From Penicillus capitatus (taxonomy: Eukaryota > Plantae > Chlorophyta), in contig OZ287705.1 in assembly GCA_965649825.1 (NCBI GenBank), positions 372,001 to 436,000 of the forward strand: a DNA stretch of 64,000 nt, in the 5' to 3' direction. The position numbers and the translations under genes were made by a program. Shown here one piece after another: positions 1-64,000 of this stretch (positions within the stretch are counted from its first letter, which is position 1; each line of letters starts with the position of its first letter). The notes beneath the pieces were generated by a model. The model saw nothing but the letters and a program-made list of their open reading frames with translations. It searched no databases and was not told the origin of the DNA.

Positions 1-1338
1 TCTTTATCCGCCAAAGTGTGACCCGAAACGCCATGGGACCCTTCGGGCTAGCACTCCAGTCTGTCATGCAGAGTGATAACTGCATGGTGTTTCCGATAGC
101 TGTGTCACTCCTGGGAAGAACCACATGAGTTCTGTTTTCTCACGGCGACTTTCGAAAGCTGATCGCGATATCTCGTTGACGTGGGATTGAATGACTTGAG
201 TGTATCTAACTCGCGATTCGTGTACAGTACCCCTTTTCTGCGATCAGATAGATCTCCGTATTGCAAGATTTTATTACACGTGCAATGAAACATCTTTTGT
301 CGAAAACGCAAATTCACGTCCAATCTGCGAATCGGTGACCTCTTTCATGTATATTGTCTATACGCTTTAGTATCCTGGCAACTGTTCTGTGTACAGAAGA
401 TGTCCCGTTCAGCAAGCCCATTCTATAAACCTTGTTTGATTTATTTCGGCTCGTCATGTCGAATCCGACTCTTCTGTCTAAGTCTTTACGTGTAAAATTG
501 AAGTGTTTGGCAATGCGCTGCCATTTTACAACGTCGCCATCTCGACATCCTTCTTCGATGAGATGCAGATCGAAACCAATGAAGGACACAGGTGTGATCT
601 TCTTCAGTAAGGAAGAGATTTCATAACCACGCCAAATGACAGTGCTCGATTGGCACGCACCTTTATGGTGGGTGGCATCTACCTCGGCGCTTTAGTTCTC
701 TCTCGCAGATCGTGGCGCTGAACAGCAGGATTTCTGCATAGTGTGAGATCTCTCGGTGCAAAAGGACCAGATTCGAGACGCGTGTTGCTCATAACCCTCA
801 AATCACTTACAGGACGCACAGACATGACAGTAAATCGCGTTTCCAAAATTCTCGTTCGAGAATAAGTGAGTTGTGTGGCCAAAACAGCAATCAAAAGCTT
901 ACAAATCAAAACGCAGAAAATGATGCTTCCCAAATAGTATAAATCAGATGCTCTTCATAGACAATGATGGAAATGACAGAGAAGACCTAAACATTCGAAT
1001 TCATATTCGAGCACGAATCCACAGCGCCTAGAATTTGATGTTCAAAATACTGATCGCACATTCACTGTCTTATTGTTCATGGACAGTGAAGTTATAAACA
1101 GAAAACAGAAGCAGCTCCACACGGGAACTGATATGCAGGAAAGAAAAACAAGGAGGAGGATCGTGTCTGCAAGTGTCGTGTATCTTTGTTGTTACCGTTC
1201 AGACACTGCCAATGAACCCTAACCGCTGAAAGAGGTGTTCGAACGCATTACCCCTGTCATTCCTTGCCGATGTTGCCCGTCCTTCTGTCTCAGATCCCAC
1301 TCACATCGATTCCTGCAGCTCTCTGCGGCAAATACTCC

Positions 1339-3738
1339 TCAGTCCGACTCGAACGGTCGACGCGCGATGCCCTTGTTCATCACCATCTTCAGTAGGTTCT
1401 GCAGTCTGAGCTTGTTCTTTGGATCGACCACTTGGCAGTAGATGTTCTGAATCAGATCGACTTCTCTGTCGATGCTGCCCCCGATCGCAACCTTGACCAG
1501 CAGTTGTACATTCACGTACTTCTCTTCGATCGTACCCATCTGCGGAGACTTCTTCTCGAGCCTTCGCGAATTCAGTTGCTTGGATCCGAACAGTGTCAAG
1601 GCCACGGCTGCGTCGTCCTTGTAGTGCTGCTCGATGTTGAGAGGAATGGACTCGCCGTCCTGTGGCCTGGCAACGACAGAGACGATTCTGCGGACCGTCA
1701 AGCCGCTTTCGTCTGTCGGCGTGATGCGAATGCGAAGGCGACAGGTACTCCCGAGTTTGAAGAAGTAGACTGGATGATCCAGCAGATACTCGTCACGGAA
1801 CGCCCATGCTCTCTCTCCCGTCCTCAGGAACAGTGGCAAGTCCGATGGCGTGTCTTCGGGTAGATACTCCAGATCGACGAAGAGATCCAGGTGGTGGTTC
1901 AGTGCGACCATCGAGATGAGTTGACGCGTCCCGGCTAGATGATCTGGCTGTGCCGTCGCGTCCGTCTCCTTTGTTCACAGATGCAGCTTTCGGAAGATGC
2001 AGAGAACCTACGGGAGCTCACCATCGATCGGTTATTGGTTTTCTGGCTGACGATGGAGACGGATCGGAACAGGGCGTCGTGCTTAGCTTGGGTTGCTGTT
2101 CTCCTCTCGTCTGGGTTCTCTTGGAGCAGGGACAGGACGAATCGGAGATTCTGTGCTTCGGTGGCCTGTCGGTTACGGTCTTTTCGCTCGGCGGAAGGGG
2201 ATTCCTGTGGAGAGCGCTCGATAGTGGCGGCTGGCAGACTCAGTTTGCGATCGATTCCTTCTCGAATGGCCCCGGCGTCGATGACAGAGGACCCTGAGAG
2301 AACAGACTCGTGCTGGAGGGACACGTCCAGCATCGGCGACGCACTTGTCAAGACTTCGAAGGCGATGACGCCAAACGACCACATGTCTGCTGCAGGACCA
2401 AGAGCCATCGACTCCTTTCCACGCCTCTTCGATTGAATGACCTCTGGGGACGCGCAAGGACGCGACCCACGATGACGCGCAGCCTCGCCCTCTTTCGACG
2501 CGCACTCGAGACCAGTGAGCTTCCACGCAAACTCCGTCGTGGACCACACGATGTGAGATGGTGTCAAATTTCCGTGCGTGATGCCTTGGGCGTGGAGATA
2601 CTCGAGGGCTTCCAGCACCTGGCGACCAGTTGGCGATCGGTTTCGAACGATGACGAGATGATCTACCTGATAAAGGGTAACCAGTTGCTCCGTGAAGGAC
2701 ATCGATCTCTCTGCCGTTCTGTCCGAGAGCGTATAGCTGCCTCTCTCAAGCACAAGACACGACGCAAAGTCCTCGGCGTTTGCGATGGCATCAATCATTC
2801 TGCTCAACACGTAAAGTATTAGACCGTGGTGTGACTGACGTCTAGAACGTAAGGTACCTGCAGACGTATCGTTGTCCAGGGGACAATCGGCGATGCATGG
2901 CGACAGCGTTCGAGAATTCGGGAGAGTTCAGAGGAAAGAACTTGAGCAAGACGCTCTCGCCGGTTGATCTGTCGATGGCCCAGCGACAGTGAGGTATTCC
3001 GCGAACGTCCTCCGTCTCGATCTCATACCTACAGGCATAACGAAGGATGCGCATCGAGTCCGACAACATTTATCTGTGCCTACCTTCCGGCAAAGAGAAA
3101 ACCTTTCGTCGCCGCAGACAACGACGCTAAGAATGCTGCCCAGTCTTCATTCGACTCTTCGATCTCGGAGACTATGTTTTGTGTGTCACACTAAGGACAA
3201 ACAAAAATAGAGTGAGCACTCTGCCTGCTGCTTGTTGCCGTCGTTTACCTCGATGGGACTTGACAGGATGTTGGACTGCGTCCGAGGCGTCGTCTCATTC
3301 TCTTCGACACTCGGCCCTTGCTCTGCTCACACTCTTGTCTGTGTTCTTCGTCGGCGGAGATGTACCTAGTGGTGATGATGATGTGCTGGACGGGTGTGAC
3401 CTGCGTAGCTGCGGAAGAGAAGCTTGTCGGGGACGGTTCCATCTTGTCCTTCGTGCTTCGTCTGAACGGCAACGCCGTCCCGCGAAAGCTTTGTTTTGCG
3501 CAGTGAAACCCCTTCCGCAGGTCAACACCCATCTGATGGACTTCCTTCCCGATGTCTTTGTGTCGAGTGTTGGATTTTCGATGGCATTCGGAGACGAAGG
3601 TCGAGTGCCGTTTAGAAGGGTCGCCCTAGTCGGTCTTTGTCCGTCTGGGGATTGTCGCCTAACGTATGGGTTTTCCAAACGATTATTCGCAGCTGAACGC
3701 ACACCACAACTGATTACCGACGTTAAGGTATGTGACAA
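1339..3738 (-). CDS. K1: multi-exon pseudokinase (Ser/Thr kinase fold) fused to C-terminal domain X; 5' end uncertain, may extend to ATG 5242
   Basis: Spliced reading: ...KGFLFAGR|YEIETE..VLLKFF..YVCR|MIDA..LVLERGSYTL..|VLEALEYLHAQGITHGNLTPSH..KLTGLE..ASPE..DMWSFG..LLQENPDERRTA..| then domain X (ORF 1339-1911). Introns delimited include 3029-3083 (55 nt), 3191-3248 (58 nt) and a 58-nt intron ending its 5' side at 2857. Confidence 0.85.
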
Positions 3739-5579
3739 TGGCGGGTTCGATAAAGAGACCCGAGTGCCTTACCAGTAATGGACGAAATCTCTGTCATGGC
3801 GGTCGTACAGACTCTTCTGCACACTCAGATAGAACGAAAGCACCCAGGTCAACGTTGCAAGCGATAAGTCTTGGGCGGTCCAGTGCAAGATACCTTCCTC
3901 GTCCGCCGAGGAGAAAGAGAGCTTCGGTCTCTGGAGAACTCTGTACCGAAAACGACGTTGAATTGGTCCGCTATGCTCTGTCTTCAGAACTCTGTAGGAT
4001 GTGGCCAACATCGATACTCGATACTTATACATACGGGCGGATGCTGTGCATCATTGGACGTGAATGAGAAGTCACAGTTCGGTGACGTGTGCAGGGCAAC
4101 TGCTGACCTGTCCGACTGCCCGTCCCTTTGATGAGTTTCATCTTCAGACCATCAGTGCCATCCGTCTTCACGATCAGAGCTCGGTGAGGCGGATCCGTCA
4201 TCTGCGTTTCTCAAGGACGACAGACTGACATCGTGAACGCGAAAAGCGTTCTCAACTGCGAACAGCAGGCGCATAGTGAAGGACGAGAGTGTCTTCACCC
4301 TTCGCGCATTGGAGAGATGGACACATGGCGACCGCAATCTGTGTCAGCCTACAGTTCTGAAGCCAAAGACTGCTTGAACATTTTCTGGTTTCGCTCAGCT
4401 CCTGTTTATAGACCGGCCGACGGATGAAGAGTCATGCATCGTTCGGCAGATAGATGGATGTTCCAGTCTGCCTGACCGTGTCGCCTAAAATGAAACTCAT
4501 TACACGCCCACATGGACGGGAACCCTCGCTTTTCCATCGGCCTTTTAGCTCCCGTGTTTATTCGAATCGCTGCGCGAATGGAGAGGCATCAATTGCGAAT
4601 GAGATCGGAGGAAAGCGGGACGACGGAGTGAGAACCGCAGGCGCCTTTTCGTAGTGGATCGAGAGGGACGCTTCGACCTTTGCCGCTAGGTAGAGAGCAA
4701 TGCCGTCGATGTGATGGACGTCGTCGTTTCTTAGAGAAAGCATGCAGGTCAGCGACAACGGACCCTCTGTGCTGCGCGATGCCGCCTGCCACTACACCGT
4801 CGTCCAATGGCCAGAGAGCGATACCGTCCAGATGCCGTGGACCCAGATGAAGAAAGAAGACACGAACAAGCCTAAGGCCGGCGACAGTCTGACGTGAGCG
4901 AGCACACTTTGCTCCTGGAAGTCCAGCATCACACGCAGAAATGGAGTCATTATCCAACATGACCGTTTCCGAGAAGGACATCCCTTTCCCTGGCGAGCAG
5001 ATGATGATCATTCATACTGGAGGAGGACGAAGCCACAGAGCGCAGGCGTTTCGCTTCACCCCATGAGGTTGGCTGTCGAGATGCCTGTCGCCGAAAGAAG
5101 GATATGGAGATTCTGTAACCAGCACCACGACCTCCCCCTGCCGTTTGACATCCATCGACCGCTCTCTGATGACTTTAGCGTTGCTGCATTCAAAGGCGAG
5201 TGAAGGTGCAATTGCTCGGTGTCGGGAGAGAGAAGAAGACATCGAGTGCGTCTCTCCAAAGCGTCCGAGATTATAGGCTTTTCTCGTTGGGTTTATCTTG
5301 ACATGTGCAACGGTCAGTCCGTATGCAATCTTCTACGGTACCCCTTGAACGCATACTGTCCGTGAAGTTCACACTCTTTTCGGTTCTGCTGCGTCGATTA
5401 GTCAGAATACAGTCAACTGTAGTCATGGTCGAAAAACGGTGAGTAAAACGAGTGTATTGCATTGAAAGTGTGAAATTTTCTCGTAAAGCTACAGATATCA
5501 ACGTATAAAGTGCCAAAGAGCGCGTGCTGACGAAAACGGTCTTCGTTTACTGCTGGTACCACGAAAGATTAAGGAAAGG

Positions 5580-7764
5580 ATGTCCGCGCCGACTCGCGGC
5601 TATCTGCGTCAGAAAACGAACATTATCACTGAAGAATGGAAAGAATGTGACAGCGGAGCCTTCGATTGTTCTGACTCCGAATCCGACCGCACCAGAAATG
5701 AGGGCTCAGCACATGAGAGTCCCAAGACGCTTCGGGCACTCCACGAACCCTTCGCCGTCGACATTGGAAACCACAGTGCACCTGCGGCAGGAGACAGAGA
5801 CACACAGGTGTTTGTTGCTGCTGACGTGCTGCAGGGACGCGGATCGACGGAACGGTTGAAGGTGAGCTCCCTTTCAGCCCGCTTGGCTCACCAAACACAC
5901 CGTCCGCAGGATTGCGGGCTAATAGAGAAGGGCGTAGAAACTGACGACCATGCGTTGCTCTCTCGCGTGCTGGTCGGCGGATATGTCCTCGACGACAGGT
6001 GAGATTCCTGCCTCGCTGTGCTGCTGGACGACCGATGTGTGCTGAAGATATGAGATAAAGAGTGAGAGAGTGTCCGCCTCGCACTTCTGCCGCTTTGCAA
6101 GAGACCGTTTCACAGCACAAGACGTCTTCCTGAAGTTCTACTCGCGATCCTCGACCGAACTCGAACATACAGCCATGATGCATGAGAAGCTGAAGGACAG
6201 CTATGCGGTCTGCAAGTGAGATCTTTGACTCATGTCGCCGGAGGATGACGTCGTGCTTGGTGCAGGCTGATCGACATCTTGCCCAGTCCAGAGGGTCTTC
6301 CTCCATGTCTCGTCTTCGAAGCGGGCAGCCTCACACTGAAAGAGAGTCTCGAGAAAAGACCACTGTCTCCCGTCGAACAGCAAGATGTCCTGCACTCGGT
6401 AAGTCTGCTGTCTGATTCCGAATCCCAGGCGTTCTACTCGTGTGGCAGATCTTGCGGGCGCTAAGCGACGTGCACGGTCGTAATGTCGTCCACGGATGTC
6501 TGGATCCTTCCCATGTCGTCTGGTTCGAAACAGACTTCTGCTGGAAGCTCGTTAACCTCAGTGCGGCTTCGGCAGTCGGCGATCCCATTCGCAAGAACAT
6601 CAGGGGTTCTCCTGTCTACGCCGCACCGGAGGTTCTGGAGGCAGCCGAACAGGATCCGGGAGATGCGCGATCGAACACCTCTTCGGATATGTGGTTCTTC
6701 GGTCTCATCGCCTACGGAGTTCTGACAGGTCCACTCTCTGCGGCGGCAACACACGTCTTCTCACTCCATGCCTGCCTTCAGGAGTCCATGTAGTCGATGC
6801 TGTGGGTGTCAAGAGACACCTCGCCCGCGAGAGATCTCGCCTGAAACGACAGTCTGCGGCACGTACCGCATGGAATGCGTCTGCAGACCAGCCATCGAAA
6901 TCTGTCGAGCAGCTCTTGATGGAGCTCGACTTTGTCCTGAATCTGTTGGACGAGGATCCATCCGAGCGCAGAACGGCGGCAGAGATACTCGAGGCGGCAG
7001 AGTTTGGCAACGCTGCAGACAACGACGATTTGGTGACGATCCTGGACAACGTGAGCTCTTTCTGCATTCGATTACCCCGTTACTAAGATCCCTTTGTACA
7101 GGTCCTCTCCGATCGAGGCGTGTTGGACAATAATGCCCACGGTCTGGGCAGATGGCTGATCTGTCACGTGGCATCTCAACATCTGGACATCTCCCTCTCC
7201 GTCGAGCGCTTTGCCCACAATGGCGACCCTGGACTGGCGTTCTACGAGCGAGGCTTCAAGAAGATCAGGACCATCTCCGACGCGTTCCTTCCAAAGGACC
7301 CTGTGTACGTGCTGACGGCGGGAAAGAGCTTTGGCATCCGGATCTCCGTCAAACACGACAGGCAGTTCCGTTTTCCTCTCTGGAAGATCGCATCTGTTAG
7401 GATCGTCCCACCCGACGGCGAAGGCGTCGACGTGACAGTAATGCAGTGTCACGGAGATCACATAGTGGACGCTCTGGCGCATGTCGATCCGTCGACATTC
7501 GACTCCGACAGATTGATCACAGAGAGTCCGATCTTGGGTCTGCTGGAGGACAAGTACGTGCGATTGACCGTCCACGTGAAGCTGCGACTGGGAAACGGCT
7601 TCCCCTACGACATCGATGCGTATCCCGTCGTCTACCTGAAGCTCAGACGCCCGACCAGACGACTGAAACTTCGCAGGAATCTGAAGAGATGCAAAGAAGC
7701 TGCCGCAGCTGCGTTGAGCCATAAGAGGACTCCAATTCCCGTTCCACAAACTGTTGTTGTGTAA
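5580..7764 (+). CDS. K2: multi-exon pseudokinase + domain X
   Basis: ATG 5580; YVLDDR|YEIKSE..VFLKFY..AVCK|LIDILPSPEGLPPCLVFEAG..|ILRALSDVHGRNVVHGCLDPSH..KLVNLS..AAPE..DMWFFG..LLDEDPSERRTA..| domain X (ORF 7120-7764). Introns include 5999-6047 and 7051-7101. Confidence 0.9.
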
Positions 7765-9224
7765 CAAAGTGGTCTCACATATTTGATGACGGCGACACGT
7801 CTGGCTTCTAAACGTTAAGCAGATCCTGCGCAAAGCTGCGATGTAGTGGATCGGGACCCGCATCGGCAGGCTGCCTGACGCGAATACATGAAACTGTGGC
7901 TTAGATAAGCACCGACTCGACCATGACTGTGAGATCTTCCTGCAGTCATTCTGTGCCAAGGGTCTACAAGCTCCCCTCGTCTGCGCCACAATCGTGCTGT
8001 GCGTGGGCATTCAATTGCCATCACGCTCCGACCATCTCGACGTCCGTCTTCTACATTCGAAAAAACGGTCACTCTTTGTGTCCGATCTCAGCCTCTCCAC
8101 ACGACAATACTCTGCCGAAACCAATCGGTTTCCAGCACGTTTGGCGTCGTATCCTTCGTAACGTAGACGACGTATTGTTCTCTTTAGGTGAGGGAAGAGC
8201 TTCGGTGATGTGTTTTTTACCCTCAGGAAAAGCGTCTGCCGTAGGCGGTGCGTTTACCATAAACGTCGTGTGTTTCCTTACCATGTCTTCTCGGTTCGAT
8301 GTGGTCAGACTAACAACGATTACCTTTACGAACGTCGGATCTCTCTTCCTACCGATTCACTCTCTATGTCTTCTGCGAATGGTGCTCTTTTGATAAATAA
8401 AATCCAGACCTTACATAGTGAACAATCAAGCCTAGTTCAAACAGACAAACAAACAGATCTGGTGTCAGATGAATAAACATCTAAACAACCCTTCCCTTCA
8501 TCAACAGCACAGCGAGAATTCATGAAATCTGCACAAAAATCCTAGATTCAAGGGATTCCACAATTCGTCCACGAAAAGTTCACTTTCGGAGAAGCTATTG
8601 ACAATCTAATTCCCCTTAGAGATGACGAGAAGGCTGACTGACACTACATTGCGCGGCAAGCCAACGAAGAAATGATTCAAAACCACTTGATTCCCCTGCC
8701 TGATTTCTCATCCTCGACGTGATCCCAGTTTGTGAATTAGATTGAGAATGATGAGGAAGGGATGAGCATTATCGACATTTCCTTCCAATACCAGACTTCT
8801 GCCGGTGGGACTAAATCTATGTCTTCTCAATAGGCCGCTAGCAACCATCTTACGAATTGTTGTAAGCCAATGTCAGATATCCAGTAGACTGTGATTCAGA
8901 CAGGTACATCACGCTCGTCTTGGCGGAAACATTCCAATGAAATCGATGAATTGGAACTCAATGGATGAACGATAGTTGATCATGTATTGCAGTTTTAACG
9001 CTTAACTTAGGTACTTAAGCCTCCGGCGGTAAACTTGTCACAGAATGGAGAAGTACCAAGCGAGACTCCCATAATGTTCAATCACACAGATCTAAAACGC
9101 GCAGAAAGGCGGATTCAAAAGCACTACTTTTACCACCACTATAATTTTCATCGCAGTCTTTGCCGTTGTAACGCAAGCTTGGTGAATGACTAAGCAATTG
9201 CTGCACTAGAAATGAATGTCTGTC

Positions 9225-9941
9225 TCAGGCTGCGTAGCGGATTGTCTCGCATTCGAGTTCACCTGATCTGCGGTATCCATACTTCTTACGATTAAAGACT
9301 CTACCTAACACCGTCCGCAATGGTTGTGGCAGACGGGTCTGTATGTAAGAAGTCACACTGCGGCCAGACTGACCGACCATCGGCGTCATGCGACCGACAG
9401 TTCTCCAGCAGATTTTGTAGCACAGTTCAACCACTTGATCCGAATCTGCTGGAACGACAGCGACGATCATATCAAAACTGAACGCCTCCCTATTCAATCG
9501 TCTGTTGCTTCCTGGAGCTCCATTTGCCATTCCCCTGATCGCACTCGGATCCATGAAGGCGTAGATGCGCCATTGGATTGGCGATGTCTTAGCAACATCG
9601 ATTTCCAGGTCGTAACGATCGCCACTTAGCGGATTGACGATACGAACGTACAAGACATTGTCCAAAGGAAGCGCCCCGTGATTCGAGCTCTCGAGAAACA
9701 GACGAGCGACAACCACCTCATTTTCTCTTGAGCTGAAGACGGGGCCTCCTTCGGTTGCATGACCAAAACAGAATCCATCGTTTTCGCTAAGGGAAGAAAT
9801 CGTCTGCGGTGAAAAGGAGACATTTCCAATGCGCTTAATCTGGAGAGTCGAACAGACGGCCCGTCTCAGGAGTGAGAGTGGGTCGTTGTTTGGGTTCGTT
9901 GCCCACTCGTCGACTCCGAAGACCTGAGCAATGAAGCTCAT
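9225..9941 (-). CDS. Xb1: kinase-less domain X protein, subfamily b (238 aa from ATG 9941; upstream exons possible)
   Basis: Open ORF 9225-10043 with ATG at 9941. Same length as, and clearly paralogous to, 14912-15628 and 17353-18069. RLFLE..LPLDNVLYVRIVNP..AFMDPSAI..FSFDMIVAVV..VELCYKICWRTV follows the domain X pattern. Confidence 0.75.
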   Translation of the reverse strand: MSFIAQVFGVDEWATNPNNDPLSLLRRAVCSTLQIKRIGNVSFSPQTISSLSENDGFCFGHATEGGPVFSSRENEVVVARLFLESSNHGALPLDNVLYVRIVNPLSGDRYDLEIDVAKTSPIQWRIYAFMDPSAIRGMANGAPGSNRRLNREAFSFDMIVAVVPADSDQVVELCYKICWRTVGRMTPMVGQSGRSVTSYIQTRLPQPLRTVLGRVFNRKKYGYRRSGELECETIRYAA

Positions 9942-12900
9942 GCGAAGCTGTGAAAAAGAACGTTTACCGGCAACGCCGCAGTGTTCTCCATCTCTCCTGG
10001 TACCGCGCACTGCATGAATCGTCAGACTTGTACACAACGTCACGACGGCTGTTACAAGTTGAAGTTATGGTCGAATGACTTCAGAAGAGGTTAGACGTAA
10101 AATGCAGACTGATTGGCTTTGGAAACGCAGGAACATCTGTTTTCATTTGCTAGGCGCTAATGCTGGCGTTGCATGATATGATGTTCACAGATATTCTCAT
10201 TGGCCTCGTCGTCGTGCATACGGAGCGACAGGGCACAATGCCATCAGAAAGAGAAAGCGCACATGATAGGTCACGATTGATATCTCTGACAGCTGTCAGC
10301 CAGTTTGCTGGCCCTGAGGTGGAGGTTGACATCTGGGAGGATGTTGCCGCGTTGAGGTCGAATGGCTGCGTTAACACGGACGGCTTACCTACGAGCAGGT
10401 TGTCGGAGATCTTGGCGTCGATGACCTGCAGGTGAATAGATATCGAGCGTGAAGTAGCCATCGTCGACGAAGTGCCGAAGCTGACTTCGTCGACGCAAAG
10501 CAAGAGAAAACCGACGAAGAGGGCGTGTTTTGTGCACGCCATGTTCTGCCGTGAACCGAAGAGCAGTGTAAAACACAACGCGACGAAATTTCGCAAAAGC
10601 AAGGTGACAGCACGTCTGGGCTAACAACGTCCACAAGTTTGCGTGCACCCGAAGCTTCGGCGTCGATCTCTCGGATCAAATGAATCTGAAAGTCCTTACT
10701 TACCCCTTTTCAATTTGGATCGCACACCGTCTTCTGCAAGCTTTTTGACGGACTGACCGCTCAAAGTGGGCGGGCAAGCATGTTGATAAGAAAACAAGTG
10801 GCATGGCGATTCTGACAAACATGCAACTGACATCCTCAGTGCGAGATGGGCCCTTCGCTCTCCAACTGCATGTTGTCTTCTTATCTGAGTTCTTGTTGTC
10901 TGTCGTCGTCTGAGCATGAGGAAGTAAACATTCATTTTTGCTGTCTAATGGGACGCCGTTTTGTTGGAAGTTCTTCAAAGTTGTGACCGGCTGCTAATGA
11001 AAGCATGGGTAAGAAGGGTCAGTCATTTGTTCCATTCTCATCAGAAAGATATCTCAATCATATCTGTTCGACCGTAACTCTCCTGTCACCTCAAAGTGTC
11101 ATTCTTTCACACCCGGTACCCACCTCAGGCAAAAACGAAATGTGTTATGCTGCTAGAGATAGCGGTGTAAAGCATCGAAGGGCACGCTCCAATTTTCGCT
11201 GACGTTAAAGACAAAGAAAAAAAATGATGGTGCTGTCGCCCAAATGTCGAGTGTATAGACGAACTTGGGTAAAACAAACGGTGGTTTTAAAGATGATGGT
11301 TTTTGCTCGAAGACCCGGTCTCTATATCCCCATTTCATGATTCATGCTTCATGTCATGCTGACGTCACGACCGACATCATGGGACGTCCTGTCGGCTTGA
11401 ATGTCTTCCTCTCCTTCACCTTCGTCTTCGTGACAGTGTTAAAGGAATCACTCTGTGAAGACCGTTTTTCGAAGACAGTCGACAAGCGGTCAAGACAAAG
11501 AACCGACCGAAGGAGCACAGCGTTCTTACTTTGAACGTCTGCCTGACGTCCGAGTCTGGTCCGGATGGCGAGTCGCGCAGGGAAACTCCATCGGCAATGC
11601 GTAGTTACATAGCTAGACGAAACGACAGAACAGTTCTCACGTTAAATACCTCGGACCATGGAACGTCACACCATTACGTAATCCTCTCGTCTTCTTTACG
11701 CCAAGGGTTCAGCCACTGAATTATATGCTGGCGTGGCGCGGAAGAAAGTGTTCCTGTTGAAGAGGAGATCGGCGAAGATGCTTGATCGTGGAGGTTAGCG
11801 ATTCTCATTCCTTTGACTATTTATCCGAGCAGGATCACAAATCTCGATCGCTTGATGGGCCTCCCATCGCCGCGCGAACGGTTTGCACGCTGCAGCGACC
11901 TCTCGCCAGATGGCCCGAGGCGGAGACAGAGGCACTCTTCACACTTACAAAAACAACGTTCTGTGAATCTGGAAGACGATGAAGAGAACAAACATCTCGT
12001 GCTATTGATATGCTTTGTTACACAAAACGGAATGCGAGTTCTACAATAAGTCGTTTGATTCCAAATACCCCCTTCTATAATGTTTGTCTGCGTGATGTCA
12101 TGCTTTACGTCATGATGTCGTCATGCCTCTCGTAATGATGTGATGTTCAGCATCTGTTCTGCCCTTCACCTTCGCGAAAACACTCTCTCGATTATGGAGA
12201 GTTCCATGAAAGGCTAACTACCTCAACATCTGTCTTCTACATTAGAAAACGGTCACGCTTCGAATCCGATCTCATCCTCTCTGCACGCCACGTTCCGTTG
12301 ATGTGATTCTTCAGAGGACAGGTATCCGAAGAGCTGCTACCGACGCCAAATTCTTCGATCGTGTGTGACACGCACGTCGCAGTCCGCATACTTTCCATCA
12401 GCGTCTGCCATCAAGTTGCCTTGACGTTGGGCACTCCAAACCACCAGCAAGCGGAAACTTGCGTCTCTTCCTGCATAGCAGCGCTCTCTATCGTCTGGAT
12501 GCTTCGCCGAATATCTCGGCTTCCAGTACACACGGACGGCGTCATTCCCTTCGTAACGTGGAGGACGCAGTGTACTCTTTAGGTGACGGAAGCGCTCAGA
12601 CTGATGCGTTTTCTCTGTCGAAAGACGCGTCTGTGTTAAGCGCTCACTGCCACGAATCTCACCTGCTTTCTCTCCGTGTCAGAATAGCAGCCGAATGACT
12701 ATGACTCTTAAGTACTACGGACGTTCCTTTCTGCAGATTCCATCTCTCTATCCCAACTGAAAATGTCACTCTTCCTAACAAACGAAACACTGGTCTTACA
12801 TAATGTCAGCCAATAATCTGAACTTAGTTTAAACAGATGGGATTACGCAAAGCTAGTCAGAGTTATGAGTAGTTATCAACAGCGCAAATTTATAAAATCT

Positions 12901-13281
12901 GCACAAAAAACGCACCCACACATCTTCTGATGTTGGGAGAACTTGTTGCATAAACTGCAATCAGTCACGACGTTATCAACAGTCTCAGCCCATAAAGATA
13001 TCGACGGCGAAAAAGGTGGACAGACAACAGAGCTCGCGTCACCAAGAGGTGCTGTTCTGAAAGCCACCTAATCAACTGCCGATTTCGATCCCTCGGCGCA
13101 TTCCTCTTGAAATGAAAACAAAAAAATGCGAAACGTTCATCATCTGCATTTCTTTCCGATGGACAGCCGCCAGATCTCTGCCGGTGTGACCAGATCCATT
13201 CACTCTGCATAAGACGCTCTCGACAGCGGAAACACATAAGCTAGGGACAAATGGATCCATCACACCACTGAACTGTGCGAT

Positions 13282-14080
13282 TCAGGCGTTCACATCATGG
13301 TCGTCCTGGTTCTCAAACATCCTCACAAAACGGTGAAAGCGCAAACGGCTTTGAGGATGTATGATTTTGCAATAGAGCGGTCGATAAAGATCCACCTCAC
13401 GACGAAACGGGGAACTCACAGCAAGGCGGATGCGTATCATTAGGTTTACATACTTGACGTTCACCAGTCCAAAGTAAGGTGAAATGACGTTCAATCTGAT
13501 CGACTTGAATGAGGAGGGTCTCAACAATGCCAGGATCTCTGTGACCCCATCTTTGTTGGTCTGTTTCATCTCGATTTCTACGTAGTCTTCGTCTGGTGGC
13601 TTGACGCTGCAGCTGACGACTCTATCGATGACGAATGACGATGCCCTGTCAAGAGTGATGTGAAAACGAAGACGGTTCTCCTGTCTTAAGCGGAAGATGT
13701 AGATTGGGTGCTCTTTCAAGAAGTCGTCGAAGAAGCGCAGGACTTCTTGTGTGTCTTTGAGATGAAACGCTTTCGAAGGGTGGTTCGATTTCAGAAAGCA
13801 CTCGACTTTCATCTCCATCGAAACATCGTTGTCGAAAGCCAGCCGCCAAGCCCACTCTTCGGGAAAGACGTTGTTTGCGGAAGGAGACAGGTCAGTAAAC
13901 ACCTTCTGCGCAAAAAACGGGTCGGAGAAGGGTTAATGCGGTGGGCCGACGTACATTCCGGGGCGCGCGGGTTTTCTTTGAAGCGCCGGTTGTGGGCGGA
14001 AGAAGACGTTCCTGACTGCCTGCCTTTTTCTTCTCTGCGACAGTTTGATGTATGCACCTTTCCACGGAGATGTTGTCCAT
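13282..14080 (-). CDS. Xa1: kinase-less domain X protein, subfamily a (2 exons, 249 aa)
   Basis: ATG 14080 (MDNISVERC..KKTRAPRN), 49-nt GT-AG intron 13906-13954, then KVFTDLSP..HPIYIFRLRQENRLRFHITL..SSFKSIRLNVISPYFG..KYVNLMIRIRL..LYCKII. The 799-nt span minus the intron gives 250 codons; the copy at 61027-61825 has the same structure. Confidence 0.85.
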
Positions 14081-14911
14081 TAGTGCTGTTCTTGTTTCAC
14101 GGCAAAAAACAGCGAGGCGGAATAAGGGAGGCGAAGCTGACGAGGATGTGTGCGAAATGTCCGTTTTCACGCGAGTTCTTAATGTAAACGTCACATCACT
14201 GACCGAGTGACAGCGTCTGGCGTGCTGACGTCGAGACGACAGATAATGAGTGTGTCCGTTCTGTCTTCTGAGAGTCACCGGGAGACTGTTGTCTGTGAAC
14301 AGTCATGCGTGCACGTCTCTGAATCTCAGCGCTTCTGCCTTCAGCGACGCGACGGCGTTACGACGCTATCTTCTGGTCCGTTAATATTGTCTCTTCATTT
14401 GTCGAAGCGACGTGCTCTGGGGCTTGGGAGTCATCGAATGACATCGAGTGGATTTGATCGGCAATCGAGCAGTCACATCACATGACAAGACAGACACGCC
14501 TTGGTCAAACGCACCAGACCTTTGCCGACTGCAATTCTTCGTTGCTGTTCCGCAGACGGTGTCCAGTTTGGCGTTAGAAATGTCGGATGGCAGATGATCG
14601 ACAATCTCATTTTCAGCAGTCAACAAATCAAACTTAAATGAAATAAAACAGCGATAGCGAGTACACAGTCATGATAGTGTTGACACTCAAGCTAATAGAT
14701 ACTTATGCCTTCTTAGGTTGCCCCACGAAAACTACTGGTCACAGTTTGCAGAAGTACTGACAAGACTTCCGTTATCTTGAATCGCAACACGTTGAAAAAA
14801 TCGCACATCCTCAGCACTACAAAATTCGCCATTCTCATTCCCACAGCCTCCGCTAGAGTCACACAGGCTTGGGTGACGACCAAGCAGTCAATAAAATGGC
14901 ATAAACGTCAA

Positions 14912-15628
14912 TCAGGCCGCATAGCGAATTGTCCTGCATTCGAGTTCCATTGCTTTGCGGTATTTACGCTTCTTTCGACCGAGCATACATCCTACGGCAC
15001 TTCGCAACGGCTGTGGCAGGCGAGCCTGTACACTTAATGCAACACGGCGACCAAACGGACATAACGTTGGCGTCAAGCGAGCGACCGTTCTCCAGCAGAG
15101 TCTGTAGCATAGCTCCACTTCACGATTCGATTCTGCCGGGACGACAGTGACGACCATATCAAAACTAAACGCGCTGTTCTTCAATCTTCTGTCGCTTAGT
15201 GACGCTCCGTTCTTCATTTTCAGCAGGGCTATCGGATCAACAACGGCACGCACGTTCGTTTCGATTGGCGATGTCTTGACGACATCGATGTCCAGCTCGG
15301 AACGATCTTCATTCAGCGGGTTGATGATTTGGACAGATGCGACATTGTCGAGGGGAAGCACCCCGTGGTTCGCACTCTCCAGAGTCATACGCAACAGAGA
15401 GGCTTCGTTTTCTCTTGAACTGAAAACGGGAGCTTCCGTTCCTTCGCAGAAAGAGAATGCGTCTCTTCCGCTTAGTGAAGGAGTCGTTCGTGGTGAGATG
15501 GACACATTTCCGAGGAGTGCGTCCTGCACGCGCAAACGGATGGCTTGTCTTAGGAGCAAGAGGGCAGCGTCGGTCGTGTTCGTTGCCCACTCGTCGATTC
15601 CGAAGACCATCTGCACACTGAAGCTCAA
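14912..15628 (-). CDS. Xb2: kinase-less domain X protein, subfamily b
   Basis: Intact 238-codon frame paralogous to Xb1/Xb3. The position equivalent to their ATG is TTG (15628); the next ATG is at 15610, so the start is uncertain. Confidence 0.7.
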   Translation of the reverse strand: MSFSVQMVFGIDEWATNTTDAALLLLRQAIRLRVQDALLGNVSISPRTTPSLSGRDAFSFCEGTEAPVFSSRENEASLLRMTLESANHGVLPLDNVASVQIINPLNEDRSELDIDVVKTSPIETNVRAVVDPIALLKMKNGASLSDRRLKNSAFSFDMVVTVVPAESNREVELCYRLCWRTVARLTPTLCPFGRRVALSVQARLPQPLRSAVGCMLGRKKRKYRKAMELECRTIRYAA

Positions 15629-17352
15629 GCGAAGCTGGGATGAGGAAGGCTCACCAGCAACGCCTCAGAGTAATCCGATCCTCCTGGTCGTGCGCACGCC
15701 ATGAATCGTTGGACTTGTACTCGAGTCACTGCGGTTGTTACAAGCTCGGTTTCGTCGAATATAGTTTCAGAATGTTAGTTGCAACGCCAAAGGGAATTGA
15801 CAGACTGCGAGAACGCAGGATCGATCATCGATTATCATCTGCCGCGTGCTCTTGCTGACGTTGCATCATATGATGTTCATAGATTTCTCATTGTTCGCGT
15901 CGTCGCGCCTATGAAGCGGCAGACCACAATGCTATCGACGATATCTATCCTTCGCAGCAGTGTTTGAAAGTCGAAACGTTACGTCAGCAACATTGCACAT
16001 TCGTCCGTCGCTAAAGTACTGCCTGCTTTCGTTCTCATGATGCGAAAAGCTGGAGTTCGATGACAGAAGTCTGATGGAAATCTCAAGAGTCTGCCGTCCA
16101 CCAAGCTTTCATTTTCGTTTCGGAAGCTTCTTTCAAATCGGCCAACCTCTTCGCCCTTGAGCAGCTTATCAGCGACGCACGATAGCAAGATTCGAAAGGT
16201 GACGATGGTTCGACTCTATCTCGTTAAGGTGTTCTGCAGCAGCATCCGCCTGCGTCATGCGTCGAGATTCCACCGGTCTCGTCTCGGTGCATGACTGCTG
16301 GAGATCGGCAGTGCGCGCTGTAGGTAACGGAACCGCTCCGATGCGTCCACTATCGAAAGATGCGTCTACCTTGGGTGCACCTTGTCACGAACGCCGTGTG
16401 CTTTCGCCACATGTCTTCGCAGTTCTGCGGGAATAGAGTCATGCCGATGATGCACTCTGAAGCACCGCGGATGTCTCTTCCTGCAGATTCTGTCCCGATC
16501 GTCCATTTCATCTAAACTGTTTTCACGATTAAAACGCTGGTTTTACATGCTGTGAAGAAATAGTCCATTCAAGCTTTGTCTGTGATGTAGACGGCGAGGA
16601 GCCACGTTGGCCTCAGACAATTCTCAACAGCACAGCGCGATAAAAATCTTCGAAATGAATTACCCAGATCCTCAGGGCAATGCTAGATGCTGTCTACGAA
16701 AACTGCGACTGGCAACATCATTCGTCAACAGGTTAACCCCTCGAAATAACGACCGCAAAACTGGCTGGAACAGCAGAGTGCCCGTCTGAGGAAATGGTCT
16801 AAAAACATCGGATTCTCAGCCTGATTCGATTCTTCGATAAGACCCCAACTTGTGATAGAAAAGAATGAGAAGGATGTCGAATGGCCATCATCTGTGTTTC
16901 TTAGCGGAACCGGATCTCTGCCAGTGTCGCGAAATCCATTTTCTCTCAATAAGAGCTACCGCTACAAGAATCTTCGTAGAATAATAAAAAACGGACCAGT
17001 GAACTGTGCGTGATACAAAAGATCACATCACGCGGGTCTCGGTTTCCAAGCGCTTCAACAAAATCATGAAATTCAAGTCTAGTGATCGAAAGAGAGATAA
17101 TCATGCATTGCAGTGATAGCACGCAACCAAGGTGCTCAAGCCTTCCTGAATATCCCCTTCAACCCGTCCACTGGTTGTAGAATGCAGAAATAATAAACGA
17201 GACTCCCGTATCTTTGCAAACAGAATAAGAATACTGAAAAAAATCGCCCATGTTCAAAAACACGAAACATGAACATTCCCACGGAAGTCCTGCTACCGTA
17301 ACACAAGCTTGGGGCATAGGGACGCAAGTACTATAAATGAAATGTGTCTATA

Positions 17353-18069
17353 TCAGGCTGCGTAGCGAATGGTCCCGCATTCGAGTTCACCTGCTCTGCG
17401 GGGTCCATGTTTCTTGCGACAGAAGACTCTAGCTGACGCAGTCCGCAATGGTTGTGGCAAACGGGCCTGTACATAAGAAGCCACACTGCGGCCAAACTGA
17501 CCGACCATCGGCGTCATGCGACCGACAGTTCTCCAGCTGAGTGTGTAGCACAGTTCAACCACTTGATCCGAATCTGCTGGGACGACACCGACGATCATGT
17601 CAAAACTGAACGCCCCCTTCTTCAACCTTCTGTTGCTTCCTGGAGCTCCATTTGCCATTCCCCTGATCGCGCTCGGATCCATGAAGGCGGAGATGCGCCA
17701 TTGGATTGGCGATGTCTTAACAACAGCGATTTTCAAGTCGTAACGATCGCCACTAAGCGAATTGACGATTCGAACGTACAAGACATTGTCCAGAGGAAGC
17801 GCCACGTGATTCGCGCTCTCGAGAAACAGACGAGCGACAACTGCCTCATTTTCTCGTGAACCGAAAACGGGACCTCCTTTGGTTGCGTTACGAAAACGAA
17901 AACCATCTTTCGCACAGAGCAAAAGAATCTTCTGCAGTGAAGAGGAAACATTTCCAATGCGCTTAACCTGAAGAGTCGAACAGACGGCCCGTCTTAGGAG
18001 AAAGAGGACAACGTCGGTCGGGTTCGTTGCGCGCTCGTCCACTCCGAAGACCTGAGCAATGAAGCTCAT
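17353..18069 (-). CDS. Xb3: kinase-less domain X protein, subfamily b (238 aa)
   Basis: ATG 18069 MSFIAQVFGVDE...; nearly collinear with Xb1 and ends in the same ..ELEC(E/G)TIRYAA. Confidence 0.75.
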   Translation of the reverse strand: MSFIAQVFGVDERATNPTDVVLFLLRRAVCSTLQVKRIGNVSSSLQKILLLCAKDGFRFRNATKGGPVFGSRENEAVVARLFLESANHVALPLDNVLYVRIVNSLSGDRYDLKIAVVKTSPIQWRISAFMDPSAIRGMANGAPGSNRRLKKGAFSFDMIVGVVPADSDQVVELCYTLSWRTVGRMTPMVGQFGRSVASYVQARLPQPLRTASARVFCRKKHGPRRAGELECGTIRYAA

Positions 18070-20032
18070 GCGAAGCTGCGAAGCGGAATGCTTACCGGCG
18101 ACGGCACAGTGTTCTCCATTTCTCTTTGTCGCGCGGAGGCGCCGCGTTTGAAACGAAAACAGCGGAAGACTTTAAAGTATTCGAAGCAAGGTTTGGAATG
18201 GTTCGAAGCGCTGATTAAGTATGCGCATGATGAAAAGACTTTCTAGGCAAATGAGTCAGCTCGTTGCAGAGCCAGAGAAATAGACCCCGTCACAGAACAG
18301 AAACGCCTCTGACGTGACAACAAGCGTCTCAACACAAACGCGCCCCTTCAAGAACGAGACAGTCACATCGCCAATGCAAATCTTGGCGACACTCTTGCTG
18401 CTGCGCGCTCCATGAATCGTCAGACTTGTACCGTCACGGCGACTGTTACAAGTTGAGGTTATGGTCGAATGACTTCAGAAAAGTTAAACGTAAGGGAATG
18501 TGGACGGATTGGATTTGGGGATGCAAGAACATCTGCTCTTGTACGCCGCGACGCTGATGCTGACGTGACGTTGAATTATCTGACGTATGCAGGCTGATAT
18601 GCTCATTGTTTTTTTGTCTTGATGCGCGTGGACCGACATTCGCTAAAGTACTGTCTGCATGCGCTCTGTCATGAGGAGCAAAGCTGAAGGAAGCCTCAAA
18701 AGTCTGCTGTCCACTGAGTTAGCCCTTTCTTCTCGCGAGCTTCTTTCAAGTCGGCCAAGCCCGCTTCGCCATTGATCCCATCAATGACGCACGTCGGCAC
18801 GGATCGATCTGAAACGTAATGATGATTCGACTCTCTCTTTCATCAGGTGTTCTGCAGAGGCATCCACGTACGTCATGCATTGAGCTTTCGCCTTGTCTCG
18901 TGTCGGTGAATGGCCGCTGGAGAACGGGAGTGGCGCGTTTAGAGCCTGTCTTTGTACGTGCACTTCATTCAAGCCTATCTATCGGACACGACAAAGGTCC
19001 ATTCGTGCAGCCGTGATTGTCAAAGTAACGGCGATACAGAGTATGTAGTGCGATTCAGAGAGATGCCCTTTGCAGTGTGGTGCAGCGAGGCAAGAATTCC
19101 GACGACGCTTCCATTTCCTGCCACATCCATCTTGTCCAGACATCGTACTGAGTCACGGTCGGCGTCCTGTACGATGTAACGTATGAGCAAGGAGCCTGTA
19201 ACCGAGCTGTCCCGCAGACTTCATAGACGTGACGGACAACGTTCAGGCCACGTCGACAGACAGGCCACCACGTGTCCGACAATCTTCGCGATGTCGATAA
19301 ACGTCACATTCGCTTCGTCGAAATGATGAGATCCCTCGATGTTCCAAGAACGCGATCGGTCGATCGCCTCGTCACGAACCGATTCGGCGATAGTTCTATT
19401 TCGACATCGCCGAAGACGCAACGATGCGTCATGGCGAAACCAGAAGGACAGCGATGCTGTGCATCTCTGAAGGTATCCATCCATGTTCTGTACCTGCTGC
19501 CTGCTAGATGACGTCATCCATGGTTCAGCCACTGACCGACGCACATTTCTTCACGTCTCCATACGGACGTTAAGCACATCTAGATCCCCTTGCCTAAAGA
19601 TAGACAGCACACCGTGTGCATACACGTTTCGTCGTCGGTAAAGACAAGCGCCACGAACACGTGTCCACACTTCGTATGACGAGAGGTCCGCCGCGGACGT
19701 AGCTTCTTCGATGGGCTCCATTGACAGCACAGCAACGACCGTTGGATTCGTTCCATACCATTTACTCGTAGGTTGCCCTTTCAAGCCAAGCGTTTTTTCC
19801 ATAGAGCCGAACGAAACGTCGTGCGCACGGCACACCGCTTATTGTCTTGCTTTTTGTTTAAGCCCTGCGACCCGCATCGAATTCTATTACGCGCCGTCAT
19901 TGTTTGCACCGCGTCACCGTGCTGTCTTCGTTCACTTCGTCGTCGAAGCTGCTGAAACCTTTGGCAACACCGTTTGACACGCGAGGCCTCGTTTCTGATA
20001 GCCAGACAGGCCATTCGATTTAGAAGTGGGCC

Positions 20033-22314
20033 ATGGATTTTGGCATGATGTATGGCGGAAGCTTACTTCTCGACGAAGAGCTTTCCGCGAGAGACCCAGC
20101 GACGAGAGAGCCGATGGACTGGTATCATATGGAAGGGGATTCGTGGGACGTCTATCGACAGCCACGGCGTGAAATCTCAGAAGCTACGTGCTACGTCAGC
20201 GCCAGCTCGCACTTCAGTACGACGTCGCCTGAGCTGAGAGGGCGGAGTCATGTGTATTCTCTAGCTGATGCAGGATCTTCTCAGACGGCGGCAGAGACGT
20301 CTCAAAACACAGAGGTCGGTATCGATCGTGAACAAGTGCGTCAGTCCATCATGGCTGCCGCAATCGATGTCTGGATGGCATGCGTACGCAGAGTGATGAA
20401 CCGGACGGCGAAACGTTGAGCAATGGCGCTGGCGTTAGCCATCCGCCGCCGCTCCGGAGAGCACTATCCTCGAGCGAAATCATGCCAAGTCCCTTCTTAA
20501 TGGAAGCAGCAATACAAGCCGGCCAGGTCTTTGCAAACAGGTCCGTCCGTCTGTCGTTCGCATCTATCTCATTGGCGATTCACCGTGCTGTTGTGACAGG
20601 TACTGGATTGAGCAAGGACTTTTTCCAGAAGAGAATCCAAACATCAGATTCGCGATCGACATGTCGACGAAGAAGCGCGTCTGTCTCAAATTCTTCCCGA
20701 ATGCCGTACGCGAATTCGAAAACACCATCCGAATGCATCGCATTCTGAACGAGAGTCCACATATCTGCAAGTTGGACCGGCTATCTCCAAGAGAACATCG
20801 CTGAACAGTGGCGTAGGTTGTTAGCCAGTATCAAGGAACGTGGCTTCCCGCCATGCCTCGTGTACGAGAGAGGCGATTACACCCTTGCCGAGCGATTCGT
20901 CAAAGATCCGCCGTCTATGATCCGCCGACAGGCCGTTCTTCATTCGGTACGCCGAACAGAGCTCTCGGCAGGGGGCAAGCATTTTTCGTTCTGTAGATTC
21001 TCGAGGCACTAGAGAACATCCATGGGCACGACGTGACGCACGGGCGCTTGGAGCCGGAGAAGATTATGTGGTTTTCGGCTGACTCGACCTGGAAGCTCAT
21101 CGATCTGACATGCGCCTCCGGTGTCGATGACTGGACATTGGTCAGTGATGTGACAAGTAAGTATGCGGCGCCGGAAGTGCAATTCGCTGATCAACATAGA
21201 CGTCAACGGATGCTCATGGAACCGGCGGCCGATGTGTGGTCGTTCGGCGTCATCGCGCTCGAAACACTAACAGGTCTGCCTTTCGCGATCGGCGGGAAGA
21301 AGAGTGATCGATGTGGATCAGGGAGGACGTTTGTCGATGGAGAGAGCGTGCGGAAAAGCGTCGCCAACTTCATCTGGGCTTCGGATTCGGAAGCTGGCGA
21401 GTACGAGCACAGATGGCTGTATGCCGATCCCGGCGGGCGACGTTCTGGCAGCGATGAGCAGCGGTACCGTCGCTTTCTGCGGAAGCTGCTCTGCAAGAAC
21501 CCGAAGGATAGAGTCACGGCATCTGATGCACTCGGAGACATTCTGTTCCGCAACGTCGAAGTCGCGTGGCAACGCAGCTACGCCTTAGTCCAGGTGCGTC
21601 TTCGTCTCACTCTTATCTCACTCTTTTGATCACGCTTCCTTGCAGAGCTCACACAATGCACTTCAGACGGATCCCTTTCTCCGGGCGTTGATCGGCGCTC
21701 AGCTGCGGGTCGAGACGAAGGTGGAGGTCTTCTCTGGCAAGGATCCGTCCGACGTGTCGTTCTACTCGAGAGAAGGCAACCATGCCTACACAGATGACGA
21801 CGAAGAACTGGAGGACAGGACGATTTACGTGCTGCGATACGGAGAGCGCTTTCGTTTGCGTCTGACGATCTCCTATGCCGAAGGCTGTCAGCTTCCGATC
21901 CGGGAAATCGAATCCATCGTCCTGAAGACGCGCAAGGGCACGATCGTTGATCTACCGTATCGCATCGAGAACAGTAGGGACAGTATGAAGTTCGACATCG
22001 CTGTCGAGGTGGATCCGACGATCGGCAACTTGAGAGAACAGTTTGCGATCTGTCCGCTCTGCGGAACGGTCGATGAACGCTACCGAAAGGCGACGGTGCA
22101 GCTGAGGTTTCCTGTGGGAGACGATCCCGCTTCGGCGCTGGTCAAGAACTGTGAGATCTATTTTCTGATCGTCCGATCTGGCAGAAAACTGCGCCGTTAT
22201 CGATTGGCGCGATCGATCCGACAGCGATGGTCACGGCTGCCGAAACCCGCCAAACAGACGATCCGTATGATCTATCACGGCGTCTCCAGAGCGGTCGAGT
22301 GTGTTCTGCCATAA
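20033..22314 (+). CDS. K3: multi-exon pseudokinase + domain X; 5' end may extend upstream
   Basis: AGQVFANR|YWIEQG..VCLKFF..HICK|LLASIKERGFPPCLVYERGDYTL..|ILEAL..THGRLEPEK..KLIDLT..AAPE..DVWSFG..LLCKNPKDRVTA..| domain X (ORF 21640-22314). Same intron positions as K1/K2. Confidence 0.85.
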
Positions 22315-23258
22315 AGCACAAACGTAGCGGGATAGTGAACAATGAATGCTTGGGTGGGCAATTCTCTTTGGTCTGTGTCGTGGTAGCTCATGAAAATGAC
22401 AAATGAAGAAGAGGCAAGCGTGAAGCAATTTTTATCTCTAGGAAGGAATTCTTCCATACCTTTCCCATACCATCGTCTTGATGTATATCACACATTTGAT
22501 TCACTCCAGCATCCCGTCTGAAGAACAGAACCAATCACATCTGTCACATCTCAAACGCTGATGGTCGACTCTGAGATTCTCATTGTAAAAGAAAGACGTA
22601 TTTTCTGCTGTTCATTGCATTGGAACGCGAACGAAGTCGCCTGGACGGAGCGATAAGCACTTGGGCAGTTCTGTCCTGAGCATTGAATGTGTAAGGTGCT
22701 TGTTTGTGCGTTCGATGTGATGTCCTGTCACGGTAGCCATCTTAAAATGACAGATCTTTCAGTCATCTGCGTTTGATTTCGAAGAATGGCGAAGTTTAGA
22801 AACAAACGCAGTCGCGCACGTTCTGCCGACGTCACATCGTTCGCATCGCTGCATGACGTACTTAAGGAGGTGGTGAACAGAGCGCGCTGGCCGATGCCGC
22901 GCTTCCTGTCCAGGTCGACAGCGGAATGCGAAGCGGCGAAGAACGCAGTATGGCTGACAGTCATCTCACCAGCGGTGGCGAAGCTTCCGACGCTGATCGT
23001 TTCATCGCCGTTGCTCAGAAATCAAAGTTTACGATTGGTCTGAAATCTTGCGCGCGAAATCGATCGGAAACGCAGAACCGCGCGTAAATCCTCATCGGCT
23101 TCCATCCATCTATAGCGCTGCTCCCTGACCGTCTCCTTATTTTCACGACCGCCCGGAACCGCATACCCTTTATCCTTCTCTTCTCCTATCTCCTTAGCCT
23201 GTTTAAGTGTTTTTTTAACGTTCGCCGCTCTCAACCCGTAACGGACGAGTGAAACCAG

Positions 23259-26200
23259 ATGCGCATTGGAAAAGACACTGCAACCGCATGGGCGATGCCG
23301 AGTGTCCCGCGACGGCGCCTTTCTGTGAAGACATGTTCTCTGCTATGGCTGTTACTTGTCCGCTGCGTTCTTCTGCGTGGCGTGTTTGGCCAAAGTGCGT
23401 ACATGAAAACGTCGCCATCTGCATGCAACGGTCGATTTAGATATCTGCGACGCGTTTGTCGAGAATAATGCGTTGATCGTCGACGCACGGACAGTGGAAG
23501 GCATCGAAGCGTCGACGTTTTTGTTTCAAGATGTGGTCGAGTGTCTCGACGACGGCGCAACGATCCGTTTCGCCGGAGAGCGCTTCTTTGCCGAGGAGAC
23601 GATCCGCATCAACCGAAACGTCTCCATTGCGTCCGCGTCTGAAGGAAAGATCGCTTTTGGGTGCAACGCGAGGCCCGTCTTCGAGATCAGGTCCCCTCGT
23701 CGTCGGCGTTTCGAAAACGGCAACGGGATGTGTGCAGGAAAGCGCGGGTCGATATCGTGGATGTCGTCATCGAGGAGTGCGTGTTGGACAGTGCCGACGC
23801 TCCGCTTGTGGTTGGCTGCGATGCAGCCGTCACTGTCAAGTCGTCGAGATTTCTGCGCAATGCGAACAGTCGAGGAGCCAGTAGCATCAAAGCGATGACT
23901 GGATCCAGCGTCACGATCGAAGACTCTGAGTTTCGAGACAACCGCGGCGAACTGGGGAATGTGATCCTGTCAGACGCAAGCAGCCTTACCGTCAGGAACT
24001 CGACCTTCGCCAACAACAGCGCCAGCAATTCGGAGCGCGGCGGGGGCGTCTTCCGCATCCAAGTGTGCTTTGCCCTGTGGTGTGCCTCAAGGGCCTGTCT
24101 GCCTCTGATGGTGAGAGTGAGGAGATTCGGACGAAGGTGATCGTAACAGGGGAGAGCAGATTTGTCGAGAACAGAGCGGCTGACGGAGGCGCCATTTGCG
24201 TTTCTGGGACTGGCGCTTCGCTCGAGCTCGAAGGAGATGTGCTCTTCAAGGCGAACATCGCCAATCGACGCGGCGGCGCTGTCTTCGTTTCGGAAGCGAC
24301 GCGTGTGACCATCCGCGACGCTTTCTTCGTCGACAACGAAGCAAAGAGCATCGGCGGCGGAGCTCTTTTCGCCGAGGTAGGCGACAGATGTCGCGTAGAA
24401 AGACTGAGCGATCACTTACCGCAGGATCTGAGAAAGAAAGGAGTGGACATTGAGGTTTCCAGCAGCATCTTCGCGCGAAATCGCGCCAGCGGATATGGAG
24501 CCACCGGCGGCGGCATACGTCTCCAGGGAAAAGGCGTGCGCTGTACGTTGTCCAGCTCCGTCACATTCGCACTCAATTCGGCACAGCTCGACGGCGGCGC
24601 AATGCACATCTCCGATCAGGCATCGACGACGATCCGCCACACGACCTTCGTCGGAAACGAAGCCATGGTTGGAGGCGGTGCAGCAGTCTTCATACTGGTA
24701 AGCCCCTGATCATAGACTCGTCTTCGGCGATGTCCTGTTACTGGCATTACAGTCTCTGGAGCAGACGACGGCTTCCACCTTGGACGTGACGGTGACCGAT
24801 TCGACGTTCCTTTTCAACCGAGCCCTGTACAACAAGCGCGGCGGCGGATGCCTCGCTGTCGTCGGCTTTGGATCGAACGTCACCGTTAGCCACTGCAGCT
24901 TCAGGGATAACGAAGGAGGAATTGGAGCTGGCGGCGCTCTGTACGCTTTCCGCGGACCTGTCGTCCGCATCGAGAGCTCACACTTCGAAAGAAACAGGGC
25001 AGAATGGGGCGGCGCCCTCTATGCAGAGGTCATCCGTCGACTTCCTGCCGATCGCTCTTTAACTCCTGCCTTCTGTAGCACGATGCGTCGTTCGACATCC
25101 GATCCACTGCGTTTGTGGATAACTCGGCCGACGAAGGAGGCGCCATGGACGTGTGGGGCGATGTCGATATTGCCATTGACAACTGCACCTTCCAGAAGAA
25201 CCGAGCAGTAATGGAGGGAGGTGCGATCAAGGTGCGAAACTTTGCGTCCGCTGAGGTCGGCCTGGCGTACTTTCGAATGAGCAACAGCCGCGTTGTGGAG
25301 AACGAGGCCGGCACCAACCTCTTTGAAGACAGGCTTTATGGCATCGAGACGCAGGGAGGTGGCATCTTCGCCGAAGGAAGCGGCATCGATCTCGACCTGG
25401 AGAACAACACGTTCCGACGCAATCTGGCTTCCAACGGAGGCGCCTTGAGCATCTACGCCGTCGCCGACTGCAACATCGACCAGAACAATGAGTGAGGATG
25501 ATACAACGAAAGAGTGAGAAGCGAGACTGGTGTCGCTGTAGATTTGCGTGCAACAAAGGCACGTTCGGCGGAGGTCTTTTTCTGGCACTGGACCACAACG
25601 TCCATCCATCCAGACGCAACGCATATCGAGTGGCCAACGCCACTTTCAGGGAGAACCATGTGGAGGTTGAAGGAGGGGCCATTTATGTGACGACCACACG
25701 AACGGAATCCGATTCGGGATCGCTGAATGCGCACAGCTTTCTCGTCCTCATAGAAAAGAGCTCGTTCCGACAGAACACGTAAGTACAGTGAGATGTCGCC
25801 CGCATTCGACTTGCGTGCTCGGATGACAGGGCGAGACACGGGGGCGGCGCTCTGTCCGCCGTCGGATCTGCCGTGAAGGTGCACGAAAACGTTTTCAGGG
25901 AGAACACCGCCCGAGCGAATTCGACCAGTCAGACGAGGCCGTTTCTCGGATACGGAGGCGCCGTGCACGTTCTGACCGGGGCGGCTGTCGAATGCAAGAG
26001 GTCGCTGTTTCTGTCAAACAGAGCGTACGTCGGCGGCGCTGTCTTTGTCCACGACAGCGCCTTCGATGGAGAATCGCTGAACTTCAGCAGGAATGCCGCA
26101 TTCAAGGGAGGCGTTGGCGGCGCAGCGGCAGTCGAGATTTCGAGAGGGAAAAACATTCCTTTCCTTGCGACGGCCAACGAGCAGAGGATGCTCTTCCAGT

Positions 26201-29200
26201 GTGACGTGTGCGATTTCGATCGCAACGACGGTTCTCTGGCAGGAGGTCTGTTCAGTCCTGTCGCTGCGCCTTCCACAGGCGGTCGTGTGTCTAGGAGCTT
26301 TGCACGTGCACGACATGGATCCGGGTTCGACGTTCGAAAACGACAACGATCTAAAGATCGAGGGTTGCCAGCGCCTGCAGCAGAACGCGTTCAGCACGCG
26401 GAGCCATGAGTTGACGTGTCCGACTTACTGGCGGTTTCTGGGAATGGTCCATGCTCGTGCCGTACGGTTCAGGAACACGACGTTTGCCAGAAACGCTGCG
26501 AAAGCTGGCGGCGCCATCTTTACGAACAACCTCACGATGATCACGATCGTGCCAGATGTCGAGGAAGCCTTGGAAACTTCCGTTACCTATGAACTCGACT
26601 ATGTGCTGACGAAGAACGAGACGCAGCATCTCGAAGCGTGCAACGTGAGCTTTCACGAGAACAGCGTCGCCGCCACTGGCTACGGCGAAAAGGCTGCATC
26701 GACGCCCTTTACGGCCTTCCTTGTCAACCTGGACGGCGAAGGAGGACAGGATCCTGAGGAGACATTCGCGAACAGCTCCTTCCTCAGCGGAGATCGGCTG
26801 CGATTCGATGTGGTGTTTCGAGACGGTCTGGGCGAAGCCGTCACCTTTGCAGACAACCTGACGGCTCGCATCAGTTGCGACGAAGAGAGATCGAAGAATG
26901 CGTCGGCGAACTGCTCGAAGCTCGAGATTTCGGGACAGGAAACCGCGCAGGCGAGTGAGGACGGAGTGATGCAGTTTACGGCCGTCCGACTGCGAGGACT
27001 CAGGAAGAAGACGTACGTTCTGCGCATCGACTATCGTTCAATGTCCGAGCTGCAGACGCTGAACGTGGATTCCTCCTTCATTCGTGTGACGATGCGACCC
27101 TGCAAGATCGGCGAGAGAACCGTCAGCCAAGACGGCGACTATCTGGAGTGCCAGGAATGCGGCCAGGGCGAGTTCCAGCCGTTTCCGGACAGGCACGAGT
27201 GCCTGTGCTGCGACGAAGCCGAGAACCACACCCAGTGCGACGGGAAAACGATCGTGCCGCGCGATGGATACTGGCACGCCACCTCGTACTCCTTTGCCGC
27301 TCAGGAGTGCATTGGCCACGACGCCTGCAAGTCGTCAAAGGAAGAAGGAAAGACGCGAACAGAGAAGCTCAGAGAGATCGCAAGAGAGGCCCACGAACGG
27401 GACGAGTTTCTGTTGCACAACTTCAGCCAGAACAGCACGCTGTGCGGAAAGGTCCGTCGACGGTTCGCCTCGCCTTGGTCGCACCTTTCGCTGTGCACAG
27501 GGTTATCGAGGTGTTCTCTGCGGCAGCTGCGAGAATGGCTACGGCAGAGACGGGAGCGTCTGCCGGGAATGCGGATCGCCTGCTATGCGTGCCCTCATAC
27601 TGACGATGCTCATCCTGTGGTCGTTTCTGTTCCTCACCTATTTCATTCGATCCGTGCTGCTGCTGGCCGCTCGCATCGACTTCAACAAAAAATTCAGTCA
27701 AATGAAAACGCAGCACATCCGGCAACGGGCAACGCATTCGCCGTCACTTACAACGCCGCCCACCACTCGACGGGCATACAACCTTCGTTCGAGCGCAGAG
27801 TTCAAGACGGCGCCGCCGTCTTCGGATCTTTCCCCAGGCGAATGGCGGCGAACAACGGCCAATGAGATACAAGAGGAGCGCGATCCGGAGAGCAGCGTCC
27901 GCAGAGATGGCGTCAACAATATCTACGCGGCGAGATTGGACAGACTGCGGCCCTCGGACGGTGCACCAAGACTCGGCGGCGTCGTGGCCATCAAGAAGAG
28001 ACGACATCACGGAACGCGGAACCGATTGTCAGTGAAACTCCAGGCGCTGCACAACCCGACGGACCCTGGCGTCGACATCGAGCCCCTGACGCTGGCCAAC
28101 CCCGTCTCAGAAATCCTCAAGGTGTGTCTGCTACTTCTGGGCTTGACGATGACGCGGTGTGTTCTGTGGCGCTCAGATTCTTGTCAACTTCCTCCAGGTG
28201 ACGTCCGTTGCGATCTCGATCAACGTCGACTGGGAGGACTCTCTGAAAAGGACCCTCTACGCGATGGGTAGGCGCTCAGACACGAAAGCTGTTCTCGCAG
28301 TGCCTGTCTGCTAGGTGCCCTCGGCAATCTCTCCTCCGGCACTGGATACATCTCACTCGACTGCTATCTCAACGAGAGCGATCATCCGAAGTCCCTCCGG
28401 CGGCTGACGATGGCCATCCTCTATCCGCTGCTGATGTTCATGGTCTACGTTTTCGTCTGGGCGAGCTACAGCCTCATCAGGCGAAGAGGAATGCGGTGCG
28501 ACATCCTCTGATGACTGGGCATTCGCGTAGCCGCCTTGGTTTTCTAGTTATTGCCTCCAGAGGATCCTGTTGACGTTTCTGGCGATCAACTACTTCGTCT
28601 ACACCATCATGACCAAGAATCTGCTGCGCTTCTTCGCGTGCACGCACGTCAGCGATGACCGAGAGGGAGCCAACTGGCATCGCTACGTCTGGGAAGAAGA
28701 TACCGACGTCGAGTGCTACGAGGGGCACCACGCTTTACTCCTTGGCGTCCTCGTGGTTCCGCTCTTCCTCGCCGTCTCCTTCGGATTTCCCGTGGCGGTG
28801 ATCGTCATCCTGACGCGCAACAGGAGACAGCTGAACCAGGAGGACTTCGTCCAGACCTTTGGGTTTCTCTATGGAGCCTACGACAGATACTACTGGGAAG
28901 TGATCGTCATGCTCCGCAAGGCGGTGATCGCTGCCATCGCTGTGTTCGCCTACCGTCTCGGTTCCGTCCTCCAAGGCCTCATGTGTGTGCTGGTGATCGT
29001 CGTCGCCCTGTCGGTGCATCTGGCGGCGCAGCCTTTCACGCAGGAGATTCCGCAGCTGAATCATCTGGAGACGTGCTCCCTTGCGGCGACGATCGTTGTC
29101 TTTGTTTCTGGGCTCATGATGAACGCCGAGAAGGTCGAGCAGAGCGATCGCATCGTCCTCAGTGCGATGGCTATTCTCTTCGTCTGTCTCGCCGTTGTGG

Positions 29201-29463
29201 CCACCCTGGTGCAGCTGGTGTACGCCACGGAGGAGTCGATGGATATGAAACTGATCGAGCTGGAAGCGATGGAGATCCAAAGGATCATCGACGCACATCT
29301 GCACGAAAAAGCGCACGCCTTGCTTCAGCACTACGCCAAAACCGCTGCCGAAGCTGTCAAGACACTCCGCTGTCTGTTGAACCAGAAACTGCGTATCCAG
29401 AAACGGGAAGACATCGGCGAAGAAGTGCGCTCAATTTCGCTGCCGCGTTACGAGTCCTGTTAA
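23259..29463 (+). CDS. Large multi-exon membrane protein: signal peptide, Pmp-like right-handed beta-helix repeats, Cys-rich/EGF-like stalk, multi-pass TM C-terminus
   Basis: Hydrophobic N-terminus (CSLLWLLLVRCVLLRGVFG; ATG 23259 or 23295). Many FxxN and GGA(I/L/V) motifs (FVENRAADGGAI, FKANIANRRGGAV, FVDNEAKSIGGGAL, FRDNEGGIGAGGAL, FQKNRAVMEGGAI, FARNAAKAGGAI). Cys-rich CQECGQGEFQP..DGYWH..GYRGVLCGSCENGY. First TM ALILTMLILWSFLFLTYF, then several TM segments in ORF 28570-29463 (FGFLYGAYDRYYWEVIVMLRKAVI). Confidence 0.85.
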
Positions 29464-30659
29464 TCGGACCGCTTGTCTCGCAGAAAAGCCATAAAGTGCG
29501 CGACTGCTGTCTTCCTTTTTGCACGCCTGTCTCTTAGCGACACTTAAATGACGTCTCGTGGGTCAGTCCGTCAAGAAAGCACCTGTAGGAGTATCTGTAT
29601 CAGAAAGCACAATGATCATGATGCCTGTTCTGCTGCGTCGCTTTCTTTTTGTTCGAGTTTTTTTGTTTACTGGCATCTTGCAAGCTCGGAAGCATGACAT
29701 TGAATGAGTAGACTGACAGACGAGAAATCGTAAAATGAAGGGATCCATTCGAAGCGCATGTGTTTGTCTATCTTAACCACAGGACGCAGTTTGAGGGGGA
29801 ATCCATCGCATGTAGATGTGTTGGAGATGGGGTCTTTTCTTAAGAGTGGTATCTGCAGCAGATGTTCTGTTCAAGGAGAGACTTTGACATCGCGTTTGTC
29901 TGTCTGTCGTATGCGAACGTCACATCATTCCACCGATCGCCATTTCCTCGCTGTGTCAAACACATCGTACGCTTTCTCTGTCACATCGGCCCGACCGCTT
30001 CTCTTCTAAAACGAACAGACCAAGGAAGCGACAGAGAACGCGATCATTATCTCTACTAACAATTTAGAAGAGGCAAAAGAAGACGGGCGACAATCCTTTC
30101 GTTTTCCCACATCACGCTTGCCCCTGTTCGACTCGTCTCTTCATCGACTGCGGCGGAGCGAAACGACAGTCATTTTGAAATGGACCCGAGCCGCGTCGCA
30201 CCACGTGTCCCGTCGACCCATACTGTTTCCCACCAATGACTGTGTCCGGCGCGGCCGAACGCTCACCACGAGAAGGTCCCTCGGAATGCTGTACGAGGCA
30301 GGCGCATCGCCACCGCCGTTAGGCGAAACACGTTTGCGATGCCTCTCCGCGAGAGGGCGGCAGAAGACGGTGTCTTCCTGCCGCCTTCCTGGACGTACGA
30401 CTAATACCTCCTGGACAACGGCGGTTGGTGACTGAGAACTCCCCGTGCATTTCGTGGTGTGGGTCATTGTACGCAAGTCTGCCGTGGTCTGCAGAGCGCC
30501 ATACATTACGGGCTCTCCACAACGCAAGAGCTCGCACGGCCGTCGGGTTGACACGCGCAGCGCCTCCAAATCGCAAAAGGCGTTTTCCCATCAGCGCTAG
30601 AGGGACGCATCCACTCGCGTCGTTGCATGTCTTCGTGATTCCACAACGTGACCAACGCG

Positions 30660-32650
30660 ATGTCCGTCTCATCTGCGCTCTCCGATGCGTGCGTCGGCCG
30701 GCGCGCTCGCGACGCCTCTGAAGGTACATGCAGGATACCGCACTCCATGGTGGAGGCCGAGGAGGTAAAGCAGGATAAGCGCAGGACGCGTTCTATGGCT
30801 GTTGTGGTGACTAGGGTGATGCAGGACACGTGGCACATCTGCTGCCCGTTACCGAAGGCCGCGACAGAGGCGACTCTACCGACCACTCGCTGCAGCGTCG
30901 AATCTATTTGAAAGAAAACGACCTCTTTGCGGGGAGGTCGTTAACACAGTACGGTTTGGCGACCGTGGCGTGATCGCTTTGCCTTTAGGTACTGTATTGA
31001 AAGCAAACCGGCGCTGAATCCACTGAGGCGTGCGGCGGTCGATGCAACAACGGGCCGAAAAGTGTTGCTGAAATTCTATCCGTGGCTGGATGCGACGACG
31101 TTCCATCACGTCCTGTCGATGCATCAGCGCACGCGCGACAACGTCTACGTCTGCAGGTTTCGATACGCACGCATCCTTTACCCGACGTTGGTCTAACGAC
31201 GTAGGTTGGTGGACGTCGTCCTGTCGTCGCGCGGTTTTCCGCCGTGCGTCGTCGTCGAGAGCGGCGACTGCACGTTGTTGGACATTCTGGAGCACGGTCA
31301 CCTGTGGACCACCGATCGCCGAGCGATTCTGCACAAGGTGTCATCGGCCTTGCCGCTGAATGGCATGGACCGTGTCCTCCTATAGGTATTGACGGCGCTC
31401 AAGAGTCTGCACAGTGCCGGCATTGTGTACGGCGACGTGCAGCCGGAAAAAATCGCATGGTTTGCTCGTGAGTTTGTGTGCAAGTTTACCGATCTCGACG
31501 TCGCCTGCCTCGTGGGTCAGAAGAAGGCGCCGACGGTGAACGACATTATGTACGCAGCGCCGGAGGTCGTTCAGTCCATGGACAGTACCCACGTGTGCCT
31601 GGAACCGTCGTCTGACGTGTGGGCGCTTGGCATCCTTGCGCACGAGTTGTGTACCGGTGCGTTATCCGTCCGTCACGCAAGGAGAGCGAAGTGGTTGTGT
31701 CTTGCAGGAAATGGGTTCTACGGATGTCGACCAACGCCGGAATACGTGCGAGATGTTCTCTGTCGACGACGGTGTCTACCGAAGCCGTGTACCGCGAACA
31801 GATCCATACGCTTCTTCCTGACGCGCATGCTCTGCCCGAATCCGGCCAAACGAGTCACCGCTGCGGAGGCATTGACGAGCCGCATCTTTCGCTTCGCAGA
31901 GGCAAAACCGCATCACCGATCGTACACGCATCAAGTCCTGCGCCAGGGCAGCCTGCGTTCGACCCTGACTTGTATCTGTCCGTGCAGATCAGCCGCAGAC
32001 TGGACTCGATGGGCCAGATCTGTCGCGAGACGTTGAACGAGCTCACTGCGTCGCACCTTGTCGCGACGATCCGTGTGGAGGAATGCCCATCGAACGGCGG
32101 CGATTTCTATCTGGGCAAGACGGACGATGCCTTGTCGTTCAGAGACGAAGAGCTTCCCAACGAAGACGTGCATTTTTTGCGCCTGGGTCAGAACTACCGA
32201 CTGCGCATCGCCGTCGCGCGCGGTCGAAACTCCACCGCCGCGGTGGGCCGAGTGGCGTCCGTTTGCGCCATGGGGCCGAATAAAGAGGTCGTCGAATTGC
32301 GAAGCGTCGTGCTCGTGGACACCGAATCCGAATGCAAGGCCGTGGCCCATTTGGACCTCTCAGCATTTCACTCGCCGGCCTTTCGACGCATATCCCCCAC
32401 TTTCGGCTCGCTGCGCCATCGGTACGCCACACTCGACGTGCAGTTGCGACTGACGACGGTCGGTCATCCGTCTCGGCACATCGAGCTGTCTCGTGTCCTC
32501 TACTGTAAGATGGTGCACCGACGTCACCCATTGTTGTTTCATAGATGTCTTAAGATGTCACGTCAACTGTGGACGTCCATTCCGCAGTGGCTGAAAGACA
32601 TCACGCGATTCTGCATGTCGTGCATTCCAACCGCCATAGAAACGATGTAG
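30660..32650 (+). CDS. K4: multi-exon kinase-fold protein (best-preserved catalytic residues) + domain X; 5' end uncertain
   Basis: ENDLFAGR|YCIESK..VLLKFY..YVCR|LVDVV..FPPCVVVESGDCTL..|VLTAL..VYGDVQPEK..KFTDLD..AAPE..DVWALG..MLCPNPAKRVTA..| domain X (DVHFLRLGQNYRLRIAV..YATLDVQLRL..LYCKMV). Confidence 0.85.
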
Positions 32651-33002
32651 ATGATCATTTGCTAAGTACTCCCGTGTGTTCTCTCTCGTGAAAAATGCAT
32701 TGCCGTTGGTCTTGTTTGTTTTGTATTGTGAGTTGACGTTTGCCGCGTTGATGCAACGCGTTTCTCAACTGTGATTTCTCCTCTTCTCGTTTCAAGCATG
32801 CGTCGCAAAGACGCATTCGACGGGGTCTGGGACGAAGCGATGTCCTGAAAAGGCATTTGGTTAAGGGTCTAGCAATTATCATTTTGTGCGCGTCGTGTTA
32901 GCATTCGAAATCAGACGCACTCGAAGACGAAGCGTGCGCTAACCGATAGCGGATTTCCGATTCAGATAACTGCGTCCAGCAGTGACCAAACATGAACAGG
33001 TA

Positions 33003-33024
33003 ACGGTACCTCATGAGGTACCGT
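33003..33024. other. Perfect 22-bp palindrome ACGGTACCTCATGAGGTACCGT
   Basis: Read directly from the sequence; self-complementary over 11+11 nt; lies between two convergent genes. Confidence 0.9.
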
Positions 33025-33399
33025 ACAGAGTGCAGTAACTTTATGGGTCGAACAACAGGAAAAGAGGTAGGATTGGCGACCTCTGCGAGATTCTCTATCA
33101 AACAGCGATTATTTAAAGAATTAAAATACACATGCGCTGTCAGACCTGTCATGTCATGATCTCGACTTCGAGGCTGTATCACAGGTACTAAGTTCTGAGT
33201 AACGTTTTAGACGTCAGCGATAGATCGATGACGATACGCCTTTTATTGAATAGCCCCCTGGTGTACAATGCATGACGTTCTAGACATGCGGCCACGAGTA
33301 TTGCAAAGACAATGCGACCTTCTTCAGAATGTGAACACGTTCTCGGGGCACTCATGCACATCTTCCATAGTACTGATCACACGAGACACATTTATGCTT

Positions 33400-34407
33400 T
33401 CACTGCGCCTCTTGCAGACAGAGCGACGATCGAGCCTGCGGCTCTGCCCTCCAGCGCAGCGTCTTCACGATATCTACGTGCCGTTTCGAGTGCGCAAATC
33501 TAACTCGGATGCGCAACTGCAGCGGCATGTCCGTCTCGGATATGCTCTCCAGGTCTGTGGGCCGTTCGCAAGGGACGCCCGATCGAAGCGCCGTCGGTTT
33601 GAGCAGCACCATGACTTCCTTGCACAGCGCCCTGCTCTGTCCTGCCGCCATTCTGAGATTCCATACACGACCGGCCGAGCCGAGCATCTGAACGCCGACG
33701 ATGCGATCGATCGGAACTGGCTGATGCGGCGATGCGTTTTCGACTCGGATTCTGAGAAGGCAGCACGCTCCCTCCCGCGAACCCAATACACATCCAGTGT
33801 CTTCGTCCATCTCCTCGTGACCGTGTTCGCGAAAGACAAAGGCACTCTGTGTTCGACCCGAAGGCAATCGATCGCCTGTCAGGTATTCTCTGGTCATGTG
33901 GTAAGTTGAGAGGAAAACGGTCAAGGAATGCGATTCAGGAGCAACGTCGGGAGACTGAAGCGGAGCAACGCATCGAGATCTATGGACCTAAGGAGGATAC
34001 AATGTCAGTTCACGACGCCATGGGTCGGGATGTGTGTTAACCTCCTGAGCGGCGGCTGATGGGACGGTATGCTCGAGTGCAGAACGCGTTCGAAGCGAAG
34101 TTGGGATTCCTATGACGAAGCACAGGCAAGGCGTCAGAAATACATATCTGGCGGGTCTGTCTCGGGCGGCGCGTGCATTGGCGACTTCGCGTGGAGCTGA
34201 GGGACGCGGAGGACGATGCTTACCCGGTGTATCGGTGGTCCGTGCGGCGGCGACGTGTCCGACGTGCATAGTTACGGATGCGATGGCGATCTTTGCGCTG
34301 GTCTCTGGTGTTGCACGTCGAATGGGAGAGGACTGCCTCGTCAATAATCGAAAAGAACTCAGAGCCGTTGTAAATAGATACTTATGCGGTCCGAACGGGT
34401 TGAGCAT
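33400..34407 (-). CDS. Xc: divergent kinase-less domain X protein with low-complexity N-terminal exons
   Basis: ORF 33400-33924: AFVFRE..LLRIRVEN..VPIDRIVGVQM..VLLKPTAL..LQLRIRVRF..VDIVKTLRWR fits the X pattern. It joins through GT-AG introns to the 33988-34407 frame. Confidence 0.55.
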
Positions 34408-36983
34408 GAGAGAACGACCGGCGGTGAATGCTGAGAGCCGACGGTTGCGGTTCGGTTGACAGCGACGTACGGGCCGACTCCATGCACATCTTCTTTCCCG
34501 AAGCGGCAGTTTAGGCGCCTCTCCTCAAGAGCGCTTCTCTTCTCGACCGGCAGGTTTTCTCACTAGGATATGTCTGAGTCCATCCATGTATCTGTTCCAA
34601 AGGCAGACGGTGTGCATTCAGGCATCCGGTTCTTTTGACAAGGGACAAACGCATCGTGTTCAGCAAATGGAAAAACGAAGAGCACATTCTGTAAGCTGTG
34701 TCGAGTTTTTCTCTTTGAGGGTGTGGCTTCTGTCGGCGCCGCGGCAGACAATGCGGAAGGATTGCCGTACATGCAAAGAGCGTGCATGACGTGACGTCGA
34801 TGACTGTATGCCGCGTCCGGTTATCGATGTCGCGACGCGACCTTTCACTGTGGGTCCGTTTGCCGCGATCTCGGCAATGTCCCGATCCTCGTCTTCTGGC
34901 CACGTAAACGCAGTTGTCGATCTTCGACAGGAAGGGAAGATCGTCAGGAATGGACTTCTGTTCTGAAGCGTAAGTCAATAGACAATGTTCTGCTGTGCGA
35001 TTCAATGATCTGTCGACGATATCTGCTTCGCCGATGAGTTACGCGGAATAAAGGCTCTTATGAGCGTTGTTGCATTTGTATAGATGCAACTAACGAATTG
35101 GTCTGACGGTGCCAGCAAAGATTGTGACAGACGGCGGGAGTTTTAATCGAACGACGGGTTCAGAGTATATGTCGTTTGTGGACCTTCTTCGGCGCCTTTG
35201 CGTTATCGAATGCTTGGCGGATTCGCACATCCGTCAACAATCGTCGAGTTCTATGCGACACTGTCATGAAGGCAGACCCACACCTTGCTGACATTAATCA
35301 TACGATGTCGCGTAACGTGGCGCAACGAAACACAAATGAGTTCGAGCCTCAGTCAGTCCACAACAGCGATACAGATAATCTTTACTGATATCTTTGGAGA
35401 AACAGATTCTCACTGCTAATGAATTTTCCAATAAGGACTTGGCATGTTGGGCACTACCAATGGACAAGCGATAGACAATAGTTGTCGGCTTCGGGTTGGC
35501 AAGTAAAGCGGAGTCTGCCACACGCGAATATTAGCGCTGGAGCGCGTACGGTTATTGATCTTGTATGTCTTTGCTTGTCGTGGTGGCGTGCTCGCATCGT
35601 AACGAGTGCTGTGTCGGCTGCCAGCAGAGTGTGCCGTGGTGGATTGAACTGGCCATCCCTGGTCATTATCTTCTCATCCGAGTAATAAATGTGCGTACGA
35701 CAATAGGAAGAGAACGTCCCAACTGTCGCCTTAAACCAAAAGAACCAACGACTGTGTCTCATCATCTTCAAAAAGAACTCCGTAGAGATCTGCAATCGGC
35801 GAGAAATGCAGTACGGCAATCCGATGGATTCTTATTCGCGTGATTTGGCGTTCATGGTCGTCGAAGTGGAACATTTCTCACAAAGTCGGATGACCTCATC
35901 CTGTGCCGTTTTGTCAAAGATGCTTGATATTGTCTACAAATCGAGATGGCACTTGAATCACTGCTCATGATGAACAACATCATCTAAGTCATCTGGTGCA
36001 GCTGATAGGACGTGAACAGCTAACAGCTCGAGGCACTCATTGTCATGCGAATGCATTTGAGTGACGGTGTTAATTCTCTGCTTCTCCCCTCTCCGTAATG
36101 ACTGGTACACCAAGTCCACCAGGTAACGCTCGCCTGTCAACCCTGGCTGCGAATTCATGCATCTGTTTCGTTTACCGAGCAGGTGGGACGTTAGAAGCCT
36201 CAGCTGCGGTTGTCTTGCACAATCACGAACTCCGAATGCCACTTTTCTCTTTCCCGCAGACCTCACCTTGCTGAATGATGCAGGGTCAAAGTGAAGAATC
36301 GAGTATCAGTAGAGTGAGAACAAGTATGGACATCTCCTCGGCAGTCCATCATTTCTCACACTTCTGTGTCCTATGCTCATTCTGTGGTCAGAACACGGTT
36401 GCTCGTTTTTCGCATTTCATATATGATACCTGTGAGGAATGCCTTCGGCAGTAATTCGTTCTCTCTCAAGCAGACAAACGATGCCGACGTACGATTTCTC
36501 GATGGAAATGAGCCATAACGAATTTTGGGATGTGCGAAAAACGCTGCCCCTTCTGAATTGCGCGCGGAGAACAACTAGCTTTATGGAGTTCTAAGAACAT
36601 CACCTCCACCCTACAAACGATTTTCCCTGCAATCTCGAAGAGTCATTCGCCGATGGTCCTGATAGAACGACGATGAAATGCCTAAACGTTTGCACGCATT
36701 CCTGCTCTTTGTTTAGTAGACACACGGAGTCATTCTCACTTTTTCTCATCTTGGCGTTCGCCTTCGCTATCGTCAGCATTTCCATACCGATTATCATCCT
36801 CGCTGGCACCGCTTCTTAGGAGAAACAATTAGACCAAGTGTCACATCAACGGTTCGAATATTTAACCCATTCGAAGAAAGTTTGTCGATGGGTCTTCGCG
36901 AACGCCGAATTCTCTCTTCTGTTCAACCACAGCTTCATCGTAAAGCTTTGTTGGTTTTTTGAAGCGCATTTCAACATTCTCGC

Positions 36984-39900
36984 ATGCGAGTTACAGGTTC
37001 GTCCGTTTCAAGTTACGGTTTCCGCATCGATGCTGCAGAGGGACGCGGGTCGTGGGAAGGAGTGGAGTATTCCTACACACTAAGTACACATCTGTGGTAT
37101 GGAGTTTACGAGGTAGCTGCCTCCGTTCGTGCTGCCAGAACCCTTATCTGCGTCTCTGCCGCAGTGGCGTGTACACCGTTCTATGTTCGACGAAGAACAT
37201 CGGAGGATCAAGTCGAACGTCTTTGATATCGGTGGCGAGAAATGGTGAAGTCGAGAGCAATGACCCGGCGGCTTTTATTCGTTTTGCTCTGGCCAGGAAA
37301 GTTCTCGCCGAGCATCTGGGCAGTCAGAGATTGGTTGTCGGCTTACAGTCGACGACGACATCATCCATTAAAGCTCACTACTCAATCACTCTCGTCAACC
37401 ATAAAGACGAAAGAAAGAATCTGGTCAGAGGTATGAAGACATGACGCCATTCTTACCTGTGCGAGGAGGTGTGTGTTTCCTGCAGCAAAGTTCTTTGATC
37501 GCCGGTGGTGGAATAAAAGTCCCCAGAGGGTCGATCCCTTCTGCATGGCATCGGTCACCGAGGATACCTCATGTGGATACCTTAAGGAAGACTGTTTCAC
37601 GTTGCGATTGGAATTGAGAATTAAGCATCCAGACAACGAATCTGCAACATTTGCCATTCTCCGAAGGATGGTCTTCTGCGAAGTGAGTGCCGAGAAAGCC
37701 CTTCTAGTCGCTAAAAGTGGACGATGTCAGTGGAACATCAAACATGCGTGGGAGATGAGTCCATCCGTGTTAAGAACGGATCACTTCAAGATCAACAACG
37801 ACATGTGAGTTGTGGAAAGCAATGCCTTCCATTCCATTCCTATTGATCTCATGTCGGTTGCACAGGGAGTTGAGACTGTGTAAGGAGGGAGGAGCTTTCG
37901 GTGCTGAAGGTCTGAGCGTTCTTCTCGCGAATATGAGCAGCCGGAATGCTTGCTTTAAGGGTGAAATCTGCCTCATAAAAAGTGGTTCTTCAGCTCACAG
38001 CACGACCTTAAGTTCTTCATGCCGTCATCGGTTCTTCCATCCCCTCTGTCCAGAATTTGCCGAGCAGATCGATGTTGGCGCTGCTAAGGGATGGGTCCGA
38101 TATCTCGAGAAGAAGGATGTGACAGACGGGGGTTTTTCGGTCGGGGAGGATGGCTGGTTGAAGATTTCCGTGAAGATCACGCTGATGAGCCACCAGGTTT
38201 TCACAAACGCACTCCCTCCAATTCTTAGACGACTTTCGACGCATCATCTTCCCAAGATCGATAGTGGCACTCAGGTGCGATATCAAGGTGCCAACAGATT
38301 TCTAAGAACTGCAATCACTGTACACCGGCTTGTGACAGAGGGCATTGGACGGACTGATAAAATCAATCATTACTACAGGCTGACGACAAACAAGTGGTTT
38401 GCTCGCTACGAAGTTAGAGATCCGAGGTCTCCATCTGACTGCGATGACGTGTTGTGTTTGAACAGTTGTTTGTGCATCGATCTTTCCTGGAACAGAAGGT
38501 CGGACAGGTCTTCACCAACGCGTTCGAGGTGGAAAACCGATTATGGTGCAAAGAAGGCATTCTTGCGTTCTTCTGATGTGGCGTGTTTAAGGTGCATTGG
38601 AATAAAGCGCGATGAAGACAGGTATCTCTGCGCTTGCTTTTCATCAAAGAACGAGATTCGAGTGGAAGTGCAGTTTGGATTCGAGCTGGTGAACCATTAC
38701 AAAAACGCTCACAGTAAACGCACCGGTAAAGGAAACGGATTCTGAATAGACTGCAAGGCTGAGCTGATGCCGACAGGAACCCTTCATGAGTTCTCGTTCA
38801 TCGATGACTGCTGTACAGACAAACTCCTTCCATGCACCGAGATAGCGTCACCGGATAATGGATTCCTGGATGATGACCATTTTCTCGTTCGATTGGACAT
38901 GAGAGTGAAGCAGAAAGATAGTGAACTGTGTGAGGTCACCGTAGACGGAAAGACTGCAACCTGCCAAGTATCCTTCCTCTGTGTTCGATGTATGGTCTCA
39001 CACTAGAGCTGGATGTTAGTGGAAGTCGAGATTCGTGAGAGAAATGAGTCCGTGGCGCGTTGTCACCAGAACCATCAGAATTAGAGACTCGGCAATGTGA
39101 GTATCTCCCAAGTATCACGGCGGCCATTTGAAGATTCTCTGTGAGTAGGCAGATGTTCTTTTATGTCAACGGTCGGTGTGGTTCGGACCTTCCAGTCATT
39201 TCAATTCAACAGCAGAGTACAGAAAACCTCATTCGAATGTTCTTGAAAATCGACCTTCTCCATCATATCTACTCCAAGAGAGTCAGATTGAAGAGTAACT
39301 CTATCTCTTGTGTCTTGTTGCATCGCATGGTGCAGTTTAGGCTGTCATCGTGTACTTCGTCAGAACAAAGAGATGTGGATAGTCGAGTTGTCCACTCCGA
39401 GTCAGCTGGAGGACGAAGACTTAGGCTTTGTCAAAGATGGCTGGACGATGGTCGAGATCCAGATAAGGCTGTTTGATGAACGCGAGTTCGATGAGGAGAT
39501 CAGGCGCATATCAAGACCTCTGGATCGGGTGCCTCGAGGATGGAAGGAGCCCGACCCTCGCGAACTGATGCACGTCGAAGGTCTGTCGTTCAACGATGTC
39601 TTCCTGCTTCGATGGCCATTGACTGCAGAGGGAGGCGGAGAAGACAGGGGCATTCCTTACACTTTCATTCTGAATAGGTACAAGTACTTCGCCACATACG
39701 AGGTAAGTTCTGCCAAAGACCACCATCTCCGCTGTGTTATAATCTGTTTTTCTTCTTTGACAGTTAAAAGTGCCTCGAGCGTTTCTGCCTGCGAGAGAGA
39801 CTCGCTTAAATACCAATCTGTTCAATCTGGACGGCAGAGAATGGCTAGATCAGTACTCGTTGACGACGCGCCTGAAACGTGTGATGTTTTAGGAGTGTGC

Positions 39901-42900
39901 AGATTTGGCACCGCTTTGACGGAAGCCTGGGTGCTTATCTGTGGAACGAGAGCGTGACCAAGGCAACAGCTCATTTCGCTTTTACGATCGTGAACAAAGA
40001 ACATAACAAAAGTGAATCTGCAGGTGATGGATCCACTAGAGATATTTTCCATTTTGAAAGATGTTTGTTCTATTCGAAGGATTCTGCGAGGAATTCTTTC
40101 CCGTTGTATGCGAAGACAATTCAGGGTTTACCCTCTGCTCTGCTGCGAGAGTGAACGATCCGTCGAAGGAATTCTTGGAGAAGGACTTCTTCCTCGTGCG
40201 TGCGGAGATCAGACTCAAGCTCCAGGACAATGAGCGCTGGACGGCATCCGTCAAACGAAAGACGGCTACATGCACTGTATGTTCGATTTTTTCTTCGAAT
40301 CACATCGATATTCGACATCTGTCTGCAGTGGAAGCTGAAGGGACTGCCAAGTCTCTGTCCATCAGTATTGCGTTCCGAGTTCTTCAATATTAAAAAATTG
40401 AAGTGGTGCACACGGCATCATTTGACTCTACTCATGTCGACTGGAATATGCGTTTGTGCTTGCAGGAGATTGGCACTGACGCCGAGGGGAAATACGTCTA
40501 ACTCTGACAACATCGGAGTTTACCTCGGCAATTGTCAGAATCATCCCGTCCGTGTGAGAACTGAGTTCACTGCCATGAATCACACGTCGGCAAAGAAGGC
40601 TTCTGAAAATAAAGTTGAAAGTCGGCACCGTTTTCTGTTAACTTATATGGCTGAAGGGATTCTACAGAATTCACCGAGAGCATCGCAGCAAACGGAGTCC
40701 TGGGCATTTACCAGTTTTTGACGAGCGACCAGTTGACGGACGAGTCACTCGGATTCCTGGAAAGAGGCTGGGTCACATTGACTGCGAGAGTCACCCTTCT
40801 CGATGTCGATCGCGTGCCGCAGTGTGAGTCCTGCCGAAAGGACCCCGTATGCTCTGTACGTCACGGCAACACGTACGAACACTCCCTCCTCTACAATCCA
40901 CTAATACCCACTGCCAGAAAGCATCTGTGCTACTGCACCAAATGCGCGAAGAAACTGAAGGAGTCGCTGCTCGATGAACAGGAGATCAAGTGCCCTGTAT
41001 GCGAGAAGTTGGTGGAGAGGGTCATCATGAACGACGGTCCCTACTTCGAGCGATGTCCCACATGCCTCATCGACCCCACCTGCGCCGTCAGACACGGCAA
41101 CACGTAGTGCTGTCGCCATCACGCGTTCTGCTGCATGTCTGGCTGTGTTAGGAAACACCTCTGCTACTGCACGGACTGTGGCAGAGAGCTTGCCAGGAGA
41201 CTGAGAGGGAGAGTGTTTCAGGACTGCATCGTCAGCAAGGCTGGACCAAAGAAGATATCGCTCGCGGAGAAGACGACATCAAAATGCCATGTGTGTGGTG
41301 TTGATGACCCAACCTGCTCAGTACTGCACGGATCCACGTATGATCACACGAAAGCTTGATTGATTGTCGCTTAAGCTGATGTCCAGGGAATGCACATGCT
41401 ACTGCCAGCTCTGTGCGTGCAAAGAATTTGCGAAGGTGCTTGCAGAGAAGTGCGTGCTCAAGTGTCCGGTGTGTCAGAGAGAGGCAGATCGCATCGTCGT
41501 CAAGGATGCTGCTGACGATCAGCGAGTCCCAGCTCTGCGCAGATGCAAGAGCGTAGCGACCGTTCGAGAAAAGCAGGAAAAGATTTCTGATGTGCATAGA
41601 GCTGTGGTCTCAGTACAACGAGAGTCATCGAGTCAGACAGTTGCTGAAGGCGGACAGAATACCCAGAAGGACTTGGCGGTATCCAGATATATCGAAACAA
41701 TGTATGCCATCAGAACGCTACTCGAGGAAACTCCAACTCTTCAAAAGGCAGAGATCATCCTTCGACAAGAGCCACCGAGTCAAAAAGCTGCCGAAAACAG
41801 ACAGCACACGCAGAGAAGTTTAAGGCTGCTCAGATACATAAAAGCATTGTCTGCTTGCAAGAAGCTATTCGATGCGATTACAAACTTCTGTGGAGGCGGG
41901 GTCCAACTTCCGCTGAAGCTGTCGAATCAGATAGTCGAGGAAGGCAAACAGAACGCGCAGACATACTCAATAACCCCACCATTCGAGGAGGGTAGAAATA
42001 TCGTCATGGAAGGGGGGAGAAATATCGTCATGGAAGGGGGGAGAAATATCGTCATGGAAGGGGGGAGAAATATCGTCATGGAAGGGGGGAGAAATATCGT
42101 CATGGAAGGGGGGAGAAATATCGTCATGGAAGGGGGGAGAAATATCGTCATGGAAGGGGGGAGAAATATCGTCATGGAAGGGGGGAGAAATATCGTCATG
42201 GAAGGGGGGAGAAATATAGCCATGGGAGGGGGAGAAGCAGCAGACTTGTCGAACAACTATAAAACTGAGATCCCCAATCAGAAAGCATCAGCAAGTCAAA
42301 CAGTCGAAGACAAACAGAACGCACAGGCATACTCAGTAACCGGATTGTGTGATGAAGCAATGTCCAGTCTAGAAGACATGGCAGGCGTGTTACTGGGAAA
42401 TTGTGACGCCGAGTTCCCAGGTCACCCGGAATCAACGCGTCAGAAAGTTGCTGAAGGCAAACAGAATACACAGAATGGAGGCTTACCGAAAGGCACATAC
42501 GAAAAAACAGAGGCTGCTTTCGATAAGCTATTCGATGTGATCTGCAACTTCATTGCCGTCGAGACTCCAGTCCAACAGGCGGCATCGGATCAGACTGTCG
42601 TCGAGGGCGCATGGACACTGCGACAGGTCCCGCTTCTGCACAGATGCGAGAGTGCAACATTCTCTTGGGATAAACAATGTCCAATCTGCCAGACGACCCC
42701 AGACATCGATCATGAAAGCAAGTAAGAGTCTTTTCCTTCGACGTGATGTGTTCAAGTCCAGCAATGTTGCAGCATGCATCTATGCTATTGCATCGAGAAC
42801 AACAGGAAGATAGTCAGAAAGTTGAAGGGCCGGGAAACACGCGTGTGTCCTTTCCCATTTTGCCGCAAGCAAGTCAATCGCGTCATCATGAACGCCGCCC

Positions 42901-43909
42901 CGTGGAAGCCAAGAACTGTCGAGGAGGGTATCAAGGAGTGCGTGCTGTGTAAAATGAAGAAAGAGGCTATGAAGGCAGCAGAACAAACTCAGAAAACGAA
43001 AGGCTCATCCTCCACGTCGAAGGAAGCAGCTTGCAAGACGGGAGATAGCAGACAGAAGACTAGAGGTTCAACCTCTAAAACGACAGAAGCTAGCAAGCCA
43101 GCAGACCGCACGAAGAAGACGAAAGTCCCGATCTCAAAAACAAAAGAAGAAGCCACCAAAACAGCAGACCGCATGCAGAAGACGAAAGCTCCGACTACAA
43201 AGAAGAAGGGAGTGACTTCCAAGGCAACAAACAGTGCACAGAAAACAAAGACTTCCGCTCCTAAGGCAAAGGAAGAAGTCAGCAGGACGAGGTATCGCAC
43301 GAAGAAGAGCAAAGGTGCATCACCCAAGGCGACAGATCCTGACACAGAAGCAGCAATCCCCACATGCTCTGTCGTCCATGGAGACACGTAAGAGCAATTC
43401 CCAGTGTCCGTTCTAATCTCTCATGCTGCACTAGGAGACACAAGTGCTACTGCGATACTTGTGCGCAGAACGTGCTTAAGGACAAGCTGCGCACAGGGAA
43501 AGCGATCAGATGCCCTGTGTGTCGAGAAGTGGTAGATCGGATCATCATGCAGGACACATCGGACGAGAGGAAGAGTCTGGGGATGCGCCGATGCAAGAGC
43601 GCCATGCTCGCCAGAGAGTTGCCACCGTCAGAAACGGCTGTCAGAAGAACGACCGTGAGTCTTGTGTGCGACGAAGACCTGGATCAGATCGTTGTCGAGG
43701 AAGTGTTGGATGACAAGGTCCCTTCCCGACTGCGCCGATGCAAGAGTACTGCCGATCAGATGCCCGTTGTTGGTGCACCCGACGAGGGGCACGTCTCGAA
43801 GCTGCCCAGGTGCAAGAGCTTCGCTGGAAGGCTGACTGCGGAAAACGATCTGGACGATGATTCCCCGTACAAGCTGCGCAGAAGCGAGAGCGCAGACTTG
43901 CTTCCCTGA
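36984..43909 (+). CDS. Multi-exon 6xMATH + 5x C2H2C4(MDM2-like)-RING protein, putative E3 ubiquitin ligase; start uncertain
   Basis: MATH hallmarks occur six times (e.g. WRVHRSMFDEEHRRIKSNVFDIGGEKW; AHYSITLVNH; GYLKEDCFTLRLELRI; WKLKGLPSLCPSVLRSEFFNIKKLKWRLALTPRG..IGVYL; GFLERGWVTLTARVTL). After splicing the RING reads CxxC..HGNTKHLCYCxxC..CPVC..V.RVIM. MATH6 runs into RING1 in one open frame (40718-41107). Stop TGA at 43909. Confidence 0.85.
41985..42224 (+). repeat. Coding minisatellite, 24 bp x 10 (EGGRNIVM)
   Basis: Unit GAAGGGGGGAGAAATATCGTCATG. The 240 nt equal 10 units: 8 identical, first and last slightly variant. In frame within ORF 41364-42725. Confidence 0.95.
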
Positions 43910-45735
43910 ACGCATACACTTGTTTTTCTGTCTATCAAGTATCCATCCGCTCAGAACTCTGCAGAAGAATCGGTGGATTGCTGACCTTCACGATTTGTTA
44001 CCTATCAAGAAGGGAACCCGATTGGAGAGTTCATTGTCTTGCATGCCAGCGAACTCAGAGTGGCATGCTCGATCTTTAGCGTTTTAGAGCTTCTGTTGAA
44101 TGTTGATCACGAACCAGCACATTTGACAGGCTCGATTTAATTGGGGCGAAGAGCATGACCGATTTTCCGGTCATGTGTGACAACCAGAGTGAAGTGGAAC
44201 TTGGCGTTATTCGGTCTCTTTAATCCATTCAGGAGGTTCCTTTACTGCATGCCTTGCTCGAGACTCGGCGAAAAGGCATCTCTAGAGACCTGCTATCCGA
44301 CGCCGAAAAGGGTGCCTCATACAGTAACTCGAGAGTCGAGAACGAGAAGTCGCATGGATCAGATTAGGTGTAACGGGCTTGCGTATAAAGCAAGTGCGGC
44401 CGAGGACACCGTATGCGATTCGACGCATACGACGTCCTAGACCGTACTAGGAGGCCCGGACAGGCGAAATGATGAATGACTGTCACACCCATCGTACACG
44501 TAGAGCACGACACCATCACGACTTCATGGAGTAAGTGGCCCGGCGCCTCTAATCGCCGAAGGTCGGGTGCGGCCGGGCGCGCTACAGGAAGGTTCTTCTC
44601 TCTTCAAGGAGACTTCTCGCGAAACCATGCATCGTACATCACTTCCAACATCTATCTCTCTTTCTAAGCGTCTTGCACGTTTGATGCAGCTGGTGTTTAA
44701 AGGCTATGTAACGCACGTGCGGATCATTTTAATCTCTTGTAGCCGTAGACAGAAGAAGTGATGGAATTGATGCGGTTTTTCATAGAGCGCAGCAGACGAA
44801 GGCTAAGGTTACAAACCAGGCAAACGAGCGTGCGACTGATGACTGAGAAGCGTTCAGACTTCGAAGACTCGCTTCATTCGTAAAGGCGAAGGAGAGATCC
44901 AGTTAAAAACGGAACAACTGCTGTTCGCAGATATTGTTTCCGGGAACACAGCAGTGATGAATGACTCTATACGCTGACCGCAATCTCTGTTCAAACACGC
45001 TCTACTCTCAACACTGCCCTCCTTCTCTTCTCAATCGTCTCTCATATTCCGTAAACGACCTGATGGTTTTACCGAGAGGAGATGTGTTGACAGCCAACGA
45101 CACAGCCGTCCTGGAACAGCTCTCCGTCGGCGACGTGTGACTCTCCGCATCACGCAGCCGACAACGACTCGGCAAAGGCTAAGGAAAGAGTCAGTGTCTT
45201 AGTAATGTACGTGGAGAACACGGCTGCATCAACACAGAACCTCAAAACACTGGCTCGCATCCCAGTCTGTATCAACAGAAGGACACGGCGACCGACATCT
45301 GTACCGTTATCTTTCACTTTTCGGTTAGCAACAGTCGATGCTTGTATATTCAAGCCATCAAAGCTCGCGTCATTCTGAAAAAACGCTGAACGCTATTCAA
45401 CCTCTATTTCGTCGCTTTGTTGAACCGATTCCGTGCGCCATTCCTGCCAGTTGTAAAGTTAATTCTCGTTGTTTGTCTGTTTCCAAGTCTCTCGTCATTT
45501 CGTTTCGACAGCCACTCATTCTTCAAAAACATTAACTTGCTGCGCAACAAGTCTTCAACCTCTACTCGCAGCCAGGCCGACACGACCTGTCGACCATCCT
45601 TCACTCACACACGTCACTCGCACGTATCGAGCGAAAGTAGTCGCCGCCGTCGCAGTAGAACACGTTCGAATCATCTTCTCGCTCAACGTGTGCTGTTACG
45701 TCTCAGGTCCCTGCGTCGACACCACAGGCGTCTGC

Positions 45736-46811
45736 ATGGCAAACGGACGCGTCGTTTCTGAGACTCTGTACGACGCCTCCGACGGCGGCGAAATGGAAGA
45801 GGCGAATGGAGCGGATTCCAGCCAGCCGAACTTAGCTACAGATGGGCGAGATGACTCAGACCATTCTTTCGAACCACCGTTGTCTGTTGAGGACTCAGTT
45901 CTGTCGAACAGCATTCCCGCAATCGCCACCGCGAACGACAATGGATCTCATCTCCCTCTGCACAGACGTATGCGATCTTCTGCTGAACGGAAGATCGATC
46001 ACACTGTCTGTCTCTCATGTCTCTAGATGTACTGCGCCCCTGCCATTGCTGTGGAAGAGGTTGTCATCCGCGAGGATTCGAGGTAAGCCGATGCTCAAAG
46101 CGCGTGGACATTGAAAGGGGGTTCGGATGTCAGGCAGTGCCTTTGGGTGCCGGATCAGGGCCGGGGTCAGTCCCTTCAGACGTTCTGACAAGATTTGAAG
46201 TCCTCAAGGTCATCGGAACTCGGGTCGAATTCTTTCGAGCACGCAGCAATCCGGCCGACTCCTTAAAGAAAAGAGAATCGAGAGATGCGTACGAGCTGCG
46301 CGACGATTACATGAATGCAGATGATTACATCTTCATATGGAAGAAAAGCAAGGAAGGCCGACTGCTGCTGACACTCGAGGAATGCGGATTGTTCATACCG
46401 GAGCTTGAAGTAAGAACCGTGCAGATGGGAGTGGATAATGGCCAATATCATGAAGTGGAATTCGCTGCAAACAGAAACTCCAGAAATCAGCTCGAAATCA
46501 CGATTCGTTTAAACGCAGCGATCCTCCGTCCATCGAGGCTGGAACAGTGTTCGCCTTCTTCGGGCACTGTGGAGGACAAATACGTGACGCTGAACGTTTT
46601 GCTCGAGGTCGCGATCGACCATTCTGTAAGATCGATCGGTATTCCTGCCACAGTCTTCTGCCAAGTCCGAGAGAACGAGAAGACTCGAATGCTCTATATC
46701 TCTCAGAGATGCAAGCAATGGTGGAAAGAGTTGCCTCAATCTCAACGAAATGCTTTGAAGTGTGCTCCCCTTTTGGGGAAGATGATTCTGGAAAGGAAGC
46801 TGCCGTGGTGA
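45736..46811 (+). CDS. Xd: kinase-less domain X protein with acidic disordered N-terminus
   Basis: ATG 45736 exon splices (phase 1) into ORF 46017-46811, which contains YELRDDYMNADDYIFIWK..GRLLLTL..LRPSRLEQCSPSSGTVEDKYVTLNVLLEVAI..VFCQV (compare K1 SPQMGTIEEKYVNVQLLVKVAI). Confidence 0.75.
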
Positions 46812-47427
46812 CGCGATTGACCTACAACACAACTTGTCTTCCCTGTCGTTTTGATCCTGTACCGGTACCCTATCCGTCTTGGTTGCACGAAGCTTGAATG
46901 GAATGGAATGCTCTACCGCGTCGTCATCATCGTTTCCAAGATACATGCTGCAGGCACACCGCGGCCTGATCTGAGCAAAAGGTTGGAATTAGCAATGGAG
47001 AGAGACTTATGGTTGGTTCGAGCTTCTTCTATAGAAGAAGTGCAGGATGATCACACGAAATTGGGAACGATTTGTATTTTATGCACTTTCGCCCGTGTTT
47101 ATTGTCCTACTCTTGCCCTGAGAACCGCAGCTGCTATCAGAGGCGTCGGCTGCGGTTTCATGAACGTTCAAACAATGCAAAGAAAGAGCCCATTTGAAGA
47201 TGCAGAGGATGGTGTGTTGGCGACGGGGATATGTGTGAATTAACTCGATGATCGATTACAGCTTTGTTCGGGTTGGTCGCTGCAAGGCAGCTGCTTGCGA
47301 AGTGTCAAGACTGATCGGAGACTGTACAGGAGTGTGTTATTGCTGTGAAGGATACAGGAAGTGCGAGCATCGATTTCGCACGTGACGACGTCAAAGAATG
47401 GAACGACACTTCGGGAGAGGAAGGGCT

Positions 47428-49813
47428 TCAGGGACATTCGGACGCATCATTTCCTCCACTCTGTCTGCTGCGTCTGTCCTCCTTTCGCGCGAAGATTCCT
47501 AAATACTTGTGCCAGATCAATGGGTTACTGCGATGCACGACTTTGCAGTAGAGACGATCACTGAGTTCCACTTCGTGTGGAGAATTATCAGCGAGCTGCA
47601 CCTTCGTGCGTACGCCGATCTTGACGTATGTTCTGTCTGTTGGGCCAAAAAAGGGCGAGATGGAGTCCAGTGTCGGAGAGAGGATGCGTTTTGGATCGAA
47701 GGAGATCAAGGCGGTGACGGATCCGTTCTCGATCCGCTGAACGAAGTCCAGCGACTGCTCTTCGGCATCCGACACCTTTACGGTGACCGATGCGATGCCT
47801 TCGACGGGGAGGAGCAGCTGAGGGTCGTACGACAGGCGCATCCGAAGGCGGAGGCTCTCGGAGAGTCTAAGAATGTAGACCGGGTCGTGCGGAAGGCGGT
47901 TGTCGAAGAAAGTAAGAGGCGCTTCGGTCCTCCTGTCGTAGAACGGAAGCGAGGGATCGCTGTCGTCGGCGAACTGCTGGACGTCCAGTTGGCGATTTAG
48001 ATGGCGGTGCACGGCGTGAAGCGTCGACGACTCGCTCCGCTGAGGATCCAGATCCGGCGGCAGATGCTCGGACGCCAACTATGAAGAGCGAGACTCGGAC
48101 GTCATCCGACCGAAAGAGCAGCACCTACCTCGTCCACGGCGTCGGCTCTCTGGTACACGTCTGTCGCCGATCGGAAGAGGACGTCCTCCAGAGCCTCCGT
48201 CGCCGTTCTCCTCTTCTCCGGATCTCTCTGCAGCAGCGATTCGACGAAGTGAAGGCTCTGCTGCTCGATGGCGTCTTCGATGCGTCCTCTGCGGTTGGCC
48301 GACAGCCACCTCTTGACGGTTCTCTCGGCAGAGACAGGCTTCTGTTCCAACTGCCTCTCTATCAGGTCTGGAATCCCGTCCGCATCGATGATGTGGGAAC
48401 CTGGTGTTAGAAGAAGCCACTTGCAAGGGAGACCGTCCAGAGCACGGCTTACTGGTCAGGACCTCGAAGGCGAGGAGGCCGAAGGACCACATGTCCATCG
48501 AAGGCTTCGCACAGACGCTCCCGTGCCCTCTCTCGAGTGACTGAGTTATGTCCGGACACGTGTATCTGCATGCGTTCGGCTGGACGGTGGACTCTCCGGT
48601 GGGCAGCGCGCTCGACAGGTTGACGAGCTTCCACGAGAAGTCGTCGGCAAACCACATGATGTGCGTCGAATCCAGGCTGCCGTGGACGATTCCCTGACCG
48701 TGACTGTACTCGAGCGCTTCCAGCACCTGAGCACACCAACGCAGACGTCAGTCATCACACGTCGATCGACAAACGCGACGTACCGAGTATAGAATCGCTT
48801 TCTGTTCGATAGGACTCAGCTGACGGTGGGACATCCTGTCGGCTAGTGTGTAACGGCCTCTTTCCAGCACCAGACACGGAGGGAAGCCGTGGATGCTCTC
48901 CATGCTGTCCAGCATCCTGCACAGGCGACGCCAATGAGTGAACGGACTCCCATCAGACGATGTCTGTCGTCACCTGCAAACAAATCTGGCACCGTTCTGC
49001 AGTGCTCTGTGCGCTTTCGTCGCGTTTTCGAATTCACACAGACTTCCTGGGAAGAACTTCAGGAAAACCTCTTGCCCGGTCGACCGCTCCACTGCATATC
49101 GGCAATGTGGACTATCATGAAGTACTTCAGGTTGGATCCGGTACCTGCTCCAAAGATGGACGCAGTGAACAGAAGACAGACACCGTCTGACCGCACCTTC
49201 CAGCGAACAGGCATCCACTCTCAAGCGCGTCCAGCCTCATTTCAATGTCCATGAGGCCGCTGTCTCTGTCGGTGTCAAGAAGATCGCGAGTCGAACGTTC
49301 GTCCGCCACGAGACGGCCTGAGATGCTGGATGAAGACGCGTTGCGCCACGCGTCTGTCGGGCACTGTGGTTGGGCAGCCGAGCTAGTCGGCTCCGAGGTC
49401 GCCGTCGCCATGCGCGTGTCCATGCGAGGCGGCGCGCGGCGTCCTGCACGCAGGCGATCCGTCTTGCCGCCGCCGAGAGCGACGGCTTTACCAACGGCCT
49501 TCCTCTCAGCGTCATCGCCACTCGGATTTTCATTCGACGATTCCCCTTCACCCATGTCGTCGCCCTCAGCATTTCGCGACACGTGCCTCGTCGTTGTCGG
49601 CGCCGCCGTTCGACGTGGCCTCCGCAGATGCGGCACGTCTGACGACGCCCTTCCACGCCTTGCCGTTCGGAGTAACCCCATGCTCGAGTTCGTTGACCCG
49701 CCGATGGATGGCAGCTGGAGACATCGATGCTGAAGACGGCTGCGAAGTCGCGCAAATGCCGACGGTCGTTTCCCCTCGGCCACTGAGGCCTCCTGCGTGC
49801 TGTCCGCTGTCAT
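47428..49813 (-). CDS. K5: multi-exon pseudokinase + domain X
   Basis: ATG 49813; SGCLFAGR|YRIQPE..VFLKFF..FVCS|MESIHGFPPCLVLERGRYTL..|VLEAL..VHGSLDSTH..KLVNLS..TCPD..DMWSFG..LLQRDPEKRRTA..| domain X (ORF 47428-48078). Confidence 0.85.
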
Positions 49814-50290
49814 ATCTCCTACGGACACGGAGCAGAACGCATTATCAATGCATGACCGAGCACGATGCTCTGAAGAATCTGCTGGCTGTTCTCCCTACCG
49901 CGATGATGGTTGTGCAGTGGCATCGCGATGCGTCGACCGACTGGCTGTTCGCCGTTTGGAGGCGGAGACGACACCTGCCGAGGACTGTTAAAAAGAACAA
50001 CGCAGGCGAACAATGCACGCAGTGGGAAACCGAAAACGGGGCAGTACAGATCGGACAGCTGTGCGTCATGTCAATGGCATATCTCACTGACGAAAGAAGC
50101 TTCGCAGCAGCAGAGCGGAGAAAGGCAAAACCGAGAAAACAACAATACATACAGTCTTGAGGTCTACAAGTCAACAGTGCCAGGGCAGTTTTCCGTATAT
50201 TGTCAATTATCTTATACCGTAGACCACTTCTCTCTTTGATGACGCATCCTGTAGTCATCGTCCATTTGCTTGTTCATGATTGTCCTTGTT

Positions 50291-50953
50291 TTAAAGGTTT
50301 TCGGGGAAACAGGTGTACCTTGGCGCTGGTGGGCGATTTCCACAAGCGACATTCCTGGTGCTGTCTCGAGCATGTTTGCCAAATCTCCCTCTGGGCGACA
50401 TCTTCGTCTTGAATTCACGAAGCATACATCGCAGCATTGTTCGAATGAACTGCGAAAAGCGCTTCCACAGATACAGAAGACAAAGGCATGTGTATCGAGG
50501 CCCGTTGTCCAGCGGATCTATCTCCGTGGCGGGATGTCTGGAGGAGTTCGGTTGGTGGCAGACATCGAAGCGTGGAAAGAGTCGGCGAGGTGACGCGGCA
50601 TTCTCATTCTGTCTCGCCTCCTTTGTCACGTCAGCAAATGTCGTCACAGATATGGTGGCTTCGCAGAACAATCGCCCGCAGAAGGCGCGTTGTTCTTCGG
50701 TGTTAATGAAGCCGTCGTCAAAAGAGTCCAGAGATATGGATGGAGCTACGGCATTGTTGTTCACGCATTCGTGAACAACGAGGTCCGAGTAATGGTCACA
50801 AGGTGTTCCGTATTCTGGGCTGAGTGAGAATGGAATGTGAGATGGAGCGGCATCCTTATCGTCAACATCATGGACTCCTGCGAAAGGCACGTTAAAACGA
50901 GGGCGTGTTTTTGATGTGACGCGCTCACCTTCGACGTCGGTGTTTGCCGACAT
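50291..50953 (-). CDS. Hypothetical ORF (220 aa); possibly an upstream exon of K5 or of an orphan gene
   Basis: ATG-started 220-codon ORF with no recognisable motif; supported by length only. Confidence 0.3.
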   Translation of the reverse strand: MSANTDVEGERVTSKTRPRFNVPFAGVHDVDDKDAAPSHIPFSLSPEYGTPCDHYSDLVVHECVNNNAVAPSISLDSFDDGFINTEEQRAFCGRLFCEATISVTTFADVTKEARQNENAASPRRLFPRFDVCHQPNSSRHPATEIDPLDNGPRYTCLCLLYLWKRFSQFIRTMLRCMLREFKTKMSPRGRFGKHARDSTRNVACGNRPPAPRYTCFPENL

Positions 50954-52695
50954 GGCGTTCAGTTAAGTAGAGAGAACAGAAAATAAGAACAACGTAGAAA
51001 CTGGAATACCGGCGGTAGAAATGACGCTTCAGGAAGCAGGACTTTAAGTTTCTTGTTGTCTAACAGATCGCCCTTTCGAAGCAAGGAGCTCTGAAAGAAA
51101 AACAAATGTGTCGCGCTGCAGGCAATGGACCCTTCAGTCGTTGTGTGTGACATGTGCATTTCTGAGAGGTCGCTGGACGCCGACCGATTTGGCCGCCTTT
51201 AAGGAACGGTGAAACGTTTTTTGAATGGTGGTGGATTCTACTTCTTCTCGGATGTTGTAATGTTGACGGTAAAACGTTCGTAAGGACTCGTTTCTACATT
51301 TACAGATCCTTCGACGCATGCTGTTTCTTGTAGCAGAGTGTTCCGAAACGTGACTAGGCGTTGTAAGATAACTTGCCCTTTCGAAATGCAAAAAATCGGC
51401 GACCGCGGTGGCCCGAGCGCTCTCTGCGGAAAATGCGCCGAAGCGATCCGCGGGGTCTGACGGAAGTGACAAGCGGAGGATACCGGTGCGATTCTTTCTC
51501 TCCGTCGTCGCAGTAGCTAATCTGTCGACGCTTGCAGCTGCGTCTCTACTGGGTGACTCTACGTTCGCCAGATCCAACCGGTTTCTTGCCGCTGGCGATA
51601 TTCTCGCAGACTCGAGCCTCGTGGTCATGCGAGATGGCGATGATCTTCAGTGAATTGGACCATACACAGGACGGAAGGGTTTTAGCATTCGGTGTTTGGG
51701 CAGGACGAAGAGAGTAGCAGTTTTTAACGTAGCTTCTGTACGACCACGACGACAGCGTCGCGAGACTTTAAAAGAATTCGCGACGACGTGACTGATCACT
51801 TTAGAGAACAAACGGACATGAGATTCCTGTCGCGGTGGTACAACCGCCCTTACTCTGTCACATCGTCGTGACCCCTATCCCGACACGTAGTTTCAAGTAG
51901 TCGCATCAGCGAGACCTGTGAGTACAGAAACGGCAGACAATCTGCTTCCAGGCATTGAACGCAGTCGAAAATGTCGATCAATGAGCTGACGTCGGCGCTT
52001 GACGTCTCGAGAGCTCAGGAAGGAATCGGAACCGTCGTCTGACATCTCCTCGACAGAGAACGCGTTTCATTAGTTTTTTAAACGAGCAAGTCGAAGTTCA
52101 GAGCTGACCTCTCAGAGCTCGCATGTCACATCAGCTTGAAAAGGTTTGTTTGCACTTTGCTGTGACCTAGTTCTGCTGTGTGAAACCTGCCTCTCGTTCT
52201 CGTTTGCGTCCTCTTTGACAGCTTCACAACAGACATGTCACATCAGCTGCCCTATTTGTAAAGCGACGACGTACAGTCAGTGTCGCCCATTCGCGCTCAA
52301 ACGTCGTGTTTCGTATCAACCACTACCCACATCGATACTTCAACGAATTAACGCATTCACTGTAACCTTCGTTATGCCAACACGCGTCACCTCTGCTGGG
52401 ACAAGACAAAGCAGCCGCGCAAGAAGAATCAGCCGGCTACTAACGGAATTCTTCCGCAGCCTCCGCTCGACGTCATCTTCACGCCGTCTGTCTTTCGACA
52501 CTCGCGGCGCTGGTCCAACCGTTGGTGTGCTGCACAGAAAATTCCACCTCCAACCACGCGCCAGACATCGTCGACGCAAACAGTTCTGAAGGTCAAAGCT
52601 ATAAGACTGAGGTTCAACGCGGACGTCGGAATGGAGCTGCTGAATCTTCGGAAACGGGTGCTCTGAACGACGCGCCTCCGGAGAACTGCACTCCG

Positions 52696-53662
52696 ATGAC
52701 ATCTTCGTCGAACATTCCGCCACCTGCCGCTGAACCTCCTGTCGCGACCGACACGGAACAGGACGTGGCACTAACGCCGTCGACGCAAAGCGGTGCATCG
52801 CGTTTCGTTTATTACCGGGCGGAATCGGTCGTCGCTCCTAGGTCTCCCGCCAGATACCTCAGCCAACCACGCAGAAGGGTCCCAAACTCGCGAAGACGTG
52901 GTGGTCCTCCATGCTCTCCCACACATGTCACTCTAAACGGAGGGTGTTCGTTTGCAGGCATCTACTGCCTGGCCACCGTCTGGCGAGGGTCATATCACTA
53001 CTGAGGGAGCGTGGGAGCTGCTCAAGAAGCAACTGAACATCAAGCCGGGAGTGTTCTTCTTCGAGAAGGACAGTAACGAAAGCGACCACTTTTCGCAGAG
53101 AGCGGCACGCCCTGCACAGTTTTTCTCGGACAGACACCTTAAGAATGCGCCCATCTTTGTAAGGAAGACTGGCAGATTTGGAAGGCTCGTCCTCACCAGC
53201 GAGAACGCACATTGCTTCAACATTGCGGTACGGGCAACGAAGGTGGTGCTCAGAGTCAAAGATGGAGGGGGAATGGCCCAGCCTCGCGATTTCTGGCAAG
53301 ATCCAGATTCCGAGTCGCGGGAGATTGTGATCCACATGGACGGCGACGTCTTCGGATGCGATGCGATGAACACACCCTGTCTAGAACGCCGCACCATAGA
53401 AGACAAGTATGTGAAGATGGTGGTCCAGGTCAGCTTCGTCATCGATGAGGACGGAGACATCGAGAGAACCGAAGACATTCCGATATACTGGCAAATACAC
53501 AGTGGGTGTCTTCAGGAGCATCTGGTGCTGCGATGGAAGCATCTCAAGGAGAAAGTTCCGCAGGTTTTCAGGACGGCGACCCAAGCTACGGAAGATGTGA
53601 CGCTCGGCCGCATCTGGCCGATGAAGGGGACAACGCGGAAGCCGGCTGACGGAAACCCTTAG
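52696..53662 (+). CDS. Xe: divergent kinase-less domain X protein with Pro/Ser-rich N-terminus
   Basis: ORF 52952-53662: FFSDRHLKNAPIFVRKTGRFGRLVLTS..IVIHMDGDVF..RRTIEDKYVKMVVQVSFVI..IYWQI. The upstream exon junction is inferred. Confidence 0.7.
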
Positions 53663-53831
53663 CCATTCATTGTCACGCTGCGCACACTGTCTCGGAATGT
53701 GGCGCGAGACGGAGGCAGCAGGACGCGCTCTGTTGCTATGCTGTCTCAATTGCTGTACAAAACAAGATCCGTATCGTGCTCCGATCATCATATCCCGCAC
53801 TCTTCAAAGAATTCAGAAAAGGGCCCACGCA

Positions 53832-53855
53832 TCTGTCTGTCTGTCTGTCTGTCTG
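53832..53855. repeat. (TCTG)6 microsatellite
   Basis: Six perfect TCTG units read directly. Confidence 0.9.
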
Positions 53856-56800
53856 TGGCTCTGCACAAGGCCAGTGATGTGTGACGCCTCGTTGATGTGA
53901 CATCGGAGCCATGACGGCATCTGTTTTCGTGACCTTCGGCGTAAATGACTCTCTCCGCCATCACTTCTCGTATCGGAGAAACCATTCATGTCTTGCACAT
54001 TTGATGATCTTCTGTCACAAGATCGATATCGACCTTGCCCTTCATGAACTTCTTTTGTACTTTCGTATGTCTCGAATCACACCTGAATCTCCGGAAAGCC
54101 ATCTAATCTCCCTTACCGAATAGAGCTCGTGTTTTATGAGAGCAAACAGCAAAATTCGGTCATACTGTCACATCTCTTTGTACACCGACGATACTGTAAA
54201 GGTCACACTACGCTGTGGTTCGTCTCGATGCGTAAGGCTTTGCCGATTGTTGATGCGCGTGCGATCTTATCTAGCATTTCCAAAATGTCTCCATCGATCA
54301 GGTGTGGATAGATGCCGGTAAAGGAAGAACGAAGTGTGATCTCATTGACAAAGGAGCGATTCTATGACTGTTTCGAATACACCCTCTGGTGCAGCTCTGC
54401 AGCGCTACTCCCCTCGCACTTTGAGATCATCCTTCCTCTCACCAATCGCGTTGCCAGACGAAAGGATTTCGGCAAGGTATGCGATCTGCTAATTGTACAC
54501 GACGGATACGAGACGTCTATTGTCTACAGCGCCTCATGGCTATTACAGAAACACACACGGCAGACAGATACTTATTCGCCGCCGTCATGGATAAACTTCG
54601 TCCAAAAGCGACGCATTGTACATACAACAGTATCAGCAAGCCGCCAGAATACAAGCACAGCGCCTAGTGTTGTACAACTAGTATATAGGGTCAGTGATCT
54701 TCATTCATTCCTCAGTACTGTCAACGAACCCGAATAGCAGAAAGATCAATGGCCGGCAGTGATGCTGTCATCACGTGCAGACGTTACCTGCTAACATGTC
54801 ACGGAAGTGTGAGGTAGTCGCGTTTGTCATTGGTTCGTTCGTACCTCGAATATCGACGTTATCTGACGGCACGTCTCCTTCGAGAAGGGAGCCCTTTCAC
54901 ACCGTACGGTCTCCCTCCAGTGTCGTCGCTCGTCGATGTTTTTGCCTTGCACGAATGCTTCTTGACGGTGTCTGGCGACGAAACTCGTTTCGTGCGCGCT
55001 TTGGATTTTTCTCCCGGCTTCGTTGGCAACAGGCGCCGGCACCTGGCGAATGCGTTTCCCATTCAGTCGTCCGGAGCTGAAACACAAAGAGCAATTGAGT
55101 ACTGCTGAGGAAAAAAGTGAGACACCCGAGTGCCTACCAGTCGAGGAGGCGCGTTGCGTGGTGGCACTCGTTGAGACTCTTCCACACAGTCGGATAGAGT
55201 GAAAGCGGCCAAGACGAAGCTGCACACGGCAAGCCTCAGTTAGGCAGATGCGAGATGCCTTTCTCGTCTGTCAAGGAGACAGCCAGCCTCTCTCTTGCAA
55301 GTGGTGCCGAACAACAGTGTTGGGCAGTTAATGAGGACACGTGCCTCTGAGACGCTCTTTCGATATCTAGAGACCTAAATGGGCTTGACACGAGGTGAGA
55401 AGATCATTGGACGTGGATGAGAAGTCACAGTTCGGTGACGTGTGCAGAGCAACTGCTGACCTGTCCGACTGCCCGTCCCTTTGATGCGTTCATTGCGGAC
55501 CATCAATACCATCCGTCGTCATGATCGAAGTCGCGTGAGGCGGATCCACCATCTGCGTTTCCCTACGACGAACAGACATCGCGAAAGTGAACGGCGGGCG
55601 CACAGTAAAAGACGAGTGCGTTTCCAGCCTTCTCTCGCTGGACAGATGGCCGCATGGCAACCGCAATCTGTGTCAGACGCCGGCTTAGAGGTCAAGGACT
55701 GCTTGAACATCTTCTGGTTTCGGCTAGCTCTTGTTCTCAGACCGGCCGATGGAAGGGAGTCAGTCATGCATTGTTCGGCAGATCGATGGATGCTCCAGTC
55801 TGCCTGACCGTGCCATCAAAAATGGAATTCATTATGAGTTCACATAAACGGGAACCCTCGCTCTTCCTTCGGCACTCCGGCTCTTGTGATTATTCGAATC
55901 GCTGCGCAACGGGAGAGAGAAATCAGATGCGAGAGTGATCGGAGGATAGCAAAGTGGCGGAGCTGAGCACCACACGCGCCTTCTGTGCAGTGGAGCGGGA
56001 CCCATTCTTTGCTGCCAGATGACAGGAATGCGGTTGATGTGGTGGATGCAGTTGTTTCTCGGACCCCCGCGTGCGGGTCTGCGAAGAAATGCCCTCCTCC
56101 TTGCGGCGTGATGCTGCCGGCCATTGCAGCGTCGTCCACTGGTCAGACAACGAAACCGTCCAGATTCATTCAGCTGCAGGCGCTGCGTGTCCGCCGTCCC
56201 CGCATCGTTTTCGGAAGAAGGCACTGGAGTGATATCTCACTCAAATCTCCTCTGACGCATTCAGTGAAGGCAGATGCCGTCGCATCGAAGAGACGTCCTG
56301 TCACATCTGAAGGTTTTGAAATGACGGACCCGTGGGCCCAGAAGAAGAAAGAAGTTACGAACAAGCCTAAGGCTGGCGGCAGTCTGCCATGAGTGAGCAA
56401 ACTCTGCTCCTAGCAGTCTAGCATCATACGTAGAAGTGGAGTCATCATCCAACATGACTGTTTCCGAGAAAGAATTGGGTGGGGGACCTTCCCCTGGAGA
56501 GCAGAAGAAGGCCATGCAACAACAAACGAAGTCGAAGAGAAGAGTCCTTCCTCTTCACTCCATGGAGTCGGATGTCGCGATACTTGTCTGTCGTTGAAGG
56601 AATGACATGCAGATTTTATGAATGACGCTTCCACTTATTCCTCTATTCCTTGTGCCTGACTGACATCCTTTGCCGCTCTTTGTTGGTTTTAGCGTTTCTG
56701 TTTGTAAAGGCCGGTGGACTTCGCAATTGCTCAGTTTCAGGAGAGCGAAAAGACTTCTCATGGGCAGAATAGCGAGCGAGACATCCAGTACCTCTCTCAG

Positions 56801-57146
56801 AAGCATCAGAGTTCACTGTCTTCGCTGGATTTTCTTAGAAAAGGGGCAGATGCCTTTCATGACGTGTTTCAACGGCGGTCTATATTGCCGACGTGAAGGC
56901 ATCTACCGTGCTGTCGTATGCGAGTCGCGCGCAGAATCTAACTTTTCGCAACCGTCTCGCATTAGGACGCAGACGTGTCTTCTGAAATTCGAGAGAAGTT
57001 ATAATATTTGACACATGGTTACACGTGTGAGACAATGACAATGCCAAATTATATAAATCAACCTCATGACCCAAAAGAATGTGAAAAGTGTTTGCTGACG
57101 ACGACCGAATCCGTTTTTACGGGTACCACAACAGACTTAAGGAAAT

Positions 57147-59328
57147 ATGTCTGTGCAGACACGCTTCCATCGACGTCGGAAAACGAACATCGTCACTGGA
57201 GAGAGGAGAGAATGCGACAGCGGGGCCTTCGAGTGTTCTCCCTTTGCATCCGACCACATCGGAAATGAGGGCTCAGCGCATGAGAGTCCCAAGACGCTTC
57301 GGGCACTCCACGAACCCTTCGCCGTCGACATTGGAAACCACAGTGCACCTGCGGCAGGAGACAGAGACACACAGGTGTTGGCTGCTGCTGACGTGCTGCA
57401 GGGACGCGGGTCGACGGAACGGTTGAAGGTGAGCTCCCTTTCAGCCCGCTTGGCTCAACAAATACACCGTCTGCAGGATTGCGGGCTAACAGAGGAGGAC
57501 GGAGCAGCTGACGACCATGCGTTGCTCTCTCGCGTGCTGGTCGGCGGATATGTCCTCGACGACAGGTGAGATTCCTGCCTCGCTGTGCTGCTGGACGACC
57601 CGATGTGTGTTGAAGATATGAGATAAAGAGTGAGAAGGTTTCCTCTTTACACTTCTGTCGCTTTGCAAGAGACCGTTTCGCAGCACAAGACGTCTTCCTG
57701 AAGTTCTACTCGCGATCCTCGACCGAACTCGAACATACAGCCATGATGCATGAGAAGCTGAAGGACAGCTATGCGGTCTGCAAGTGAGATCTTCGACTCA
57801 TGTCGCCTGAGGATGACGGCGTGCTTGGTGCAGGTTGATCGACATCTTGCCGAGTCCAGAGGGCCTTCCCCCATGTCTCGTCTTCGAAGCGGGCAGCCTC
57901 ACGCTGAAAGAGAGACTCGAGAAGAGACCACTGTCTCCCGTCGAACAGCAAGATATGCTGCACTCGGTAAGTCCGCTGTCTGATCCTGAATCCCAGGCGT
58001 TCTACTCGTGTGGCAGATCTTGCGGGCGCTAAGCGACGTGCATGGTCGTAATGTCGTGCACGGATGTCTGGATCCTTCCCATGTCGTCTGGTTCGAAACA
58101 GACTTCTGCTGGAAGCTCGTTAACCTCAGTGCGGCTTCGGCAGTCGGCGATCCCATTCGCAAGAATGTCAGGGGTTCTCCTGTCTACGCCGCACCGGAGG
58201 TTCTGGAGGCAGCCGAACAGGATCCGGGAGATGCGCGATCGAACACCTCTTCGGATATGTGGTTCTTCGGTCTCATCGCCTACGGAGTTCTGACAGGTCC
58301 ACTCTCTGCGGCGGCAACACACGTCTCACTCCATGCCTGCCTTCAGGAGCCCGTGTAGTCGATGCTGTGGGTGTCAAGAGACACCTCGCCCGCGAGAGAT
58401 CTCGCCTAAAACGGAAACCTGGGGCACGTGTCGCATGGAATGCGTCTGCAGACCAGCCATCGAAACCCGTCGAGCAGCTCTTGATGGAGCTCGACTTTGT
58501 CTTGAATCTGTTGGACGATGACCCGTCCGAGCGCAGAACGGCGGCAGACATACTCGAGGCGGCAGAGTTTGGAGACACTGCAGACAACGACGATTTGGTG
58601 ACTGTCCTGGACAATGTGAGCTCTCTCCGCACTCGATCACTTTTTACCAGATCCTCTTTGCGTAGGTCCTCTCCGGTCGCGGTGTGTTGGACAACAATGC
58701 CCACGGTCTAGGCAGATGGCTGATTTGTCATGTGGCATCTCAACATCTGGACATCTCCCTCTCCGTCGAGCGCTTTGCCCACGACGACAAATCGGGGCTG
58801 GCGTTCTACGAGCGTGGCTTCAAGAAGATCAGGACCATCTCCGACGCGTTCCTGCCAAAGGACCCTGTGTACGTGCTGACGGCGGGAAAGAGCTTTGGCA
58901 TCCGGATCTCCATCAAACACGACAGGCAGTTCCGCTATCCTCTCTGGAAGATCGCATCTGTTAGGATCATCCTACCCGACAGCGAAGGCGTCGACGTGAC
59001 AGTAATGCAGTGTCACGGAGATCACATAGTGGACGCTCTGGCGCATGTCGATCCGTCGACACTCGACTCCGACAGATTGATCACCGAGAGTCCGATCTTG
59101 GGTCTGCTGGAGGACAAGTACGTGCGATTGACCGTCCACGTGAAGCTGCGACTGGGAAACGGCTTCCCCTACGAGATCGATGCGTATCCCGTCGTCTACC
59201 TGCAGCTCAGACGCCCGACCAGACGACTGAAACTTCGAAGGAATCTGAAGAGATGCAAAGAAGCTGCCGCAGCTGCGTTGAGCCATAAGAGGACTCCAAT
59301 TCCCGTTCCACCGACTGTTGTTGTGTAA
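57147..59328 (+). CDS. K6: recent paralog of K2 (pseudokinase + domain X)
   Basis: ATG 57147; same exon structure as K2. The domain X exon differs from K2 at 13 of 214 aa by manual alignment. Confidence 0.9.
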
Positions 59329-61026
59329 CGAAGTAGTCTCACACATTTGATGACGGCGCCGCGTCTGGCTTTAAAACGTTAATTGCATCCTGCGCAGAGC
59401 TGTTCTGCAGTGGATCGGAACCCGCTTCAGCAGGCTAAGTGTTACAGATATATTGAAACTGTGGTTTTGACGACCACCTACTCGGTCATAAGTGTGAGTG
59501 AGATCTTCGTTTTCCATATTCTGTGTTATCAGCCGACAACGTTTGCTTCTGTCATCGCTGTCAGAACTAGTAAGAGGAATTCGAGTCCATAGGCTTTCCC
59601 TTCTCTAACCTCTGTTTTTGCTGGATCTGCGATTGATTCGCAGATCTGCTGTGTATCTATATGAACGATGGCAGATCTTTTGTTTCTCACTCCTTTAACA
59701 CACTCTGACGATGATCTTTGTCTCTATGAACGTGAGTAACACGATTTTACTTGGAAACGATCTCTATGCTGTATTGATTCATTGTCGCGGGAAGAAACGA
59801 CTCGAAGCCGCGATCTCGAGTAGCGATGCGCGACGAACCTCGACTCTCTTCTTGCCTTTCGTTGAAGTGCGACGTTGACACAAATCGACGCTGTTACGTA
59901 CTGTATGTGCTCATACCACAAACGTGCTCGTGCGTGCGCAATTGCCACCACACTCTCTCAATCAGGGAGTTCCAGGAAAGACGAACCACCTCGACGTCAG
60001 TTTTCCACATTCGGAAAACCGTCACTCTTTAAATCCAATCTCAGCTTTCTGTACAGCAATACTCCGGAGATCGGACTCTTCAGAAGACAGGTATGTGAAG
60101 AACTGCGACCTGAACAAAATCCTTCGCCCAGCGACAGTGCGTGACACTCGCGTCTAAGCGGCGCCCCGTTCAAGTTGCTCGGAGCCGTCTGCATACTCCC
60201 ACAGTCAACGACAAGCGGCAATTCAAACCTTTTCGTGCATAGCGGCGCTCTATTATCTGGACGCTCTATCGAGATCAATCGACTTGTGTGTGTGGCCTCT
60301 TCTTTACGTAAAGTGGACGACGGGGTGCGCTCTGCTGGTGACGGACGCAATGCGATGCGCCCACTGTCGGAAGATGCGCCTGTCCCTGTCGCGCCCTGCC
60401 TCGAACTTCACCTGCTTTCTCGCAATGTTTTCTCGGTTGAGGGGATGGACGAACGACGATTACTTCTAAGAACCGTGATATCCATCCTTGCTAATGCAGT
60501 CTTCTGTCCTATCCAAACCGATGCTCTTCTAACAAATAAAATGCAGCCTTACATGCCGAACAGTCCAAGTTTACTTTAAACAGCCAAACAGACGGATTTG
60601 ATAACTCAGACTAACATCTGGATTACTTTTTAGGAAAACAGCCTTTTAAAAATCTGTAAACAAAATCTATCATCCAGACAGATCCTTTGGACAATGCTTA
60701 AAGTCGTCAGCATAAACTGCAGCTGATAGCGTTGACAATCTCGTCCAATCGGATGGTATCTATAAAACAAAGCTGAAAAGACATCCCACAGCTCCAGCCA
60801 TCTAAGAGATTTGTTCTGGCAACCATTTGATGTAAAAACAGATTTCTGCTCTTCAATCAACCTCCAGTTTTAAGCACAACCAAAATAAAAGATAAGGAAC
60901 GGTCAGCATCTACATTTCCTAGCCGAATGTCAGACCGTGCTGATTGCGTGATTAGATCCACGCTTTCGCAGTCAGATTTCCCATCATCTTTGTGCACTGA
61001 TGACGTCGAGACCACTGAACTGTTAT

Positions 61027-61825
61027 TCAGGCGTTCACGTCATGCTCGTCCTGGTTTTCGAACATTCCCACGAGACGGTGAAAACGCAAACGGCATTGCG
61101 GATGTATGACTTTGCAGTAGAGTGGTTGATAAAGGTCGATTTCTTGGGCAAACGGGGCAGTCAAAGCAAGGCGGATGCGTATCAGAAGGTTTACATACTT
61201 GACATCCACCAATCCAAAGTAGGGCGAAATGTTATTCAGTCGTGCCGATTTGAATGAGGAGGGTCTCAGCAGGGCCAAGATCTCCGTTACGTTATTCTGG
61301 CAGCTCTGTCTCATCTCGATCTCTACGTAGTCTTCGTCTGGGGGTTTGATGCTGCAGCTGATGACTCTATCGATGACGAATCGCGATGCTTTGTTAAGGG
61401 TGACGTCGAAGCGAAGGCGATTGTCCTGTCCCAGTCTGAAGATGTAAACGGGATGATCGGGTAGGTAGTCGTCAAAGAAACGCAGGACTTCTTGCGTGTC
61501 TTTGAGCTGAAAGGCTTTCGAAGGGTTGTTGGATTTCAAGAAGCACTCGACTTTCATATCCAGCGAAACGTCGTTGTTGAAGGCGAGCTGCCAGGCCCAT
61601 TCTCCCGGGAAGACGTTGTTGGCTGCAGGGGACAGGCAATCATTACACACCTGCTGCACAGGAAACGCGCCGTAGAATGGTTGATGCGGCGCGCCGACTT
61701 ACCGTCTCCGACGCGGGGGTTTTCTTCGAAGCGTCGTTGCCGGCTGGCAGAAGTCGTTCCTGACTGCCTGCCTTTTTCTTCTCCGCGTCGGTTTGATGTA
61801 TGCATCTTTTCACAGAGATGTCCAT
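61027..61825 (-). CDS. Xa2: kinase-less domain X protein, subfamily a (2 exons, 249 aa)
   Basis: ATG 61825 MDISVKRC..KKTPASET| intron |QVCNDCLSP..; 799-nt span identical to Xa1; exon 2 differs from Xa1 at about 43 of 202 aa. Confidence 0.85.
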
Positions 61826-62970
61826 GGAGTGCAGTCTTGCTTCGCAGTGAAATTCAAGGCAAAATGTGCGAAGCGAAGATGAGTTAAGAATGTAAGTGGT
61901 TCATCCACACACGTAGGTTCTGATGTATTTCAAAGACGTACTTTCTCATGTACTTCAACTACGTAGGCTGTTTGAAAACGTCACATCATAACCGAACAGA
62001 GCATCTGGTGTCTCGTTATCCAGAAGAAAAAAAAAAACAACGAACAAGGCCGTTCTGTTTCCAGAGAGCCACCCGGAAGACCGTGTACACCGGGTTGCAT
62101 GCCTGTCTCTGGATGTCCGTATCTCTGCTGTTCTTCCCTCATCGATTGGACGACTTTACGCCTCTGCTTGATGTAAGCGTCGTGCGCGAGACTCGATGCG
62201 TCCATCTTGGCTTTCCATTTGTTGAAGCGGCTTCCTCTGGGGATGGACGTCGTCGAATGGGACATCGAGTGGATGTGCTCATCAGACGAGCAGTCACATC
62301 ACGTGACGCAAACCGATTGTACGATTCTGCAGTAGATTATCGATTCTCGGTTTTCACGAAGTTAGATCGCCAATAATGAATGGCTTGGGGGTATCAAAAC
62401 CTCAGAGGTCTCATTTCTCAGAAGACTGAATCTAGACACCGCGTGCCGGGTAAAGCGCACCAGAAGTTCGCCGCCTTCAATGCTTGTTGCTGCCCAACAG
62501 ACGAAATCCGCTTACGAGGGGCGAAATGCTGGAGGACAGGTGATTGACAACGGCACTTTGGGAGGACAATGAATCAAACGCAAATGAGACTATCAAATAC
62601 AGAGAACTGCAGGACTCGTGTCATGACTTGGTTGGATACGCGGTCCTTCCTTGTCCAGGTGTCTTTCAGCCCACTAGTACACAGCAACTCCTGCTAGGCG
62701 AGATTTTCACGTCGCAATCTGAAAACACATTAGAGTAATATCCAGCACTCAAAGAACTGCTGCCGCCTTCATTATCATCCCAACAGCAGTTGCTGTCACA
62801 TCAAGAGACGCTTGTGCGTCGACCAAGTCACGAACGAGTAATGCTATGATATGACAGCAGGGCGAGAAATACGACGTCCTCATCAGTGCTGATGTTCGAA
62901 CTCCAAGACGTCTGTCTGTCTGTTTACCTGTCCTCTTTTGAAAAAATATACACAGCGTGGGTAAGGCATT

Positions 62971-63640
62971 TCAGAAGGGTAGCAGGAGACAAAGACATAC
63001 GATAAACACAAACACGACAAACGCACTGACCCAACCTGACCCTATGCGGCCGACAGTTCGTCGAGGGGAATTCCATAGCAACGCTCTACCTGCCACCTGA
63101 TCTGAAGTTACCCCGACGACAACGACGCGTACGTGGTTCAGAAGAGAAGTCACTCTATTTCATTCTCTTGTCACTCGACGGCATCGAGCTTCATTTGCCA
63201 TTCTCCGGAGCGCTACTCGATCGAAGAAGCGATCACGCTCTGTTGGAAGAACGTCGTCTTGACCGCAGCAATCTCGAACTCGGACCGGCTTCGCGCGGCG
63301 CACCGATGCGTTAGACAAACAGGATATCATCGCTCAGAGGAAGAGCCAGCTGCTCGCGCATTTGCGAAACACGCCAGAGAGAGATTGCACTTTCCCTCGA
63401 GCCAGAAGCGAGACCTTTCTTCTCTGACGCCGCCACGGAAAGAGAACGCGCCTTTTCAGCTGAACTAAGGAAACGCTCGTGGTAAAGGAGACATTTCCGA
63501 TGCGCTCGACCTGGATGGGGACTCAAACAGACGGCTTGTCTTAGGAGAGAACAGGTTGTCGCTTTAAGTTCTCCATCCACTGGACTCCAGAGACATGTAC
63601 AATAAAGCTCGTGCGAGAGTCGAAAGAAAAGGACGACCGG
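62971..63640 (-). pseudogene. Xb pseudogene (frameshifts and stops)
   Basis: Fragments in different frames match Xb: VHVSGV / LLRQAVC / IQVERIGNVSF / GSRES..LALPLSDDILFV* / FEIAAVKT / VVVGVTSDQV..RRTVGR. Confidence 0.8.
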
Positions 63641-64000
63641 CAGTAAAGTAGAGTTCCTCGATTCTTCTGCACGACGAGCTGTATGCGTCTAGAGTCCGTA
63701 GACAGCGTTGCTGTGGCGTTTTCGAGACAGGTACGATGTTTTCCGTTCGTATAACGCCACTTGTGTCTATCATGCATCCATTTCAGCAAGTGTGTCTGTG
63801 GCACCCTTCTATCAAACGCAAGGTAGTCAAGGTTCAACTCCCGGCGGAAACAGTCTATTGTCACCTCAGATGATCTTCCTCAGGCTCTACTGATGTGACA
63901 CATGCCAAGCAGACCAAACAAGACTGTTATGCACAGAACGAAGTTCTGAGATCCGAATTTGATTTCTTAGCTGGTTTTTCAGAGGCAGTTCACTTTACCT

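What the first reader, a model, noticed from the sequence alone, without database searches (positions are those of the whole stretch)
36984..43909. 6xMATH + 5xRING protein: a TRAF-like combination in reverse order and amplified
The six MATH domains form three tandem pairs with a ~1.3-kb period (YxxYE| junctions near 37100, 38400 and 39690, with matching introns). Five RING modules follow. TRAFs place one RING before one MATH, and MATH-BTB or MATH-USP are the usual partners; I know no named family with this layout. Its position inside the pseudokinase cluster suggests a multivalent substrate-binding E3 ligase (inference).
Basis: partly seen in the sequence, partly recalled or inferred. Interest (0 to 1): 0.8.

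Follow-up and report, generated by a model that had tools for sequence, protein, structure and literature searches.

The report
Six-MATH, five-RING ubiquitin ligase gene
The window really does encode one 1,869-residue protein with six MATH (TRAF-like) binding domains followed by five MDM2-type RING modules; it belongs to a small multi-copy family seen only in an unidentified intron-rich eukaryote, and it is most likely a multivalent ubiquitin ligase with a domain layout not described before.

Summary
36984-43909 (+) is a single gene of 27 exons and 26 very short introns (42-61 nt), encoding 1,869 aa. It has three tandem MATH-pair units (donors after ..YE at 37112, 38412 and 39702), then five RING modules, each split by an intron after HG.T.

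One exon (40668-40872) carries both the end of MATH6 and the start of RING1, so the fusion is real. Five further full-length copies in two environmental assemblies keep every intron and an intact ORF (dN/dS 0.17-0.58). A compact 6-MATH/3-RING subfamily and a 363-aa MATH-MATH-RING relative (P0012, intronless contig) also exist.

MATH identity rests on direct Pfam hits for D1, D3 and D6, a weak hit for D2, and profile homology only for D4 and D5. The RINGs match only MDM2/MDMX in PDB. RING2 and RING4 lack a zinc ligand in every copy; RING5 carries a 142-211-aa Lys-rich insert.

No named or annotated relative turned up in 5.8 and 1.84 billion proteins. Ligase activity is inferred, not shown. The pseudokinase neighbourhood is not conserved at all paralogous loci, so it gives no functional support. 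The organism is unidentified. I file it as a new variant of a known kind, of moderate interest.

The parts
36984..43909 (+). Complete CDS: 27 exons, 26 introns of 42-61 nt, 1,869 aa. Exons: 36984-36996, 37039-37112, 37165-37244, 37297-37430, 37486-37682, 37731-37804, 37866-38011, 38054-38287, 38339-38412, 38466-38545, 38592-38725, 38777-38967, 39020-39096, 39149-39294, 39341-39580, 39629-39702, 39764-39843, 39893-40023, 40080-40276, 40329-40405, 40466-40620, 40668-40872, 40918-41103, 41152-41337, 41387-42721, 42773-43387, 43435-43909.
   Evidence: Open spliced ORF. Every intron boundary is GT..AG at the projected site, with an intact ORF, in L002, L003, L004, L005 and L008. The N-terminus MRVTEGRG parallels MRMIEGSG of P0012.
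36996..37682 (+). MATH domain 1 (a-type, with an N-terminal EGxG..YxYxL..WYGxYE extension), aa 5-166
   Evidence: Pfam MATH_2 at 31.3 bits and 33.7 bits in the L003 copy; hhalign to D3/D5 at >=99% probability.
37731..38193 (+). MATH domain 2 (b-type), aa 167-286
   Evidence: hhalign to D6 at 97% probability; weak full-length MATH_2 match in the L003 copy, 15.8 bits.
38287..38967 (+). MATH domain 3 (a-type), aa 318-477
   Evidence: Pfam MATH_2 at 23.8 bits and MATH at 17.3 bits; hhalign to D1/D5 at >=99% probability.
39020..39480 (+). MATH domain 4 (b-type), aa 478-598
   Evidence: Transitive only: hhalign to D6 at 96% probability. No direct Pfam or PDB hit.
39580..40276 (+). MATH domain 5 (a-type), aa 632-792
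   Evidence: Transitive only: hhalign to D1 at 99.2% and D3 at 99.4% probability. No direct Pfam hit.
40329..40807 (+). MATH domain 6 (b-type), aa 793-916
   Evidence: Pfam MATH_2 at 41.5 bits, above the cut-off of 32; 46-56 bits in paralogs, where PF00917 also scores 29.7 bits.
40668..40872 (+). Junction exon 22: one uninterrupted exon encoding the last strands of MATH6 and the CxxC..HGN half of RING1
   Evidence: Read directly from the sequence; conserved at 82-87% nt identity in L002/L003.
40823..41047 (+). RING1 (aa 922-981): full C2H2C4 ligand set, tail ..VIMNDGPYF; intron at 40873-40917
   Evidence: Best PDB matches are MDM4 (4.5e-5) and MDM2 (1.3e-4), aligned over the whole RING; ligand table.
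41054..41236 (+). RING2 (aa 984-1028): degenerate. The last pair reads C-I-V-S (C[IV]V[SN] in all copies); intron at 41104-41151.
   Evidence: The RING1-3 block has dN/dS 0.17.
41285..41501 (+). RING3 (aa 1045-1100): full ligand set (4th ligand is Cys here, His in L002/L003/L005/L008; Cys also in L004); intron at 41338-41386
41502..42677 (+). Low-complexity linker (aa 1101-1492). It includes the 24-nt tandem repeat at 41990-42236 (GGRNIVME x10) and two LRRC[KE]S-type motifs.
   Evidence: TRF: 10.3 copies, 97% matches. No Pfam domain. dN/dS 0.58, the least constrained part.
42678..42905 (+). RING4 (aa 1493-1551): degenerate. The 6th ligand is Asn or Ser, and the last pair is CPFPFC. Tail ..VIMNAAPW; intron at 42722-42772.
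   Evidence: dN/dS 0.17.
42939..43549 (+). RING5: CVLC (42939-42950), a Lys-rich insert of 137 aa (42951-43361), then the core CSVVHGDT|RHKCYCDTC..CPVCRE (43362-43549); intron at 43388-43434
   Evidence: The spacer between CxxC and the core HG motif is 142-211 aa in all copies and changes length in multiples of 3.
43550..43906 (+). C-terminal tail (aa 1751-1869) with four LRRC[KE]S-type motifs
   Evidence: dN/dS 0.39.

Best explanation
The locus is one expressed-type nuclear gene of an intron-rich eukaryote. It encodes a single-chain RING-type E3 ubiquitin ligase.

Shown:
- Three tandem copies of a seven-exon block each encode a pair of MATH domains, an a-type and a b-type.
- Five MDM2/MDMX-type RING modules follow. 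They arose by exon-level duplication; exons 23 and 24 are both 186 nt, each holding the C-half of one RING and the N-half of the next.
- The whole protein is under purifying selection in all six intact full-length copies modelled.

Inferred:
- The six MATH domains act as a cis-linked multivalent receptor for short peptide motifs or oligomeric targets. Tandem repetition would supply the avidity that TRAFs obtain by trimerising and SPOP by polymerising.
- The RING array recruits E2~ubiquitin. RING5 looks the most competent. It is closest to the single RING of the minimal relative P0012, has Leu at the CxPhiC E2-contact position and Arg after the last Cys, and has a full ligand set. RING3 looks the next most competent.
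- The conserved but ligand-deficient RING2 and RING4, and RING1 (Ser at the contact position, Glu after the last Cys), would serve as structural partners in RING-RING pairs. This would resemble inactive MDMX pairing with MDM2, or the non-catalytic first RINGs of Mind bomb.
For: - Gene model and single ORF.
- Conservation of all 26 introns and of intact ORFs in five further copies.
- MATH6 and RING1 share one exon.
- A MATH-MATH-RING ORF lies on an intronless contig from a relative, with precomputed Pfam MATH_2 x2 + zf-C3HC4_3.
- MATH identity.
- RING identity (only MDM2/MDM4 reach significance in PDB).
- Purifying selection: dN/dS is 0.35-0.39 in the MATH units and 0.17 in RING1-3 and in the degenerate RING4.
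- Ligand and contact-residue table.
- The b-type MATH domains of paralogs and relatives keep a GWG..F motif at the position that aligns with the DWGFKKF stretch of SPOP.
- The roles assigned to the CxPhiC residue, the Arg after the last Cys and the aromatic C-terminal tail come from established knowledge of MDM2/MDMX, IAP and RNF4 RING dimers. They are not from a tool.
Against: - No ubiquitination, E2-binding or zinc data exist.
- No usable structure model was obtained: single-sequence AF2 of P0012 gave pLDDT 32.
- Two of the five RINGs lack a ligand, and RING1 lacks the usual E2-contact and linchpin residues.
- RING5 has an unusually long insert (142-211 aa) between its first Cys pair and the rest. 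It is unproven that these halves fold into one RING.
- D4 and D5 are MATH by transitive homology only.
- In the window copy, D6 reads NGVLG where its paralogs have GWG.
- There is no transcript evidence for the window copy itself.
Confidence: 0.6

Rival explanations
1. It is a non-catalytic scaffold or adaptor. The MATH array binds partners, and the RING modules serve only for folding or dimerisation, as the MDMX RING and many TRAF RINGs do. The protein would then assemble signalling complexes rather than ubiquitinate targets itself.
For: RING2 and RING4 lack a zinc ligand in every copy. RING1 has Ser and Glu at the positions normally used to hold and activate E2~Ub. The best PDB match of RING1 is the inactive MDM4.
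Against: RING3 and RING5 keep all eight ligands, a hydrophobic residue in CxPhiC and, in RING5, Arg after the last Cys. The single RING of the minimal relative P0012 does the same. Strong constraint on the RING blocks, dN/dS 0.17, fits either reading.
Confidence: 0.2
2. Its biological role is that of a lineage-specific, copy-number-dynamic recognition family for immunity, non-self or conflict, like TRIM5-type restriction factors or the expanded nematode MATH/BATH genes. The MATH surfaces would track fast-changing targets. This concerns the role and is compatible with E3 chemistry.
For: - At least 6 intact full-length copies (plus the partly resolved L010) and a compact subfamily exist in two assemblies.
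- Same-genome copies are closer to each other than syntenic orthologs are: L008-L003 80% versus L008-window 68%. This suggests turnover or gene conversion.
- Independent tandem-repeat expansions occur in linkers and loops.
- The loci sit in regions rich in other expanded families, namely pseudokinases and beta-helix/PMP-like genes.
Against: Region-wide dN/dS is below 1 everywhere: 0.35-0.39 in the MATH units. Site-wise positive selection was not tested. No pathogen or target is known.
Confidence: 0.15
3. It is an artefact. Either two adjacent genes (a MATH array and a RING array) or a decaying pseudogene have been read as one ORF.
For: None beyond the lack of transcript data for this copy and one GC donor at 39844.
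Against: One exon spans MATH6 and RING1. The 1,869-codon ORF is open across 27 exons. The same structure is intact in five other copies, with dN/dS well below 1.
Confidence: 0.02

Closest known systems
MDM2 / MDMX (MDM4) RING domains
   Same: These are the only PDB RINGs significantly similar to RING1 (E 4.5e-5 to 3e-4) and to the RING of P0012 (E 3e-6). The alignment covers the full length, including the two-His motif HG.T.H..C..CAK.L and CP.CR. There is an aromatic residue in the tail after the RING..PYF after R1..PW after R4, and ..MF at the C-terminus of P0012. Intact and defective RINGs coexist, recalling the MDM2-MDMX pair.
   Different: No SWIB/p53-binding domain, acidic region or RanBP2 zinc finger was detected. 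There are five RINGs in one chain instead of one. In the window protein the RINGs are not at the extreme C-terminus.
TRAF proteins
   Same: They combine a RING with a MATH (TRAF-C) domain. MATH acts as a peptide-motif receptor whose affinity depends on multivalency.
   Different: The order is reversed (MATH N-terminal, RING C-terminal). No TRAF-type zinc fingers or coiled coil were detected. There are six MATH domains in cis instead of one per chain of a trimer. The RING subtype is MDM2-like, not TRAF-like.
SPOP / MATH-BTB adaptors of cullin-3 ligases
   Same: SPOP is the best structural-sequence match of the MATH profile (E 1.6e-5). It performs multivalent substrate capture for ubiquitination.
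   Different: There is no BTB/BACK domain. Ligase chemistry would be supplied in cis by RINGs instead of by CUL3-RBX1, and multivalency by tandem repeats instead of polymerisation.
Mind bomb (MIB1/MIB2)
   Same: The logic is the same: tandem substrate-binding modules at the N-terminus and an array of several zf-C3HC4_3-class RINGs at the C-terminus separated by linkers. From established knowledge, the last RING is the catalytic one.
   Different: The N-terminal modules are unrelated (MIB/HERC2, ZZ, REP and ankyrin versus MATH). No sequence relationship was shown beyond the RING class.
MATH-only tandem proteins of plants and nematodes
   Same: They have two to four MATH domains in tandem, often as duplicated pairs (PMC3664471), and are lineage-specific multigene families.
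   Different: Those proteins carry no catalytic or RING module.

Membership tests
MATH/TRAF-C domain superfamily (Pfam PF22486 / PF00917) | Sequence match to the MATH profile at or above the curated cut-off | tested here: met
   D6 scores 41.5 bits against a cut-off of 32. In paralogs D6 scores 46-56 bits, with PF00917 at 29.7 bits against 21.2, and D1 scores 33.7 bits. D1 (31.3) and D3 (23.8) in the window are just below the cut-off. D2 is weak, and D4 and D5 qualify only via hhalign.
MATH/TRAF-C domain superfamily | Eight-stranded beta-sandwich fold with a peptide-binding groove | tested here: inconclusive
   The six-domain profile aligns to the SPOP and USP7 MATH structures. The AF2 model of relative P0012 was unusable, at pLDDT 32.
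RING finger, zf-C3HC4_3 class (PF13920) | Cross-brace set of eight Cys/His zinc ligands with canonical spacing | tested here: met
   R1, R3 and R5 have all eight ligands. R2 lacks the 8th and R4 the 6th. Pfam scores of 16-25 bits are below the cut-off of 27. The PDB match to MDM2/MDM4 is significant.
RING finger E3 ligases | E2-dependent ubiquitin transfer | not testable with these tools
   This needs a biochemical assay.
TRAF family | N-terminal RING, TRAF-type zinc fingers and a coiled coil, with one C-terminal MATH domain | tested here: not met
   The order is MATH x6 then RING x5. There is no zf-TRAF hit in Pfam scans of all pieces.
MDM2/MDMX family | N-terminal SWIB/p53-binding domain and a central RanBP2-type zinc finger | tested here: not met
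   Pfam finds neither.
MDM2/MDMX family | C2H2C4 RING with an aromatic C-terminal tail | tested here: met
   Full-length alignment of R1 and of the P0012 RING to MDM2/MDM4. Tails are ..PYF (R1)..PW (R4) and ..MF-COOH (P0012).
MATH-BTB (SPOP/BPM) | BTB domain following the MATH domain | tested here: not met
   No BTB or BACK hit.
USP7/HAUSP | USP (peptidase C19) catalytic domain after the MATH domain | tested here: not met
   No UCH hit.
TRIM37 | RING-B-box-coiled-coil preceding the MATH domain | tested here: not met
   No B-box hit; the RINGs are C-terminal.
Mind bomb | MIB/HERC2, ZZ, REP and ankyrin modules before the RING array | tested here: not met
   None detected by Pfam. Only the arrangement is analogous.

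The most novel reading that the evidence does not exclude
This would be a self-contained, single-chain ligase in which both features that other MATH/RING systems obtain by oligomerisation are hard-wired in cis. Six MATH domains would replace TRAF trimers or SPOP polymers for avidity. Alternating intact and ligand-deficient MDM2/MDMX-type RINGs would form intramolecular active/pseudo-RING dimers. The repeated LRRC[KE]S motifs in the linker and tail would act as phospho-regulated switches, or as internal pseudo-substrates for the MATH array.
Probability: 0.2. Interest if true: 0.6.

Novelty: new variant of a known kind. Interest (0 to 1): 0.45.

Why it matters
MATH domains and RING fingers are both well understood, but every described family that joins them puts one RING before one MATH (TRAF, TRIM37), or else supplies the ligase in trans (SPOP-CUL3).

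Here a conserved, selected, multi-copy family does the opposite, and it amplifies both parts. It uses the otherwise narrowly distributed MDM2/MDMX RING subtype, and it keeps ligand-deficient RINGs under strong constraint.

If the protein is active, it offers a natural test of two ideas. One is whether multivalency in cis can replace oligomerisation in substrate capture. The other is whether pseudo-RING/RING pairing can work within one chain. It would also extend the known distribution of MDM2-like RINGs.

The case also shows how a gene with 26 introns of about 50 nt is invisible to ORF-based annotation of metagenome assemblies. All database relatives were unnamed fragments.

Tried and rejected
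- Pfam on raw stop-to-stop ORF pieces gave only marginal hits. The domains became recognisable only after splicing.
- My first gene model (24 exons, 1,916 aa) missed three in-frame introns: 36997-37038, 38288-38338 and 39581-39628. Frame-shifting indels in the paralogs exposed them.
I used the exact piece 40670-41103 instead.
- The search for homologous proteins with the whole model found nothing among proteins of 1,054-3,353 aa. With the unit+RING alignment it found six ENA fragments only. With P0012 it found only itself.
- JGI metagenome scans found no relative of the RING1-2 exon and only P0012's own contig.
- An MSA for structure prediction, built from 119 exact exon translations, was grossly misaligned by MAFFT and was dropped.
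- Single-sequence AlphaFold2 of P0012 gave pLDDT 32 and was not used for fold search.
- A D2+D4 profile against PDB gave no hit.
- Attempts to identify the organism failed. Rfam found nothing in the window or in seven loci. A literature search for the sample accessions found nothing. A Nop14 fragment from L011 matched Chaetomium and human only weakly. The window holds no obvious housekeeping gene.
- A literature search for MATH with a C-terminal RING found no described family.
- L010 has homology from exon 3 onward, but its 5' end could not be modelled.
Full report
**What is there**

The window has about 50% G+C. The stretch 36984-43909 on the + strand contains no long ORF, only many short open pieces in alternating frames. 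Translated self-comparison shows three copies of a roughly 1.29-1.30-kb unit between 37000 and 40800, plus repeated Cys-rich pieces after 40800.

I read the three frames base by base and used the parallels between the units. This gave a model of many short exons joined by GT-AG introns of about 50 nt. The first version had 24 exons.

**Correcting the model with relatives**

A HMMER scan of 1.84 billion representative proteins, using the exact window piece 40670-41103, found only 14 proteins at E<=1e-3. All were unnamed environmental sequences. Their contigs gave homologous loci:
- L002 and L003 align to the whole gene at 76-78% nucleotide identity.
- Projecting my exons onto them showed GT..AG at every intron. 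It also showed frame-shifting length differences inside three of my exons.
- Those differences mark three further introns that happen to be in frame and stop-free in the window: 36997-37038, 38288-38338 and 39581-39628.

The final model has 27 exons, 26 introns (42-61 nt) and 1,869 codons, with ATG at 36984 and TGA at 43907-43909. The same 27-exon structure gives intact ORFs of 1,778-2,038 aa in L002, L003, L004, L005 and L008, with almost no adjustment of the projected splice sites.

Of the six window introns whose lengths are multiples of three, five have non-multiple lengths in at least one paralog and the first is fixed by frame-shifting indels, so all six are real. The one GC donor (39844) is GT in every paralog. 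Across five copies, 130 introns range from 42 to 64 nt, with a median of 51.

**One gene, not two**

Exon 22 (40668-40872) is an uninterrupted exon. It encodes the last strands of MATH6, a five-residue spacer, and the CxxC..HGN half of RING1.

The distant relative P0012 (363 aa, 34% identity) comes from a 1,313-nt intronless JGI contig and is colinear with one unit plus one RING. Its N-terminus MRMIEGSG.. parallels MRVTEGRG.. here, which also supports the start codon and the 13-nt first coding exon. Its precomputed Pfam string is MATH_2, MATH_2, zf-C3HC4_3.

**The MATH part**

Each unit is a seven-exon block with identical intron positions and phases, and it encodes an a-type and a b-type domain.
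- Pfam on spliced domains gives MATH_2 for D1 (31.3 bits), D3 (23.8) and D6 (41.5; cut-off 32).
- In paralogs, D6 reaches 46-56 bits, D1 33.7 bits and D2 15.8 bits. D4 and D5 have no direct hit.
- Profile-profile comparison ties D1, D3 and D5 together at >=99% probability, D2 to D6 at 97% and D4 to D6 at 96%.
- A profile of all six domains hits SPOP MATH (E 1.6e-5) and USP7 MATH. A D2+D4 profile alone hits nothing.

So six MATH domains is correct, with D4 and D5 resting on transitive homology.

**The RING part**

Each of the five modules is split by a phase-2 intron after HG(N/S/D)T. Exons 23 and 24 are both 186 nt, each carrying the C-half of one RING and the N-half of the next. This shows exon-level duplication.

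Spliced RING1 matches only MDM4 and MDM2 RINGs in PDB (E 4.5e-5 to 3e-4), over its full length and including the two-His motif. The RING of P0012 does the same (E 3e-6).

The ligand table is the same in all copies:
- R1, R3 and R5 are complete.
- R2 ends C[IV]V[SN], so it lacks the 8th ligand.
- R4 lacks the 6th ligand and has CPFPFC.
- R5 has its first CxxC separated from the core HG motif by 142-211 aa, mostly a Lys-rich insert whose length varies in multiples of three.
- The residue before the second Cys is S, T, V, I and L in R1 to R5. The residue after the last Cys is E, Q/R, R and R in R1, R3, R4 and R5.

From general knowledge of RING E3s, these features make R5 and R3 the best candidates for E2 binding.

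**Selection and family**

Nei-Gojobori dN/dS over ten pairs:

| Region | dN/dS |
|---|---|
| MATH units | 0.35-0.39 |
| RING1-3 | 0.17 |
| RING4 | 0.17 |
| RING5 | 0.29 |
| Lys-rich insert | 0.37 |
| Tail | 0.39 |
| Linker | 0.58 |

The degenerate RINGs are therefore maintained.

The window lies on ENA ERZ25074695 ctg340041.
- L004 is a second copy about 50 kb away on the same contig.
- L002 and L010 are further copies in that sample.
- L003, L005 and L008 lie on 1.2-1.8-Mb contigs of ERZ26696514.
- L008 is the syntenic counterpart of the window locus. Even so, its protein is closer to L003 (80%) than to the window copy (68%).
- L011 and L009 carry a compact subfamily with three MATH pairs and three RINGs, without the long linkers.

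**Context**

The window does hold a cluster of kinase-like paralogs whose catalytic loop reads HGNL/HGSL and which lack DFG. However, a kinase-like neighbour was seen only at the window, L004 and the syntenic L008 (the last by flank homology). L003 and L005 sit next to beta-helix/PMP-like genes, and L002 next to an RCC1 gene. The neighbourhood therefore gives no specific functional evidence.

**Novelty**

No protein of comparable length or architecture, and no named protein, was found in the 5.8-billion or 1.84-billion collections or in JGI contigs. The MATH literature lists no class with a C-terminal RING. An InterPro architecture query could not be run, so analogous layouts with unrelated sequences cannot be excluded. 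The organism could not be identified.

**Verdict**

The most likely function is a single-chain multivalent RING E3 (confidence about 0.6), and this function is inferred, not shown. I file it as a new variant of a known kind, of moderate interest.

Noticed in passing
window ~1372-3030(-), 6046-7686(+), 13306-13842(-), 20637-21954(+), 31377-32557(+), 47476-49147(-), 57614-59250(+), 61051-61587(-): Eight paralogous kinase-like genes. Where read, the catalytic loop is HGNL/HGSL instead of HRDL and there is no DFG, so they are pseudokinases. Pfam Pkinase hit at E 1e-16 on 1935-2810(-).
   Followed up: partly
window 9216-10028, 14864-15718, 17305-18156 (-): A second paralog family (45-78% aa identity between copies) with no Pfam hit.
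   Followed up: no
window 3760-7893 vs 55125-59457: Direct segmental duplication of about 4.2 kb, 51 kb apart (60-97% identity at the translated level). It includes one pseudokinase copy. L008 aligns to both copies.
   Followed up: no
window 23438-29335 (+): Large gene homologous to L005:14942-20875, whose ORFs carry precomputed Beta_helix / Chlam_PMP hits. A similar gene also flanks L003. Pfam on the window ORFs 26093-27865 and 28570-29463 gave nothing.
   Followed up: partly
window 41990-42236: A 24-nt tandem repeat, 10.3 copies, 97% identical, in frame (GGRNIVME x10) within the linker. Paralogs have unrelated repeats elsewhere: a 33-aa unit x7 in the L002 linker, and EEEEDSIS x12 inside a loop of MATH2 in L005.
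   Followed up: partly
window 41538-41552, 42639-42653, 43586-43600, 43733-43747, 43805-43819, 43877-43891: Six copies of a short motif, ..L(R/H/P)RC(K/E)S.. (once RRSES), lie after RING3, before RING4 and four times in the tail. It is conserved in all paralogs and looks like a basophilic-kinase site. The compact subfamily ends with RRRSQS.
   Followed up: partly
window 39844-39892: The only non-GT donor of the gene (GCTAGA). All paralogs have GT at the aligned position. An alternative GT donor 9 nt downstream would add three residues and give a 40-nt intron.
   Followed up: partly
L011:6925-11539 and L009:7326-11947: Compact subfamily in both assemblies: three MATH-pair units followed by three RINGs without long linkers. 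In L011 the second RING has an intact CPFC pair. No full gene model was built.
   Followed up: partly
L008 (ERZ26696514 ctg303815) vs window: The syntenic counterpart of the window locus encodes a protein only 68% identical to the window copy but 80% identical to a non-syntenic copy of its own genome (L003). This suggests gene conversion or recent duplication.
   Followed up: partly
L009:18319-20927 (-): A Ty3/gypsy-type retrotransposon ORF (RVT_1, RNase H, integrase) lies near the compact family member. TRP (PF06011) and sulfotransferase ORFs are on the other side.
   Followed up: no
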